DNA from: Glycomyces tenuis DSM 44171 | GTDB taxonomy: Bacteria; Actinomycetota; Actinomycetes; Mycobacteriales; Micromonosporaceae | Direction of reading: 5' to 3' | Assembly: GCF_000427885.1 (NCBI RefSeq) | Contig: NZ_ATYW01000001.1 | Coordinates: 147 to 64,146 of the forward strand | DNA length: 64,000 nucleotides | Shown here: positions 1 through 64,000 of the stretch, piece by piece | How the letters are laid out: each line of letters begins with the position of its first letter | Numbering within the stretch: position 1 is the stretch's first letter | Notes under the pieces: generated by a model | What the model was told of the DNA's origin: nothing | Database searches by the model: none | Seen by the model: the letters and a program-made list of their open reading frames with translations, nothing else | Position numbers and translations under genes: made by a program

Positions 1-59
1 CGTCGAGATACATCCTGACCGCTTCGGCCTTGAACTCCTCGGGAAAACGACGGTGATAC

Positions 60-1520
60 TTCGAGGTCGACACTTTCACTCCTTGCACCCCGAACCTTAC
101 TGGTCCGAAGCATCAGGGTGTCAACACCAAGGGATCAAGCCCCGGTTTCGGTGCGCTGGCCAGAGGGGGCAGTTGCGCGTGGAGGTCCGGGAAAGCCCGG
201 CGGACGCGGGCTGGGGTGAGCCGGCCGGGCGCTGTGGGGGCTTCCCAGGGCAGACGGAGGTCGGCGGCCTGCTCGCGCGCGAGGTGCAGCTGGGTGAAGG
301 CGGTGATGACGATCCAGGTCCAGGTGTCGGCCGATTCGGGGTCGCGGAGCTGGGGGACGGTCCAGCCCAGGGTTTGTTTGAGGAAGCGGAAGGTGTGCTC
401 GATGTCGAAGCGGCGCAGCCAGGCCGACCAGAGCGCATCGAGGGAGTCGGCATCGAGGCCGGACTGGGAGGTCTAAAGCCACAGCGGCTGGGGTGTGCCG
501 GTGTGCGGGAGCCGTTCGGTCTCCAGGCGGATGAGGGTGCCCTCGATGATCGGCAGGTCGCCGTCGTGGTCGATCCAGGCCGATCGCTGCTTGAGCCATG
601 GATGCAGTGCCTCCCATGACCGGGCTTCGAGGCGGCCGTAGCGGGCCGTCTCGGTCGCCGTGGTGGTATCGGGCTCGCCCCAGGTCGTCGGGTCGCTCAT
701 GCGGTGGGCGCGGCCGTGTTTCGGGCGGCGACCCCGGCCGGAGGCGGGGGTGGGGCGGCCGTAGAGCACCCGGTCCGATCTGAGGCGCCCGATGATGATC
801 ACCGGCAGGTCGCCCAGTTGGTGGGCCAGGCGGGGCACGTCATAGCCCGCGTCGGTCACGATCAGGATCGGCGCCTCGCCCGGCCGGTGTTGCCCAGCGC
901 CGATCAGGGCCTCGATGACGCTGCGCAGCTGGGCCGTGGTCGTCTCGGCCGCATCGTCGTCTTGGCCGATGCGGACCGCATCCAGGATCTGGGTCCATGA
1001 GGAGGCGCCCGATGCGAGCGTGGCGACGAAGGAGTACGACCAGCCGGGCACCATCTGGTCCTGGCCGCGGCCGTGCCCGGTCACATGGCAGTACAAGCGC
1101 CCCGGCGAACAGTTCGCGTCCGGGCGCAGCCACCCGGTCGCATCCACGGCCAGGACGATCCGGCCGCCGACGCGTCCGAGCCGCTGACCGGACAGCAGAC
1201 CCTGGAGCCGGTCGGTATCGATCCGGCCGGCGTTCAGTGCCTCGTACAGGCTTCCGTGCCCGCGTCGGAATGCGCCGTTCAGCGACAAGGCCGGCAGCGA
1301 TCTCACCGGGCCCGGGCTGCACAGCAGCGCATCGGCCAGTTCGAACAGGGCATCGCCGCGCGAGGTCAGACACTGGTAGAACCGGGCGCGGAACGACTCC
1401 AGCGCCCCAGCGCCAGCGACAGCGCCGACTTCAGGAAGAATAGACAAGCGAAGCCCTTGCTAGATGAACGTTCTTGCGTAGCAACAAGAATCATCCGGCA
1501 AGGGCTTCGCTCATGGTCAA
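60..1520 (-). mobile_element. IS701-like (IS4-superfamily) insertion sequence; boundaries approximate
   Basis: Contains a DDE transposase gene at 113..1447. An inverted-repeat hairpin caagcgaagcccttgc / gcaagggcttcgct lies at 1441-1513 just beyond the transposase start. The terminal inverted repeats could not be resolved by eye. Confidence 0.4.
113..1447 (-). pseudogene. IS701-family DDE transposase with an in-frame TAG at 473-475
   Basis: The 324-aa N-terminal part (MSILPEVGAV...PQPLWL) ends at TAG 473-475. The same frame continues for 119 more codons (TSQSGLDADSLDALWSAWLRRFDIEHTFRFLKQTLGW...GLDPLVLTP) to TGA at 113-115. The C-terminal block RFDIEHTFRFLKQ is the typical DDE 'E' region of this transposase family. 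Confidence 0.75.
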
Positions 1521-1832
1521 GCGGGCTCACCACCACCAGCAGTAAACCTTAAAAATCAAGCTGAAGACCTGTCCGTCCCGGTCCACGGACACGGCCTGGC
1601 GGTCGGTGATGACGAGGCGGGGATTCGGAGGGTTGCAGCGGCTCCTCGGAGAACGGCCCGGCGGGCCGCCGCGGCCAGATCCCCACTATGGAAACGGCCG
1701 GTCATATCGGTTCGCCGCGCTCGTCTGGATCGTCAAGTGGTGGTTTCCGCTACCCGCCCGTCGTAAGGTATGGAGCGGACCGAGCCCGTGCGGATGTCAC
1801 GGCACCAGCGCCGAGTGAAACGAGGACGGATC

Positions 1833-2849
1833 ATGAAGGCCATCAGTTACCACGAACACGGCGGTCCCGACGTGCTGCAGCTCGTCGACCGTGAGCTGCC
1901 CGAGCCCGGCCCCGGCGAGGTCCGCGTCCGGATCACCGTGTCCGGGGTCAACCCGACCGACTGGAAGACCCGCGCCGGCGCCAACGGCCCCACAGAGTCA
2001 GCGGTCATTCCGCACCTGGACGGCGCCGGTGTGATCGAGGCCGTGGGCGAGGGCGTCGAACGCGACCGGGTCGGCCAGCGGGTCTGGCTGCTCATGGTCG
2101 CCCCTGGACGGCCCGGCGGCACCGCCGCCGAGTTCACCGTCGTGCCCGCCGAGCAGGCCGTGCCGCTGCCCGACGAGGCCGGTTTCGACCTCGGCGCCTC
2201 ACTCGGCGTCCCAGCGCACACCGCGCACCGTGCGCTCACCGTCGCCGAGGACGGGCCGAGGCGTCTGCGCCCCGGGGCGCTCGAGGGCAAAGTGGTGCTC
2301 GCCGCGGGCGGAGCGGGAGCGGTCGGGCACGCGGTGATCCAGCTCGCCCGATGGGCCGGCGCCACCGTGATCAGCACGATCAGCGGCCCCGAGAAGGCCC
2401 GGCTGGCCACCGCCGCCGGAGCCCACCACGTGGTCAACTATCGCGAGGGCGACCCGGCCGCCGAGATCCGCGCGATCGCCCCGGACGGCGTCGACATCAT
2501 CGCCGAGGTGGCGCTCGGCGCGAATCTCGACCTGGACCTGGCCGTCCTGCGGACGCGCGGCACGATCGCGGTCTACGCCAACGACGGCGACAAGCCGGTC
2601 GGACTGGACGTGCGCCAGAACATGATGCTGAACACGCGATTCCAGTTCCTGGTGCTCTACACGGTCGGTTCGGAGGTGCTCGCCGCGGCTTCCGAGGACG
2701 TGTCGGCGGCGGTGGGCGACGGCGCCCTGCCGGTCGGCGAGGAGCACGGCCTGCCGCTGGTCCGCTTCCCGCTCGACCGCACCGCCGACGCGCACCGGGC
2801 CGTGGAGGGCGGCGCGGTCGGCAAGGTCCTGGTGGACGTCTCGCGCTGA
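1833..2849 (+). CDS. NADPH:quinone oxidoreductase / zinc-type MDR-family dehydrogenase
   Basis: MKAISYHEHGGPDVLQLVDRELPEPGPGEVRVRITVSGVNPTDWK... with a GGAGAVGHAVIQLARWAGA Rossmann motif. An RBS GAGGACGGATC precedes the ATG at 1833. Confidence 0.8.
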   Translation: MKAISYHEHGGPDVLQLVDRELPEPGPGEVRVRITVSGVNPTDWKTRAGANGPTESAVIPHLDGAGVIEAVGEGVERDRVGQRVWLLMVAPGRPGGTAAEFTVVPAEQAVPLPDEAGFDLGASLGVPAHTAHRALTVAEDGPRRLRPGALEGKVVLAAGGAGAVGHAVIQLARWAGATVISTISGPEKARLATAAGAHHVVNYREGDPAAEIRAIAPDGVDIIAEVALGANLDLDLAVLRTRGTIAVYANDGDKPVGLDVRQNMMLNTRFQFLVLYTVGSEVLAAASEDVSAAVGDGALPVGEEHGLPLVRFPLDRTADAHRAVEGGAVGKVLVDVSR

Positions 2850-3006
2850 CGTCCGCTCGGCACAGGGGACTCCAGGCCTCCGCATTCGCGAACGCCTGGG
2901 ACGATCTCGGACCTGCTGCGCGGGAGATCGGCGGCTACGACCGGATCGGGTTCGCCGGGGCTGAGAGCGGCTCTCCCCGCGGGTCAGGCCGGGTTCGCGC
3001 CCGGCC

Positions 3007-3618
3007 TCACCGCTGTTCGGGGCTCGGCGTGGTCGCTCCGATGTGGGCGGCGAGGTGTTCGGGGAGCGGATAGGGGCGTTCCGGGGGCAGAGCACTGCGG
3101 GCCTCGTCGGTGCGGCCCGCGGCGAGGTGCTCGGCGATGGTCCTGGCGAGGCCGGTGACGTCGGTGATCGAGGCGATCCAGGCGTCCGCATAGCGGTCGA
3201 CGGCCTCCCCAGAAAGTCCTATCTGGATCGATCGGTGCTCCAGGCGGTTCAGGCGGAGGTCCCGCTCGGGGTCCCACTGGACGCGCACCGGCGAGGCGGC
3301 CAGTCTGGACCGCCACGCGCCGTGGTCCTCGTCGTCGGCGGGATGGCTGGGGCAGGAGTGCGCGAGCGCCCATTCGAAGCCGTCTCGGGCGATCGCGATC
3401 GCGAGGACCCGCCTCTGGCCGGGCTTGGCCGCCCAGCCGCAGCGGTACATCATCCACAGGAACGACGGCTTGATCCAGGTCATGCGCTCGCGCTTGAACG
3501 GCGCGACGAAGGTCTGCGCCGCCAGGGCCGGGGAGGCGATGGCGGGGTCGTAGGCCTGGTAGACGGTCACGGTGTCGGAGTCGTGGACGGCGCGGATCTG
3601 CCGCTGGGGTGTTGGCAT
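3007..3618 (-). CDS. DUF4291-like hypothetical protein
   Basis: Protein-like composition (..TVYQAYDPAIASPALAAQTFVAPFKRERMTWIKPSFLWMMYRCGW..). An internal ATG at 3618 has an AGGA RBS. The ORF could extend to a TTG at 3654. Confidence 0.5.
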   Translation of the reverse strand: MPTPQRQIRAVHDSDTVTVYQAYDPAIASPALAAQTFVAPFKRERMTWIKPSFLWMMYRCGWAAKPGQRRVLAIAIARDGFEWALAHSCPSHPADDEDHGAWRSRLAASPVRVQWDPERDLRLNRLEHRSIQIGLSGEAVDRYADAWIASITDVTGLARTIAEHLAAGRTDEARSALPPERPYPLPEHLAAHIGATTPSPEQR

Positions 3619-3675
3619 ACCGCGAATCCTGACAGCGCGCGGGCCGTTCGGCAATCCGATATCGAGGGTGTCGGC

Positions 3676-4572
3676 TCACCAGGTGCGCGCGGCCTCGATC
3701 ACGGCGCTCCGCACCCGCCCCACGGCGCTGTCGGCGCTCGAGGAGCGGCGCTCCACCAGATAGATCGTGTTGAACGGAATCGTCTCGGGGCGGTGCACGA
3801 TCTCGATCTCGCGCCGGTCCAGCTCGGTCGAGCACAGGTAGGTGGGCAGCACCGAGATCCCCAGGCCCGCCTTCACGGCGTTGAGCACCGACCGCAGGTC
3901 AGGCACGATCATCGCACCGGTCATGTCGGGCAGTCTGCTGTAGACGGTTCGCCAATAGCGCCGCACGACCGGCAGATCGGGGGCGTAGGCGATCATCCGG
4001 CACTGCGGCGGGAAGTCGCCCGCGGCCCTGGCGCACTCGGACAGGTCGGCGAGCGGCCGGTAGTCCGGCGGCGCGACGAGCACGAACTCCTCGTCGAACA
4101 GCGGCGTGCCCCGCAGGTCGTCGCGGCCCGGCTTCGTGGTGGAGATGACGAGGTCGTACTTGCCCGCGCCGATGCCCTTGAGGAGCCCGCCCGGCAGGCC
4201 GTGGACGGCGTGGATGCGGATGCCCATGGTCAGGCACTCGCTCAGCGAGGGGATCACGGCGACGCCGAGGAGTTCGGCCGGGCCGCCGATGTAGACGGTC
4301 GGCTCCATCGGCTCGAGCTCGTCGATGTGCCGGCTCCACAGGGTCTCCAGCGAATCGAGATGAGTGGCGACGTCCTTGGCGAGCGCGTGGGCCCTCGGCA
4401 GCGGGACGGCCCCCTGAGCGGTCCGGTCGAACAGCGGGAAGCCGAGCCGCCGTTCGAGGTTCTGGATCTGCGAGGTGACGCCCGGCTGCGAGAGTCCGAG
4501 GTGGACCGCCGATCTGGAGAACGACCCGGTCCGGTAGACGGCCATGAAACTCCGCAGCAAGTCCAGGTGCAT
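3676..4572 (-). CDS. LysR-family transcriptional regulator
   Basis: N-terminal HTH MHLDLLRSFMAVYRTGSFSRSAVHLGLSQPGVTSQIQNLERRLGFPLFDR, followed by a LysR substrate-binding domain. Confidence 0.85.
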   Translation of the reverse strand: MHLDLLRSFMAVYRTGSFSRSAVHLGLSQPGVTSQIQNLERRLGFPLFDRTAQGAVPLPRAHALAKDVATHLDSLETLWSRHIDELEPMEPTVYIGGPAELLGVAVIPSLSECLTMGIRIHAVHGLPGGLLKGIGAGKYDLVISTTKPGRDDLRGTPLFDEEFVLVAPPDYRPLADLSECARAAGDFPPQCRMIAYAPDLPVVRRYWRTVYSRLPDMTGAMIVPDLRSVLNAVKAGLGISVLPTYLCSTELDRREIEIVHRPETIPFNTIYLVERRSSSADSAVGRVRSAVIEAARTW

Positions 4573-4712
4573 GTCGGCCTTCCGATGGTCGCCGGAGAAC
4601 GGGGGCTCCAGAGCGATCGTAGTCGCCGTGCGCCACCGCATGGGGACGGCGCGTTGCCCGGCCCTCGAACGAGGACCGGGCAACGCGTTGCGTCGGGATC
4701 TGCGAACCGGCC

Positions 4713-5378
4713 CTACGACAGCGCCTCGACCACCAGGCGGGCGGTCTTCTCCGCCGAGGCGGGGTTCTGCCCGGTCACCAGCCGCTGGTCCGACACGGCG
4801 TACTCGGTGAACTTGGCGCCGCCCTCCCACTTCGCGCCGCGCTCCTGGAGGCGACGCTGGAGCAGGAACGGCACGGTCCTGTCGAGGCCCACGGCGGCCT
4901 CCTCCTCGTCGGTGAAGGAGTTGACCCGCTTCCCGGCCACGAGGTAGGAGCCGTCGGAGAGCTTGATGTTGACCAGGCCGGCCGGGCCGTGGCAGACCGC
5001 GGCGACGACGCCGCCGCGCTCGTAGACCTCGGCCGCCAGCCGCGCCAGCTCCTCGGAGTCGGGCAGGTCCCACATGGTGCCGTGCCCGCCGACGTAGAAG
5101 ACGGCGTCGTACTCACCGGAGTCGACCTCGCCCGCGCTGGGCGTGGACTTCAACCGCTCGCCCTCGGTCTCGAGGAACTCCTTCTGGACCGGGTCGTCGT
5201 CCTTCAGGCCGTCCTGCGGGGGCTCGCCGCCCTTGACCGAGACGAAGTCGACCTCGAAGCCGGCGTCGCGGAACACCCGGTACGGGTGCGCGGCCTCCGG
5301 CACGTAGAAGCCGGTCTTGCGGCCGGTGTCGCCGAGCTCGGCGTTGCTGGTCAAGGCCAGCAGGATCTTCTTGCTCAT
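4713..5378 (-). CDS. DJ-1/PfpI (type-1 glutamine amidotransferase-like) family protein
   Basis: MSKKILLALTSNAELGDTGRKTGFYVPEAAHPY...DAVFYVGGHGTMWDL...VAAVCHGPAGL (nucleophile-elbow Cys). Confidence 0.8.
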   Translation of the reverse strand: MSKKILLALTSNAELGDTGRKTGFYVPEAAHPYRVFRDAGFEVDFVSVKGGEPPQDGLKDDDPVQKEFLETEGERLKSTPSAGEVDSGEYDAVFYVGGHGTMWDLPDSEELARLAAEVYERGGVVAAVCHGPAGLVNIKLSDGSYLVAGKRVNSFTDEEEAAVGLDRTVPFLLQRRLQERGAKWEGGAKFTEYAVSDQRLVTGQNPASAEKTARLVVEALS

Positions 5379-5429
5379 CAGTTCGTTCCCTTCATGTGTC
5401 GTTCCGGCGGTCCCTCGCCGCCGGGTCCG

Positions 5430-6164
5430 TCAAATCCGTGAGGCCGAGGCCAGGCCGGGGAGGTCGGCCAGGTCGAGGGCGTCGACGCCGAGCGCCTCGG
5501 CGCGCGCGTGCTGCTCGGGTGTGCTGTAACCCCAACGGGCCCAGAATGTTCGGGCGCCGGTGGAGCGGACGCGGAGGACGTTGTCCAAGTTGTCGTCGAT
5601 GAACACCGACGACGCCGCGTCCAGACCCGCTTCGGCGCAGAGCCGTTCGAGCTCCCGCGCCTTGTCGTGGCACTCGCCCAACACCGCCCGGACGCCCTCC
5701 TCCAGGCCGTGGGCGACCAGGATGGCGCGGACGGACGGCTCGTCCTTCGCGGTCACGATCGCCACCGGCGCCCCCGCGCCGCGGATCAGTTCGGCGATGC
5801 CCGGGTAGAGGGTGTGCATGGCCGCCCACGCGGCCGGGTCGCGCCGGCGAATCGCCTCGCGGGCCGCCGTGGCGCGTTCGGCGAAGGCCGCGGCCCTGGC
5901 CTCGCCGGCCTCGGCGAAGCGGCGGTCGAAGTCCGCCTGGTCCGCGATCTCCGTCGAGCCGGGGACGTGCGCCACGATGAAGTGGTCGAGGGTGCGGCAG
6001 TAGGGCCGGACCGCCCGGAACCGCTCGGCGAACGAGGCGGGGGCGCGGCCGAGGTGGTCCTCGGCCGCGCCGTCCCGCTCGTTCGGGCGCATGCCCAGCC
6101 ACGCGACGGCGGCGCACTCGTCGAAGGCGTCGGCGATCACGCCGTCGAAGTCGAGGACGAGCAC
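5430..6164 (-). CDS. HAD-superfamily hydrolase
   Basis: GTG start preceded by GGAGG. Motif I VLVLDFDGVIADAF and motif IV FIDDNLDNV. The start overlaps the TAG stop of the upstream PfpI gene (TAGTG). Confidence 0.75.
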   Translation of the reverse strand: MLVLDFDGVIADAFDECAAVAWLGMRPNERDGAAEDHLGRAPASFAERFRAVRPYCRTLDHFIVAHVPGSTEIADQADFDRRFAEAGEARAAAFAERATAAREAIRRRDPAAWAAMHTLYPGIAELIRGAGAPVAIVTAKDEPSVRAILVAHGLEEGVRAVLGECHDKARELERLCAEAGLDAASSVFIDDNLDNVLRVRSTGARTFWARWGYSTPEQHARAEALGVDALDLADLPGLASASRI

Positions 6165-6703
6165 TACGCCTCCAGCTTCTCGACGGTCTCGAAGACCGCC
6201 TTCATGAACGCCCCGACATAGGCGTAGTAGGAGCAGGTGATGATGTTGCCGTCGACGATCACGTCGCTGTCGACCACCTCGGCGCCGGCGTTGACGACGT
6301 CGTCGCGCAGGCCGATGTAGGCGCAGGCCTTGCGGCCCTTGAGCACTCCGGCGCTGACCATGATCCAGGGACCGTGGCACAGGCCGGCCACGACCTTCCC
6401 GGACTCGGCCATGGAGGAGACGAAGCCGGTCACGCGCCCGTCCTGGCGAACGCGGTCGGGGGCCTCGTGGCCGCCGGTGAGGATGACCGCGTCGTAGGCC
6501 TCGACCTCGAGGTCGTCGAAGCCGATCAGCGGCGCCGCGGTCTTGTCCATCGGCAGGGGGACGCCGTACTTGCCGACGACCGGCTCGCCGTTCTTGGTGG
6601 CGATGTCGGCCTGCCAGCCCTCCTCGAGCATCCGGTAGTAGGTGTAGACCACGTCGTGGTCCTGGAAGCCTGGTCCCGTGATGATCACTGCGTTGCGGGT
6701 CAT
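6164..6703 (-). CDS. DJ-1/PfpI family protein
   Basis: MTRNAVIITGPGFQDHDVVYTYYRMLEEGW...AVILTGGHEAPD...VAGLCHGPWIMVSAGVL. RBS GGAGGAACC. ATGA start/stop overlap with the upstream cupin gene. Confidence 0.8.
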   Translation of the reverse strand: MTRNAVIITGPGFQDHDVVYTYYRMLEEGWQADIATKNGEPVVGKYGVPLPMDKTAAPLIGFDDLEVEAYDAVILTGGHEAPDRVRQDGRVTGFVSSMAESGKVVAGLCHGPWIMVSAGVLKGRKACAYIGLRDDVVNAGAEVVDSDVIVDGNIITCSYYAYVGAFMKAVFETVEKLEA

Positions 6704-7503
6704 GGCCGGGGTTCCTCCGTTCGTTCGGGGCGGTTGATGGCGAGATAGACCGTGTCGGTGTTGGGGCGGCGGGGGTCGCTCGCGTTGGTGAGGATCTCGA
6801 CCTCGCGATGGACCGCGCCCGACATGCACAGCGGGACGTAGAACATGTCGCCGACCGCGCGCCTGTAGAAGACGTCGAAGCCGGTGCGGACGCTGTACTC
6901 GGTCCGCTTGTCGGGCGAGCGGGGGCGGATGCGGGCGTGGGGCCGGTTCCGGACGGCGCGCATCGGGCGGCCGGCGTCCCGGTGGTCGGACTCGTACGGC
7001 GCGCCCACGCGGCTGTATCCGTCTTCGAGTCGCAGCAGGTCGAACTTGTTCCGAGGCGTCTCCACCTCGATGAGTTCGAGCGGCTCGCCGCCGGTGCTGC
7101 GGGTGGTGTGGAAGGCGCCGGGGGCGATGCGGAGCATGGTGCCGACGCCGACGTCCACGCTCTTGGCGAGCCCGCTGGTGACGCCCTGCCCGCTCAGGCA
7201 GAGCAGGTAGGTGACCTTGCGGGGGTGGACGTGCATGGAGGTGCTGTGGGGCGATTCGATGTGAAGCGCCCAGAAGTCGAAGTAGTCGTCGACGTAGGCG
7301 CGGTACTCGTATCCCCACGGCTTCGGGATGACGTCGTCGAGGTACGAGTCCGTGTCGAATTGCTCGACGCCGGCGCGCATTCCCTCCTTGGAGAGGGAGT
7401 TCAGCCGTTCGATATCGCGGCTCCCCGCCTCGAATTCGATCGGCCTATAACGTGAAGTAGACTTAAGTGATGTTGGCGGTGCGGGAGGATTCGGGATCGA
7501 CAT
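6700..7503 (-). CDS. Cupin-domain protein
   Basis: MSIPNPPAPP... with a cupin core (FWALHIESPHSTSMHVHPRKVTYLLCLSGQGV...GTMLRIAPGAFH). RBS GGAGGAGAAACACCG precedes ATG 7503. Confidence 0.6.
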   Translation of the reverse strand: MSIPNPPAPPTSLKSTSRYRPIEFEAGSRDIERLNSLSKEGMRAGVEQFDTDSYLDDVIPKPWGYEYRAYVDDYFDFWALHIESPHSTSMHVHPRKVTYLLCLSGQGVTSGLAKSVDVGVGTMLRIAPGAFHTTRSTGGEPLELIEVETPRNKFDLLRLEDGYSRVGAPYESDHRDAGRPMRAVRNRPHARIRPRSPDKRTEYSVRTGFDVFYRRAVGDMFYVPLCMSGAVHREVEILTNASDPRRPNTDTVYLAINRPERTEEPRP

Positions 7504-7831
7504 CGGTGTTTCTCCTCCGTCTGAAAGGGTTTCCCTTGAGCCGCCGATGCGACGCTGCACGCTGCGGCTCTGGTGGGTCCCATTGCAGCAAGGCTTTCGC
7601 ATGATTGTCCAATAGCAATTCCTTCAGGCGGCGAAAGCTATTTCTATGCACACTGGCCCCGGTGGGCGCCGAACGCCGAATACCTCTTCTTGATTCGCAT
7701 CACAGTTGAATTCGGTCACTGGGCGGAGAAGCATGGAGGCCCGTTGCGCGTCGCGATGTCCCGCTTCGAGACGGGCCTGCTCGACCGCTATCCCGTTGCT
7801 CCGCCGACCGGCGGTGTGGCATGGTGATGCG

Positions 7832-8410
7832 ATGTTCGCATCAGGTGGGCTGCCGCGCAGCGTCGACGAGGCCGTCGCCGCCGAACGGGCCGGGGAGCGG
7901 CTGCGGTTCGTGCATTTCTGGGGCCACGCGCCCGGCCCGGACGGCCTGGGGGCCGGGTGCCTCAGCCAGTGGTGGCCCGCCGAGTTCACCGAGGACGGGC
8001 GCGTCTTCGCCTCCGCCGAGCACTACATGATGGCGCACAAGGCCTGGCTGTTCGGGGACGAGGACGGCGCCGAGAAGATCCTGGAGGCCGGGCACCCCGG
8101 CGAGGCCCAGCGGCTCGGGCGCGAGGTGCGGGGCTTCGACGGCGAGGTGTGGAAGGAGCACCGCTTCGCGATCGTGACGCGAGGGAACGTCGCCAAGTTC
8201 GCGCAGCACCCGGAATTGGAGCGGTTCCTGCTCGGAACGCGAGAGAGGGTCCTGGTCGAGGCCAGCCCGAGGGACCGGATCTGGGGCATCGGCTTGAGCG
8301 CCGACGACCCGGACGCGGACTCGCCTTCGGCGTGGCGGGGTCTGAACCTGCTCGGCTTCGCGCTCATGGCCGCCAGGGATCGGCTCGCCGGTGCTGCTTC
8401 GGCGGGCTGA
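7832..8410 (+). CDS. NADAR (YbiA-like, DUF1768) family protein
   Basis: RFVHFWGH...SAEHYMMAHKAWLFGD...ASPRDRIWGIGL, the characteristic NADAR motifs. Confidence 0.7.
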   Translation: MFASGGLPRSVDEAVAAERAGERLRFVHFWGHAPGPDGLGAGCLSQWWPAEFTEDGRVFASAEHYMMAHKAWLFGDEDGAEKILEAGHPGEAQRLGREVRGFDGEVWKEHRFAIVTRGNVAKFAQHPELERFLLGTRERVLVEASPRDRIWGIGLSADDPDADSPSAWRGLNLLGFALMAARDRLAGAASAG

Positions 8411-8828
8411 GAGCGGGGACGCGGCGGGCATCGGGGACGTCTTCCTCGCCGCGCGTGCGGGCATGGAGTACCTGCCGCGGCTGTACTCGGACGAGCAGAC
8501 TCGGGCGTGGATCGAGCACGTGATGCTCGCCGAGTGCAAGGTGTGCGTGGCGGAGCTCGACGGGCGGGTCGTCGGGTTCGCGGCGCTGAACGGCCCATGG
8601 CTGGACCACCTGTACGTCGACCCCGAGCATCAGGGTCTCGGAATCGGCTCCGAGCTGCTCGAGTCGGCGATGCAGGCCCGCGGGCACGGGCTCGAGCTGC
8701 GGGTGTTCGAGCGGAACGAGGCGGCCATGCGGTTCTATGAGCGCCACGGCTTCACGGTCGTCGAGCGCGGCGACGGGGGCGACAACGAGGAGGGCCTGCC
8801 CGACGTCCACTACCGGTGGCGGGCCTGA
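8391..8828 (+). CDS. GNAT-family N-acetyltransferase
   Basis: ...RVVGFAALNGPWLDHLYVDPEHQGLGIGSELLESAM...RFYERHGF (acetyl-CoA binding motif). The GTG start overlaps the NADAR 3' end. Confidence 0.8.
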   Translation: MLLRRAESGDAAGIGDVFLAARAGMEYLPRLYSDEQTRAWIEHVMLAECKVCVAELDGRVVGFAALNGPWLDHLYVDPEHQGLGIGSELLESAMQARGHGLELRVFERNEAAMRFYERHGFTVVERGDGGDNEEGLPDVHYRWRA

Positions 8829-8847
8829 ACGGGCGGCTCCGCGAAGC

Positions 8848-9482
8848 TCAGGCGCGTTCGCCGGCGGCCGCGGCGATGCCGAGGCCGATCATGGACGTCC
8901 CGCCGACACCGCCGAGCACCCGCTTGGAGCGCGGGGACCTGAGCAGGTTCCGGGCCGCCGAGGCCACGAGGCTCCACCCGGTGTCGCACACGACCGCGAT
9001 CGCGGCGAAGACGGCCCCGAGCACCAGCATCTGCACCATGACCGACCCGGCATCGGGATTCACGAACTGCGGCAGGATCGCCAGGAAGAACAGGATCGTC
9101 TTCGGGTTGAGGACTCCCACCAGGAAGCCCTCGAAGACCGTCCACGCCGTCCGCTTTGGCTCGTCCTCGGCGGCGTCGGGCACTTCGAGCGCCCCCTTGC
9201 GGTCCCGGAACGCCTTGACGCCCAGGAAGATGAGGTAGGCCGCACCGGCGTACTTGACGATGCCGAAGGCCAGCGCCGACTGCTGGACGATCGCTCCGAG
9301 CCCGACCGCGACGAGCGCCGCCGCCGCGAACGCCCCGACGGCGTTGCCGATCGCGGTGAGCACGGCCTTCCGGCGCCCATAGGCCAGGGCCCGCCCGACG
9401 ACGAACATGACGCTCGGACCGGGGATCAGGATGATGATGAGCGCGGCGACGCCGAACGCCAGCAGTTGACCGACACTGAGCA
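8848..9482 (-). CDS. LysE/RhtB-family amino-acid exporter
   Basis: MLSVGQLLAFGVAALIIILIPGPSVMFVVGRALAYGRRKAVLTAIGNAVG..., six TM segments, LysE signature. Confidence 0.85.
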
Positions 9483-9549
9483 TGACCAGATCCAACCATT
9501 TCGCCCCGAGCCGGTCAACGCCGTTCCATCGCCTGCGTCGCCTCCGCCG

Positions 9550-9960
9550 GCCACTGCACGGTTCACGGAAAGCCCTCAAGACTCCGCGTCCACCGATCGC
9601 GGCACGGTTCACGACCGACCCTCAACACTCCCGCAGCCACCGACCGCGGGGGGTCGCGGAAGGCCTTCAAGACCCCGTGTCCGCCGAGGAGGCCGCCCGC
9701 GAACGAGCACGGCGGCGCCGGGACCGGTTCGGTCGCCGACGCCGCCGCTGGGCACTCCTCCACATCATCGGCCATCGCGACCGTCGCCATTGCCCCGACA
9801 CGCCTGAAACGTCCGTGTCGTCACCCGACTGGCGGGACACCCGTCCGACACGCCGAGGCCCGGCGCCGTTCCACTGCACTTCGGCCGTACTTCCACTGTG
9901 CGTCGTCTGCGCTTCAGCCGCGCTTCGGCTGTACTTCCACTGCGCTCCACCCGAGACTGG
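9550..9960. repeat. Two families of imperfect tandem repeats in the 5' region of the secreted-protein gene
   Basis: About 45-bp units: cacggttcacggaaagccctcaagactccgcgtccaccgatcgcgg, cacggttcacgaccgaccctcaacactcccgcagccaccgaccgcgg and gtcgcggaaggccttcaagaccccgtgtccgcc at 9556-9690. Second family ttcggccgtacttccactgtgcg / ttcggctgtacttccactgcgct at 9870-9950. Confidence 0.5.
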
Positions 9961-10045
9961 TTCGCATAACACACTATGGGTTCAGTTGCCGTCCATAACG
10001 ACCGCAACCGCTCTTCTCCCCACGAAGACGAAGGAGCACAACGAA

Positions 10046-10981
10046 ATGAAAAGGCGCAACCTCCTGCGGGCCGCCGCCGTCGCGGCGCCGCTGGCCACGG
10101 TCGGAGCCGTCAGCGGCGTGGCGATGGCCGACACCCCCGACTTCCGCGTCATCGTCACCGAGCAGACCCACAACAAGATCATGGTCTTCGACAAGAACGC
10201 GGCCTTCACGGACGCGAACGTCTACAAGACCTTCAGCCCGGGCACCGGCGGCTGGTACAACCTCTCCGACGTCCGCATCCGCGACACCGCCCAGTTCGGG
10301 GCCATCGGCCTCGCCGCCGCCTCCGGCGGCAAGGTCGGCATCTGGAACATCACCACCGAGCTCCACCAGGAACTCAATGACGTCCTCTGGAGCGCCTCCC
10401 CCGGCGGCAACCCCCACGCGCTCGAGCGCATCCCCAACATCGGCGTCTTCGTCTCGGCCAGCTCCGAGGGCTACCTCACCGTCTACGCCCCCACCGCCAT
10501 CTCCAGGCCCGAGACGCTCGCCAAGGTCCAGACCGTCTCCCTCGCCGGAGCGCACGGCGTCCTGTGGGACCCGCAGAACGAGCTGCTGTGGGCCTGCGGC
10601 GACAAGGTCGTCAAGGCCTACTCGGTCAGCGGCACCTACCGGGAGGCGCGCCTCAAGTCCACCGGCAGATCGGTCGCGCTCTCCGGGCTCGGGCACGACC
10701 TCCAGCCCGACTACTCCGACTCGGGGCGCGTCATCGTCACCGACACCTACGGCGTCTACTCCATCGACAAGTCCACCTTGGCCAAGACGCGGCTCCACGA
10801 GAACACCCGCATCAAGTCCTACGTCAAGATGAGCACCGGCGAGTACTTCTGGATCAGGGGCGACAACGCCGGCTCGCGCGACTGGGGCAGCCCCACCGTC
10901 CGCTTCTCCGAGACGACCGACCGAACCCGCTCCGGCGCCGAGTTCTACAAGGCCCGCTACTACGCCACCCGCTACAACTGA
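10046..10981 (+). CDS. Tat-signal secreted hypothetical protein (beta-propeller-like)
   Basis: RBS aaggagca, then MKRRNLLRAAAVAAPLATVGAVSGVAMA (twin-arginine signal), followed by a repetitive beta-rich sequence. Confidence 0.65.
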   Translation: MKRRNLLRAAAVAAPLATVGAVSGVAMADTPDFRVIVTEQTHNKIMVFDKNAAFTDANVYKTFSPGTGGWYNLSDVRIRDTAQFGAIGLAAASGGKVGIWNITTELHQELNDVLWSASPGGNPHALERIPNIGVFVSASSEGYLTVYAPTAISRPETLAKVQTVSLAGAHGVLWDPQNELLWACGDKVVKAYSVSGTYREARLKSTGRSVALSGLGHDLQPDYSDSGRVIVTDTYGVYSIDKSTLAKTRLHENTRIKSYVKMSTGEYFWIRGDNAGSRDWGSPTVRFSETTDRTRSGAEFYKARYYATRYN

Positions 10982-11003
10982 GCGACCGCCCGGCGGCACA
11001 TGT

Positions 11004-11054
11004 CATATGAGTGAAGTGGAGGTCATGGGCCATGGCCTCCACTTCACTCATATG
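11004..11054. terminator. Perfect 19-bp stem palindrome (bidirectional terminator) between convergent genes
   Basis: catatgagtgaagtggagg - tcatgggccatgg - cctccacttcactcatatg. Confidence 0.6.
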
Positions 11055-11147
11055 ACTTGTGACTTGTCCGAGCCCGAGGCTCCGGCCGGGTCCCTCAGGC
11101 GTCCTGGAAGCAGACCAGGGCACGCCCCTGGTGCCCATGGCGTGCCC

Positions 11148-12134
11148 TCAGGCGTCCTGGAAGTAGAACAGATTCGGCGAGTTCGCGAGTTCGGGCGGGA
11201 GCTCCTCCTCCCACAGCGTCTCGCCCTCGTAGTCGATGAACTTCACGGCGGTGTCGGCCCGGGCCAGGTAGCCGTCGGCCGTCAAGGACTCGCAGCCGGA
11301 GCCCTCCTGCCCGGCGGCCTCCCCATTGGAGAGGTCGATGACCCTGCTCCCCGTCTGCGGCCGGATCACGAAGCCGCCCTCATAGCCGCCCTCGGCCTCG
11401 TAGCCGTCGGCCAGGCACACGTACCGACCGCTCGGATCGACCTCCGCCAAGCCCGTCACCGCCGGTTCGACGCCGCTCAGCGAGTCGATCGGGATCGTCT
11501 CCACGTGCTCGCCGGTCTCGCTCACCCGGTACAGCTCGGTCACGGCGAGGTCGTGGTAGATCCCCTCGACCTCGCCGTCGGACTCGTACCACCGCACCCG
11601 GCAGCCCTCGTCGAGGACCGTCGCGGTGTCGAGCTTCTCGGCCGTCGGCGAGAACCACTCGACCGACCCGAACACCTCGACAGGGGCGCCCGTGTCGCCC
11701 CAGACCGGCACGCGGTGCGCCATCACCGCCGAGCCGTCCGGCGACCACACCGGGTCGACGCACGCGTGGTCGACGGGGTAGGGCACGGTCCCGGTCAACT
11801 CGCCGGTCTCGAGGTCGACGATCTGGAGGTCGCTGTCCGGCGTCCCGCCCGAGACCCACGAGGCGTGCCGCTGGTCGGGGGCGATGCTCAGCGTCGACTG
11901 GAAGACCAGCCCCACGTCCCCGCCGCGCTCCCAGACGCCGGAGGCGTCCAGAACCGCCTCGGGCTCGCCCTCGCCGACGTCCCAGCGCCACAGCCGGTGG
12001 TCGTCGCCGACGCCGTACAGCACGCCGGGCTCGGACTCCTCGCCGCCCGCCGATCCGTCGTCGCACGCGAGCAGGCCGCCGGCCAGCACCACCCCGCACG
12101 CGGTGGCGCCGATGATGCTTCTGCGATCGGCCAT
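11148..12134 (-). CDS. Lipoprotein with PD40/TolB-like beta-propeller repeats
   Basis: MADRRSIIGATACGVVLAGGLLAC|DDG lipobox signal with its own RBS (AGGGGAcgacATG), then ..SPDGS.. propeller-like repeats. There is no stop codon between this gene and the upstream peptidase-like ORF. Confidence 0.6.
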   Translation of the reverse strand: MADRRSIIGATACGVVLAGGLLACDDGSAGGEESEPGVLYGVGDDHRLWRWDVGEGEPEAVLDASGVWERGGDVGLVFQSTLSIAPDQRHASWVSGGTPDSDLQIVDLETGELTGTVPYPVDHACVDPVWSPDGSAVMAHRVPVWGDTGAPVEVFGSVEWFSPTAEKLDTATVLDEGCRVRWYESDGEVEGIYHDLAVTELYRVSETGEHVETIPIDSLSGVEPAVTGLAEVDPSGRYVCLADGYEAEGGYEGGFVIRPQTGSRVIDLSNGEAAGQEGSGCESLTADGYLARADTAVKFIDYEGETLWEEELPPELANSPNLFYFQDA

Positions 12135-12923
12135 GTCGTCCCCTAACTCCACTGTGAAGGCTCCCGCGTCCTGGTTCGCCATGGCGTGCTGGGCGATCAC
12201 GTTCAGCCATGCGCGGGCGTTGCCGACCGAGCCGGTCGGATCGACCGAGCCGGCCTTGAACCTGTCCCGCAGCCGCTCGTAGCCGGAGCGCGTCTGCGGC
12301 CCCCAGACGCCGTCGACGGCCATGTCGGACATCCCCGCCAGGTCCCTGGCCGCCCATTGGATGATCGTGACGTCCGTGCCGTAGTCCCAGTCGAGCGCCA
12401 CCACCGACCGTCCCCGGTCGACGTGGATGTGGTTCCAGTGGGAGCCGTCGGGATCATTGTGGACGTGCAGGACGGTCCCGAAGTACTTGCGACACATCGC
12501 CACGACCGCCAGGTATCGGCGCCGCAGCCGCACCCGGCCGTCCTTGCCGTGGACGGCGAGGTCGACGAAACGGTCCGCGCCCCATGAGACCTTGGTGAGG
12601 TCGACCGCCGCCCCGTAGCGGTGGTAGCCCTTCTTGCAGACCTTCGCCCCGGCCAGCCCCACCCAGCTCAGACTCCACGGGACGCCGTGGGGCGGGTACT
12701 TCCGGCCGAGGTCGTCGAAGGAGGCGGCGAGCCCGCCGCACTGCTCGTGGGCCTCCTGGTGCATCGTGAAGGAGGTGACCGAGGGGTGGACGCCGTAGCC
12801 GCTGCCGTCGAACGCCGTGCGGTACCGCAGGGGCCATTTGTGTTCGCCGATCCAGTTGCGGGTGATGTCGGGCAGCTCGCACCGCGATGACGAGAAGGCT
12901 TCGCTGCTGCTCGGGAATCCCAT
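12135..12923 (-). CDS. LAS-superfamily (peptidase M15/VanY-like) metallopeptidase domain, in frame with the downstream lipoprotein
   Basis: GYHRYGAAVD matches the SxHxxGxAxD zinc motif, and HWNHIH supplies the second His motif. Continuous 591-aa ORF 11148..12923, so this is either the N-terminal part of a fusion protein or a lost stop/sequence error. Confidence 0.45.
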
Positions 12924-12935
12924 GGCACCTCCTGA

Positions 12936-13889
12936 TCAAAGTCCTTTGGCGCTGGCGCTGGCGGTGTCGGCGTCGATCTCGAGCCTGGCGCCGAGGCGTC
13001 CGTGGACCGCGACGATCTCGCCCGCGCATCCGCACCCCTCGCCCGAGGGCTCGCGCACCAGCCCGTCCTCGGCGAAGCGGGTCTCGCGCACCTCCCCGCC
13101 GCTGTCGCTGAAGACGCTGACCTCGCCGTCGGCGGTGGGGATCGCCGCCATGGGGCGCCCGGCGCCCTGCACGGTGGCGACGAGTTCCAGGGCGGTGTCG
13201 ACGCCGGTGTAGGAGGTCTGGGTTCCGGCGCCGTCGGCGGTGACGACGAGGATGCGGTCGCCGACGGCGGCGAGCACAGTGCCGTAGCCTTCGCCGAGGC
13301 CCTCGACGATGAGGCCGTCTCGCCAAGTGCGGCCGTCATCTGCGCTGAACGCGAGGTGGCTTCGCGTGATCATGGTGATCTCCGCGTCAGGGCAGCCTTC
13401 GACGGCGACGGCGATACCGCGCGCCCCCGGCAGCGTCAGGGACGTCGCGACGCCGGATCGGATCTGGGCGGGGACCGGAAGCTCGGCGAACGCGACCCGG
13501 TCGCCGTCGATCCGCAGCAGGGCAGGGCGGGCGCGGGAGGCGTCGGCGGCCGCTTCGTCGACCGCGCCGGTGATCCACAGCGTCGCGTCGCGCGCGGCCA
13601 TCGAGTGCGGGTGGAAGCCGCTGGGGAGGTCGACGGCGAGGCGTTCGCCGAGGGCGACGCGCTGGTCGGCGTCGACGACGAGGTGCCGGATCGCGTAGGG
13701 CGCCGCGGCCCCGGCGTCGGCGGTGAGCGCCACGAGCCCGTCGCCGAAGGCGGCGGCGGATCGGATCGACGAGGCGGAGCCCTGGGCGCTCGCCTGTGCG
13801 GGCGCGATGGCGACACCCGAGGCGAACATCGCCGCCAGACCGGTCAACAGGGTCCGTCGCGAAAGAAGCGGATGCTCGATAGCGGCCAT
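12936..13889 (-). CDS. Tat-signal secreted hypothetical protein
   Basis: MAAIEHPLLSRRTLLTGLAAMFASGVAIAPAQA signal, followed by a beta-rich region. Confidence 0.65.
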   Translation of the reverse strand: MAAIEHPLLSRRTLLTGLAAMFASGVAIAPAQASAQGSASSIRSAAAFGDGLVALTADAGAAAPYAIRHLVVDADQRVALGERLAVDLPSGFHPHSMAARDATLWITGAVDEAAADASRARPALLRIDGDRVAFAELPVPAQIRSGVATSLTLPGARGIAVAVEGCPDAEITMITRSHLAFSADDGRTWRDGLIVEGLGEGYGTVLAAVGDRILVVTADGAGTQTSYTGVDTALELVATVQGAGRPMAAIPTADGEVSVFSDSGGEVRETRFAEDGLVREPSGEGCGCAGEIVAVHGRLGARLEIDADTASASAKGL

Positions 13890-13941
13890 GGCGATACTCC
13901 GGATCGGTGGAGAGTCGAGAGTCCGACTCAGAAGTAACTCC

Positions 13942-13955
13942 ATATTGGCCAATAT
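13942..13955. promoter_or_regulatory. Perfect 14-bp palindrome ATATTGGCCAATAT in a divergent promoter region
   Basis: Seen directly, about 50 bp upstream of the minus-strand secreted-protein start. The flanking region has lower GC and direct repeats GTCTCGTTTCAGCGGAGGC / GTCTCAGTTCAGGAGAGGC. Confidence 0.4.
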
Positions 13956-14163
13956 CGCGGCGGAATTCCGGTGAAACGGGTACTTTCACGGAAACGAGGG
14001 TTTCAAACCGTTGTTTCGCACGTTTTCAGGTATTGGAGCCGATCCGGCGCTAGGATCCCAGTGGTCGCATCTCTGTCGCGTCTCATCGATTCCGGGGCAG
14101 TCTCGTTTCAGCGGAGGCATCCGGGAGTCGTCTCAGTTCAGGAGAGGCGCCCCCAGAGCGAAC

Positions 14164-14199
14164 AGTACACGGGTTGATGAATACATGATTCCGTGTACT
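14164..14199. promoter_or_regulatory. Putative ArsR/SmtB (CmtR-type) operator, 9-18-9 inverted repeat
   Basis: agtacacgg-N18-ccgtgtact, ending 10 bp before the cmtR-like ATG. Confidence 0.5.
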
Positions 14200-14208
14200 A
14201 TCGGTGCC

Positions 14209-14538
14209 ATGGAGACCTTGACCTACGGACAGGTCCTGGCCCGCTTCGGCCACGCCCTGTCCGACCCCACCCGCTCGCGCCTGCTGCTGGCGCTGCGCGA
14301 GGCCCCCGGCTACCCGGCCGACCTCGCCGCAACCCTCGGTGTCTCGCGCCAGTCCCTGTCGAACCACCTCGCCTGCCTGAGAGGCTGCGGCCTGGTCGTC
14401 GCCGCCCCCGAGGGCCGCCGCACCCGCTACGAACTCGCCGACGCCAGGCTCGGCCACGCCCTGGGCGACCTCCTCGGCGTCGTCCTCGCCGTTGACCCCA
14501 AGGCCTGCGACGCGACCGACGAGCAGGGCTGCTGCTAA
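14209..14538 (+). CDS. cmtR: ArsR/SmtB-family metalloregulator, CmtR-like (Cd/Pb sensor type)
   Basis: METLTYGQVLARFGHALSDPTRSRLL...LSNHLACLRGCGLVVAAPEGRRTRYELAD with a Cys-rich tail CDATDEQGCC. The stop overlaps the ATG of the next gene (TAATG). Confidence 0.75.
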   Translation: METLTYGQVLARFGHALSDPTRSRLLLALREAPGYPADLAATLGVSRQSLSNHLACLRGCGLVVAAPEGRRTRYELADARLGHALGDLLGVVLAVDPKACDATDEQGCC

Positions 14539-15263
14539 TGGCCTCGCCAATCCCGCTCGCGCGCAAGCCGACCGGTCCGAGTCCTGCGCGGCGCGCTCAG
14601 CTCACCCGGATCATCCGCTTCCTGGTCGCGGCCACCATCGCCTACAACGTGATCGAAGCCGCCGTCGCCCTGGTCGCCGGTTCGATCGCCTCCTCGACCG
14701 CCCTCATCGGTTTCGGACTCGACTCGATCATCGAAGTCGCCTCCGCCGCCGCGGTCGCCTGGCAGTTCTCCGCCTCGGACCCCGAGGTCCGCGAAGCGCG
14801 CGAGCACCGGGCGCTGCGCATCATCGCCCTCTCGTTCTTCGCCCTCGCCGCCTACGTCACCTTCGAGTCAGTCCGCAGCCTCCTCGGTGGCGGCGAAGCC
14901 GAACACTCCACGGTCGGCCTCGTCCTGGCCGCGGTCTCGCTCGCGGTCATGCCGTTCCTGTCCTTCGCGCAACGCCGGGCCGGGCGCGAACTCGGTTCGG
15001 CCACCGCCGTCGCCGATTCCAAGTAGACGCTGCTGTGCACCTACCTCTCGGCGGTCCTGCTGGTCGGGCTCGCGCTCAACAGTCTGTTCGGCTGGGCCTG
15101 GGCCGACCCGCTCGCCGCGATCGTCATCGCCGCCGTCGCCGTCAGGGAAGGCGTCGAAGCATGGAAGGGCGACAACTGCTGCACCCCCGCAGCCGCTGCC
15201 TTCGCGGCCGACACCGACGCAGCCGCTGGCTGTGACGACGGCTGCTGCGGCCACGACAAGTAA
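14538..15263 (+). pseudogene. Cation-diffusion-facilitator (CDF) metal efflux protein with an in-frame TAG at 15024-15026
   Basis: The N-terminal 162 aa hold CDF TMs 1-5 (...FAQRRAGRELGSATAVADSK). After the TAG, the same frame continues with TLLCTYLSAVLLVGLALNSLFGWAWADPLAAIVIAAV...DNCCTPAAAAFAADTDAAAGCDDGCCGHDK (TM6 plus a Cys-rich metal-binding tail) to TAA at 15263. A CAG-to-TAG change at the conserved SKQTLL position is likely. Confidence 0.75.
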
Positions 15264-15285
15264 CACCACTCCACCAACACCCAGC

Positions 15286-15314
15286 GGCGGCCGAGTTCAA
15301 CGAACTCGGCCGCC
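15286..15314 (+). terminator. Intrinsic terminator hairpin after the cmtR-CDF operon
   Basis: ggcggccgagtt-caacg-aactcggccgcc: a perfect 12-bp stem 23 nt after the stop. Confidence 0.55.
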
Positions 15315-15621
15315 ACACTTGCCGATCCACCTCAGCTGAAGCGAGACGCCATCCGCGATCACTGCCACAACCAAGATGAAAAACAGCAGGTCAGCGGATC
15401 ATCGACGCCTCAGCTCAATTGGGATCGGTCAACCTCGGTTCGAACACCGCTCGAAACGCCTCCGGCAGAGCGGCTCGCCTACGCGATCGCCGGGCGGCGC
15501 CCCCGCGCACGCGACGGAGGCCGTGTCACCCCCGGCGAGCTGGTCGATCACTCACGGCGCCCCGCGCGGAAACGGCGGAGGCAGGGCACGAGGTTTCGTC
15601 TCGACCGCCTCGAAGGGCGCG

Positions 15622-18225
15622 TCAGCCTCGGTCGACGGTGAGCTTGTCGCCCTGGCCGGTGGCGCCGACCTTCACCGTGTCGCCGTCGATGATCTTGCCT
15701 TCCAGGAGCTCGCGCGAGAGCGGATCGCCGATCGAGGTCTGGATCAGGCGGCGCAGCGGCCTGGCCCCGTAGACCGGGTCGAAGCCGCGCTCGGCCAGCC
15801 AGGACTTCGCCGCATCGTCCACGGTGAGCTTGAGCCGCCGCGTGTCCATGCGCCGCTGGAGCTGGCGCAGCTGCACGTCCACGATCGACTTGAGGTCCTC
15901 GTGCTCCAGAGCGTGGAAGATGACGATGTCGTCGAGCCGGTTGAGGAACTCGGGCTTGAAGTGGCCCCGGATCGCGCCCAGCACCGACTCGCGCTTGGCC
16001 TCGGCCTCCAGCGTCGGGTCGGTCAGCGACTGCGAGCCGAGGTTCGAGGTCATGATCAGGATGACGTTGCGGAAGTCGACCGTGCGGCCCTGCCCGTCGG
16101 TCAGGCGCCCGTCGTCGAGGACCTGGAGCAGCGTGTCGAAGACCCGCGTGTGCGCCTTCTCGACCTCGTCGAGCAGCACCACCGAGTACGGCCTGCGCCG
16201 CACCGGCTCGGTGAGCTGGCCGCCCTCCTCGTATCCGACATAGCCGGGCGGGGCGCCGATGAGGCGCGCCACCGAGTGCTGCTCGGTGTACTCGCCCATG
16301 TCGATGCGGATCATCGCCCGGTCGTCGTCGAACATGAACTCGGCGAGGGCCTTCGCCAGCTCGGTCTTGCCGACGCCGCTGGGCCCGGCGAAGATGAACG
16401 AGCCGGTGGGCCGGTTCGGATCGGACAGGCCCGCGCGGGCGCGGCGCAGCGCGTCGGAGACGACGGTGACCGCCTCCCGCTGGCCGACGACGCGCTCGCC
16501 GAGGACGCGCTCGGCATTGAGGAGCTTGTGCGTCTCGGACTCCTGGAGGCGCCCGGCGGGGATGCCGGTCCACGACGAGACGACGTCGGCGATCTCGTCG
16601 GCGTCGATCTCCTCCTTGAGCATCGGGGCCTCGGCGACCGGCTCGTCGGTGCGCTCGAGCTCGGCCTCGGCCACCGTCAGCTGCTGTTCGAGCTCGGGGA
16701 TCTTGCCGTAGCGCAGCTGCGCGGCCTTCTCCAGGTCGTATTCGCGTTCGGCCCGCTCGGCCTGGGTGCGCAGGTCGTCGAGCTGCTCCTTGAGCTCGGA
16801 GACCTTGGAGATGCGGTCCTTCTCCGAGGCCCACTGGCGGCTCAGCGCCGCGAGGCGCTCGCGGGCGTCGGCCAGTTCGCGCTGGAGCGCCTGGAGCCGC
16901 TCGGCCGAGGCCGGGTCGTCGGTCTCGTTCTGGAGCGCGGTCTCCTCGATCTCGAGGCGGCGCACGGCCCGCTCGACCTCGTCGATCTCCTCGGGACGCG
17001 AGTCGATCTCGATGCGCAGGCGCGAGGCGGCCTCGTCGACCAGGTCGATGGCCTTGTCGGGGAGCTGGCGGTCGGTGATGTACCGGGCCGACAGCTGCGA
17101 GGCGGCCACCAGCGCGGAGTCGGTGATGCGCACGCCGTGGTGCACCTCGTAGCGCTCCTTGAGGCCGCGCAGAATGGCGACGGTGTCCTCGATGGACGGC
17201 TCGCCGACGTAGACCTGCTGGAAGCGGCGCTCCAGGGCCGCGTCCTTCTCGATGTGCTCGCGGTACTCGTTGAGCGTGGTCGCGCCGATCATGTGGAGCT
17301 CGCCGCGCGCCAGAGCGGGCTTGAGCATGTTCCCGGCGTCCATCGAGCCTTCGGACTTGCCGGCGCCGACCATGGTGTGCAGCTCGTCCATGAACGGGAT
17401 GATCTCGCCGTCGGAGGACTTGATCTCCTCCAGCACGGACTTGAACCGCTCCTCGAACTGGCCGCGGTACTGGGCGCCGGCGATCATGCTGGCGAGGTCG
17501 AGGAGGATGACGCGGCGGTCCCTCAGGGAGTCGGGGACGTCGCCCGCGACGATGCGCTGGGCGAGCCCTTCGACGATGGCGGTCTTGCCGACGCCGGGCT
17601 CGCCGATGAGGACCGGGTTGTTCTTGGTGCGGCGGGACAGGACCTGGATGACGCGGCGGATCTCGGTGTCGCGGCCGATGACCGGGTCGACCTTGCCCGA
17701 GCGGGCGGTCTCGGTGAGGTCCACGCCGTACTTCTCGAGGGCCTTGTAGCCCTGCTCGGGGTCGGCGCTGGAGATCTTGCGATCACCGCCGCGCAGGGTC
17801 GGGAACGCGCTGAGCAGCTTCTTCTCGGTGGCGCCCTGCTCGGCGAGGTAGGAGCCGACCTCGCCGCCGGCCTGGACGAGCGCGGTGAGGAGGTGCTCGG
17901 TGGAGACGTACTCGTCGCCGTAGTCGGTGGCGATCTTGTCGGCGGCGTTGATGGCGCGCAGCGACTCCCGGGCCATGGAGGGCTCGGAGACGGACGGCCC
18001 CGAGGCGGAGGGCATCTCGTCGAGGCGGCGCTCGGTCTCGGCCGAGACGGCGCCGGGCGTGACGCCGACGAGCTGGAGCAGGCCCGGCGCGGTGGAGCCG
18101 TCGACGGTGATCAGCGCGTCGAGCAGGTGCCAGGGGTCGACCGCCGGGTTGCCGCCCGCGGCGGCGGTGCGGGCGGCCTGCGAGATGACTTCGCGGCTCT
18201 TGGTGGTCAAACGGTTGACGTCCAC
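15622..18225 (-). CDS. clpB: ATP-dependent chaperone ClpB
   Basis: 867 aa with Clp_N, two AAA+ modules ([17 protein letters not shown]; [19 protein letters not shown]) and a middle coiled-coil. GTG start. Confidence 0.95.
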
Positions 18226-18279
18226 GTGTCTGTCTGCCTTCCTGGGCGCGATTTCGAGCAGTCGGTGGGATGACCGGAG

Positions 18280-18298
18280 TTGAGTCTATATGACTCAA
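18280..18298. promoter_or_regulatory. HAIR element (HspR operator) upstream of clpB
   Basis: TTGAGT-ctatatg-ACTCAA matches the CTTGAGT-N7-ACTCAAG consensus, about 55 bp upstream of the clpB start. Confidence 0.7.
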
Positions 18299-18427
18299 CT
18301 TTTGTGCGGCCAGCGTCTTGCCTCAGCTCACAGGGTAAGGCCCCGGAGCCGCCGGGCCCGGGGCTTCGGCGCAGCGGCGGGGCGAGTCCCGAACGCCGCG
18401 AATGACGTTCGGACGCGGCCGGCGCGG

Positions 18428-18470
18428 AGCCGAAAAAGCCCCGGGCCCTGGGGGGCCCGGGGGCTTGAGT
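18428..18470 (-). terminator. Rho-independent terminator downstream of gene 18483..19157
   Basis: Minus-strand gcccccgggcccc-ccag-gggcccggggc followed by TTTTT. Confidence 0.5.
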
Positions 18471-18482
18471 GGGTTCGCGGTA

Positions 18483-19157
18483 CTACTTGCGAGCGCCGGT
18501 CTTGCCGAAGATGGACTTGAGCTTGGCGACGAAGCCCGGCTTCGGGGAGGGCTTCTGGGCCTCGTCCTCGACGTCGGCCTTCTCGGCGGCCGGTTCCTCG
18601 ATCTGGTCGATCTCGGGTTCCCGCTCCACCTTGGGCGCCTCGGCCTGGGCCGGGACGACCTTCTCGGGCTCGGGTTCCGGCTCCGGCTCGGCGGCCGGCT
18701 CCTCGACGGCCGCGGGCCGGTCCTCGGGCTCCAGCTCCACGGACTCGGCCACCGGCTCGGGTTCCGGCTCGGCTTCGACCACCGGCTCCGGTTCCGCAGC
18801 GGGCTCGGGTTCGGCGGCGGCCTCGGCGGCCGGGGCCTTCTCCGGCTCGGCGGCCGCTTCGGGTTCGGCCGCCTCTTCGGGTTCGGCCACTTCTTCGGGT
18901 TCGACAGTGGCGCCGTCGACGAGCAGTTCCTTCAGGTCGGCGAGCTTGATGACGGGCACGCCGGTCTCCTCGGCCTTCTTCACACGGGCCTCGGACGACT
19001 TCACCGTGTCGTCGATGAGCAAGTGCGTCACCGTCTTCGTGAACTTCGCGGCGATCGCGACATCTGCGTCGGCCGCGGCGATCTCGCGGGCCTCTTCGGC
19101 GTCCTGGCCTGTGCCCAGGACGATGATCCGGATCTTCGCTCCCGTCTTCGTCGGCAC
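18483..19157 (-). CDS. Hypothetical protein: BRCT-like N-terminal domain plus acidic Glu/Pro (EP) repeat tail
   Basis: RBS AAGGGAGG plus GTG start. AKIRIIVLGTGQDAEE...TKTVTHLLIDDTVKSSEARVKKAEETGVPVIKLADLKELL, then ..EPEEVAEPEEAAEPEAAAEPE..EPEPEPEPEK.. low-complexity region. Last gene of the flotillin supra-operon. Confidence 0.55.
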   Translation of the reverse strand: MPTKTGAKIRIIVLGTGQDAEEAREIAAADADVAIAAKFTKTVTHLLIDDTVKSSEARVKKAEETGVPVIKLADLKELLVDGATVEPEEVAEPEEAAEPEAAAEPEKAPAAEAAAEPEPAAEPEPVVEAEPEPEPVAESVELEPEDRPAAVEEPAAEPEPEPEPEKVVPAQAEAPKVEREPEIDQIEEPAAEKADVEDEAQKPSPKPGFVAKLKSIFGKTGARK

Positions 19158-19284
19158 GGGGACCTCCCTTATTCGATGGAATACGGCTACAGGGGCACAA
19201 CGGGTCTTAGTTGTCACGCTTCTTTGAGAGCGTACCGGTCGTCGACTCCGACTTCGCTGAGCGTAGACGGGAGAATCGCCGCTT

Positions 19285-22200
19285 CTACCGGGACCTTTGC
19301 TGCAATGCCGATTCGATGCCGCCGACCCGGTCGGACAGCAAGGTGATGGCCCCGACAGCCCTCGACATAGGATCGTCGTCGCCCCCGCCGAGCGTCTGCT
19401 CGCGACGGAACGCCTCCTTGACCGCCTCCCAACGGGCCCGCTGCTCCTCGGTCAAGCGGTCCCGCAGCTCCGCCAGTTTGAGCAGGTTCGCCTCGGCGCC
19501 GGAGGCCAGCGTCTGCGCCTCGCCCGCGTAGTGGTCGTCGATGAGCGCCTCGAGCTCCTCGTCGTTCATGACCGGAACCACCCGTTCGGTGAGTCGGTTC
19601 ATGTTGCGGTAGGAGCCCTGGAGCAGGAACGGCGGCTCGGTGCGGGCGGCGTCGTCCATCGCGGCGGACGCGATGTACGCGAGGTTGTTCCGCAGCACGG
19701 TCTGCTGGACGCGGACGAGTTTGCGCAGCACGGAGAGGATCTGGTCGAGCTCCCCGGCCGCGTAGGCGTGTTGCAGGGCGTCGGGCGCGGCCGTCGGGTC
19801 GTCGGACGCCAGGCGGATGAGCAGCCGGATGTCGTCCCGGTCGCGCCCGGCCAGCGGGGCGAGCACGCTGTTCGAGGTCAGCGCGTTCTCGATGTAGGAC
19901 TGGGCGAAGACCGCGTCGCGTCCGGACAGGACGTCGCCGAGGTTCCACACGTCGGCGCGGTTGGCGAGCATGTCGGGGATGCGGAACCGCTGCCCGGCCT
20001 CGGTGTACGGGTTGCCGGCCATGCAGACTGCGAAGCGCTTCCCGCGCAGGTCGTAGGTGCGGGTGCGGCCTCTCCAGACGCCCTCCATCTTGCGCTGGGC
20101 GTCGCACAGCGAGATGAACTTCTGGAGCAGCTCGGGGTTGGTGTGCTGGATGTCGTCCAGGTAGAGCAGGACGTTGTTGCCGCATTCGAGCGCGAAGTTG
20201 ATCTTCTCGACCTCTTGGCGGGCGGTCGCGTTCGGCGCGTCGGCCGGGTCGACCGAGACGGTCTCGTAGCCGAGCGCGGGCCCGTTGACCTTGACCAGGA
20301 GCATCCCGAGCCGGTCGGCGACGTACTCCATGAGCGTGGTCTTGCCGTAGCCGGGCGGGGAGATGAGCATGAGCATGCCGGACTGGTCGGTGCGGCGCGC
20401 GTCCCCGGAGCCGGCGCCGATCTGCTTGGCGAGGTTGGAGCCGATGAGCGGCAGGTAGACCTCGTCGATGAGCTGGTTGCGCACGAAGCCGGCCATGACC
20501 TTCGGCTTGAACTCCTCGACGCGCAGCTCGCGCTTGTGGGCCTCGATGATCTCGCCGCGGCGGCGCTGGTAGGCGCGGTAGCCGGGCATGGTCCGCGCCG
20601 CGAACCGGGAAGTGCGCGCGAGGAACTCGTCCAAGCGGATCCGCAGCGCGCGGTTCTCGATGCGCGGATGGACGCCGAGCAGGCCGGCGACCTCGGAGGC
20701 CAGTTCGGCGGTGACGTCGTACGAGTCGGCCTCGGCCAGGAGCGTCGCGAGCGCCTCGGGCAGGTCCGCGGCGTCGAAGCGCTCGTCCTCGGTCCTGCGC
20801 AGGAAGGCGTCGAGCCAGTTCCAGGCCAGGCCCCACTGGGAGTACAGGTCGCCGTCGAGGGCCAGCAGGTCGTCCTCGAACGCGGCCTTCGCGGCCGGGC
20901 CGATCTGCCGCTCGAACGCGGCGAGCAGCTCGCGGGCGCGCCCGGAGGCGGCGAACGCTCCGGTGGCGGCGAGCTCCTCGGCGAGGTACTCGGCGGCGAG
21001 CTCGGTCTGCGGTTCGAGTTTGAAGCTGAAGTGGAGCGACAGCCGCGAGCCGTCGAGGAACGGCCCGAGCTCGCTTTCGAGCTCGGCGACGAGCCCGGCC
21101 ATCGCGTCGGGGCGCCCGAAGGTCTCGCGGACCCGCGCCAGCGACCTGGCCTGGGCGGCGAGGCGCTCCCGGTCCTCCTTGTCGACGCCGTGGACCCAGT
21201 ACAGGCGCGCTGCGGCCCGGCACGCGGGCGTGTAGCGCAGCGTCCCGGCCGCGGCGTGCAGCCGCAGGACCTCGGCGAGGATCGCGGCGGCGTCGGCGTC
21301 GTGGACGCCCCTCTCGTAGCCCTCGTCGTAGCGTTCGGCCGCCGCCGCGGAGACGAAGCGGGGCAGGTCCTCCTCGGCGAGGAGCTTCGCGGCGCCGTGC
21401 TCGGCCAGCAGTGAGGCGGCCAGGTGCTCGGCCCGGTAGACCTCGGCGTTCTCCGAGGCCAGTGACTGGTTCCAGTACCGCTTCGTGTCGGCGAAGGCCG
21501 GGTCGTCGACGACGTGGCGGTAGTCGGTGCCGGTGAGCGAGAACGCGAGTGCCTCTCCCGACGGCACCAGTGTGAGGTCCAGCGGCTGCGTGTTGACCGG
21601 GATGCGGTGCTCGCCGAAGCGGATCGCGTCCCCGTCGTACAGGTCGAGCTGGTCCTGGAGCGCCCGGCCCGCCTCTTGGCGGGTGGCCTGGATGCGGCCC
21701 TCGATCTCCTCGGCGCGGACGGTGTCGTCGAGTTCGCGCAGTTCGGCGACGACGCGCCTCAGCCGCTCGATCATCGGGTCGGTCGCGAAGTAGGTGTTGA
21801 CCTCGTCCAGGGAGGACAGCGAGGCGCTGCGGCGGGCGACCGCTTCGAGGATGCGGTCGGCCGAGGCGGCGAGCCGCTCGGCGCGCCGGGCGGCCTCGTC
21901 GAGCAGGTTCTGCTTGCGCGAGGAGAACGCCTCGTAGACGTCGGTGCGCTTGTCGGCCAACTGGGCGAGGAAGTCGTCGAAGTCGGCGAAGCGGGTCTCG
22001 AGGTTCTCGACGGTCAGCAGCAGGCGCCCGAGCTGCTCGTCGCAGTCGGCGGGCGTGTTCGCGGCGGCGAGCGCGGCGGTGACGGCCTGTCCGAGCAGGG
22101 CGTACTCGGCGGCGAACTCGGCCCGGCCCTCGCCGACGGACAGCTCGCGGCGGCGGGCGGCGAGGGTGGCGCGGGTGCGGTTGACGGCGGCCAGGACCTC

Positions 22201-24225
22201 CGAGACGCGCCCGAGGATGGCGGTGCGGACGGTCGCGTCGCCGATCTCCAGAGTGGAGACGACCTCGGTGAGGGTCTCCAGGCCGTGCTGGCGGGCGTCG
22301 AGGTCCTCGACCAGCGGGGCGGACCCGGCGACGGTCTCGATGCGTTCGGCCTTGTGCTCGAGCTCGCCGATCTCGGCGAAGTAGGGCGCGAAGGCGTCCT
22401 CGCGTTCGAGGAAGGCGACGGCCCGCCTGCCGGTGCCGTCGAGGCATTCGCCCAGCTCGGCCTCCATGCCGTCGATGCGCTCGGTGTCGACGTAGCGGAG
22501 GTCGCGGAGGGTGACCAGGTGGCCTTGGGCGCCGCGCAGTTCGGTGAGCAGCCCGACCCACTGCTCGGCGGACTTCGGGGCCTCGCCGCGGGCGCGGCGC
22601 AGGAGCTTCAGCGTGTCGGTCTCGGCCTGCGCCAGGGCCTTGCCGGCCTCGGCGGTCAGCTCGGCGACGGTGGCGTACTCGTCGAGGACGGCCTCGGCGG
22701 TGTCGCGGACGCTGCGCAGCGTCTCGTCGAGCGCGAACAGGCCCTCGTCGCCGAGCCACGGGTAGTCGTCGAGGCAGCGGGTGGCGGCGGCGATGAGCGC
22801 CTCGAACACGGCCTGGCCGGGCCGCATCTCGCGGACCATGCGCGCCACCGAGAGCGCGTCGGAGACGGCGCGGACGGCCTCGGCGTTGCCGATGCGGTGG
22901 ATCGGGGTGTCGCCGCTCTCGTGGGCGGCGGCGTGGGCCTCGGAGACGAAGGGCGTCTCCCACACCTGCATGGGGTGGACGCGGGTGGCCTCGTCGCCGG
23001 TGAAGCGGAAGGCGAGCAGGGTGCCGTCGTCGAAGATCGAGTAGCCGTGGACGGTCATCGGCGCGGCGACTTCCTTGCGGATGACGTTGTACGGCAGCAG
23101 GAGCGAGCGGCCCTCGGATTCGTGGTAGAAGACGAAGAGGACGTCTTCGCCGTTGGGGGAGCGGATCACGCGCTTGAAGCGCAGGTCCGTGGTGTCGTGG
23201 TCGAAGGTCTTGAGCTTGCCCTCGTTGAGGTAGTAGCCGCCGGGGAAGATGATGCCGTGGTCTTCGGGCAGGCGGCGGCAGGCCGCGCCGACGGCGTCGG
23301 CGCGCTGGACCTCGCCGGTGCGGCGGTTGTAGATCAGGTAGCGGGTCTGCGTCTCCTTGTAGGGCAGGATCCGCAGCAGGATCAGCGGCCCGACGCGGGC
23401 GTAGGCGATCGAGGCGTCGGCCAGCGACTGGAGGGGCTCGGCGACGGGCTCGGAGAAGATGCCCTCGCCGGTCTCGGTGTTGTCCTCGACCTTGACGGTG
23501 AGCGTGCCGCCGGTGCACTCGACGAAGATCTCGTCCTCGATGGACACGTGCGGGTGGCGGCCGGTGACGTGGTCGTCCCGGCTGGTCTCGACCCACTCGA
23601 AGTCGTACGGCTCGGGCCAGACGTTGTCGGCCTCGCCGCGGGCGTCCAGGTACTCGGCGGTGCCGTCGGGGCGCAGCTGCCAGCGCAGGACGCGCTGGTC
23701 GGCGAGGTTCTCGCCGATGCGGAAGACCGCGAGCAGGCGGGTGTCGACCTGGCGCACCTGGAGCAGCTCGGTCGAGCGGTAGTACCGGTACATCTCGGTG
23801 AAGTCGGCGGTGAAGCGCGCGTCGTCGAGGACGTGCCCGGCCTGCTCGACCTCGGCGAAGGAGAACTTGCCGTCCTCGGCGGCGAACTCGTGGAGGGCGA
23901 AGACGTCGCCCACGTCGGTGTGGGACTTGAGGCCCATGTGGACGTTGTAGCCGAAGAGGAGGTGCCCGCCGACCTGCACCATGTCGCGCGGGACGCAGTT
24001 GTTGGCGGTGCGGATGCGGGTGGTGCCCGCGAGGCGCAGCTCGGTCGAGCCGAAGGCCTCGGTGCGGGCGGCGTTGAGCGTCTCGGCGCGGCCGGTCAGC
24101 TCGGTGGCGAAGTCGGCGAGGCGGGTCGACAGGACTTCATAGGTGCCGACGTCAAGGGCACTGTCGGGGGTGCTCGCTGCGCCGTCGCCGGCGGCGTCGG
24201 GTGCGGCGGTGTTCTCTTCGGCCAT
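19285..24225 (-). CDS. Giant (1646-aa) protein with a C-terminal AAA+ ATPase domain (AAA_5/dynein/MoxR-like)
   Basis: RBS GAGGGA. Long helical N-terminal region. Walker A LISPPGYGKTTLMEYV, Walker B NVLLYLDDIQHTNPELL, and an Arg-finger-like FAVCMAGNPY at about residue 1180-1300. Immediately downstream of flotillin. Confidence 0.8.
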   Translation of the reverse strand: MAEENTAAPDAAGDGAASTPDSALDVGTYEVLSTRLADFATELTGRAETLNAARTEAFGSTELRLAGTTRIRTANNCVPRDMVQVGGHLLFGYNVHMGLKSHTDVGDVFALHEFAAEDGKFSFAEVEQAGHVLDDARFTADFTEMYRYYRSTELLQVRQVDTRLLAVFRIGENLADQRVLRWQLRPDGTAEYLDARGEADNVWPEPYDFEWVETSRDDHVTGRHPHVSIEDEIFVECTGGTLTVKVEDNTETGEGIFSEPVAEPLQSLADASIAYARVGPLILLRILPYKETQTRYLIYNRRTGEVQRADAVGAACRRLPEDHGIIFPGGYYLNEGKLKTFDHDTTDLRFKRVIRSPNGEDVLFVFYHESEGRSLLLPYNVIRKEVAAPMTVHGYSIFDDGTLLAFRFTGDEATRVHPMQVWETPFVSEAHAAAHESGDTPIHRIGNAEAVRAVSDALSVARMVREMRPGQAVFEALIAAATRCLDDYPWLGDEGLFALDETLRSVRDTAEAVLDEYATVAELTAEAGKALAQAETDTLKLLRRARGEAPKSAEQWVGLLTELRGAQGHLVTLRDLRYVDTERIDGMEAELGECLDGTGRRAVAFLEREDAFAPYFAEIGELEHKAERIETVAGSAPLVEDLDARQHGLETLTEVVSTLEIGDATVRTAILGRVSEVLAAVNRTRATLAARRRELSVGEGRAEFAAEYALLGQAVTAALAAANTPADCDEQLGRLLLTVENLETRFADFDDFLAQLADKRTDVYEAFSSRKQNLLDEAARRAERLAASADRILEAVARRSASLSSLDEVNTYFATDPMIERLRRVVAELRELDDTVRAEEIEGRIQATRQEAGRALQDQLDLYDGDAIRFGEHRIPVNTQPLDLTLVPSGEALAFSLTGTDYRHVVDDPAFADTKRYWNQSLASENAEVYRAEHLAASLLAEHGAAKLLAEEDLPRFVSAAAAERYDEGYERGVHDADAAAILAEVLRLHAAAGTLRYTPACRAAARLYWVHGVDKEDRERLAAQARSLARVRETFGRPDAMAGLVAELESELGPFLDGSRLSLHFSFKLEPQTELAAEYLAEELAATGAFAASGRARELLAAFERQIGPAAKAAFEDDLLALDGDLYSQWGLAWNWLDAFLRRTEDERFDAADLPEALATLLAEADSYDVTAELASEVAGLLGVHPRIENRALRIRLDEFLARTSRFAARTMPGYRAYQRRRGEIIEAHKRELRVEEFKPKVMAGFVRNQLIDEVYLPLIGSNLAKQIGAGSGDARRTDQSGMLMLISPPGYGKTTLMEYVADRLGMLLVKVNGPALGYETVSVDPADAPNATARQEVEKINFALECGNNVLLYLDDIQHTNPELLQKFISLCDAQRKMEGVWRGRTRTYDLRGKRFAVCMAGNPYTEAGQRFRIPDMLANRADVWNLGDVLSGRDAVFAQSYIENALTSNSVLAPLAGRDRDDIRLLIRLASDDPTAAPDALQHAYAAGELDQILSVLRKLVRVQQTVLRNNLAYIASAAMDDAARTEPPFLLQGSYRNMNRLTERVVPVMNDEELEALIDDHYAGEAQTLASGAEANLLKLAELRDRLTEEQRARWEAVKEAFRREQTLGGGDDDPMSRAVGAITLLSDRVGGIESALQQRSR

Positions 24226-24323
24226 GGTCGTCCCTCTACGGTTCTGCGGTAACCACGAGTCTCGTCTCGGAAGGCGCGGGGCCGCCGCACGGGATCGGCG
24301 ATCCCGTGCGGCGGCCCGGGGGC

Positions 24324-26393
24324 CTATCGTGCGGTCATCTCGACGGCCGGGCGCTCGGCGACGCCGAGCTCCTTGGCCTTGACGAGCAGGCCGTCCAGCA
24401 TGTCGCGGTCACCGCCGCCGCCCTGGATGAGCTTGAGCAGCGCGGCCGAGACGGTCAGGTTCTTGATGTCCTCGGTGCCGACGGCGGACAGGACGCTCTT
24501 GAGGTCCTCGGAGAACGAGGTGCTCCCGTTCGCCCAGGTGGCGGCGATCGAGGAGGCCACGTCGGAGTGCTCGACGAAGCCGTCGACGGCCTTGCCGTAG
24601 CCGATCGCGCCGACCACCCGGTCGAAGAACTGGGTGTCGCCGCCGACCAGCGAGATGTCGGCCTTCGAGAGCCCGGCGGCGATGATGGAGGCCTGCTGCT
24701 CGGCGATGGCGCGCCGCGCCTCGATCTCGGCGCCGCGCAGCTCCTTCTCCATCTCGAGCCGCAGGCGGTACTCCTCGTGCGCCTGGGAGGCGGTGGAGAG
24801 GGCGTCCATCGCGGCGGCCTTCTCGGTCAGGCCCGCCGACTCGGCGACGAGCTTCTCGCGCAGGGCGTCGGCCTCGGCCGTGCCCTTCGCGGCGGTCGCG
24901 TCGGCCTCGGCCTTGCCGATCGCGGAGTAGGCCTCGGCCTCGGCCCTGCCCTTCGCCTCGGCGGCCTTGGCCTCGGCCAGCCCGCCCTTCTCGATCGCGT
25001 CGGCCTCGGCCTCGCGGACCTGCACCTCGGCCAGGCCGGGCGCGGCGGCCAGGGCCTTGTCGCCCTCGGCCTGGCGGATCTTGGCGGCGGCCTCCATCTC
25101 GGCGGCCTGCTGGGCGGCCTCGGCCTCGGTCAGGCGCTGGCGCGCGAGGTGCTTGGACGCGGCCTCGGCGGCCTCGGCGGCCTTGATGTCCTTGACCAGG
25201 TTCTCCTGGGCCTCGGCCTCGGCGAGGATGATGACCTTCTGGCGCTCGCGCTCGGCCTCTTCGGTGGCCCTCAGGCGCTTGATGCCCTCTTCCTGCTCGG
25301 CGACGGTCTTCTCGACGGCGATGCGCTCGCGGATGACGTCGGCGATGTCGCGCTTCTGGGCCTCGAGCTCCTTGTTCGCGGCGATGCGGGCCAGTTCCTC
25401 TTCGCGCTCGCGGGCGACGACCTCGAGGATGCGGTCCTTCTCGATCCGCTCGGACTCGACGGCGATGACGCGCTCGCGGTTCTTCTCGGCGACGGCGATC
25501 TCGCGCAGGCGGTTCTCGTGCTGGATCCCGGTGGCCTCTTCGGTCTTGATGCGCGCGGTCTCGGACTTGAGGCGCTCCTCGGACTGGACCTTCTGGATCT
25601 CGGCGCTCTCGCGGGCCCGGAGGGTCTCGATCTCGCGCTGCTGGCGGATCTCGGCCTCCTCTTGGCGGCGCTCGAGCTCGAGCACGGCCTCGCGGGCCTC
25701 GACGTCCTGGCGCTTGATCTCCTTCTCCTCGTGGCGCCGGTACTCGTTGGTGGTGACCGCCTCTTTGGCGGTCAGCTCGGTGATCTTGCGGATGCCCTGC
25801 GCGTCGAGGATGTTCTGCGGGTCGAGCACCGTCATCGGCGTCTGCTCGAGGTAGTCGATGGCGGCGTCCTCGAGCGAGTAGCCGTTGAGGTCGGTGCCGA
25901 TGACGTGGATGATGCGGTCGCGGAACTCGTCGCGGTTGGTGTAGAGGTCGGTGAAGTCGAGCTGCTTGCCGACGGTCTTGAGCGCCTCGGAGAACTTGGC
26001 GTTGAACAGCTCCTGAAGCGTCTCCTGGTCGGAGGCGCGCTTGGTGCCGATCGAGTTGGCGACGTTGCGGACGTCGTCGGCGGTGGCGTTGACGCGCACG
26101 AAGAACGTGATCGAGATGTCGGCGCGGATGTTGTCCTGGCAGATCAGGCCGTCTTTGCCGTTCCGGTTGATCTCGATGGTCTTGACCGAGATGTCCATGT
26201 ACTCGGCCTTGTGGATGATCGGCAGGACCAGCGCCGAGGTGAAGGACACCTTGCGGGTGCGCAGCTTGGTGACGACCAGGGCTTGACCGGGGGCCACCTT
26301 CCGGTAGAGCCGGACGATCATGAGCAGCAGGCCCACGAAGATGACCGCGGCCACTACGAGCGTGACCAGTGTCGCCGAGTTGGCAGTGTCCAT
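24324..26393 (-). CDS. Flotillin-family (SPFH/band-7) protein
   Basis: N-terminal TM segment, SPFH domain (ALVLPIIHKAEYMDISVKTIEINR...), then a very long Glu/Ala-rich coiled-coil (EA repeats) and a flotillin C-terminus. RBS AAGGAA. TAG stop. Confidence 0.9.
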   Translation of the reverse strand: MDTANSATLVTLVVAAVIFVGLLLMIVRLYRKVAPGQALVVTKLRTRKVSFTSALVLPIIHKAEYMDISVKTIEINRNGKDGLICQDNIRADISITFFVRVNATADDVRNVANSIGTKRASDQETLQELFNAKFSEALKTVGKQLDFTDLYTNRDEFRDRIIHVIGTDLNGYSLEDAAIDYLEQTPMTVLDPQNILDAQGIRKITELTAKEAVTTNEYRRHEEKEIKRQDVEAREAVLELERRQEEAEIRQQREIETLRARESAEIQKVQSEERLKSETARIKTEEATGIQHENRLREIAVAEKNRERVIAVESERIEKDRILEVVAREREEELARIAANKELEAQKRDIADVIRERIAVEKTVAEQEEGIKRLRATEEAERERQKVIILAEAEAQENLVKDIKAAEAAEAASKHLARQRLTEAEAAQQAAEMEAAAKIRQAEGDKALAAAPGLAEVQVREAEADAIEKGGLAEAKAAEAKGRAEAEAYSAIGKAEADATAAKGTAEADALREKLVAESAGLTEKAAAMDALSTASQAHEEYRLRLEMEKELRGAEIEARRAIAEQQASIIAAGLSKADISLVGGDTQFFDRVVGAIGYGKAVDGFVEHSDVASSIAATWANGSTSFSEDLKSVLSAVGTEDIKNLTVSAALLKLIQGGGGDRDMLDGLLVKAKELGVAERPAVEMTAR

Positions 26394-26540
26394 GGTGGTT
26401 CCTTATTGAGACTTCGGGGGGGACGGGATTTCAGGGGCTTGGGTTCGGGCGTCTTCACACATTACTGAGCGTTGTCAACTCACGGGGTACGGGCGCTCGC
26501 CGGATCCCGCCTTTCGGTACTCCGGCCGTGCGAGCGGGCG

Positions 26541-27095
26541 TCAGAGCGTGCGGCGCCGCGAAGCGGCACGCCGGATGCCCTCGAGCCGGGACCGAGCGTC
26601 GCGGCGCCGCCTGTTCCGACGGCGTTCGACCTCCAAGTCCCTTTTCCACTGCGGCCACCGCTCCCAGTTGCGGCGGCGCTCGGCCATGCCGATGAGCGCG
26701 GTCAGCAGCGCCGGGATCCAGGGAAGCCACAGCGGGCGCAGCAGCAGCGAGGCCGAGACGGGTCCGCCACCGGCCTCGGCGTGGTCGGCCACCGCCGACC
26801 ACGCCCCGATCAGCATGAACACGGCGAACACGATCACGAACGCCGGGAAGGTGGCGGAGGACCACACCACCGTCTCGCGGCCGCGCCGTTCCAGACGCCG
26901 CTCGACCGCGGCCTCGTGCTCCTCGACGTCGCGCTGGAATCGCTCGGCGCGCTCGACCTCGGCGTGGGCGGGCAGCTCGGGGCCGGGGTCGATCTTGGCC
27001 CAGACGAGCACCGCGAGGAGCAGCGCGGCGGCGAGGATGAGCGCGCACCCGCCGAGGAGGGCCAGCGCCGCCAGCAGCGCGATTCCCGCCGACAT
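26541..27095 (-). CDS. Hypothetical membrane protein (2-3 TM), flotillin-operon member
   Basis: MSAGIALLAALALLGGCALILAAALLLAVLVWAKI..., central TM FPAFVIVFAVFMLIGAW, Arg-rich C-terminus. ATG overlaps the stop of the upstream small ORF (TGATG). Confidence 0.55.
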   Translation of the reverse strand: MSAGIALLAALALLGGCALILAAALLLAVLVWAKIDPGPELPAHAEVERAERFQRDVEEHEAAVERRLERRGRETVVWSSATFPAFVIVFAVFMLIGAWSAVADHAEAGGGPVSASLLLRPLWLPWIPALLTALIGMAERRRNWERWPQWKRDLEVERRRNRRRRDARSRLEGIRRAASRRRTL

Positions 27096-27244
27096 CAGTC
27101 GCGGTCCCGGTCAGCCGACCGCCTCGACCTGCCGCGCCAGCCCAGCAGCACCGCGACCGCGACGATGAGCACCCCGACCGCGCCGGTCAGCGCCCACGCC
27201 GCGAACACGAGCCCCCAGCCCGGGATTTCAAACCACTCGCCCAC
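27095..27244 (-). CDS. Small (49-aa) single-TM protein, not in the ORF track
   Basis: RBS GGAGGG plus GTG: VGEWFEIPGWGLVFAAWALTGAVGVLIVAVAVLLGWRGRSRRSADRDRD. Stop/start coupled (TGATG) to the next gene. Confidence 0.35.
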   Translation of the reverse strand: MGEWFEIPGWGLVFAAWALTGAVGVLIVAVAVLLGWRGRSRRSADRDRD

Positions 27245-27548
27245 GCTGCCCTCCGCGCGACCGCGCTGTTCTTCCGGCTCGGTCGAGCCGTCCGACTCCT
27301 TGACGCCCGACGCGGCGCGCCTCGGGCCCGAACTCGGTGCCGGTGAGCGCGCCGCCGACGCTCACGGTGACGGCGACCTCGCCCTCCTCGGACTCGACGC
27401 GGACGCTGACCTCCGCGATCTTCTCCTGCATGTCGTCCGCTCGGCTTCGCATGGTGGCCATGCGCTGCTCGAAATCGCGCATGCGGCCTTCGTGATCCGC
27501 CAAGATCGAGGGTCTCCCGGCGCTCTGACGCTGTTCTTCACGGACCAT
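27228..27548 (-). CDS. Hypothetical protein with weak YbaB/EbfC-like core
   Basis: ...DMQEKIAEVSVRVESEEGEVAVTVSVGGALTGTEFGPEA... matches the YbaB pattern Q-x-K-(I/M)...EV.G.S.GG.V.V.V.G. The C-terminal 25 aa are Arg/Gly-rich and overlap the small TM ORF, so a frameshift is possible. Confidence 0.4.
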   Translation of the reverse strand: MVREEQRQSAGRPSILADHEGRMRDFEQRMATMRSRADDMQEKIAEVSVRVESEEGEVAVTVSVGGALTGTEFGPEARRVGRQGVGRLDRAGRTARSRGGQRGRVV

Positions 27549-27624
27549 TTGCGCTTCTTGTGAGGGAGTGGGATGGTTGGGCCGAGCCAGTGCATCGACG
27601 AGACGCCAAGACGCCTGGGGCCGT

Positions 27625-28290
27625 TCACGGCACGTCGAGACTGACCTCGGGCGGCATCGCGACCGGCACGACGAGGAAGACCTTGGCGCTCTCGTCGTAG
27701 TCGAAGATCACGAGCTTCGAGTGACGCGAGAACAGCTCGTCGTCGATGCCGTCGGGTTCGTGGACGGAGCGCCGCACGTTGATGAGGTGGATCGTGCCGT
27801 CCTCTTCGGCCAGTTCGGCCTGGCCGGTGTCGGTGGTGACGGTGCCGGTCCTGACGACGCAGACCTTGCCGATCAGGTCGCGGTGGGCCGTGGCGGGCGC
27901 ATCGGCGAAGATCTTGGACAGCGGCCCGGACAGCAGCTTCGCGCCCAGCATGCCGACCCCGATCCCGGCCACGAGCATGGCGACGCCGGAGACCGCCGCG
28001 GGGACGACCATGTCGGCGCTGCGCACCCACGTGGTGCCGAGCACGGTCACTATCCAGCCCAATGTGATCCACAGCGAGAGCACCACTGTGAACGGCACTT
28101 CGCCGAACCCGAACGCCGACCAGAAGGAGCCGCCCGTCTCCACTTCGGCGTCGACGTCGGCCCCGAAGGGGACGACGTCGACGTCCAATGCGCCCAGGAT
28201 GACGACGATCCAGTACAGGAAGACCGCGATGAGACCGAAGGAGAACACGATCGCAGGAAACGACAGGGCTACTTCCAGGAACTCGGTCAT
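27625..28290 (-). CDS. NfeD/YqiJ-like membrane protein with C-terminal OB-fold
   Basis: MTEFLEVALSFPAIVFSFGLIAVFLYWIVVILGAL (TMs) ... GKVCVVRTGTVTTDTGQAELAEEDGTIHLINVR (NfeD-type OB-fold). First gene of the flotillin supra-operon. Confidence 0.6.
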   Translation of the reverse strand: MTEFLEVALSFPAIVFSFGLIAVFLYWIVVILGALDVDVVPFGADVDAEVETGGSFWSAFGFGEVPFTVVLSLWITLGWIVTVLGTTWVRSADMVVPAAVSGVAMLVAGIGVGMLGAKLLSGPLSKIFADAPATAHRDLIGKVCVVRTGTVTTDTGQAELAEEDGTIHLINVRRSVHEPDGIDDELFSRHSKLVIFDYDESAKVFLVVPVAMPPEVSLDVP

Positions 28291-28495
28291 GGGTCTTCGG
28301 GTCCTTGTCTTCCGCTCGCGTGGGCGCTTGTGCGAACGGCGTACGGCGGGCGGGCGGCACAGTCCGGTCAACAAGATTCGGGTCTGCATTCAGATTAATG
28401 CACGCGGGCACTCGGCGGTAGGTTGCTCCGAGCCGACTATCCTGTGACCGGTCGAACAGCCCTCGCAGGCCGGGGGCGACCCGAGAGGAGGTCCG

Positions 28496-30898
28496 GTGCC
28501 CGGTTTCCGCTCCACACTGGCGAATGCGGCCGCGGGCTGCGACATCGCCGCGGCCCGGCTCGCCTCGGCCCGTCAGTGGCTCGGCGAGGCCGCCTTCAGG
28601 ACGCCGGTGGACCCGGCGCTCTTGGACGCCGAACGTCAGATATCCGACGCGGCCGCCGCCTCCGCCGCGCATCTGCGCGAAGACCCCGAGCTCCTGGCCG
28701 CCGGGCAGGTGCTCCTCCACGAAGGACGACGCTTCCCGCTCCTGGTGCCGTTCGGCGCGAGGGGCCACCTGGCGACGAGCGTCGACGCCCGCGTCGACGG
28801 CGTCGCCGCGCTGGTCAGGGCCGCGATCCTGCACACGCTGGCCCACCACGAGCCGGGGAAGGTGCGCGTGGCGGGCATCGACACCGCCACGCTCGGGGCG
28901 ACGTTCGCGCCGCTGCGGCCGCTCGCGGACGCGGGCGTCATCGAGGCCGTCGCCACCGACGCGCGCTCGGCGGCCGACGTCGTCGCGGCGGCCGAGACCC
29001 AGGTGTCCGAGAGCATCGCGGGGCGCCGCACCGACCGGCTGCTGCTGGCGATCGCCTCCCTCGGGGAGGCGCCGAGGACGCTCGTCGAACGCGTCCACGC
29101 GCTGGCGCGCTCGGGGCTCGCGCACGGCGTCACCGTCCTCGGCTGCGGGCTCCCCGAGCTGCCGCAGGCGACGGTGATGCACCAGGCGGGCGAGCGCGTC
29201 GAAGTGTCCAACCCGCCCGCGGCGCCGATCTCGCGCGGCGAGCGGCTGGCCGCGCCGGTCGCCTGGCCCGAGGGCGCCGCCCCCTCCTATCTGGCCGGCG
29301 AGGCCGCGCGCCTGGCCGAGCGCGCCAGGGCCGCGGCGACGCTCACCTTCGACGACCTCATCCCCGACGTCCCGCTCGGCGAGGACCCGTCGAGCGGTCT
29401 GGAGGTCCTGATCGGGCGCGACGCGGCCGGGGAGGTGCGGATGCGCTTCGACGACGCCACGCCGCACTGGCTCGTCGGCGGGCGCACCGGCGGCGGCAAG
29501 ACGGTGTTCCTGCTCGACGTGCTCTACGGGCTGGCCTCGCGCTACTCCCCCTCCGACCTGGCGCTGTTCCTGCTCGACTTCAAGGAGGGCGTCTCGTTCA
29601 CCGAGTTCATCCCCACCGAGCGGGACGACACCTACATCCCGCACGCCCGCGCCGTCGGCGTCGAGTCCGACCGGGAGTACGGGCTGGCGGTGCTGCGGGC
29701 GCTGAACGAGGAGATGACGACCCGGTCGACGGTGATGAAGCGCTACGGCGTGGCCGGTTTCGCGGGGCTGCGGCGCCACGAGTCGTATCCGAGGATCGTG
29801 TGCGTCGCCGACGAGTTCCAGGTGCTGCTGGCCGGGAACGACAAGGTCGCCTCCGAGGCCGTCGCGCTGCTGGAGAACCTCGCCCGCAAGGGCCGCTCGT
29901 ACGGCGTGCACCTGGTGCTGGCCTCGCAGACGATCTCGGGGATCGAGGCGCTGTGGTCGAAGAAGGACTCGATCTTCGGGCAGTTCCCGATGCGCGTGGC
30001 GCTGCCGGGGGCGCGGACGATCCTGGAGCCGAACAACGACGCGGCGACGCGGATCTCGCTGGGGCAGGTGGTGGTCAACACCGAGGGCGGCACCGCCGGG
30101 GCCGACCGGGTGGCGCGCTTCCCCGACACCGACGCCGAGGTGATGCTGCGGCTGCGCGAGCAGCTGCGGGCCGCGCACTCGGACTTCGGGGCGCCGCGCG
30201 TGTTCTACGGCTACCGTCCCGTGCACTTCGCCGAGACGCTGCCAGGCGAGCGCCGGCCCGGCCGGGTGCTGCTCGGCCGCGAGGTGTCGCTGCGGCTCGA
30301 GGCCGCGGGCGTCGACCTCGACGCGCGGCCCGGCCGCCACCTGGCGATCCTCGGCTCCGACCCGGCCGGCGGCGAGGCGCTGGAGGCCGCGGCGCAGAGC
30401 CTGGCGTACCACGCCCCGCCCGAGCGGGAGGTGTGGGCGGTGGACTTCACCGAGGGCTACAACCTGCCGAACATCGGCTACAACCTTCCCCCTGGGGACT
30501 TCGCGAGCAAACTTCCCGAAGTCCCCGACAACACCGTGATCCTGGCGTGGGGCCTCGAAGCGGCCTCGCTCGACGTGAAGGGGCAGCAGGCGCTTCGGGC
30601 GCTGCTGCGCACCGGCCCCGCCCGCGGCGTCCACCTGCTGGCCTGGTGGCGGATCTACCGCCGCTTCCTCGACGACATCGGCGGCACCGCCGGACGCGAG
30701 GACGTCGCCTGCACGCTCGTGCTCAACCTGCCCGGATCCGAGCTCTTCGGCCACTTCGGGCAGCAGTTCCAGCACTGGAGCCCGCGCCCGGGGCGGGCGC
30801 TCCTGATCGACCGCCACGCCGACACCGGCTCGGGCCGCCTCATCGTGCCCTTCACCCGCCCCTCGGCCGGGGCGACCACGGAAAGGGACCGCGTGTGA
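28496..30898 (+). CDS. FtsK/SpoIIIE-family ATPase, cytoplasmic, three P-loop-like domains with only the central one canonical
   Basis: Central domain WLVGGRTGGGKTVFLLDVLYGL (Walker A)...IVCVADEFQVLLAG (Walker B)...LVLASQTISGI. Flanking domains are degenerate. No TM segment. RBS GAGGAGG plus GTG start. Confidence 0.85.
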   Translation: MPGFRSTLANAAAGCDIAAARLASARQWLGEAAFRTPVDPALLDAERQISDAAAASAAHLREDPELLAAGQVLLHEGRRFPLLVPFGARGHLATSVDARVDGVAALVRAAILHTLAHHEPGKVRVAGIDTATLGATFAPLRPLADAGVIEAVATDARSAADVVAAAETQVSESIAGRRTDRLLLAIASLGEAPRTLVERVHALARSGLAHGVTVLGCGLPELPQATVMHQAGERVEVSNPPAAPISRGERLAAPVAWPEGAAPSYLAGEAARLAERARAAATLTFDDLIPDVPLGEDPSSGLEVLIGRDAAGEVRMRFDDATPHWLVGGRTGGGKTVFLLDVLYGLASRYSPSDLALFLLDFKEGVSFTEFIPTERDDTYIPHARAVGVESDREYGLAVLRALNEEMTTRSTVMKRYGVAGFAGLRRHESYPRIVCVADEFQVLLAGNDKVASEAVALLENLARKGRSYGVHLVLASQTISGIEALWSKKDSIFGQFPMRVALPGARTILEPNNDAATRISLGQVVVNTEGGTAGADRVARFPDTDAEVMLRLREQLRAAHSDFGAPRVFYGYRPVHFAETLPGERRPGRVLLGREVSLRLEAAGVDLDARPGRHLAILGSDPAGGEALEAAAQSLAYHAPPEREVWAVDFTEGYNLPNIGYNLPPGDFASKLPEVPDNTVILAWGLEAASLDVKGQQALRALLRTGPARGVHLLAWWRIYRRFLDDIGGTAGREDVACTLVLNLPGSELFGHFGQQFQHWSPRPGRALLIDRHADTGSGRLIVPFTRPSAGATTERDRV

Positions 30899-31521
30899 GC
30901 GCCTTCGACGACTACCTCGCCCAGCTGAGGCGCCTCGACGAGGCGCGGCGCGGCGCCGACGAGGCCGCCGCGCGCTCCGCCTCGGTGACCGAGTCGCTGG
31001 GGCAGCGGACCGAGCGGCTCGCCGAACAGGCCGCCTCGCAGCGCGCCGCCGTCGACGAACTCGCCCGCGCCGCCCGCACCGAGCCGCCCCCGCGCGTCGC
31101 CGGGGCGCCGCTCGGCGGCGACCCGGCCGTCGAGATCGACGCCGCCGAGGCCGACCTGCAAACGGCCGCGACCGAACTCGAAGACGCCCGCTTCCTGGCG
31201 CACCGGCCGCCGTGGCTGCCGCGCTGGCGCACCGACGAGCGCAACGGCCTCGTCTACGGCCTGTTCGCGCTCGCCTCGCTGCTGGTGCAACTGCTGGTGC
31301 TGCGGCTGGTGAAGGCCGACGACCTGATGGGGGCGATCGTGCTCGCCGCGGTCGTCGTCGCCTGCCCGCTGCTGGCGTTCGCCTTGGCCTGGTTGACCAT
31401 CGGGGTGACCTCGCGCCCGCGCATCACCGACGAGGAGAAGAAGCTCGAACGCAACTTCCGCCTCGGCCTGGTGCTGTGCGGCTCCACGCTGATCGTCTCC
31501 TGCTTCGGCTTCTTCAGCTGA
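30895..31521 (+). CDS. Membrane protein translationally coupled to the FtsK-like ATPase (GTGA overlap)
   Basis: VSAFDDYLAQLRRLDEARRG... coiled-coil N-terminus, then three TM segments (LVYGLFALASLLVQLLVLRLV; AIVLAAVVVACPLLAFALAWLTIGV; LGLVLCGSTLIVSCFGFFS). Confidence 0.6.
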   Translation: MSAFDDYLAQLRRLDEARRGADEAAARSASVTESLGQRTERLAEQAASQRAAVDELARAARTEPPPRVAGAPLGGDPAVEIDAAEADLQTAATELEDARFLAHRPPWLPRWRTDERNGLVYGLFALASLLVQLLVLRLVKADDLMGAIVLAAVVVACPLLAFALAWLTIGVTSRPRITDEEKKLERNFRLGLVLCGSTLIVSCFGFFS

Positions 31522-31615
31522 GCCCCTTGGGTTGTCGGGAACCCGACAGATGCCGGTCGGTGGCGCGCCGTGTCGTTAGGCCGGTGTTCGAACGAGCGCT
31601 CGTAATGTCCCGGCC

Positions 31616-32190
31616 GTGACCACTTATGAGCACGAAGCGCCTTTGCGGCTGCTTCAAGACAACCCGAAGCTCGCCGAAGAGCTGTACTGCGGGCTGCTCG
31701 GCCAACGCCTCCCGGACTACACCGACGTCAGATCCGGTTCGGAGGCGATGACCCGCGGCGACGACGCGGTCATTCGCAACTGCGACAACGTCGCGGTCTA
31801 CTACTTCGGTGAAAAGCCGGCCTTCGCGCTGCTCTTCGAGGTGCAGCGCGGTAAGGACAACGACAAGCACTACAGCTGGCTCGACTACATCGCATCGGCG
31901 CGGACCCGACTCCAATGCCCGGTGGCGCTGGTCGTGATCACCTTCGACGAGGCCACGGCCAGGTGGGCGAACTCGCCCATCGAGACGGGCCATCCGGGCC
32001 TCATCTTGCACCCGCTGGTCATCGGCCCGGACCAGATCCCGGTCATCACCGACCCCGATGAAGGACGCGAGAACGTCTCAGTGGCACTGCTCTCGCTCGT
32101 CGCCCACGGCGGCGGCGATCGGGGCGGCGACGTCATACGGGCCTACTACGAAACCATCCGAGGATTCGACCGGACACTCTGGTCGCGATA
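31616..32190 (+). pseudogene. Rpn/YhgA-like PD-(D/E)xK nuclease-like gene, N-terminal part, truncated by the IS insertion
   Basis: ...NVAVYYFGEKPAFALLFEVQRGKDNDKHYSWLDYIASARTRLQCPVALVVITFDE... follows the Rpn layout (LIEhQS-like block ... PVxxIVxY). Recognisable similarity ends near nt 32190, where the ORF runs antisense into the tnpB 3' end. Confidence 0.5.
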
Positions 32191-33560
32191 CGGTCAACTA
32201 CCCCGGGTTGAGGCCCAGGGCTTGTCGCTCGTGTCCGCCGCTGGATTGCGGCGTATCGGCGACAATGGGCTGGTTGACGACAGCCCAGGTCATGCGTGCG
32301 CGGTCTCGGATGTTGACCGCGGCTACCCGGTCGGCGGGTCCAGCGAGTCCGCACCCCCGACAGGCGAAATAGTCTCTGGTGGGCCGGTTGGCCTTGGTGG
32401 TGTGCCCGCACCGCGGGCACCTCCGTGAGGTGTTGTGGGCGTCGATCACGACCACCGGCACCCCGGCCCGGCGTGCTTTGTAGGTGATGAAGGCCTGGAG
32501 TTGATGGAAGGACCACGCGTTCAGCTCGCCTCGCTGGGCGGCTGGGAGCCGTACCCGGTCACGGATGCCTTTGAGGTCTTCAAGCGCGATGCCGCGACCG
32601 GTGCGTTCAGCCTTGCCTACGAGCTGTTTCGCGATCCGGTGATTGACGTCTTTGACCGCCCGTGCCTCCCGGCGAGCGCGGGCCTTGAGTTTCTTCTTCG
32701 CCGATTTGGTGGCCTTGGCTTGGAGTTCGGCGCGGACTTTCGCCATCCGTTTGCGGTAGCGTCGGAGCCCGGTGCCGCAGTGATTGTCGCCGTCAGAGGT
32801 GGTGGCGATGTTGACGATCCCCATATCCACGCCGAGGAAATCGGCCGGGGCGGTGTTCGGTTCGCCATCAGGGATGTCGACCGTGGCCAGCAGGTACCAG
32901 TGCCCGTCGCGGAACATCAGGTCGGATTCGCCCTGGCGGTGGCGCTCCAAGGTTTTGAGGTGGTCGACATGGCCGGTGAAGGCGATGCCGCGCATCCGGC
33001 CCCTGATGGTCCAGATGGAGATGGTGCGTGTGTCGTGCTGCCACGATAGGCACCGGTCATCGAATGCTTGGGCCGCATCGGGGCGGAAGGCGATCGGCTT
33101 CGCCCTCGCCTTCGCCGCGCGTCTGCCCTGCAGCCGCCCAGCTGCGATGAGCCCGGCGATGGTGGTGTAGGCGTGGCAGGTTTTCTTGATGACCAGTTGC
33201 GCGATCTGTGAGCCGAGCCCGCGGTCCTTGAGATGGGTGTAGGTGTGCTGGCGCAGCGCGTACTCCCGCGGCACCCCATGCCGGTAGGCCACGCCCGAAG
33301 CCCAGTTCGCGGCCTCGTTCACCGCGCGCAGGGTCTGCTCCAGCGCCCGCGCCTGTTCCGGCGTCGGCACCAGCTTCACCTGCACGACCTGCTTGCCCAC
33401 ACATGCAACGGTAGCTACCAGGTCCGACAAGAACACCGATCCCGGCTCCGATCACTCAGTGCCATCCAGGCCGCTCATTGCTCACAGACCCACCCCGTGG
33501 GATCGTGAGCAGGCGATCACCACAAATTCCTCCACGGAGTGGAACCCCATGGGACCCTTT
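32180..33560 (-). mobile_element. IS200/IS605-family TnpB-only element (IS1341-like), ends approximate
   Basis: tnpB at 32198..33436 with no tnpA. Imperfect subterminal hairpin ctcacagacccac...gtgggatcgtgag at about 33497-33525. The element separates two halves of an Rpn-like gene. Confidence 0.6.
32198..33436 (-). CDS. tnpB: TnpB (IS605 OrfB-family RNA-guided endonuclease)
   Basis: 412 aa. The RuvC-like split motifs are GVDMGIVNIATTSDGDNH and VVVIDAHNTSRRCPRCGHTTKANRPTRDYFACRGCG (zinc finger) ... ADRVAAVNIRDRA. Confidence 0.85.
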   Translation of the reverse strand: MFLSDLVATVACVGKQVVQVKLVPTPEQARALEQTLRAVNEAANWASGVAYRHGVPREYALRQHTYTHLKDRGLGSQIAQLVIKKTCHAYTTIAGLIAAGRLQGRRAAKARAKPIAFRPDAAQAFDDRCLSWQHDTRTISIWTIRGRMRGIAFTGHVDHLKTLERHRQGESDLMFRDGHWYLLATVDIPDGEPNTAPADFLGVDMGIVNIATTSDGDNHCGTGLRRYRKRMAKVRAELQAKATKSAKKKLKARARREARAVKDVNHRIAKQLVGKAERTGRGIALEDLKGIRDRVRLPAAQRGELNAWSFHQLQAFITYKARRAGVPVVVIDAHNTSRRCPRCGHTTKANRPTRDYFACRGCGLAGPADRVAAVNIRDRARMTWAVVNQPIVADTPQSSGGHERQALGLNPG

Positions 33561-33597
33561 ACGAACCAAACTGAATACGCGCTTCAAGGAGATCAGT

Positions 33598-33854
33598 TCA
33601 TGCTTCTGCAGGAGATCATCATGAGCGACACCGCGCTCCCCAACACCTACCGGCTGGGACTCTTCGGTGAGAAGTACCGCGAAGGGAAGGCCGAGGGCGA
33701 GCGCACCGCGCTGAACCTGTATCTCGAACTCCGCGAGATCCCCGTCTCCGCGGCCGTACAGACGCGAATCGACTCCTGCGACGACGCCGAGCGGCTGAAA
33801 GCGTGGCTCGCCGAGCTGATCCGGACCGACAGCGTGGACCACATCCGGGACTGA
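33598..33854 (+). pseudogene. DUF4351-like C-terminal fragment of the Rpn-like gene, displaced by the IS
   Basis: ...LFGEKYREGKAEGERTALNLYLELREIPVSAAVQTRIDSCDDAERLKAWLAELIRTDSVDHIRD fits the DUF4351 C-terminal pattern (FG.lp..v..ri...d...L..W...ll). Confidence 0.45.
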
Positions 33855-34344
33855 GCCGCGGCTCGACGATCGCTGCGAGTTCCGCTTCATCGCAGACGGC
33901 ATGTAACGGCGCGGTCTCCCGGCGGGGAGCCGCGCCGTCCGCTCTGCGGCGCCTGACGAGGTAGGCCAGGCCGATCACGGGCAGGACCAGCGGGACGAAG
34001 CCGTAGCCCGAGCCGAAGTGCGACCACACCGACGCCTCGGGGAACCAGTCCTCCACCGCGTAGCTCAGCGCCCCGACGCCCACCACTCCGGCCAGCTCGA
34101 CGCTCACCGCCGCCAGCGCGAGACCTGCCGCGCCGCGCACGATCGCGATCGCCGCGACGAGGTAGATGAACGCGGCGACCGCGCTGAGGGAGTAGCTGAT
34201 CGGGGCATGGTCGAACTTCGTCGCGATCTGATACCCGGCCCGCACCCCCGCCGAGACCGCGAAGACGACGTAGACCAGGACGACGAGCCTGCCGAAACCG
34301 GCCGACAGGGAGCGCCTCGCGGGCGCGGTCTCAGGCGACGACAT
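33619..34344 (-). CDS. Hypothetical membrane protein (4 TM); C-terminal extent uncertain
   Basis: MSSPETAPARRSLSAGFGRLVVLVYVVFAVSAGV...AVAAFIYLVAAIAIV...LALAAVSVELAGVVGVGAL...FVPLVLPVIGLAYLV. No stop until 33619, so the tail may be spurious read-through opposite the DUF4351 fragment. Confidence 0.4.
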   Translation of the reverse strand: MSSPETAPARRSLSAGFGRLVVLVYVVFAVSAGVRAGYQIATKFDHAPISYSLSAVAAFIYLVAAIAIVRGAAGLALAAVSVELAGVVGVGALSYAVEDWFPEASVWSHFGSGYGFVPLVLPVIGLAYLVRRRRADGAAPRRETAPLHAVCDEAELAAIVEPRLSPGCGPRCRSGSARRATLSAARRRRRSRFASVRPRRRGSRGVRDTGSARCARPRPSLRGTSHRRVPAGRCWGARCRS

Positions 34345-34701
34345 CGATCTGGTGCTCCCAGATCTGGTGGACGCGCAGCATCAGCGCGGCCACGATCAGG
34401 CAGGACGCGGCGACGGTGCCGATGCCCCAGCGGCTGCGGTCGATCGAGCCCCAGAAGAGGGCGGCGACCGGGACCAGCAGCGTGGTGACGAGGTAGGAGA
34501 AGAACAGGGCCTTGCCGCCGCCCTCGGCGCCCGGCACCACGATGATCGCGGTGACCAGCTGGGCGAGCAGCAGCACCTCCAGGACGCCGACGCCCACGAC
34601 GTTCGCGCGGCCGACCTCCTTGGACCGGGCGGTGTCGACGAAGAACCACGCGGCCAACGCCAGCGCGGCGGCCTGCGCCGCGAGGTAGAGCCATTCGATC
34701 A
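34331..34701 (-). CDS. Hypothetical small membrane protein (3-4 TM)
   Basis: GTG start. VIEWLYLAAQAAALALAAWFFV...VGVGVLEVLLLAQLVTAIIVV...FFSYLVTTLLVPVAALFWGSI...AASCLIVAALMLRV. Confidence 0.5.
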
Positions 34702-34819
34702 CGCCACCGACGCTAGCCCAGGGACGGAAGCGGGCGGCAGGACGTCCTCGTCCGCGTGAGGTGGCCGCCGGGCGGCGAGACGTTCGGCGCGGACGCCCCC
34801 CGCGACTAGACTTCGCGGC

Positions 34820-35386
34820 ATGGCTGATCTCACGCACGTCGACCCCTCGGGCGCGGCCCGCATGGTCGACGTCTCGGAGAAGGACGTCTCGGCGCGCCTG
34901 GCGCGGGCGAGCGGGCGGCTGCTCACCACCCCGGAGGTGGTGTCGGCGCTGCGCGAGAACTCCCTCGCGAAAGGCGACGCGCTCGCGACGGCGCGCATCG
35001 CGGGGATCATGGCGGCCAAGCGGACGCCGGACCTGGTGCCGCTGTGCCACCCGATCGCGATCAGCGGCGTGAAGGTCGACCTGACCGTGACCGACGAGGG
35101 CGTCGACATCGCCGCGCGCGTCAAGACCGCCGACCGCACCGGCGTCGAGATGGAGGCCCTGACGGCGGTGTCGGTGGCCGGGCTTACCTTGGTGGACATG
35201 GTCAAGGCACTGGACCCGGCCGCGCAGATCACCGACGTCCGTGTCGAGGAGAAGCTCGGCGGGAAGACCGGCGAATGGCGGCGCGAAGCGCCTCAGGTTC
35301 GGGGGAGCGAGCGGTTGGGCGGGGCGACGGGCGAGGGCCGGCGCGAAGCGCCTCGGGAGACGGGCGGGGACGCATGGCAGCGATAA
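34820..35386 (+). CDS. moaC: Cyclic pyranopterin monophosphate synthase MoaC
   Basis: MADLTHVDPSGAARMVDVSEKDVSARLA...PLCHPIAISGVKVDL...EMEALTAVSVAGLTLVDMVK. Confidence 0.9.
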   Translation: MADLTHVDPSGAARMVDVSEKDVSARLARASGRLLTTPEVVSALRENSLAKGDALATARIAGIMAAKRTPDLVPLCHPIAISGVKVDLTVTDEGVDIAARVKTADRTGVEMEALTAVSVAGLTLVDMVKALDPAAQITDVRVEEKLGGKTGEWRREAPQVRGSERLGGATGEGRREAPRETGGDAWQR

Positions 35387-35865
35387 GCGCCGTCGTCGTG
35401 GTGGCATCGAATCGGGCCGCCGACGGCGTCTACGAGGACACCTCCGGGCCGATCCTGGTCGAAGGCTTCGCCGAGCGCGGCTTCAACGTGGCCGGACCGG
35501 TCGTGGTCCACGACGGCGACGAGGTCGAGCAGGCGCTGCGCGACGCGGTGGACGACGGCTACGACCTCGTCGTCACCTCCGGCGGCACCGGCCTGACCTC
35601 CACCGACCTGACCCCCGAGGCCACCAGCCGCGTCGTCGACTTCGAGGTCCCCGGCATCGCCGAGGCCGTCCGCGCCGCCGGGCTCGCCAAGACCCCGCAC
35701 GCGGCGCTCTCGCGCGGCATCTGCGGCGTCGCCCGCCGCACCCTCATCGTCAACGTCGCCGGATCCACCGGCGCCGCCAAGGACGCGCTCACCGTCCTCA
35801 CCGTCGAACTGCTCGAGCACGCCGTGTCGCAGCTGCACGACGGCGACCACGAGAGGAACGACTGA
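35374..35865 (+). CDS. moaB: MoaB/MogA-family molybdenum cofactor biosynthesis protein
   Basis: MAAISAVVVVASNRAADGVYEDTSGPIL...DLVVTSGGTGLTSTDLTPEA...PGIAEAV. Overlaps the moaC 3' end. Confidence 0.8.
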   Translation: MAAISAVVVVASNRAADGVYEDTSGPILVEGFAERGFNVAGPVVVHDGDEVEQALRDAVDDGYDLVVTSGGTGLTSTDLTPEATSRVVDFEVPGIAEAVRAAGLAKTPHAALSRGICGVARRTLIVNVAGSTGAAKDALTVLTVELLEHAVSQLHDGDHERND

Positions 35866-37028
35866 TGCCCATCGGCTGGGCCGAGGCCCGCGAGACCGCA
35901 TGGCGGGCCGGATACGACGGCCGCAGGCCCGCCGCCGTGCTGCCGTTCGGCGAGTCCGTCGGCTCGGCGCTGGCCGCGCCGCTCACCGCCGCCTCCGACC
36001 TGCCCGCGTTCCCGACCTCGGCCGTGGACGCGTGGGCGGTCGCGGGCGAGGGCCCCTGGCGCGTCACCGGCGCCGAAGTGCTGGCCGGATCGGTCCCGGC
36101 GCCCATCGGGCCCGGCGAGGCCGTCAAGATCGCCACCGGCGCTCAAGTGCCCGCGGGCTGCGAGGGGCTCATCCGCCTGGAGCACGCCGAGCTCAGCGGC
36201 GAGACCGTCACCGGCCCGGCCGCGCGCGAATGGCGCGAGACCGGCGAGGAGGCGAAGGGCGGCGAGGTGATGCTGCCGGTCGGGACGCCGATCTCGCCGC
36301 CGGTCATCGGGCTCGCCGCCGCCGCGGGGCACTCGGCGCTGCCCGCCCACCCCAGGCCGCCCGCGCGCGTGGTCGTCTTCGGCGACGAGCTGCTGACCAG
36401 CGGAGCGTCCCGCGACGGGCGCGTGCGCGACTCGCTGGGGCCGATGATCCCCCACATGCTCGACGCGGCGGGCGCCGACGTCGCCGCCGAGACGCTCGGG
36501 CCGGTGGCCGACACGCTCGCCGAGCACGTCGCGGCGCTGCGCGCCGCCACCGCCGAGGCCGACCTCACCTGCACCACCGGCGGGACGATGGTCGGCCCGG
36601 TCGACCACCTCCACGCGGCCCTCGAGGAGATCGGCGCGGACTACCTGGTCAACACCGTCTCAGTCCGGCCCGGCTTCCCCATGCTGCTGGCGCGCACGAA
36701 GGACGGCCGGTTCATCGCCGGGCTGCCCGGCAACCCGCAGTCGGCGGTCATCGCCGTGGTGACACTCGTCGTCCCGCTGCTGGCGGGGCTGCGGGGTCTG
36801 CCGCTGCCGCCGCTGGGCTCGATCGAGCTCGCCGAGCGCGTGCCCGGGCGCGGTCCGGCGACGCACCTGGCGCTGGTCGACGCGGCGGGGAACCGGCTCC
36901 CGCATCACGGCTCGGCGATGCTCCGCGGCCTGGCGAACGCGGCCGGCTTCGCCGTCGTCGAACCCGAGAGCGAGGCGCGCGCCGGGCAGCGCGTCCCGCT
37001 CGCGACGGTCCCGGGGGTGCGGTCATGA
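35865..37028 (+). CDS. moeA: Molybdopterin molybdotransferase MoeA
   Basis: ...LTCTTGGTMVGPVDHLHAALEEIGADYLVNTVSVRPGFPMLLA...GLPGNPQSAVIAVVTLVVPLL. TGATG overlap with moaB. Confidence 0.85.
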   Translation: MPIGWAEARETAWRAGYDGRRPAAVLPFGESVGSALAAPLTAASDLPAFPTSAVDAWAVAGEGPWRVTGAEVLAGSVPAPIGPGEAVKIATGAQVPAGCEGLIRLEHAELSGETVTGPAAREWRETGEEAKGGEVMLPVGTPISPPVIGLAAAAGHSALPAHPRPPARVVVFGDELLTSGASRDGRVRDSLGPMIPHMLDAAGADVAAETLGPVADTLAEHVAALRAATAEADLTCTTGGTMVGPVDHLHAALEEIGADYLVNTVSVRPGFPMLLARTKDGRFIAGLPGNPQSAVIAVVTLVVPLLAGLRGLPLPPLGSIELAERVPGRGPATHLALVDAAGNRLPHHGSAMLRGLANAAGFAVVEPESEARAGQRVPLATVPGVRS

Positions 37029-37438
37029 TCCGCGTGCGAATCGCCGACACGGCGATCGATGCGGCGGAGCACGAGCGGGCCGTCTCGCTCGACGTCACCG
37101 GTGCCGTGGTCACGTTCTCGGGGAACGTGCGCGACCACGACCACGGCAGGGGGGTCACGGCGCTCGGTTACGAGGGCCACCCGTCGGCCGAGGCGATCCT
37201 GCGCGAGATCGCCGAGGAGATCGCCGCGCGGCCCGGCGTCCACGGCGTCGCCGTCTCGCACCGGGTCGGCGACCTCGCGATCGGCGACGCGGCGCTGGTC
37301 GCCGCCGTCTCGGCCGAGCACCGCAAGGAGGCGTTCGAGGCCTGCGCGGACCTCGTCGACGAGGTGAAGGCGCGGCTGCCGATCTGGAAGCACCAGTTCT
37401 TCGCCGACGGCGGCGACGAGTGGGTCAACTGCCCCTGA
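37025..37438 (+). CDS. moaE: Molybdopterin synthase catalytic subunit MoaE
   Basis: MIRVRIADTAIDAAEHERAVS...VTFSGNVRDHDHGRGVTALGYEGHPSAEAIL...KARLPIWKHQFFADGGDEWVN. ATGA overlap with moeA. Confidence 0.85.
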   Translation: MIRVRIADTAIDAAEHERAVSLDVTGAVVTFSGNVRDHDHGRGVTALGYEGHPSAEAILREIAEEIAARPGVHGVAVSHRVGDLAIGDAALVAAVSAEHRKEAFEACADLVDEVKARLPIWKHQFFADGGDEWVNCP

Positions 37439-37466
37439 TCCAGCACCCGATGCGAAGGAGACGCGG

Positions 37467-38408
37467 ATGGAACCGCACGCGACGATGCGGGCGGTCGTCT
37501 GCACCGGGTACGGGTCACCGGAGGTGTTGCAGGTCCGCGAGGTCGCGAAACCCCGCCCGCGTCCCGACGAGATCCTGATCCGGGTCGTGGCCGCCACCGC
37601 GCATGTCGGCGACACGCGGATCCGGCGAGCCGACCCCTTCCCGGCGCGGTTCGTGTTCGGCCTGTTCCGGCCGAAGCGGAACCTGGTGCTCGGCATGGAG
37701 CTGTCCGGCGTCGTCGAGACCGCCGGAGACGCCGTCACCGACTTCGCCGAGGGCGACGAGGTCATGGCGTTCACCGGCTTCGGATTGGGCGGCAACGCCG
37801 AGTTCCGGGCGCTTCCCGCCTTGAGCCGCAACGCCGGACGGCACGGCCTCGTCGTCCGCAAACCTCCCGCCCTCTCACACGCGGAAGCGGCCGCCGTTCC
37901 GGCCGGGGGCCTCACCGCGCTGCAGAACCTGCGCAAAGCGGGCCTGCGCGGCGGCGAGCGCCTCCTGGTCAACGGCGCGTCCGGCAGCCTGGGGACGTAC
38001 GCCGTGCAGCTGGCCGAACACCTCGGAGCGGAGGTGACGGCGGTGTGCAGCGCGGCGAACCGCGAGCTCGTCCTCTCGCTGGGAGCCGACCGCGTCGTCG
38101 ACTACGCCGCGGAGGACTTCACTCGGGCCGGTGCCCACGACGTCGTCTACGACGCGGTGATGACCTCGAGCGCGGCGAAATGCCGACGCATCCTGAGACC
38201 GGGAGGACGGTTCGTGAACAACAACCGCCTGCCGAAGCTCGAACGCTCGGACCTGCTCGAGCTCGCCGACCTCATCGAAGGCGGAGCGCTGCGCCCGGTC
38301 ATCGACCGGGCCTACGCCATGAGCGACGTCGTCGAAGCGCACCGCTACGTCGACACCGGGCGCAAGAAGGGCAACGTCGTCATCACCGTGGGGGACGCCG
38401 ACTCCTAG
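37467..38408 (+). CDS. Zinc-binding MDR-family NAD(P)-dependent dehydrogenase
   Basis: RBS GAAGGAG. MRAVVCTGYGSPEVLQVREVAKPRP...VNGASGSLGTYAVQLAEHLGAEV. Confidence 0.8.
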   Translation: MEPHATMRAVVCTGYGSPEVLQVREVAKPRPRPDEILIRVVAATAHVGDTRIRRADPFPARFVFGLFRPKRNLVLGMELSGVVETAGDAVTDFAEGDEVMAFTGFGLGGNAEFRALPALSRNAGRHGLVVRKPPALSHAEAAAVPAGGLTALQNLRKAGLRGGERLLVNGASGSLGTYAVQLAEHLGAEVTAVCSAANRELVLSLGADRVVDYAAEDFTRAGAHDVVYDAVMTSSAAKCRRILRPGGRFVNNNRLPKLERSDLLELADLIEGGALRPVIDRAYAMSDVVEAHRYVDTGRKKGNVVITVGDADS

Positions 38409-39055
38409 GCCGACCGGTCGGCGGACCCGTCGTCCTTGGACCCGCGGCCCAGGAGCTTCACCAGCAGCACGCCGCCGACCACGACGACCAGCGCCGCCAG
38501 GAGGATCAGGGCGAGGGTGGTGCCGGTGTTCGTGTCCTCCTCGGGGCTGTCGGCCGCGTCGGACGTGTCCGGCTCGGCGGCCTCGCTCGTCTCGGCCTCG
38601 GCCTCGGTCTCGGTCTCGGTCGGCGCGGCCGAGTCCGTCGACTCGGCGCCTTCGGCGAGCAGCTCGTCGGGGATGGCCTCGACGGTGAAGGTCCACGCGT
38701 CGTCGACGCGGTGGCCGTCCTCGGAGACCACGCGGAAGGCGACGGTGTACTCGCCGGGGGTGGTGTACAGCATCGGCTGGGTGAAGGTGTCGCCTTCGAA
38801 GGCGGCCTCGTCGAGTTCGAGCGTCTCGCCGGCCGGGTCGGTGACGGCGATCGTGGTGGAGGGGCCGTCGAGGACCTCGGAGAACGTGGCCGAGACCGAT
38901 GCCGGGGCGGTGTCCAGCGTGGCTCCGTCCTCGGGGTCGGTGCCGAGGAGGGCGGCGTGCGCTGAGGCGGCCGTGGCGGTCGCGGCGGCGAGGACGGCGC
39001 CGCATCCGGCGGCGAGGAGGAGTCGGAGCGCGTGTGCGCGGGAACCTTGCAGCAT
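38405..39055 (-). CDS. CopC-domain copper-resistance protein with C-terminal TM anchor
   Basis: Signal peptide, then HAALLGTDPEDGATL (CopC N-terminal His motif), a Glu/Thr-rich linker and the TM LALILLAALVVVVGGVLLV. Its stop overlaps the dehydrogenase stop inside the palindrome CCTAGG. Confidence 0.75.
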   Translation of the reverse strand: MLQGSRAHALRLLLAAGCGAVLAAATATAASAHAALLGTDPEDGATLDTAPASVSATFSEVLDGPSTTIAVTDPAGETLELDEAAFEGDTFTQPMLYTTPGEYTVAFRVVSEDGHRVDDAWTFTVEAIPDELLAEGAESTDSAAPTETETEAEAETSEAAEPDTSDAADSPEEDTNTGTTLALILLAALVVVVGGVLLVKLLGRGSKDDGSADRSA

Positions 39056-39235
39056 GGCGCCATGGTGCCACAGGCCGGCCGGTTCCCGAATGCGTGGCGA
39101 GTCACATGCCGTCGCAGCTCACAGGCATTCGGTCACCGTGCGTGCGCCCAATCTCATGGAATTGCGCAGTTGATGCCGATCCTCCACCGGACCCTCGTGT
39201 TGACGATCGCCAGAAGTTGTGATGTGCTTACGTCC

Positions 39236-40228
39236 ATGGTTGAACCGATCCGATGGGGAATCCTGGCGACCGGCAACATTGCATCGACCTATGTAGAAGA
39301 TCTTGCCCTGCTCGACGACTGCCGGGTCACCGCTGTGGCCTCAAGGTCGTCCGAACGTGCTGCCGCCTTCGCCGAGAAGTACGACATTCCCCATGCCTGG
39401 GACTCCGTCCAGGCGCTTGCCCAAGACGACGACGTCGACATCGTCTACGTCGCCACGCCCCACTCCCACCACTACATCCCGACCATCCAGCTCCTCGAGG
39501 CCGGCAAGCACGTCCTGTGCGAGAAGGCGTTCGCCTACAACGCCGGCCAGGCCAAGACGATGTTCAACGTCGCCCGCGAACATCAGCGGTTCCTCATGGA
39601 GGCCATGTGGACCCGCTGCAACCCCGCGATCCGCGAGATGCGCCGCGCCATCAAGGAGGGGATGATCGGCGAGGTCATCGGCGTGCACGCGAACTTCGCG
39701 ATCCACGGCGACTTCGGACCCGAGCACCGGCTGCGCAACCCCGACCTCGCCGGCGGCGCCCTGCTCGACCTCGGCATCTACCCGATCACCTTGGCGCACT
39801 TGGCTCTCGGCGTTCCCGACACGGTCCACGCCGAAGCGGTGATGACCCCCGAGGGCGTCGACGCGCACACGGCGCTGACCTTGCGCTACCCCAACGGGAT
39901 CGCCCAGTTGACGTGCTCGTTCGTGGGCGGGGCGGCGAACGCCGCCACGATCTCCGGCACCGAGGGCCGTATCGAGCTGAGCGACCTCGCCTACCGGCCC
40001 AGCGCGTACACCGTGATCCGCCACGGCGAGGCGCCCCGCGAGTTCGAGGCGCCCTACGTCGGCCACGGCTACGTCCACGAGGCGCTCGAAGTCCACAGAG
40101 CACTGCGGCAGGGCCGCCTCGAGTCCACGCTCGTCCCCCCGTCCAGCACCATCGAGGTGATGGAGATCATGGACGAGGCCCGCAAGCAGATCGGCCTGCA
40201 CTACCCCGGCGAGACCCGTCCGCTCTAG
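39236..40228 (+). CDS. Gfo/Idh/MocA-family oxidoreductase
   Basis: MVEPIRWGILATGNIASTYVEDL...VYVATPHSHHYIPTIQLLEAGKHVLCEKAF. Confidence 0.85.
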   Translation: MVEPIRWGILATGNIASTYVEDLALLDDCRVTAVASRSSERAAAFAEKYDIPHAWDSVQALAQDDDVDIVYVATPHSHHYIPTIQLLEAGKHVLCEKAFAYNAGQAKTMFNVAREHQRFLMEAMWTRCNPAIREMRRAIKEGMIGEVIGVHANFAIHGDFGPEHRLRNPDLAGGALLDLGIYPITLAHLALGVPDTVHAEAVMTPEGVDAHTALTLRYPNGIAQLTCSFVGGAANAATISGTEGRIELSDLAYRPSAYTVIRHGEAPREFEAPYVGHGYVHEALEVHRALRQGRLESTLVPPSSTIEVMEIMDEARKQIGLHYPGETRPL

Positions 40229-40255
40229 GGCGTCCGGGCTCTTCGGGCTTCGGCC

Positions 40256-40906
40256 CTACCGCCGCTCGCTGAGGAAGTCGAATCCGGAGCCGTCGGGAAG
40301 CGTGATGTTGTCGTACAGTGCCCGCTTGGTTCCGAAGCGGCCCTTGAACGCTCGTTCGACGCCCCGGTGGAGCCGGACCGAGTCCGCGGAGACCTCGTAT
40401 TCGAGCGCGCACTCGACCGGTTCCAGCGGGAGCGGATGGTCGCCCTTGGCGACCAGCGGCAGCCGCTCCTCCCATTCGAGGGTCGGCCGCAGGCGGACCC
40501 TGGCGAACCTGCGATCGGTGAGGACCCAGACCCCCTCGCCGGCCTTCGGCATCGGCGTGGAAGGGTCGTACATCGCCATGCACTGCGGGTCCGAGCCGAA
40601 CACGACCGCCCGCGGCGGCACGGGCATGCGGTGGCCGTCGTCGAACACCGGACTGTGCCCTTCGGCCAACCCGACGACGGTGATCACGGGTCGGAAGATC
40701 CGCTTCCACACGGTCTGCTTCGACTCGACCCGCTGATCCAGGACGGTCCCGTCCTGCTTCCGGCCCGCCACCAGGTAGCCGTCGACGCCTTCGGCGGACA
40801 TCCACTTCACGGCTTCGCCCGACCGGAGGACCTGCTCGCCGAGCAGCGCGGCGCCGTCGCGCCCGGCGTCCACCATGCGGTATTTCCGTCTCGTCGCGAA
40901 TTCCAT
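40256..40906 (-). CDS. Hypothetical protein
   Basis: Protein-like composition (MEFATRRKYRMVDAGRDGAALLGEQVLRSGEAVKWMSAEG...). No family recognised. Confidence 0.5.
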   Translation of the reverse strand: MEFATRRKYRMVDAGRDGAALLGEQVLRSGEAVKWMSAEGVDGYLVAGRKQDGTVLDQRVESKQTVWKRIFRPVITVVGLAEGHSPVFDDGHRMPVPPRAVVFGSDPQCMAMYDPSTPMPKAGEGVWVLTDRRFARVRLRPTLEWEERLPLVAKGDHPLPLEPVECALEYEVSADSVRLHRGVERAFKGRFGTKRALYDNITLPDGSGFDFLSERR

Positions 40907-40972
40907 CTCGACTGGAGACTCCGTCCTTCGAGCCGGTCGAAGCCGGCGTCGGTGATACGCGATATCGCGTAT

Positions 40973-41821
40973 CTAGTACTCGATCTCCTTGGCGGCCTGT
41001 TCGCGCTTCGCGAGAATGGCCGCGTGCTTCTCTCGGAGCCAGGCGGCCCGCTGTTCGGCGTTCTCGATCGAGGTCGACGGCGCGGCCTCCACCGGCACGC
41101 CGTGCCGCTGGGCCTCCCCGCGGAAGATCTCGTCGAGGCCGGGCAGCAGCGCCATGACCGGGCCGGTGAAGAAGCCGGTCGCGGCCTCCTTGGTGCGGAT
41201 CCAGCCCTTGTACTCGATCTCGCAGACGACCTGGCGGCGGCCCGCCTCGGGGTCCTTGATCGCCAGTTCGGAGACCAGAGCCCACAGCGTGAAGACGGCG
41301 GACGTGGCCTTCTCGGAGACCCAGCCGCGGCCGGGCACCGGCGGCAGGACCGTCTCGATGCCCTCGACGAAGCCGTCGGTGCTGAGCTTCTCGATGATGC
41401 CGTCGATGGTGCGGGTGCGGAAGGCCCGGACCTTGCCCCACTTGGCGGTGTCGCCGTCGAAGCCGACCTCCTCGGGGCCGATGTCGATGGTGCCGAACCG
41501 GTCGAGCTGGCGCAGCAGCAGGCCGGTGCCGGTGGGCGGCTTGGCCCCGGCGGTGATCAGCTTGGACAGGCTCCACTGCCACGGCTCGGCCACCGGCGCG
41601 CTGGGCAGCGGCAGGCGCCGCAGCAGCTCCTCGACGTCGCCCTCGCGGAGGGCGTTCTTGGTGTTGTCGGCGAAGTTCACGGCGGCGTCGCGCCTGTCCC
41701 GGGCATAGCCGGTGGCGGCGTCGCGCTTCTCGCGGGCGGCGTCGACGCCGACGTCGACGACCATCTTGCCGGCGTCCTGAGCGCGCTGCTTGATCTGGTC
41801 CAGGCGGTCTTTCATTCCCAT
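40973..41821 (-). CDS. Hypothetical protein (EspG-chaperone-sized, 282 aa), secretion-island member
   Basis: MGMKDRLDQIKQRAQDAGKMVVDV...; protein-like composition; adjacent to the YbaB-like pair. Confidence 0.5.
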   Translation of the reverse strand: MGMKDRLDQIKQRAQDAGKMVVDVGVDAAREKRDAATGYARDRRDAAVNFADNTKNALREGDVEELLRRLPLPSAPVAEPWQWSLSKLITAGAKPPTGTGLLLRQLDRFGTIDIGPEEVGFDGDTAKWGKVRAFRTRTIDGIIEKLSTDGFVEGIETVLPPVPGRGWVSEKATSAVFTLWALVSELAIKDPEAGRRQVVCEIEYKGWIRTKEAATGFFTGPVMALLPGLDEIFRGEAQRHGVPVEAAPSTSIENAEQRAAWLREKHAAILAKREQAAKEIEY

Positions 41822-41858
41822 GTGAGCAATTTACAAGTCACGGGCAACGGGCCGCGCG

Positions 41859-42266
41859 TCAGTCGTTGCGGCCCAGATTGTCCCGGGCGCGCTCGCGCAC
41901 GTCGTCGGGCATGTAGCGCCGCATCAGCCCGTCGACGTCGATCTTGTCCCCCGCGACCGCCTGCGCCAGCTCGGCCATCTTCAGCCCGTAGGCGGCCGTG
42001 GCCTCCCGGATGAGGGCGATGATCGTCGGGGCGAGCGTCTGGCGCTGGCGCATGGCGTGCTCGTCGATGCCGATCTCGTCGACCTTGCCGTCGGAGTCGA
42101 GCTTGACGCGGACGAGCCCGTCCTCGGAGTACACCTCGACCGCGTCGGCGCCCAGCTGGGCGCTCATCTCGTCGAAGCGGCGGATCGTCTCCTCGGCCTC
42201 GGCCTGCATCCGCTCGAGGCGCGCCATCATCTCATGCGGGTCGGGCCGACTGCTGCGATCGCTCAT
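41859..42266 (-). CDS. YbaB/EbfC-family nucleoid-associated-like protein (EspL-like)
   Basis: MMARLERMQAEAEETIRRFDEMSAQLGADAVEVYSEDGLVRVKLDSDGKVDEIGIDEHAM... fits the YbaB pattern. Confidence 0.65.
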   Translation of the reverse strand: MSDRSSRPDPHEMMARLERMQAEAEETIRRFDEMSAQLGADAVEVYSEDGLVRVKLDSDGKVDEIGIDEHAMRQRQTLAPTIIALIREATAAYGLKMAELAQAVAGDKIDVDGLMRRYMPDDVRERARDNLGRND

Positions 42267-42559
42267 CAGCGCGCCTCCTCGTCGTTCGTGGTCATGGACG
42301 CCATGACCTGGTTGACCTCGGCGGACAGTTCCCGCTCCACCTGCTGCATCGCGGCCTTCATCGTCGCGACGATCAGCGCGCCGAGCTCGACGCCGCTCAG
42401 GTCGAACGCCTTGAGCCGCAGATCCAGCTCCTTGATCTGGCCGCCGGGGCCCGCGACCACTCGCACGGAGCCGTCCTCGGAGACCACCTCGGCCTCCGCC
42501 TCGAGCGCCAGGCGCTGTACGCGAGCGATCTTGCTCTGCATGTCCTCATCGTCGGGCAA
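42266..42559 (-). CDS. YbaB/EbfC-family protein (second copy)
   Basis: MQSKIARVQRLALEAEAEVVSEDGSVRVVAGPGGQIKELDLRLKAFDLSGVELGALIVATMKAAMQQV. Confidence 0.6.
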   Translation of the reverse strand: MPDDEDMQSKIARVQRLALEAEAEVVSEDGSVRVVAGPGGQIKELDLRLKAFDLSGVELGALIVATMKAAMQQVERELSAEVNQVMASMTTNDEEAR

Positions 42560-42727
42560 GGCATTCCCCTTCCGGTCTCCACCTGCGGCCGGTGCCGCCT
42601 GCCTGTGATCGTATAAGCGCGATGCTCACCCGGCCACCTCGGCCGCTGCCACCTCAGGGGGTATTGCGGCCGGGGGTTATATTCGAGATCACCACCCCGG
42701 AATGCCCATTACCTGAGGTGAATGCAC

Positions 42728-43981
42728 ATGTCCGAGCCCGTCGGCGTCACGCCGCAGCAACTCTCCGATGCCGAACAGCAGCTTCGGAGCCAGATCGACC
42801 CAGCGGCCGAACTCGAGACCAAGGCCAACGCCGAAGGACTCGACATGATGGCCTGGGGCGTCCCCGGCCTGTTCTTCTCCCCCGGCTACTACCAGATGAC
42901 CGCCGACATCAAAGAGCTCTTCCGCATGATGGTCGAAGGGCTGGAGGGCCACGCCACCCGCCTCAAGGACTGCCGCGAGGCCTGGGACACGGCGGACATG
43001 GACACCGCCACCGAGTTCTCCCAGTTCGCCCCCGAGGGCCTGGGCAGCAGCATCGACTGGGGTGGCGCGACGTTCACCGGCAGCGGCGGGAACTACACCA
43101 CGGCGGGCCCGGTCGCGGTCATCGACGGCGGGTCGTGGATGAAGGCGTCCCCCACCAAGGCGATCACGAACTACGCGGAATACGGCGACAAGATCGAAGC
43201 GGTCAAGCGCGCCGACGACGGCGGCGAGATGCTCTACGCCGTCATGGACATCAGCGCGGCCACCATGGGCTGGGCCGGCGACGCCATGGAGATCGCCACC
43301 AACCCGCTGTCGTTCCTGATCTCAGCGGGCCTGGACTTCCTGATCTCGCTCATCCAGCCGGTCGACGACCTCCTCGGCATGGTCATCGGCAACGCCGAGC
43401 GCATGGGCGAGGAGATCAAACGCTGGAACGGGATCAAAGGCGGCCTGCCGCCGATCGGCGAGGCGGTCGCCACGATCCCCGAAGGCGGGCTCAGCCAGTG
43501 GTCCGGCCAGGACGGCAACGCCGCGCGGACGAAGATCAAGGAGTTCGCCGAGGCGGTGCTCGACCTCGGCGACAAGATCCAGGTGCTCGAAGGCCTGATG
43601 CAGCTGTGCGAGCTGATCGCCACGCTCATCCGCAAGACGCTGCTCGGCATCCTGGCCGACTGGATCACCAACCAGATCATCGCCTGGGCCATCGCCGGAG
43701 CGGCCTCCGCGTTCACCTTCGGTGGAGCCGCCGCCGCGCAGCTGGCGAACTCCATCCGCTCGGCGATCCAGACCGTCATCAAGGCGCTCGACAGGTACAA
43801 CAAGGCCGCTCAGGCGTTCATCGACGGGAGCAAGATCCTCAGCCGCGTCCAGCAGGTCGTCGAGGTGGCCGCGCACCCGCTGACGGAGGCCGGCATGAAG
43901 TTCGTCGGCACGGTCGGCACGCTCGCGGGCGCCGGCGGCCCCCCGACCAGCGACTCGATCGCCGACGGGTTCAACGGCTAG
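42728..43981 (+). CDS. Helical WXG100-like/EspA-like protein with hydrophobic C-terminal half (candidate T7SS-type substrate or toxin)
   Basis: RBS GAGGTGA. MSEPVGVTPQQLSDAEQQLRSQIDPAAELETKANAEGLDMMAWGVPG... helical N-terminus; the C-terminal half has amphipathic/hydrophobic helices (LLGILADWITNQIIAWAIAGAASAFTFGGAAAAQL). Confidence 0.55.
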   Translation: MSEPVGVTPQQLSDAEQQLRSQIDPAAELETKANAEGLDMMAWGVPGLFFSPGYYQMTADIKELFRMMVEGLEGHATRLKDCREAWDTADMDTATEFSQFAPEGLGSSIDWGGATFTGSGGNYTTAGPVAVIDGGSWMKASPTKAITNYAEYGDKIEAVKRADDGGEMLYAVMDISAATMGWAGDAMEIATNPLSFLISAGLDFLISLIQPVDDLLGMVIGNAERMGEEIKRWNGIKGGLPPIGEAVATIPEGGLSQWSGQDGNAARTKIKEFAEAVLDLGDKIQVLEGLMQLCELIATLIRKTLLGILADWITNQIIAWAIAGAASAFTFGGAAAAQLANSIRSAIQTVIKALDRYNKAAQAFIDGSKILSRVQQVVEVAAHPLTEAGMKFVGTVGTLAGAGGPPTSDSIADGFNG

Positions 43982-43982
43982 C

Positions 43983-45269
43983 GTGGCACGCCCCGAACCC
44001 CCCGTCTCCCAGCACGGTTTCGCGACCGTCGACGACATCGACGACGCGCCCGCGTTCGCCTACAAGGACGACATGGGCAGGCGCCACCAGGCCGATCCGG
44101 AGCCGATGATCGACTTCGACTCCCTCGACGACTGCAAGGCGGGCCGCTCGGTGCGGCTCCAGCCGCGCGAGGGCCGGGGGGTGCTGGACGTCTTCGTGTG
44201 CACCGCCGAGACCGCGGACGCGACCGGCGTGCTCCTGCTCGACGGGAAGGCCGTCGCGGCCGGAGACGGCCGCTACCAGGTCGAGCTGCCGCCGGGCGAG
44301 CATACCGTCGAAGTGCAGGGAGCGGACGCCGCGAGCTCGGCGTTCACCTTGGCCGAGGGCGAGCGCGTCTGCTTCACGACCGGTCAGGGCGTGGCGATCC
44401 GCAACCAGGTCGAATACCGCACCCAGCTGTACCGGGTCGAGGACGGCGCCGAGATCATGCCCCTCCTGGAGGGGCAGGGCGCCAAGGCCTCCAACATCGG
44501 CTGCCTGACGGCCGTCGCCGGCGTGGTCGCCCTGGTCGTATCGGTCGTGGCGGTGATGCTCGCCCCGGAAGGGCTCGCGCAGGGCGTCGCCACCGCGTTC
44601 GTGCTGGCGAGCACGGCCGCGCTGGTCACCGGCGTGGCCGTGGGGATCACCGCGACCCGCCGCCTGCACCGGCGCGCCGCGTCGGCCCGCGTCGGGCCGG
44701 TCCACCGGGTCGCCGGGGACGGCCGCGCGATCGCCTTCCCTTCGCCCATCGACGTGCGCGACTGGAGGCGGAACGACGGCTCGCACGGCGTCGCGATCGC
44801 GTTCGACCTGTTCCTGTACCGGGTGACGCGGCGGCCGGGCGGCCCGGCGAGCTATTCGGGGGCGAACGAGGCCCTGGCGCTGTCCCACGCCTCCCGGCCG
44901 CGGCTGCGGATCGACGACGCCGAGGTGCCGTGCGACTGGTCGACGTGGTTCTACCGGCTTCCGGTTGGCGAGCACCACTTCGTCGCCGAGTACGGCCCCG
45001 ACCCGGTCGACGGGTTCACGGCCCGGCACGAGTTCTCGTTCGAGGTCGAGGACGTCGGCGACGTCGCGGTCGTGCACCTGCCGTTCCGCGTGTTCCGGGT
45101 CTGGGACGAGAGCGGGCGGCGCCTGACCGCCTTCCGGCCGCAGATCGCGAGTCGGGTCACCAAGGAGGCGCGCTCGCTGGTCGCGCGCTCGCAGGGCGAC
45201 TCGGTCCCGAAGTCGGACTGGGTGCCCCCGCGGATCTGGCCGCGCAACGGGCACGGCGCCGCGGAGTAG
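43983..45269 (+). CDS. 2-TM membrane protein, paralogue of 50658..52004
   Basis: GTG start right after the upstream TAG. LLLDGKAVAAGDGRYQVELPPGEHTVEVQ... with TM segments NIGCLTAVAGVVALVVSVVAVML and VATAFVLASTAALVTGVAVGI. Confidence 0.55.
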   Translation: MARPEPPVSQHGFATVDDIDDAPAFAYKDDMGRRHQADPEPMIDFDSLDDCKAGRSVRLQPREGRGVLDVFVCTAETADATGVLLLDGKAVAAGDGRYQVELPPGEHTVEVQGADAASSAFTLAEGERVCFTTGQGVAIRNQVEYRTQLYRVEDGAEIMPLLEGQGAKASNIGCLTAVAGVVALVVSVVAVMLAPEGLAQGVATAFVLASTAALVTGVAVGITATRRLHRRAASARVGPVHRVAGDGRAIAFPSPIDVRDWRRNDGSHGVAIAFDLFLYRVTRRPGGPASYSGANEALALSHASRPRLRIDDAEVPCDWSTWFYRLPVGEHHFVAEYGPDPVDGFTARHEFSFEVEDVGDVAVVHLPFRVFRVWDESGRRLTAFRPQIASRVTKEARSLVARSQGDSVPKSDWVPPRIWPRNGHGAAE

Positions 45270-45318
45270 ACCCCGAACCGGTCTCGGCCTGTCTCGGCTC
45301 GAACATCCTGGGAACGGA

Positions 45319-45358
45319 CAAGGGCCGGACGAACCTGTGATGGTTCGCCCGGCCCTTG
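45319..45358. terminator. Bidirectional terminator hairpin between convergent operons
   Basis: caagggccggacgaacc-tgtgat-ggttcgcccggcccttg (about 17-bp stem). Confidence 0.55.
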
Positions 45359-45367
45359 CCGTACTGC

Positions 45368-47050
45368 CTACGCGTAAGGGTCTTCGTCCTCGTTGCCGAT
45401 GCCCCAGACGTCGTCTTCTTCAGTGAGCCAGGTGTCCTTGCCGTCCTGGTCCTCACCGGGTCCGCCCATGCCGCGGCCACCGGCGCCGCCCATCATGCCG
45501 CCGGCCATGCCGCGGCCGGCTCCGGCGCCCGCACCTCTACCGCCGGCACCGGCGCCCGCGCCGCGACCGGCTCCGGCGCCCGCACCCGCGCCTCTACCGC
45601 CGGCTCCGGCACCGGCGCCGCGACCGGCGCCCGCGCCGCCCATCATGCCGCCGCCGATGCCACCGGCTCCGGCGCCGAGACCGCCGCCCGCACCGCCGCC
45701 GGGAAGACCGCCGCCGGCACCTCCACCACCGGGAAGACCGCCGAGGCCACCGCCACCGCCGCCACCGCTGGCGAGACCGCCGCCGACGTCGTCGGGGTCG
45801 GGAGTCGACGGGTCCCACGGGTTGGGGTCGAGGCCGTCGTCGGGGAGATTGGTGTCGGGCGGCCCGCCGGGACCGGGGAGATCGGGACGCGGAGAGTTGG
45901 GGCCTCCCCCAAGGTCCGGCGTCGGCACGCTCCCGGGCGCGGGCGGTTCCATGCCGTCGAGACCGCCGCCGCCCATGTCGGGCATGCCGCCGCCACCGCC
46001 GGAGTCGAGCCCTCCGCTGCCGGGCTTGTCGGTCTGCCCGTCGTTGAAGGTGGTCTGCTCACCCTGCTCGTGGTCGGGCTCGATCTCGGTGACCGCCATG
46101 TCGGTGGTGCTGTGCCGGTCGGTGACCTCTTCGTTGACCTCGGCGGCCTGGGCCTGGAGGATCTCCTGGCCGTCGTTGCCCATGTCCTCGAGCATGTCGT
46201 CGGCCAGCTGGTCGGCCTTGTACTGAGCGAGCTCCTCGCCCTTGCGCCCGTCCTCCTCGTAGTCCGGGTTCTCCGCCACGTACTCCGCCCAGCGGTTGTA
46301 CTCCTCTTCGCGCGCGTCGTGGACCTCGTCCACGATGCCCGGGTCGAAGCCCGCGAGCTCGACGGCTTCCTTCGTCTCGTCGTTCGCCTTGATCTCGCAG
46401 GTCTGGAAGAACGGGGGGCGGATGTGGATCGCCTGCGAACCGCAGCCGGTGTTCTCCAGGAAGAACTTCGGCGCGGGGTAGACGATGGCCGTGCCGCCCT
46501 GCTGGTTGAAGATCTCCTGCTGCTTGTCGTTGAGGACCTTGATGATGCCGCCGGCGCCATCTTCACCGGCGATGTCCTTCATGATGGTCTTGCAGTTCCT
46601 GATGACGGTCTGGGTCTGCTCCTCGAACCCGTCGTAGTCGTCGCCCTTCCATGAGTTGGCGAGATCTGCCAGCCCATTCTCGAGATCCTCCCAGATGGTG
46701 CCGAAGAGTTCATGGAACTCCGACCACTTGTCCCGGATCGTGTCCAGAGCGTAATCGGCCTCAGGCTGCGGCCGGAGCGAGGCGACCATGCTCTGGATCG
46801 TCTGGCCGGGAGGAAGCAGCATGGTTCCCTCGCGGGCAGCGGTCATGCTGTTGATCTGAGTCGCCTGCGGCACTGCCGACATGAGCTTGATCCAGGCCGT
46901 CTCGGCCGGATCCTCCTCGTCGTTGGTGCAGTCGCCGGTGCCGCAGTAGGGGTTGACCCTCAGGTCGTTCTCAGCGCCTTGGAACTCCGAACCTGACTGC
47001 CCTTCTTCGACCTCTTCGTAGTCGGGGCGCTCGAATTCTTCTTCGCTCAT
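45368..47050 (-). CDS. Large WXG-motif protein with Gly/Ala-rich (PGRS-like) tail and conserved C-terminal ...WGIGNEDEDPYA
   Basis: 560 aa. N-terminal helical domain with W-K-G (LANSWKGDDYDGFEEQ), a central globular domain, then ...GGGAGGGLPGGGAGGGLGAGAGG...(GAGAGRGAGAGAGG)n... ending TWLTEEDDVWGIGNEDEDPYA. Confidence 0.7.
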   Translation of the reverse strand: MSEEEFERPDYEEVEEGQSGSEFQGAENDLRVNPYCGTGDCTNDEEDPAETAWIKLMSAVPQATQINSMTAAREGTMLLPPGQTIQSMVASLRPQPEADYALDTIRDKWSEFHELFGTIWEDLENGLADLANSWKGDDYDGFEEQTQTVIRNCKTIMKDIAGEDGAGGIIKVLNDKQQEIFNQQGGTAIVYPAPKFFLENTGCGSQAIHIRPPFFQTCEIKANDETKEAVELAGFDPGIVDEVHDAREEEYNRWAEYVAENPDYEEDGRKGEELAQYKADQLADDMLEDMGNDGQEILQAQAAEVNEEVTDRHSTTDMAVTEIEPDHEQGEQTTFNDGQTDKPGSGGLDSGGGGGMPDMGGGGLDGMEPPAPGSVPTPDLGGGPNSPRPDLPGPGGPPDTNLPDDGLDPNPWDPSTPDPDDVGGGLASGGGGGGGLGGLPGGGGAGGGLPGGGAGGGLGAGAGGIGGGMMGGAGAGRGAGAGAGGRGAGAGAGAGRGAGAGAGGRGAGAGAGRGMAGGMMGGAGGRGMGGPGEDQDGKDTWLTEEDDVWGIGNEDEDPYA

Positions 47051-47052
47051 GA

Positions 47053-64000: not shown

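Follow-up and report, generated by a model that had tools for sequence, protein, structure and literature searches.

A conserved YqiJ-like, flotillin and beta-propeller AAA+ ATPase gene triad in a variable gene neighbourhood of Glycomyces tenuis

The window, which is the whole stretch of 64,000 nucleotides of Glycomyces tenuis DNA analysed here, contains a run of seven co-oriented genes on the minus strand (Table 1). Six of these are supported by GC3 (the YqiJ-like, 49-aa, 184-aa, flotillin and ATPase genes, and the BRCT-like ORF at 19217-18483), which agrees with the gene positions and strand of the initial annotation; ATG 28290 also holds as the start of the YqiJ-like gene. The TGATG stop/start overlap described at 27095 is seen, while the one described at 27244 is absent; the start there is a GTG and the overlap with the preceding ORF is 17 nt. 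The hairpin behind the BRCT-like gene is the probable 3' end of the transcription unit, and a terminator scan of the minus strand from 28290 to 18483 gave no other convincing terminator-like site. Behind the hairpin is clpB (15622-18225), the product of which passes TIGR03346. It was rejected as a member of the system because it forms a separate unit behind the terminator, and the HAIR-like palindrome upstream of it marks this unit as a heat-shock one. The genes that flank the system in the window are ordinary metabolic genes. No CesT/Tir, PspA or PLD genes were found at the locus or among the window genes tested.

Table 1. Features of the locus, in the order of transcription of the minus strand, with positions in the window
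Feature	Position	Strand	Basis
YqiJ/YuaF-type (short NfeD-like) protein, 221 aa; triad gene 1	27625..28290	-	
Truncated YbaB/EbfC-like ORF, 106 aa	27228..27548	-	Pfam, blastn
Small single-TM protein, 49 aa, GTG start; cassette gene	27095..27244	-	TM scan
Three-TM protein, 184 aa; cassette gene, TGATG-coupled to the preceding ORF	26541..27095	-	TM scan
Conserved region of about 110 nt directly upstream of the flotillin start codon	26394..26505	-	
YqiK/FloT-type flotillin, 689 aa; triad gene 2	24324..26393	-	
Giant ATPase, 1646 aa, PGAP name 'DNA repair ATPase'; triad gene 3	19285..24225	-	
Beta-propeller, ATPase residues ~60-425	22951..24048	-	AF2 + Foldseek
Long-helix bundles/coiled coil including DUF7902, with two small beta inserts, ATPase residues ~430-1270	20416..22938	-	AF2
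MoxR/dynein-like AAA+ core, helical lid and C-terminal domain, ATPase residues ~1275-1646	19288..20403	-	
BRCT-like, acidic-linker protein, 224 aa from GTG 19157; ORF reaches 19217	18483..19157	-	
Intrinsic-terminator-like hairpin, 10 G-C pairs and T run, directly 3' of the BRCT-like stop codon	18439..18462	-	
HAIR-like palindrome GTTGAGTCATATAGACTCAAC, ~55 nt upstream of clpB	18279..18299	.	

The YqiJ-like protein has three N-terminal TM helices in the TM scan and, at the C-terminus, a domain rich in beta strands. Searches of Pfam and PDB gave no direct match to the protein itself. The alignment of its family against the Flammeovirga orthologue gave an hhalign probability of 98.5% (E 3e-15), and this orthologue scores above the Pfam YqiJ_N threshold (26.9 bits, cut-off 23); against E. 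coli YqiJ the hhalign probability is 63%. The flotillin consists of an N-terminal membrane anchor (TM 1-35), an SPFH domain, a Glu/Ala-rich coiled coil, the last as described before and in agreement with the composition, and a C-terminal domain. It matches Pfam Band_7 (34.2 bits, cut-off 23.6). E. coli YqiK is 29% identical to it in an alignment of 479 aa (E 7e-40), and the Flammeovirga orthologue is 45% identical along the full length. It had been called unusually long, but the median of the subfamily is 698 aa in 77 loci and its own length is thus normal. The C-terminal region is the least conserved part, so one fixed docking site for the ATPase there is not favoured.

The ATPase matches protein P0001 of G. 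tenuis at 100% identity and has more than 5900 homologues, with 737 cluster representatives at 50% identity. Its Pfam matches are DUF3686 (E 2e-201), DUF7902 and AAA_5, the last at 24.5 bits with a cut-off of 22, and the TM scan found no segment. An N-terminal helical scaffold of about 1200 aa had been proposed; the models instead give a beta-propeller followed by some 800 aa that are mostly helical. The propeller, probably of seven blades, was modelled by AF2 with 27 strands (pLDDT 83, pTM 0.83), and it is the core of DUF3686. The top Foldseek matches in PDB are mostly beta-propeller proteins (Elp1, Ski8, PON1, prolyl oligopeptidase and the clathrin N-terminal domain). The model of residues 450-1646 has pLDDT 80 and pTM 0.40, the latter making the domain orientations unreliable.

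The AAA+ module carries Walker A PGYGKTT, Walker B LYLDDIQH, AGNPYTE and PDMLANRAD, and these motifs are invariant wherever they were detected in the 80 loci; the Walker motifs were thus correctly read at first (GYGKTT and LLYLDDIQ). The earlier assignment to the dynein/MoxR type is consistent with AAA_5, with the motif pattern and with Foldseek, where dynein heavy chains come first and the best compact matches, with weak E-values of about 0.02, are CbbQ (5c3c) and NorQ (9qh4). The Walker B motif has an invariant DD and not DE; the enzyme could therefore act as a slow switch and not as a motor, which counts against the mechanism proposed below.

Between the YqiJ-like gene and the flotillin gene lie three small ORFs, which had been described as encoding three small membrane proteins. 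Only two remain, since the 106-aa ORF has no segment in the TM scan and is a truncated YbaB-like fragment. Its Pfam YbaB_DNA_bd match spans profile positions 3-53 of 91 only, and blastn against G. tarimensis shows a deletion of ~1.6 kb between 27314 and 27239 of the window. As judged from these alignments, the ORF is the N-terminal half of a deletion-cut YbaB/EbfC-like gene, a remnant of a T7SS-like cassette. The 49-aa and 184-aa proteins are orthologues of a 51-aa and a 186-aa gene in G. tarimensis (locus L082), where the small proteins belong to a YbaB/EspC-like/WXG100-domain cassette. The 184-aa protein has no significant Pfam match. Neither of the two proteins was matched in the 80 genome loci (0/80), and no corresponding gene is called in the ENA relative L083. 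Of the three other Glycomyces loci examined, two lack the small proteins, those of G. mayteni and of the closest relative examined (91% ATPase identity). The comparison of these loci indicates that a T7SS-type cassette was inserted in G. tenuis between the YqiJ-like gene and the flotillin gene and was later partly deleted. The cassette proteins are outside the conserved system, as passengers or lineage-specific additions.

The region directly upstream of the flotillin gene aligns in four Glycomyces loci, with or without the cassette, and is possibly a promoter, an operator or a 5' UTR; a consensus promoter scan of the region gave nothing. Because the 1.2-kb cassette and this conserved element separate the YqiJ-like gene from the flotillin gene, co-transcription of the triad is not assured in G. 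tenuis.

The gene downstream of the ATPase probably starts at GTG 19157, like its orthologues. Its product has a BRCT-like domain, a Glu/Pro/Ala linker rich in these residues as first described (E 34%, P 20%, A 23%) and a conserved basic amphipathic C-terminal tail. The BRCT signals are weak (PTCB-BRCT E 0.09; the 116-aa DNA ligase A chain 9vse_A E 0.1; the C-terminal region of the PADLOC candidate PDC-S48 E 9e-9; and, with the G. tarimensis orthologue as query, BRCT E 0.09). Within the 80 genome loci the gene is found in L001 only, the sole Glycomyces locus of that set; beyond the set, L082 and L083 carry it too. With this distribution it appears as a Glycomyces-specific passenger or addition that is not core, and its proposed role as a component of the system is not supported.

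The triad itself is conserved. Of the 80 genome loci compared, 77 were informative in having upstream sequence, and in all 77 the flotillin gene lies directly upstream of the ATPase gene on the same strand. The adjacency is therefore more than chance; the proposed linkage of the ATPase to a flotillin/NfeD-like pair holds, and the loss of synteny in related genomes that had been set as its test was not seen. A YqiJ-like homologue is found upstream of the flotillin in at least 65 of the 77 loci, and no other gene family is conserved in the neighbourhoods of the 80-locus set. Counted from the flotillin stop codon, the median distance to the conserved N-terminal motif of the ATPase is 101 nt, so the intergenic gap is at most a few tens of nt in most loci. 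The complete order YqiJ-like/flotillin/ATPase is also found in Flammeovirga (Bacteroidota), Vibrio and Pirellulaceae (Planctomycetota), the flotillin-ATPase order holds in Myxococcota too, and adjacency of the ATPase to two membrane-protein genes spans at least five phyla. The identities to the ATPase and flotillin of the window co-vary among loci (r = 0.87). Identity to the window is 78-91% within Glycomyces, 55-63% in other Actinomycetota and 47-50% in Myxococcota, and this decrease, roughly with taxonomic distance, suggests a module of housekeeping type that was inherited mostly vertically. Judged from gene order, the conserved unit comprises three of the seven genes, those for the YqiJ-like protein, the flotillin and the beta-propeller/coiled-coil/AAA+ ATPase.

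We propose that the flotillin, anchored by its N-terminal helix, and the 3-TM YqiJ-like partner assemble into an oligomeric SPFH scaffold or cage that lies on the cytoplasmic side of the membrane. On this scaffold the soluble ATPase would dock through its beta-propeller, a fold that is typically a platform for binding peptides or proteins, and the helical arm of about 800 aa would span the assembly. The MoxR-like AAA+ module, presumably a hexamer, would use ATP to open, turn over or disassemble the scaffold, or alternatively to set free or extract membrane proteins that the scaffold holds as clients. Envelope stress would be the likely setting, with possible cooperation with PspA encoded elsewhere. 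MoxR-type ATPases usually act together with a VWA protein; Pfam searches found none encoded at the locus, which also counts against this mechanism. The explanation as a whole, the identity of the triad together with the use of ATP to remodel the flotillin scaffold or its clients, is given slightly better than an even chance. The working mode taken separately, which is built from gene context and domain architecture only, is tentative and falls somewhat below even.

Four other explanations were considered. All seven genes could form one functional 'supra-operon', as first suggested, with the small and BRCT-like proteins as working components. The common strand, the short or overlapping junctions, the lack of a terminator-like site before 18462-18439 and the presence of the BRCT-like gene after the ATPase in all four Glycomyces loci examined agree with this. 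The small proteins are however a variable T7SS-like cassette, internally deleted in the window and absent from two of three other Glycomyces loci, the BRCT-like domain occurs in one of 80 genome loci and only the triad is conserved around the ATPase, which makes the seven-gene unit very improbable. Equally improbable is anti-phage defence or abortive infection, in which the AAA+ ATPase would sense infection and the flotillin and YqiJ-like protein would damage or seal the membrane. Conflict systems often contain fusions of large NTPases with beta-propellers, as in the MoxR-vWA-beta-propeller systems treated in PMC7159879, the three genes travel together between neighbourhoods that are otherwise unrelated, and the BRCT-like protein has its PDC-S48 match. 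The initial defence-type reading is nevertheless not supported, as PADLOC is blank for the flotillin and the YqiJ-like protein and gives only a sub-threshold P-loop match for the ATPase (IetA, E 0.007); the identities roughly track taxonomy, the neighbours in the window are metabolic genes, and in Bacteroidota the triad is fused to a PspA envelope-stress module.

The names 'DNA repair ATPase' and 'ATPase involved in DNA repair' in PGAP and Pfam, together with a weak P-loop similarity to RuvB and the downstream BRCT-like protein in Glycomyces, would make the protein a repair enzyme with a functionally meaningless place next to a flotillin. The RuvB match covers the Walker A region only (E ~0.04), a search for nuclease, helicase and DNA-binding domains detected none, and the adjacency to two membrane proteins extends over the phyla given above. 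The papers searched contain no mention of DUF3686/PF12458 or of a 'DNA repair ATPase' paired with flotillin, so the name has no traceable experimental basis, and this explanation is the least credible of all. A better but still unlikely candidate is a MoxR-like maturation chaperone that serves another membrane complex in cofactor insertion or transporter assembly, the flotillin merely concentrating that complex. The best compact structural matches are MoxR-family maturation factors, and band-7 and associated domains are viewed as chaperone-like assembly factors by Ravi et al. (PMC11237479); against this, no candidate client gene or VWA adaptor is conserved next to the triad, and the sole invariant partners are the flotillin and the YqiJ-like protein.

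The triad has been known since 2024, from comparative genomics only. A YqiJ/flotillin/beta-propeller-AAA+ operon, with or without CesT-PspA, was catalogued by Ravi et al. 2024 (mSystems, PMC11237479), who name 'related abbreviated operons' beside the full form with Dokdonia donghaensis as their own example. The claim that the ATPase is not part of the described paradigm therefore does not stand: the operon reported there is exactly of this kind. The triad of the window is very probably their 'abbreviated', PspA-less band-7 operon. The three gene families, their order and the architecture of the ATPase (beta-propeller, coiled coil and AAA+) are the same. A Pontibacter locus, with the order CesT_Tir, PspA, PLDc_N, a 214-aa protein in the YqiJ position, flotillin and an ATPase of the same family, is the full CesT-PspA-PLD form with a DUF3686 ATPase. 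G. tenuis differs in having no CesT/Tir, PspA or PLD gene found, and in a decayed T7SS-like cassette and a downstream BRCT-like gene, which that account does not describe.

The two-gene operons yqiJK of E. coli and yuaF-floT of B. subtilis likewise have the partner gene first and then the flotillin. The flotillin is homologous to YqiK and the 3-TM partner is a relative of YqiJ. Both operons lack an ATPase gene, yqiK in E. coli being followed by sibD/ibsD, and the flotillin described here is ~140-180 aa longer, its C-terminal ~220 aa having no alignment to YqiK. Many YqiJ-flotillin pairs occur without the ATPase, as in E. coli yqiJK, a point against the proposed mechanism. The ATPase shares with the MoxR family (CbbQ, NorQ, RavA) an AAA_5 match just above the cut-off, the AGNPYTE...PDMLANRAD pattern and the CbbQ/NorQ matches in Foldseek, but it differs in having no VWA partner, in DD instead of DE in Walker B and in ~1270 extra N-terminal residues. 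Vps4/ESCRT-III and the PspA-associated AAA+ ATPases are an analogy only, in that an AAA+ ATPase remodels a membrane-bound polymer; the AAA+ module here is not of the Vps4/classical type and has no MIT domain, and PspA, a member of the ESCRT-III superfamily encoded next to the triad in Bacteroidota, is missing from the G. tenuis locus.

SPFH oligomers form cages, and one such cage encloses FtsH. HflK/C-FtsH resembles the triad in possible working, not in family, as an SPFH-family scaffold combined with an AAA+ machine at the cytoplasmic membrane. FtsH is a membrane-anchored AAA+ protease of the classical clade, whereas the ATPase here is soluble and MoxR/dynein-like, with a beta-propeller and a long helical arm and no protease domain. 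Structures exist for HflK/C with FtsH and for the SPFH-NfeD pair QmcA-YbbJ, as cited in PMC13086221, and FloA-NfeD of S. aureus reportedly acts on unfolded proteins as a holdase that does not depend on ATP (PMC11222466).

The genes for the YqiJ-like protein, the flotillin and the DUF3686 ATPase form a tightly coupled and conserved three-gene unit, encoding two membrane proteins of the flotillin/YqiJ kind and one soluble ATPase. A scan with one genome per species gave 80 ATPase-encoding loci, which belong to Actinomycetota, Myxococcota and a Clostridia MAG. Three of these are cut by contig ends and lack the flotillin; in all of the 77 informative loci a flotillin homologue (46-87% identity) is found directly upstream of the ATPase gene and on the same strand. 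The YqiJ-like gene lies 5' of the flotillin in at least 65 loci. The median distance from the flotillin stop codon to a conserved ATPase motif is 101 nt, and because this motif is located about 25 codons into the ATPase the two genes are tightly coupled. ATPase and flotillin identities co-vary between loci with r = 0.87, a value to which shared phylogeny contributes. Clustering of all ORFs in the 80 loci gave no other conserved gene family around the triad, the remaining clusters being antisense shadow ORFs. The link between ATPase and flotillin claimed in the initial annotation is thus real and strong, with synteny kept in 77/77 informative loci.

The distribution is wide. A search with the propeller domain of the ATPase among 1.84 billion cluster representatives gave 737 representatives, and among the 150 listed the full-length ones are mostly about 1600-1900 aa with identity down to 31%, examples being found in Vibrio, Flammeovirga and a gammaproteobacterial MAG. 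The same three genes occur in the same order in Flammeovirga, a Vibrio sp. and a Pirellulaceae MAG. Thousands of members from at least five phyla make up the ATPase family, and one flotillin subfamily is confirmed to have an AAA+ ATPase of 1600-1900 aa as its almost obligate neighbour.

The gene coordinates annotated earlier are correct, as is the TGATG overlap at 27095; the TGATG reported at 27244 is instead a GTG start with a 17-nt overlap with the previous ORF. The G+C content of the window is about 70%, and real genes were told apart from shadow ORFs by third-position G+C. Rfam and tRNA scans of the window were empty. Near the window edge there is a gene for a DDE_5 superfamily transposase. 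Downstream of clpB two co-oriented proteins without a Pfam family are encoded, and an ENA relative (locus L083) has 324-aa and 591-aa genes in the same position.

Features of the locus and its surroundings (window coordinates)
Feature	Position	Strand	Description
DDE_5 transposase gene	473-1447	minus	
Two genes without Pfam family	11148-13952	minus	591 and 338 aa
clpB	15622-18225	minus	
HAIR-like palindrome	18279-18299		GTTGAGTCATATAGACTCAAC
Terminator-like hairpin	18462-18439		strong
BRCT-like gene	18483-19217	minus	244-aa ORF; orthologues begin at GTG 19157 (224 aa)
C-terminal tail of BRCT-like protein	18483-18545		PKPGFVAKLKSIFGKTGARK
ATPase gene	19285-24225	minus	1646 aa
Walker B of ATPase	20158-20181		residues 1353-1360
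Flotillin gene	24324-26393	minus	689 aa
Element 5' of flotillin start	26394-26505		about 110 nt
184-aa ORF	26541-27095	minus	
49-aa ORF	27095-27244	minus	GTG start
106-aa ORF	27228-27548	minus	
YqiJ-like gene	27625-28290	minus	221 aa; ATG at 28290, same start in orthologues (MTEFL/MSEFL)
EccC-like FtsK/SpoIIIE gene	28496-30898	plus	800 aa; divergent from YqiJ-like gene
FtsK/SpoIIIE gene and following 208-aa gene	28496-31521	plus	

The ATPase matches a Glycomyces tenuis protein, named 'DNA repair ATPase' by PGAP, with 100% identity. Its Pfam matches are DUF3686 (residues 42-488, E 2e-201), DUF7902 (residues 610-694) and weak AAA_5/AAA matches at residues 1280-1412 (AAA_5 24.5 bits against a cut-off of 22). 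The AF2 model of residues 1-520 (pLDDT 83, pTM 0.83) starts with a single long helix, continues with 27 strands between residues 64 and 423 and ends in helices. DUF3686 is predicted to be a beta-propeller (residues about 60-425), probably with seven blades, since the Foldseek PDB matches of this model are predominantly beta-propeller proteins, among them Elp1, Ski8, paraoxonase, prolyl oligopeptidase and the clathrin terminal domain. The model of residues 450-1646 (pLDDT 80, pTM 0.40) begins with bundles of long helices (450-860). After a small beta unit come a further helical domain at 931-1163 and the alpha/beta core of the AAA+ module at about 1295-1449, and the chain ends in a helical lid plus C-terminal domain. 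In Foldseek the top-ranked matches to this model are dynein heavy chains, at low TM-scores; CbbQ and NorQ of the MoxR family are the best compact ones (probability 1.0, E about 0.02, TM about 0.4). A single-sequence search of the PDB gave only marginal P-loop matches. The ATPase thus combines a beta-propeller with a helical arm and an AAA+ module that resembles MoxR. The N-terminus had been described as a helical scaffold; its DUF3686 part is modelled as a propeller instead.

The Walker motifs were correctly identified in the initial annotation. The PGYGKTT, AGNPYTE-like and PDMLANRAD motifs are present in 80/80 ATPase homologues, and Walker A, AGNP and NRAD are invariant across the homologues scanned. 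Walker B is of the LYLDDIQH type, with DD in place of the canonical DE (hhhhDE); the pattern was matched in 65 of the 80 homologues, all 65 with DD. A DD Walker B is unusual for an AAA+ ATPase, and it could point to slow hydrolysis or to catalysis by another residue. The TM scan found no TM segment in the ATPase. The ATPases of Myxococcota, a Clostridia MAG and Planctomycetota (loci L054, L058, L063, L066, L067, L073, L078 and L079) are 1780-2126 aa long and carry a C-terminal extension of about 130-480 aa that is absent from the actinobacterial ones.

The flotillin passes Pfam Band_7 (34.2 bits, cut-off 23.6) and is 29% identical to E. coli YqiK over 479 aa (BLASTP E 7e-40); a single-sequence search of the PDB gave no matches. 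The TM scan and composition indicate one N-terminal hydrophobic anchor and a Glu/Ala-rich, coiled-coil-like middle. Its length, earlier considered unusual, is normal for its subfamily, whose median is 698 aa. The SPFH domain of this subfamily is unusually conserved: when the flotillins of Actinomycetota in the 77 loci are compared with those of Myxococcota or the Clostridia MAG, it shows 64-75% identity, far above the coiled coil (45-60%) and the C-terminal region (15-38%). The C-terminal domain, the part of the flotillin with the lowest conservation, was for that reason rejected as a candidate for a conserved docking site.

In the 221-aa protein three TM-like segments precede a beta-rich C-terminal domain. 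Neither the protein nor its actinobacterial family gave a usable Pfam match, the family profile gave only chance matches to membrane proteins in the PDB, and YqiJ_OB was reached at best with E 0.15 by one of 19 family members. The profile matches the Flammeovirga orthologue with 98.5% hhalign probability (E 3e-15), and E. coli YqiJ is matched at 63%; both matches extend through the beta-rich region. The protein is accepted as YqiJ/YuaF-type, with a putative OB fold, because of the three TM-like segments and because the Flammeovirga orthologue passes Pfam YqiJ_N; the link to Pfam YqiJ goes only through this Bacteroidota orthologue.

The initial annotation joined seven genes in one supra-operon. 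This is unsupported, as no match to the 184-aa, 49-aa or 106-aa ORF was found in any of the 80 genome loci, G. mayteni included, and the BRCT-like gene is found only in the Glycomyces one. The cassette of small ORFs is also absent in L083, the closest relative examined (91% ATPase identity). In G. tarimensis the same position (L082 5174-7755) holds genes for a YbaB-like, an EspC-like and a WXG100-domain protein (371 aa) and for 51-aa and 186-aa TM proteins. Comparison with G. tarimensis by blastn shows that about 1.6 kb has been lost inside the window cassette (26541-27548), with the junction between 27314 and 27239; what is left is the 106-aa ORF, a truncated piece of the YbaB gene, and two TM genes. 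The divergent FtsK/SpoIIIE gene is followed by a gene for a 208-aa protein without a Pfam family, and the pair is kept in 4/4 Glycomyces loci. Because of the deletion and variability of the cassette together with the divergent EccC-like gene, the cassette looks like a decaying type-VII-secretion substrate cassette outside the flotillin system, and with the FtsK/SpoIIIE pair it may form a type VII secretion cluster that is minimal or decayed. The element immediately 5' of the flotillin start is conserved in four Glycomyces loci with or without the cassette, with the motifs GTTGAC..CTCAGTAAGGTGTG..ACGCCCG..GAAGTCTCAATAAGGAACC, and could act as a promoter, operator or leader specific to the flotillin. 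A sigma-70 consensus scan of 15000-29000 found no promoter, although this consensus says little for an actinobacterium.

The protein at the other end of the locus is BRCT-like by several weak, consistent signals below the BRCT cut-off: PTCB-BRCT gave 13.2 bits (cut-off 22), an orthologue matched BRCT with E 0.09, and the 116-aa DNA ligase A chain 9vse_A was matched with E 0.1. The Glu/Pro/Ala linker is acidic and highly variable. The C-terminal tail, basic and amphipathic, is kept in the Glycomyces orthologues and looks like an amphipathic membrane-targeting helix, an odd pairing with a BRCT-like domain. The gene is followed by the terminator-like hairpin, and about 55 nt upstream of clpB there is a palindrome that fits the HspR operator (HAIR) consensus apart from two outer mismatches, a hint that HspR controls clpB. 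Given hairpin and palindrome, clpB is best read as a separate heat-shock unit. It was rejected as a part of the system, with the terminator and the HAIR-like operator between and with adjacency only in Glycomyces among the 80 loci. In the other 79 genome loci clpB is not even near the triad. In Flammeovirga a clpB gene (L084 18505-20869) also lies near the triad, 5.6 kb downstream on the same strand; the nearness in Glycomyces and Flammeovirga, that is, in both is probably a coincidence, though notable given the proposed chaperone-like role of flotillins. None of the extra genes at the G. tenuis locus should be taken for a component of the system.

What bacterial flotillins do is still under debate, as are the formation and turnover of their assemblies. 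A possible function of the DUF3686 ATPase, though less likely than not, is that of a dedicated ATP-driven remodeller of flotillin assemblies, acting in assembly, disassembly or client release. In the favoured but uncertain mechanism the ATPase would dock on the flotillin/YqiJ scaffold through its propeller, and its use of ATP would remodel the scaffold or release clients, probably during envelope stress. HflK/C, which pairs with FtsH, is a precedent for an SPFH scaffold with an AAA+ protease. The remodelling proposal fits this pairing, the PspA link in Bacteroidota and the ATP-independent holdase activity reported for FloA-NfeD (PMC11222466). It is weakened by the DD Walker B, by the poorly conserved flotillin C-terminus and by the lack of a VWA adaptor (the locus genes gave no match to a VWA-domain partner, and no such family is conserved in the 80 loci), as well as by the cassette and the conserved upstream element that separate the YqiJ-like gene from the flotillin in G. 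tenuis. A client-directed MoxR-like chaperone is a reasonable alternative.

A role in DNA repair, as implied by the PGAP name and by the Pfam description of DUF3686 as 'ATPase involved in DNA repair', is disfavoured: domain searches of the ATPase found no nuclease, helicase or DNA-binding module, and the name is unsupported by sequence, genomic context and the literature searched, where no 'DNA repair ATPase' paired with flotillin was found. The name should not be trusted and is likely to mislead automated analyses. The idea of a defence-type system raised in the initial annotation is likewise disfavoured. PADLOC-DB 2.0 gave nothing for the flotillin or the YqiJ-like protein and for the ATPase only IetA (E 0.007) over the P-loop, descent looks largely vertical, and the neighbours of the triad are housekeeping genes. 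The earlier observation on the locus is partly confirmed and its interpretation partly supported: the ATPase-flotillin link stands, and the supra-operon, the defence role and the undescribed status are unsupported.

If the ATPase is a remodeller, flotillin scaffolds would be actively regulated machines in parallel to FtsH-HflK/C and Vps4-ESCRT-III, the missing energy-dependent step would be added to the holdase activity of FloA-NfeD, and the propeller with its long helical arm would serve bacteria as a membrane-scaffold adaptor that carries its own motor. The locus is a well-supported and testable entry to the regulation of flotillin assemblies, for which Streptomyces and Myxococcus are examples of tractable hosts.

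In the literature searched there was no mention of DUF3686 or PF12458 and no experimental work on the ATPase. The operon type, claimed as undescribed, is already present in Ravi et al. 2024 (PMC11237479), a paper about PspA in which the flotillin-ATPase linkage is briefly mentioned, operons joining CesT/Tir-PspA with three further genes are described and Dokdonia is an example organism. Dokdonia is not among the best 120 matches in a search with the Flammeovirga ATPase. The G. tenuis locus is a further example of this computationally described type. The CesT/Tir-PspA dyad of the extended operon is absent: neither the locus genes nor about 20 other window proteins matched PspA_IM30 or CesT_Tir, so the locus fits the abbreviated, PspA-less form, of which Ravi et al. 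also give an account. Nor was PspA or CesT found beside the myxobacterial, Clostridia-MAG, Vibrio and Flammeovirga triads, only in Pontibacter. The order in Pontibacter akesuensis is CesT_Tir, PspA_IM30, PLDc_N, a 214-aa protein, a 712-aa protein, a DUF559 insert and a 1650-aa DUF3686/DUF7902/AAA protein. The insert (127 aa, L087 6517-6900) lies between flotillin and ATPase of this PspA-linked operon. Because the Pontibacter PspA operon carries a DUF3686 protein, the DUF3686 family is identified as the ATPase of Ravi et al., with the abbreviated form in the window. The remaining characters of the operon are found in G. tenuis: an upstream 3-TM YqiJ/YuaF-type gene (by TM scan and hhalign), a membrane-anchored flotillin with band-7 domain and coiled coil, an ATPase with beta-propeller (60-425), coiled coil (helices at 450-860) and AAA+ module (about 1295-1449), and same-strand adjacency of the three genes, which holds across lineages including Flammeovirga, Vibrio, Pirellulaceae and Pontibacter.

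Follow-up and report, generated by a model that had tools for sequence, protein, structure and literature searches.

Results

The window, the 64,000-nucleotide stretch of Glycomyces tenuis DSM 44171 DNA analyzed here, carries two overlapping plus-strand genes at positions 28496–31521. The first (28496–30898) opens with a GTG codon, and inspection of the sequence places a Shine-Dalgarno-like GAGAGGAGG on the same strand at 28483–28491, 4 nucleotides before that start. With a third-codon-position GC content of 0.96 and a product 100% identical to a protein that NCBI lists for Glycomyces tenuis as an "FtsK/SpoIIIE domain-containing protein" (P0001), it is a real gene. The 800-residue product is a soluble FtsK/EccC-like ATPase of three modules. 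No 19-residue segment reaches a Kyte–Doolittle value of 1.4 or more, and we find no transmembrane (TM) segment in the protein. In Pfam, it matches PF01580 (E 7e-25) and, weakly, TraG-D_C (E 7e-4).

The AlphaFold model (mean pLDDT 85.6) contains three tandem P-loop-type modules behind an N-terminal helical hairpin (residues 1–60, 28496–28675 on the plus strand; helices 2–33 and 40–60). The N-terminal module (residues ~62–262, 28679–29281), comparable to the DUF domain of EccC, has VDARVDGVA at the P-loop position, and the C-terminal module (residues ~585–790, 30248–30865) has GSDPAGGEA in place of a Walker A motif; a GK[ST] motif is absent from both. The canonical motifs GGRTGGGKT, DEF, and ARKGRSYGVHLVLASQ are confined to the central FtsK-type module (residues ~296–562, 29381–30181), which contains Walker A at 29480–29503 (residues 329–336), Walker B at 29810–29818 (residues 439–441), and the arginine-finger region ARKGRSYG. 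It alone has Walker A, Walker B, and the arginine finger intact together. The three modules align colinearly with one another in profile-profile comparisons (hhalign, in local mode for those with the middle module): N-terminal versus C-terminal with an E value of 1e-5, N-terminal versus middle with 0.002, and C-terminal versus middle with 0.008. The protein is thus cytoplasmic and made up of a hairpin, a dead DUF-like module, one module predicted to be catalytically competent, and a second dead module.

By both sequence and fold, the nearest known protein is the type VII secretion (T7SS) ATPase EccC, although the features that define EccC fail. Against NCBIfam, the protein scores 84.9 bits for EccCa (TIGR03924, cutoff 509), 67.8 for EssC (TIGR03928, cutoff 778), 54.9 for EccCb (TIGR03925, cutoff 347), 33.9 for FtsK (NF007615, cutoff 1566), and 16.4 for TraD; the four curated cutoffs are thus all missed. 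The EccCb match spans residues 318–643. A phmmer search of PDB gives EccC at 5.6e-16, YukB at 2e-11, FtsK at 5e-9, and TcpA at 3e-3, and the best Foldseek match of the model, over 887 aligned columns (E 2e-28), is 4nh0, which comprises the cytoplasmic part of T. curvata EccC with its three ATPases. An earlier note, made from the sequence alone, had described a TM-less FtsK/SpoIIIE ATPase with a degenerate–active–degenerate order of domains, an account with which hydropathy, motifs, and the AlphaFold model all agree; the resemblance that it saw to EccC/EssC and TcpA-type ATPases, minus their TM/FHA region, recurs in the NCBIfam, phmmer, and Foldseek results.

The second gene (30895–31521, plus strand) is translationally coupled to the first by a GTGA overlap, in which its GTG start (30895–30897) is interleaved with the TGA stop of the ATPase gene (30896–30898), as the note had read it. 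It encodes a 208-residue protein in which a long cytoplasmic coiled coil precedes three TM helices at the C-terminal end. Its model has helices at residues 3–59 and 77–102 followed by TM helices at 115–138, 144–172, and 188–207 (nucleotides 31237–31308, 31324–31410, and 31456–31515, plus strand), and a juxtamembrane motif, ARFLAHRPPWLPRWRxDERNGLVYG, is conserved. The protein has no match in Pfam, NCBIfam, PADLOC, or PDB folds, and searches with it detect only "hypothetical proteins" of Glycomyces; it is homologous to the corresponding partner protein of Micromonospora with an E value of 4e-7. A homologous coiled-coil/three-TM gene lies directly 3' of the ATPase gene at about 70 of 80 loci in Glycomycetales, Micromonosporaceae, and Kineosporia, most of the partner-bearing loci having the same 4-nucleotide overlap. 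Actinomadura also has a partner gene directly 3' of its ATPase gene, and in Stackebrandtia albiflava the ATPase gene occurs without one. This comparative record lends strong support to the suggestion, already present in the note, that the three-TM protein serves as an anchor, and we consider that the small membrane protein probably tethers the ATPase. The N-terminal hairpin of the ATPase is a candidate docking element for the coiled coil of the partner.

Calling the ATPase an orphan, as the note did, is misleading because it belongs to a large conserved family: an unnamed actinobacterial group of more than 1,100 clusters at 50% identity, whose members nearly all have no TM segment and one P-loop. 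A single Walker A motif is present in nearly all of ~150 family representatives. Like its family, the G. tenuis protein falls in the range of 800–1000 residues, has no TM segment, and has one Walker A, in its central part, and its gene is directly followed by one for a coiled-coil/TM partner. Alignment A1 served as the seed of the genome scan, a more diverse one (A2) being too divergent for this purpose. In Glycomyces, the locus is syntenic and part of the core chromosome, and it appears to be vertically inherited. Our literature search found nothing on DUF6244 (see below) or on a TM-less three-module FtsK-like family. The paper of Kaur et al. on conflict systems treats inactive FtsK domains and Hsp70/GrpE themes and does not mention the ATPase/partner module.

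A third gene often accompanies this module. Members of an 86-residue helical-hairpin family, counted together with its distant relative DUF6244 (weak but detectable similarity, E 3e-5 to 1e-2), adjoin it at 49 of ~90 loci, including those of Actinomadura and of a Rhodococcus plasmid, where toxin/immunity-like genes come next. The hairpin proteins have a fixed length of 86 residues, and both the GSxH of their turn and an aromatic residue close to the C terminus are conserved. For these proteins, a PDB profile search and Pfam return only colinear, non-significant matches to EsxB/ESAT-6 (E 0.2–2.3) and to WXG100. The 86-residue gene is absent at and near the Glycomyces locus, and likewise in Haloglycomyces and Stackebrandtia; hence no cognate cargo is encoded at the G. 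tenuis locus.

The gene pair lies, as the note had placed it, between a flotillin operon and a region disrupted by an insertion sequence, and about 11 kb from a putative secretion island: an SPFH/flotillin gene is at 24324–26393 (minus strand), a TnpB insertion sequence is at 32198–33436 (minus strand), 0.7 kb 3' of the pair, and the first YbaB-like/WXG-like genes of the island start ~10–11 kb 3'. The TnpB element is part of an insertion at 32193–33935 that is missing in G. arizonensis and is a later, G. tenuis-specific event. Weak WXG100/PPE-like matches occur 17–24 kb 3' of the pair. Pfam and NCBIfam searches of the window found no genes for EccB, EccD, or MycP (T7SSa) or for EssA, EssB, or EsaA (T7SSb). 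A link between the pair and the flotillin/NfeD-like/DUF3686/ClpB block was also considered and rejected; this neighborhood is limited to Glycomyces, and the flanks in other genera are entirely different.

The conserved core of the island is not a T7SS but a VirB4/TcpF-type gene set on the plus strand (55343–62805), possibly a cooperating apparatus. It comprises a VirB4/TcpF-like ATPase (56059–59214; AAA_10 E 5e-21, TcpF E 4e-22), a 630-residue polytopic membrane protein (59211–61103), a 189-residue protein with an N-terminal TM helix (61106–61675), and a protein with transglycosylase-like and M23 peptidase domains (61672–62805), all on the plus strand, as are two small proteins of 93 and 129 residues within the set. 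In Glycomyces, the cluster is surrounded by WXG/EspC/PPE-like toxin genes and SUKH immunity genes. In Micromonosporaceae, it is chromosomally fixed between folK/DUF3180 and folE-ftsH. This places it in the folate operon region.

The note had proposed that the ATPase may be the missing coupling subunit of the island, and here the evidence divides. In its favor, a sister clade of ATPase/partner genes lies directly 3' of an orthologous VirB4-type set at 25 Actinoplanes-type Micromonosporaceae loci and in M. zamorensis, with VirB4-like orthologues that are 74–80% identical. The VirB4-type set also lies on the same strand as the pair and 3' of it in both G. tenuis (25.2 kb) and G. sambucus (22.5 kb). 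Moreover, G. tenuis has no other FtsK-like gene within 10 kb of its VirB4-type set, as would be expected if the subunit came from another locus. Against it, variable genes intervene between the set and the pair in Actinoplanes, an NJ tree does not settle whether the Glycomyces clade is orthologous to the VirB4-linked clade, and the module occurs without VirB4-type genes nearby in Micromonospora paralogue A, Actinomadura, Haloglycomyces, and the Rhodococcus plasmid. In addition, the two gene sets of G. tenuis are 25 kb apart, with housekeeping genes between them.

Discussion

The gene pair at 28496–31521 resembles a secretion or coupling motor whose parts have been divided between two genes, and we put at about an even chance the more specific reading of an EccC-like motor for translocation or coupling that is "split" and tethered to the membrane. 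The partner would then stand in for the N-terminal TM helices and stalk of EccC, TcpA, or FtsK, and it is from the coupling of the genes that we infer that the ATPase docks at the membrane through it. The SmeA-SffA pair, in which a small membrane protein likewise brings in an FtsK-like ATPase, is a precedent (PMC6428758, PMC4255298). There, by analogy with its relatives, the ATPase would probably be hexameric, and the partner might contribute to a channel. Translocation of substrate would be powered by the single active module, and the dead modules could act as regulatory or substrate-recognition platforms, as D2 and D3 do in EccC. The cargo would most likely be protein, with DNA as the alternative. 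Small helical-hairpin proteins like those whose genes adjoin the module in most other lineages are candidates, and the WXG/EspC/PPE-like proteins of the nearby island may be as well. Finally, the motor may cooperate with the VirB4/TcpF-type membrane apparatus at 55.3–62.8 kb.

Several other explanations bear on the same observations. The ATPase and its partner could by themselves form the translocon of a minimal, autonomous T7SS-like exporter of hairpin proteins, functionally independent of the VirB4-type cluster, the Glycomyces hairpin gene having been lost or moved. We think this doubtful but worth keeping in mind, as the hairpin, ATPase, and partner genes occur together without VirB4-type genes within 6–10 kb in Actinomadura, Salinispora, Phytomonospora, and the Rhodococcus plasmid, and the same holds for Micromonospora paralogue A with its DUF6244 gene. 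The standing of EccC as nearest relative and the constant length, turn, and aromatic residue of the hairpin proteins point the same way. But the homology of these proteins to WXG100 is not significant, their gene is missing at and near the Glycomyces locus, three TM helices per subunit may or may not be able to form a channel, and it would have to be coincidence that VirB4-type genes are neighbors in 25 or more genomes. We give less weight to a role in DNA translocation, in which the partner would recruit the ATPase to division or sporulation septa to clear or segregate chromosomal DNA in these spore-forming actinomycetes. The core chromosomal location and apparent vertical inheritance in Glycomyces would suit such a role, and there is a precedent in SmeA-SffA, where a small membrane protein recruits an FtsK-like ATPase encoded in the same operon (PMC6428758, PMC4255298), although that system has been reported only from Streptomyces, Kitasatospora, and Catenulispora (PMC4255298). 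What makes this improbable is the C terminus of the ATPase, which is a dead P-loop module, with no gamma/wHTH DNA-recognition domain, together with an NCBIfam FtsK score below those for the EccC families. Flanking ATPase modules that are degenerate, and an 86-residue hairpin gene in association, characterize T7SS-type rather than FtsK-type systems.

Two further possibilities fare worse. That the ATPase is part of a conflict or defense system, in the way of the FtsK-like modules in SspH, mad8, or DptH or of toxin systems associated with chaperones, might be suspected from the domain-level PADLOC matches to mad8 (5e-16) and SspH (6e-16) and from the Rhodococcus plasmid, where Hsp70, J-TPR, and GrpE genes and toxin/immunity-like genes flank the module. 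Yet the PADLOC matches (mad8, SspH, and HerA) are limited to the generic central ATPase domain, no further defense-system genes are adjacent to the G. tenuis pair, and a stable genus-wide core position with a constant membrane partner is atypical of defense islands, so that we hold this to be very improbable. A transfer protein of the Streptomyces TraB type from a conjugative plasmid or AICE, or the remnant of a mobile element, would account for the FtsK/SpoIIIE domain, the weak TraG-D_C match, and the nearby insertion sequence, but its probability seems to us close to nil. Searches of 72,556 plasmids and 50,697 phages with tblastn yield no match that spans 80% or more of the ATPase; the matches lie in the central domain only, and those on Streptomyces plasmids extend over just ~245 residues (~31% of the protein) at 27% identity. 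The pSVH1-type TRS GACCCGGA occurs 4 times in the 64 kb, versus 7.1 expected, and never near the locus; a repeat scan of 27.5–32.3 kb reveals no array; no integrase, replication, or spd genes adjoin the pair; and the locus is syntenic across the genus, with the insertion sequence a later arrival. The note had named orthology to a TraB-type or partition protein with a clt-like site as what would speak against its reading, and we find no such orthology, no clt-like repeats, and no full-length plasmid or phage homologue. We therefore regard a TraB, FtsK, phage, or plasmid origin of the pair as excluded by the plasmid and phage tblastn searches, the TRS pattern, the repeat scan, and NCBIfam.

Returning to the split, membrane-tethered motor, one may speculate further that it belongs to an undescribed, chromosomally fixed hybrid secretion machine of Glycomycetales and Micromonosporales that exports the flanking WXG/EspC/PPE-like polymorphic toxins. 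Such a machine would combine the VirB4/TcpF-type ATPase, the polytopic protein, the small N-TM protein, the transglycosylase/M23 cell-wall hydrolase, and the split EccC-like motor, plus, in most lineages, the WXG-like 86-residue hairpin protein, and the pair at 28496–31521 would be its detached substrate-recognition and energizing unit. We offer this as a tentative proposal that is on the whole unlikely to be right.

To our knowledge, all well-studied secretion and coupling motors of the FtsK superfamily (EccC/EssC, TcpA, FtsK, and TraB) have their membrane anchor in the same polypeptide. In the present family, the anchor appears to have moved to a separate, co-translated protein, and the motor consists of one live module between two dead ones. 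If confirmed, this arrangement would offer a natural "split" system in which to dissect the docking, gating, and substrate feeding of T7SS-type ATPases, and, for the conserved, uncharacterized VirB4-type cluster, it would supply a possible motor along with a hypothesis that can be tested. It should also improve the annotation of thousands of proteins now labeled just "FtsK/SpoIIIE domain-containing protein" or "cell division protein FtsK," the latter label being probably wrong for members of this family.

Comparison with Known Systems

With FtsK and SpoIIIE, the ATPase shares the PF01580 motor domain and its conserved Walker A, Walker B, and arginine finger. Unlike them, it lacks a four-TM domain at the N terminus, a long linker, and a gamma domain (wHTH, KOPS-reading), and it has additional dead P-loop modules, one of which forms its C terminus. 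The likeness to SmeA-SffA is one of operon logic only, and the gene order is opposite. TcpA and other VirD4-type coupling proteins, as in the Tcp locus of pCW3, invite comparison through genomic context: genes of the sister clade adjoin those for a VirB4/TcpF-like ATPase, a polytopic membrane protein, and a peptidoglycan hydrolase, just where one would expect a coupling protein. TcpA, however, is anchored by N-terminal TM helices of its own and has only one ATPase domain, whereas the G. tenuis protein has three modules and an anchor in trans, and the two are only weakly similar in sequence (the phmmer match given above). Neither a relaxase nor an oriT was noticed. The Tcp locus differs, too, in that the VirB4-type cluster is chromosomally fixed and, in G. 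tenuis, lies 25 kb from the pair.

The closest parallel is with EccC/EssC (YukB). Here, the differences are that the ATPase has no TM helices in cis, its membrane part being a separate three-TM protein; that it has three modules rather than a DUF domain and D1–D3; that its flanking modules have no P-loop, whereas D2 and D3 of EccC retain theirs; and that the G. tenuis pair has no EccB, EccD, or MycP neighbors. The likenesses are that EccC/EssC provides the best sequence match and the only colinear multi-domain fold match, and that in each case FtsK-like modules that differ in catalytic competence stand in tandem, the main catalytic one being preceded by a degenerate P-loop module, which in EccC is the DUF domain. 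In most lineages of the ATPase family, moreover, a gene for a small helical hairpin is associated.

Results

The ATPase gene (28496-30898, plus strand) starts at a GTG at 28496, with GAGAGGAGG upstream at 28483-28491, and its 800-aa product is 100% identical to the NCBI G. tenuis "FtsK/SpoIIIE domain-containing protein." The third-position GC of the ORF (0.96) is typical of real genes in G. tenuis, whose genome GC is 70%. The partner ORF, which encodes 208 aa and extends to 31521 on the same strand, begins with a GTG (30895-30897) that shares two nucleotides with the TGA stop of the ATPase gene (30896-30898). With the start and the overlapping codons read in this way, the coordinates that an earlier note gave for the gene pair, and the GTGA coupling to a membrane protein that it described, are therefore correct.

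The ATPase contains no TM segment, hydropathy being below 1.4 in every 19-residue window. Its sole Pfam family match is PF01580 (E 7e-25, centered on residues 299-424); matches to TraG-D_C and TrwB are sub-threshold. An AlphaFold model with 16 homologs as input (pLDDT 85.6, pTM 0.73) has an N-terminal helical hairpin (residues 2-60) followed by three alpha/beta modules: N (residues ~62-262, then a linker helix), middle (~296-562), and C (~585-790). Fold comparison of the model gave values of 26.6 for the FtsK motor, 24.5 for EccC D2-D3, 24.2 for the EccC cytoplasmic region (463 residues aligned), 23.5 for TcpA, and 14.8 for the EccC5 DUF domain.

The middle module carries GGRTGGGKT (329-336), DEF (439-441), and ARKGRSYGVHLVLASQ, all invariant across the family. 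Where a P-loop would fall, the N module has VDARVDGVA and the C module has GSDPAGGEA, and both lack the Walker B acidic pair. Profile-profile matches between the modules are weak (E 1e-5 for N versus C, 0.002 for N versus middle, and 0.008 for C versus middle) but colinear, and they put these two segments in register with the middle P-loop. Judged from its motifs, catalytic competence of the ATPase is limited to the middle module, and the proposed "degenerate, active, degenerate" layout is borne out, with motifs in the middle module alone and the N and C P-loops lost. Given this degeneracy, and a phmmer alignment of residues 94-126 with the region preceding D1 of T. curvata EccC, the modules are best read, in order, as DUF-like, D1-like, and a single D2/D3-like one.

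In the predicted structure of the partner (pLDDT 80), a helix of 57 residues (3-59) and another at 77-102 are followed by three TM helices (115-138, 144-172, and 188-207), with a strongly conserved motif, ARFLAHRPPWLPRWRxDERNGLVYG, just ahead of TM1. Pfam, NCBIfam, and PADLOC assign it to no family, the PDB offers no structural neighbor, and its word-detectable homologs are exclusively Glycomyces hypothetical proteins. Homology does, however, extend to the protein encoded at the equivalent position in Micromonospora, which aligns colinearly with it (E 4e-7).

An exhaustive phmmer search placed 1,180 50%-identity clusters in the ATPase family at E<1e-30. Nearly all of the best ~150 representatives are TM-less proteins of 800-1000 aa with exactly one central Walker A; a few giant multi-P-loop proteins with N-terminal TMs among them are canonical EccC-like outliers. 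A genome scan yielded 80 loci, distributed over Glycomycetales, Micromonosporaceae, and Kineosporia. Directly downstream in ~70 of them is a gene for a coiled-coil protein whose C-terminal TMs number mostly three, its start mostly 4 nt before the ATPase stop. Such a partner also lies directly downstream in Actinomadura and on a Rhodococcus plasmid, where it has a single TM; Stackebrandtia albiflava, which has no partner gene downstream, is an exception. Because the partner recurs in this way, the conserved entity is the two-gene unit. Physical partnership of the two proteins thus has strong comparative support, and the idea that the downstream membrane protein provides anchoring appears to have been right.

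The Rhodococcus pseudokoreensis plasmid locus (NZ_CP070617.1, 69175-77792) encodes a 930-aa family member in an apparent operon. There the FtsK-like gene is preceded, in order, by genes for a 131-aa TM protein, a divergent Hsp70, a J-domain/TPR/TM protein, and GrpE, and followed by those for a 203-aa coiled-coil/1-TM partner, an 86-aa hairpin, a 272-aa protein with a helical N-terminal and a globular C-terminal domain, and a protein of 134 aa. The 272-aa and 134-aa proteins resemble a toxin/immunity pair and are putative members of one.

A gene for an 86-aa helical hairpin, recognized by neighbor clustering, lies directly 3' of the partner in Actinoplanes-type genomes. Its HMM also matches proteins of Phytomonospora and Salinispora, the ORF that precedes the ATPase gene in Actinomadura, and the post-partner ORF of the Rhodococcus plasmid. 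The match to the DUF6244 proteins encoded after paralog A, the Micromonospora family member at locus L001, is weak (E 3e-5 to 1e-2). One or the other gene is present in 49 of ~90 loci. The 86-aa proteins are constant in length and keep GSxH at the predicted hairpin turn and an aromatic residue five positions from the C terminus. They are WXG100-like in size and predicted shape, with similarity to EsxB/ESAT-6 that is full-length and colinear but below significance (E 0.2-2.3); one member matches WXG100 at E 0.08. The window encodes no member of this hairpin family, nor do the Glycomyces, Haloglycomyces, and Stackebrandtia loci that the comparison covered.

Association of the ClpB-flotillin block with the FtsK-like pair is genus-specific, as a flotillin gene, a TM-containing gene, the gene for a 1707-aa DUF3686 protein, and ClpB neighbor the ATPase gene only in Glycomyces. 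Divergent from the pair, this Glycomyces-conserved block (15622-28389, minus strand) encodes ClpB, the 1707-aa protein (DUF3686, DUF7902, and AAA), a 689-aa SPFH/flotillin protein, and the TM-containing protein, which has no Pfam match and is "NfeD-like" by architecture alone. The family locus is flanked by TetR, CopC, and the dnaK operon in Haloglycomyces, by radA-disA in Stackebrandtia, by birA and cya in Actinomadura, and, for paralog A, by gltBD and an unknown 896-aa protein. A protein of this kind (~896 aa, no Pfam match) lies directly upstream of paralog A at L001 (7206-9902) and at 14 other Micromonospora loci (cluster c24); by eye, it has an apparent central TM and a C-terminal region like periplasmic-binding proteins.

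Between G. tenuis and G. arizonensis, 27655-32192 is conserved at 89%. Two adjoining segments are specific to G. tenuis. The first, 26437-27654 (1.2 kb), between the NfeD-like and flotillin genes and absent from G. arizonensis, holds a 184-aa TM ORF (26541-27095, minus) and a 106-aa partial YbaB-like ORF matching the first half of the YbaB profile alone (27228-27548, minus). The second, 32193-33935, is an IS605-family TnpB element (ORF 32198-33436, minus). It overlaps the 3' end of a 270-aa ORF (31616-32428, plus) that has no family match and whose sequence ahead of the insertion point is conserved in G. arizonensis. The window contains a second mobile-element remnant close to its start, a DDE_5 transposase gene (473-1459, minus; PF13546, E 3e-52).

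Further along the window, the secretion island has two parts. Its minus-strand part (about 40.2-55 kb, from 40256) includes genes for three YbaB-like and two weak WXG100/PPE-like proteins. In its plus-strand block (55343-62805), a VirB4-type set, genes for two small proteins come first, followed by those for a VirB4/TcpF-like AAA_10 ATPase (TcpF E 4e-22), a polytopic protein of 630 aa, an N-TM protein of 189 aa, and a transglycosylase-like/M23 peptidase. Past the window end, the contig carries YbaB, EspC-like (PF10824), and WXG100-like genes and two SUKH-4 genes (KL571656.1, 12785-16655 in L090). YbaB-like (EspL-like), WXG100/PPE-like, EspC-like, and SUKH-4 immunity genes flank the set on both sides, in blocks that resemble polymorphic-toxin cassettes. 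The set also occurs in Micromonospora zamorensis (L089, 9240-21786) and at locus L091, and no relaxase was seen with it. Identity of its VirB4-like protein ranges from 63 to 93% across Glycomycetales and Micromonosporales. The set, for which no characterization has been published, has the appearance of an ancient T4SS-like apparatus that is fixed in the chromosome.

Discussion

The earlier note had proposed the ATPase as the missing coupling subunit of this island, and synteny favors part of that proposal. Among the 80 family loci are 25, from genera including Actinoplanes, Phytohabitans, Krasilnikovia, Couchioplanes, Asanoa, Catenuloplanes, and Pseudosporangium, at which orthologs of the VirB4-like (74-80% identical to the window copy), polytopic, 189-aa, and M23 proteins are encoded directly upstream of the FtsK-like, partner, and 86-aa genes, with gene order and strand maintained. 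In M. zamorensis, the VirB4-type locus, between folP-folB-folK-DUF3180 and folE-ftsH, likewise includes a second FtsK-like paralog with its partner. Lost from that paralog (L089, 18477-21038; SGRSAGGRAAF/LDNV) are the lysine of Walker A and the DE pair of Walker B, which are kept in the M. zamorensis paralog elsewhere in the genome (P0070) and in all Actinoplanes-type VirB4-linked copies; the loss may reflect subfunctionalization after duplication. In G. tenuis, the 10 kb around the VirB4-type block contain no FtsK-like gene, as would fit a subunit supplied from another locus, and the pair is 25.2 kb upstream on the same strand (22.5 kb in G. sambucus). The synteny is incomplete, however. The 25 genomes are mutually related, variable genes sit between the two units in Actinoplanes, and many lineages carry the FtsK-like module without VirB4-type neighbors. 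A neighbor-joining tree gives four clades (Glycomyces-type; a second Glycomycetales paralog; VirB4-linked; and Micromonospora A with Salinispora and Kineosporia) whose branching order is not settled. For these reasons, a functional link between the pair and the VirB4-type block is only plausible, and we consider it rather less probable than its absence. The apparatus indicated is, moreover, VirB4/Tcp-type and not a T7SS. The WXG-like proteins may equally be substrates of a classical T7SS, since Micromonospora lupini has a canonical ESX-4-like T7SS elsewhere in its genome (PMC4182475); its "VirB4-like" gene is mentioned only as surrounded by unknowns (PMC4182475).

A TraB-type protein, clear orthology to which would have counted against the earlier note's reading, can be rejected: Streptomyces plasmid (TraB-type) matches are confined to ~245 central residues, with identity of about 27%, no homolog covering at least 80% of the ATPase was found among 72,556 plasmids or 50,697 phages, pSVH1-type TRS are rarer than expected with none near the locus, and a repeat scan found no array there. 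FtsK itself is rejected on an NCBIfam score of 33.9 against a cutoff of 1566 and the absence of a gamma domain, and PADLOC matches to mad8 and SspH are generic domain matches that do not indicate a defense system.

The pair consists of a soluble ATPase of three modules, of which one has a live site, and a coiled-coil/3-TM protein encoded together with it. Through its cytoplasmic helices, the partner would dock onto the ATPase, with the N-terminal hairpin of the latter as a possible contact, and keep it at the membrane, where, by analogy with its relatives, the ATPase would probably assemble as a hexamer. The central module would drive translocation, and the dead modules could serve as regulatory or cargo-recognition surfaces. 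The cargo would probably be protein, in other lineages small helical hairpins; DNA cargo, or cooperation with the VirB4-type apparatus, is also conceivable.

Every curated EccC/EssC model scores the ATPase far below cutoff, and the TM helices and triple P-loop that define EccC are absent. Judged from its sequence, the protein appears to work like EccC without being one. EccC, TcpA, and FtsK carry their TM/stalk in cis, whereas here the putative anchor is encoded in trans and would replace it. The family, which is uncharacterized, stands apart from every described FtsK-superfamily motor in this anchor and in its one live module between two dead ones. A functional precedent is SmeA-SffA of Streptomyces, in which a small membrane protein recruits an FtsK-like ATPase (PMC6428758, PMC4255298).
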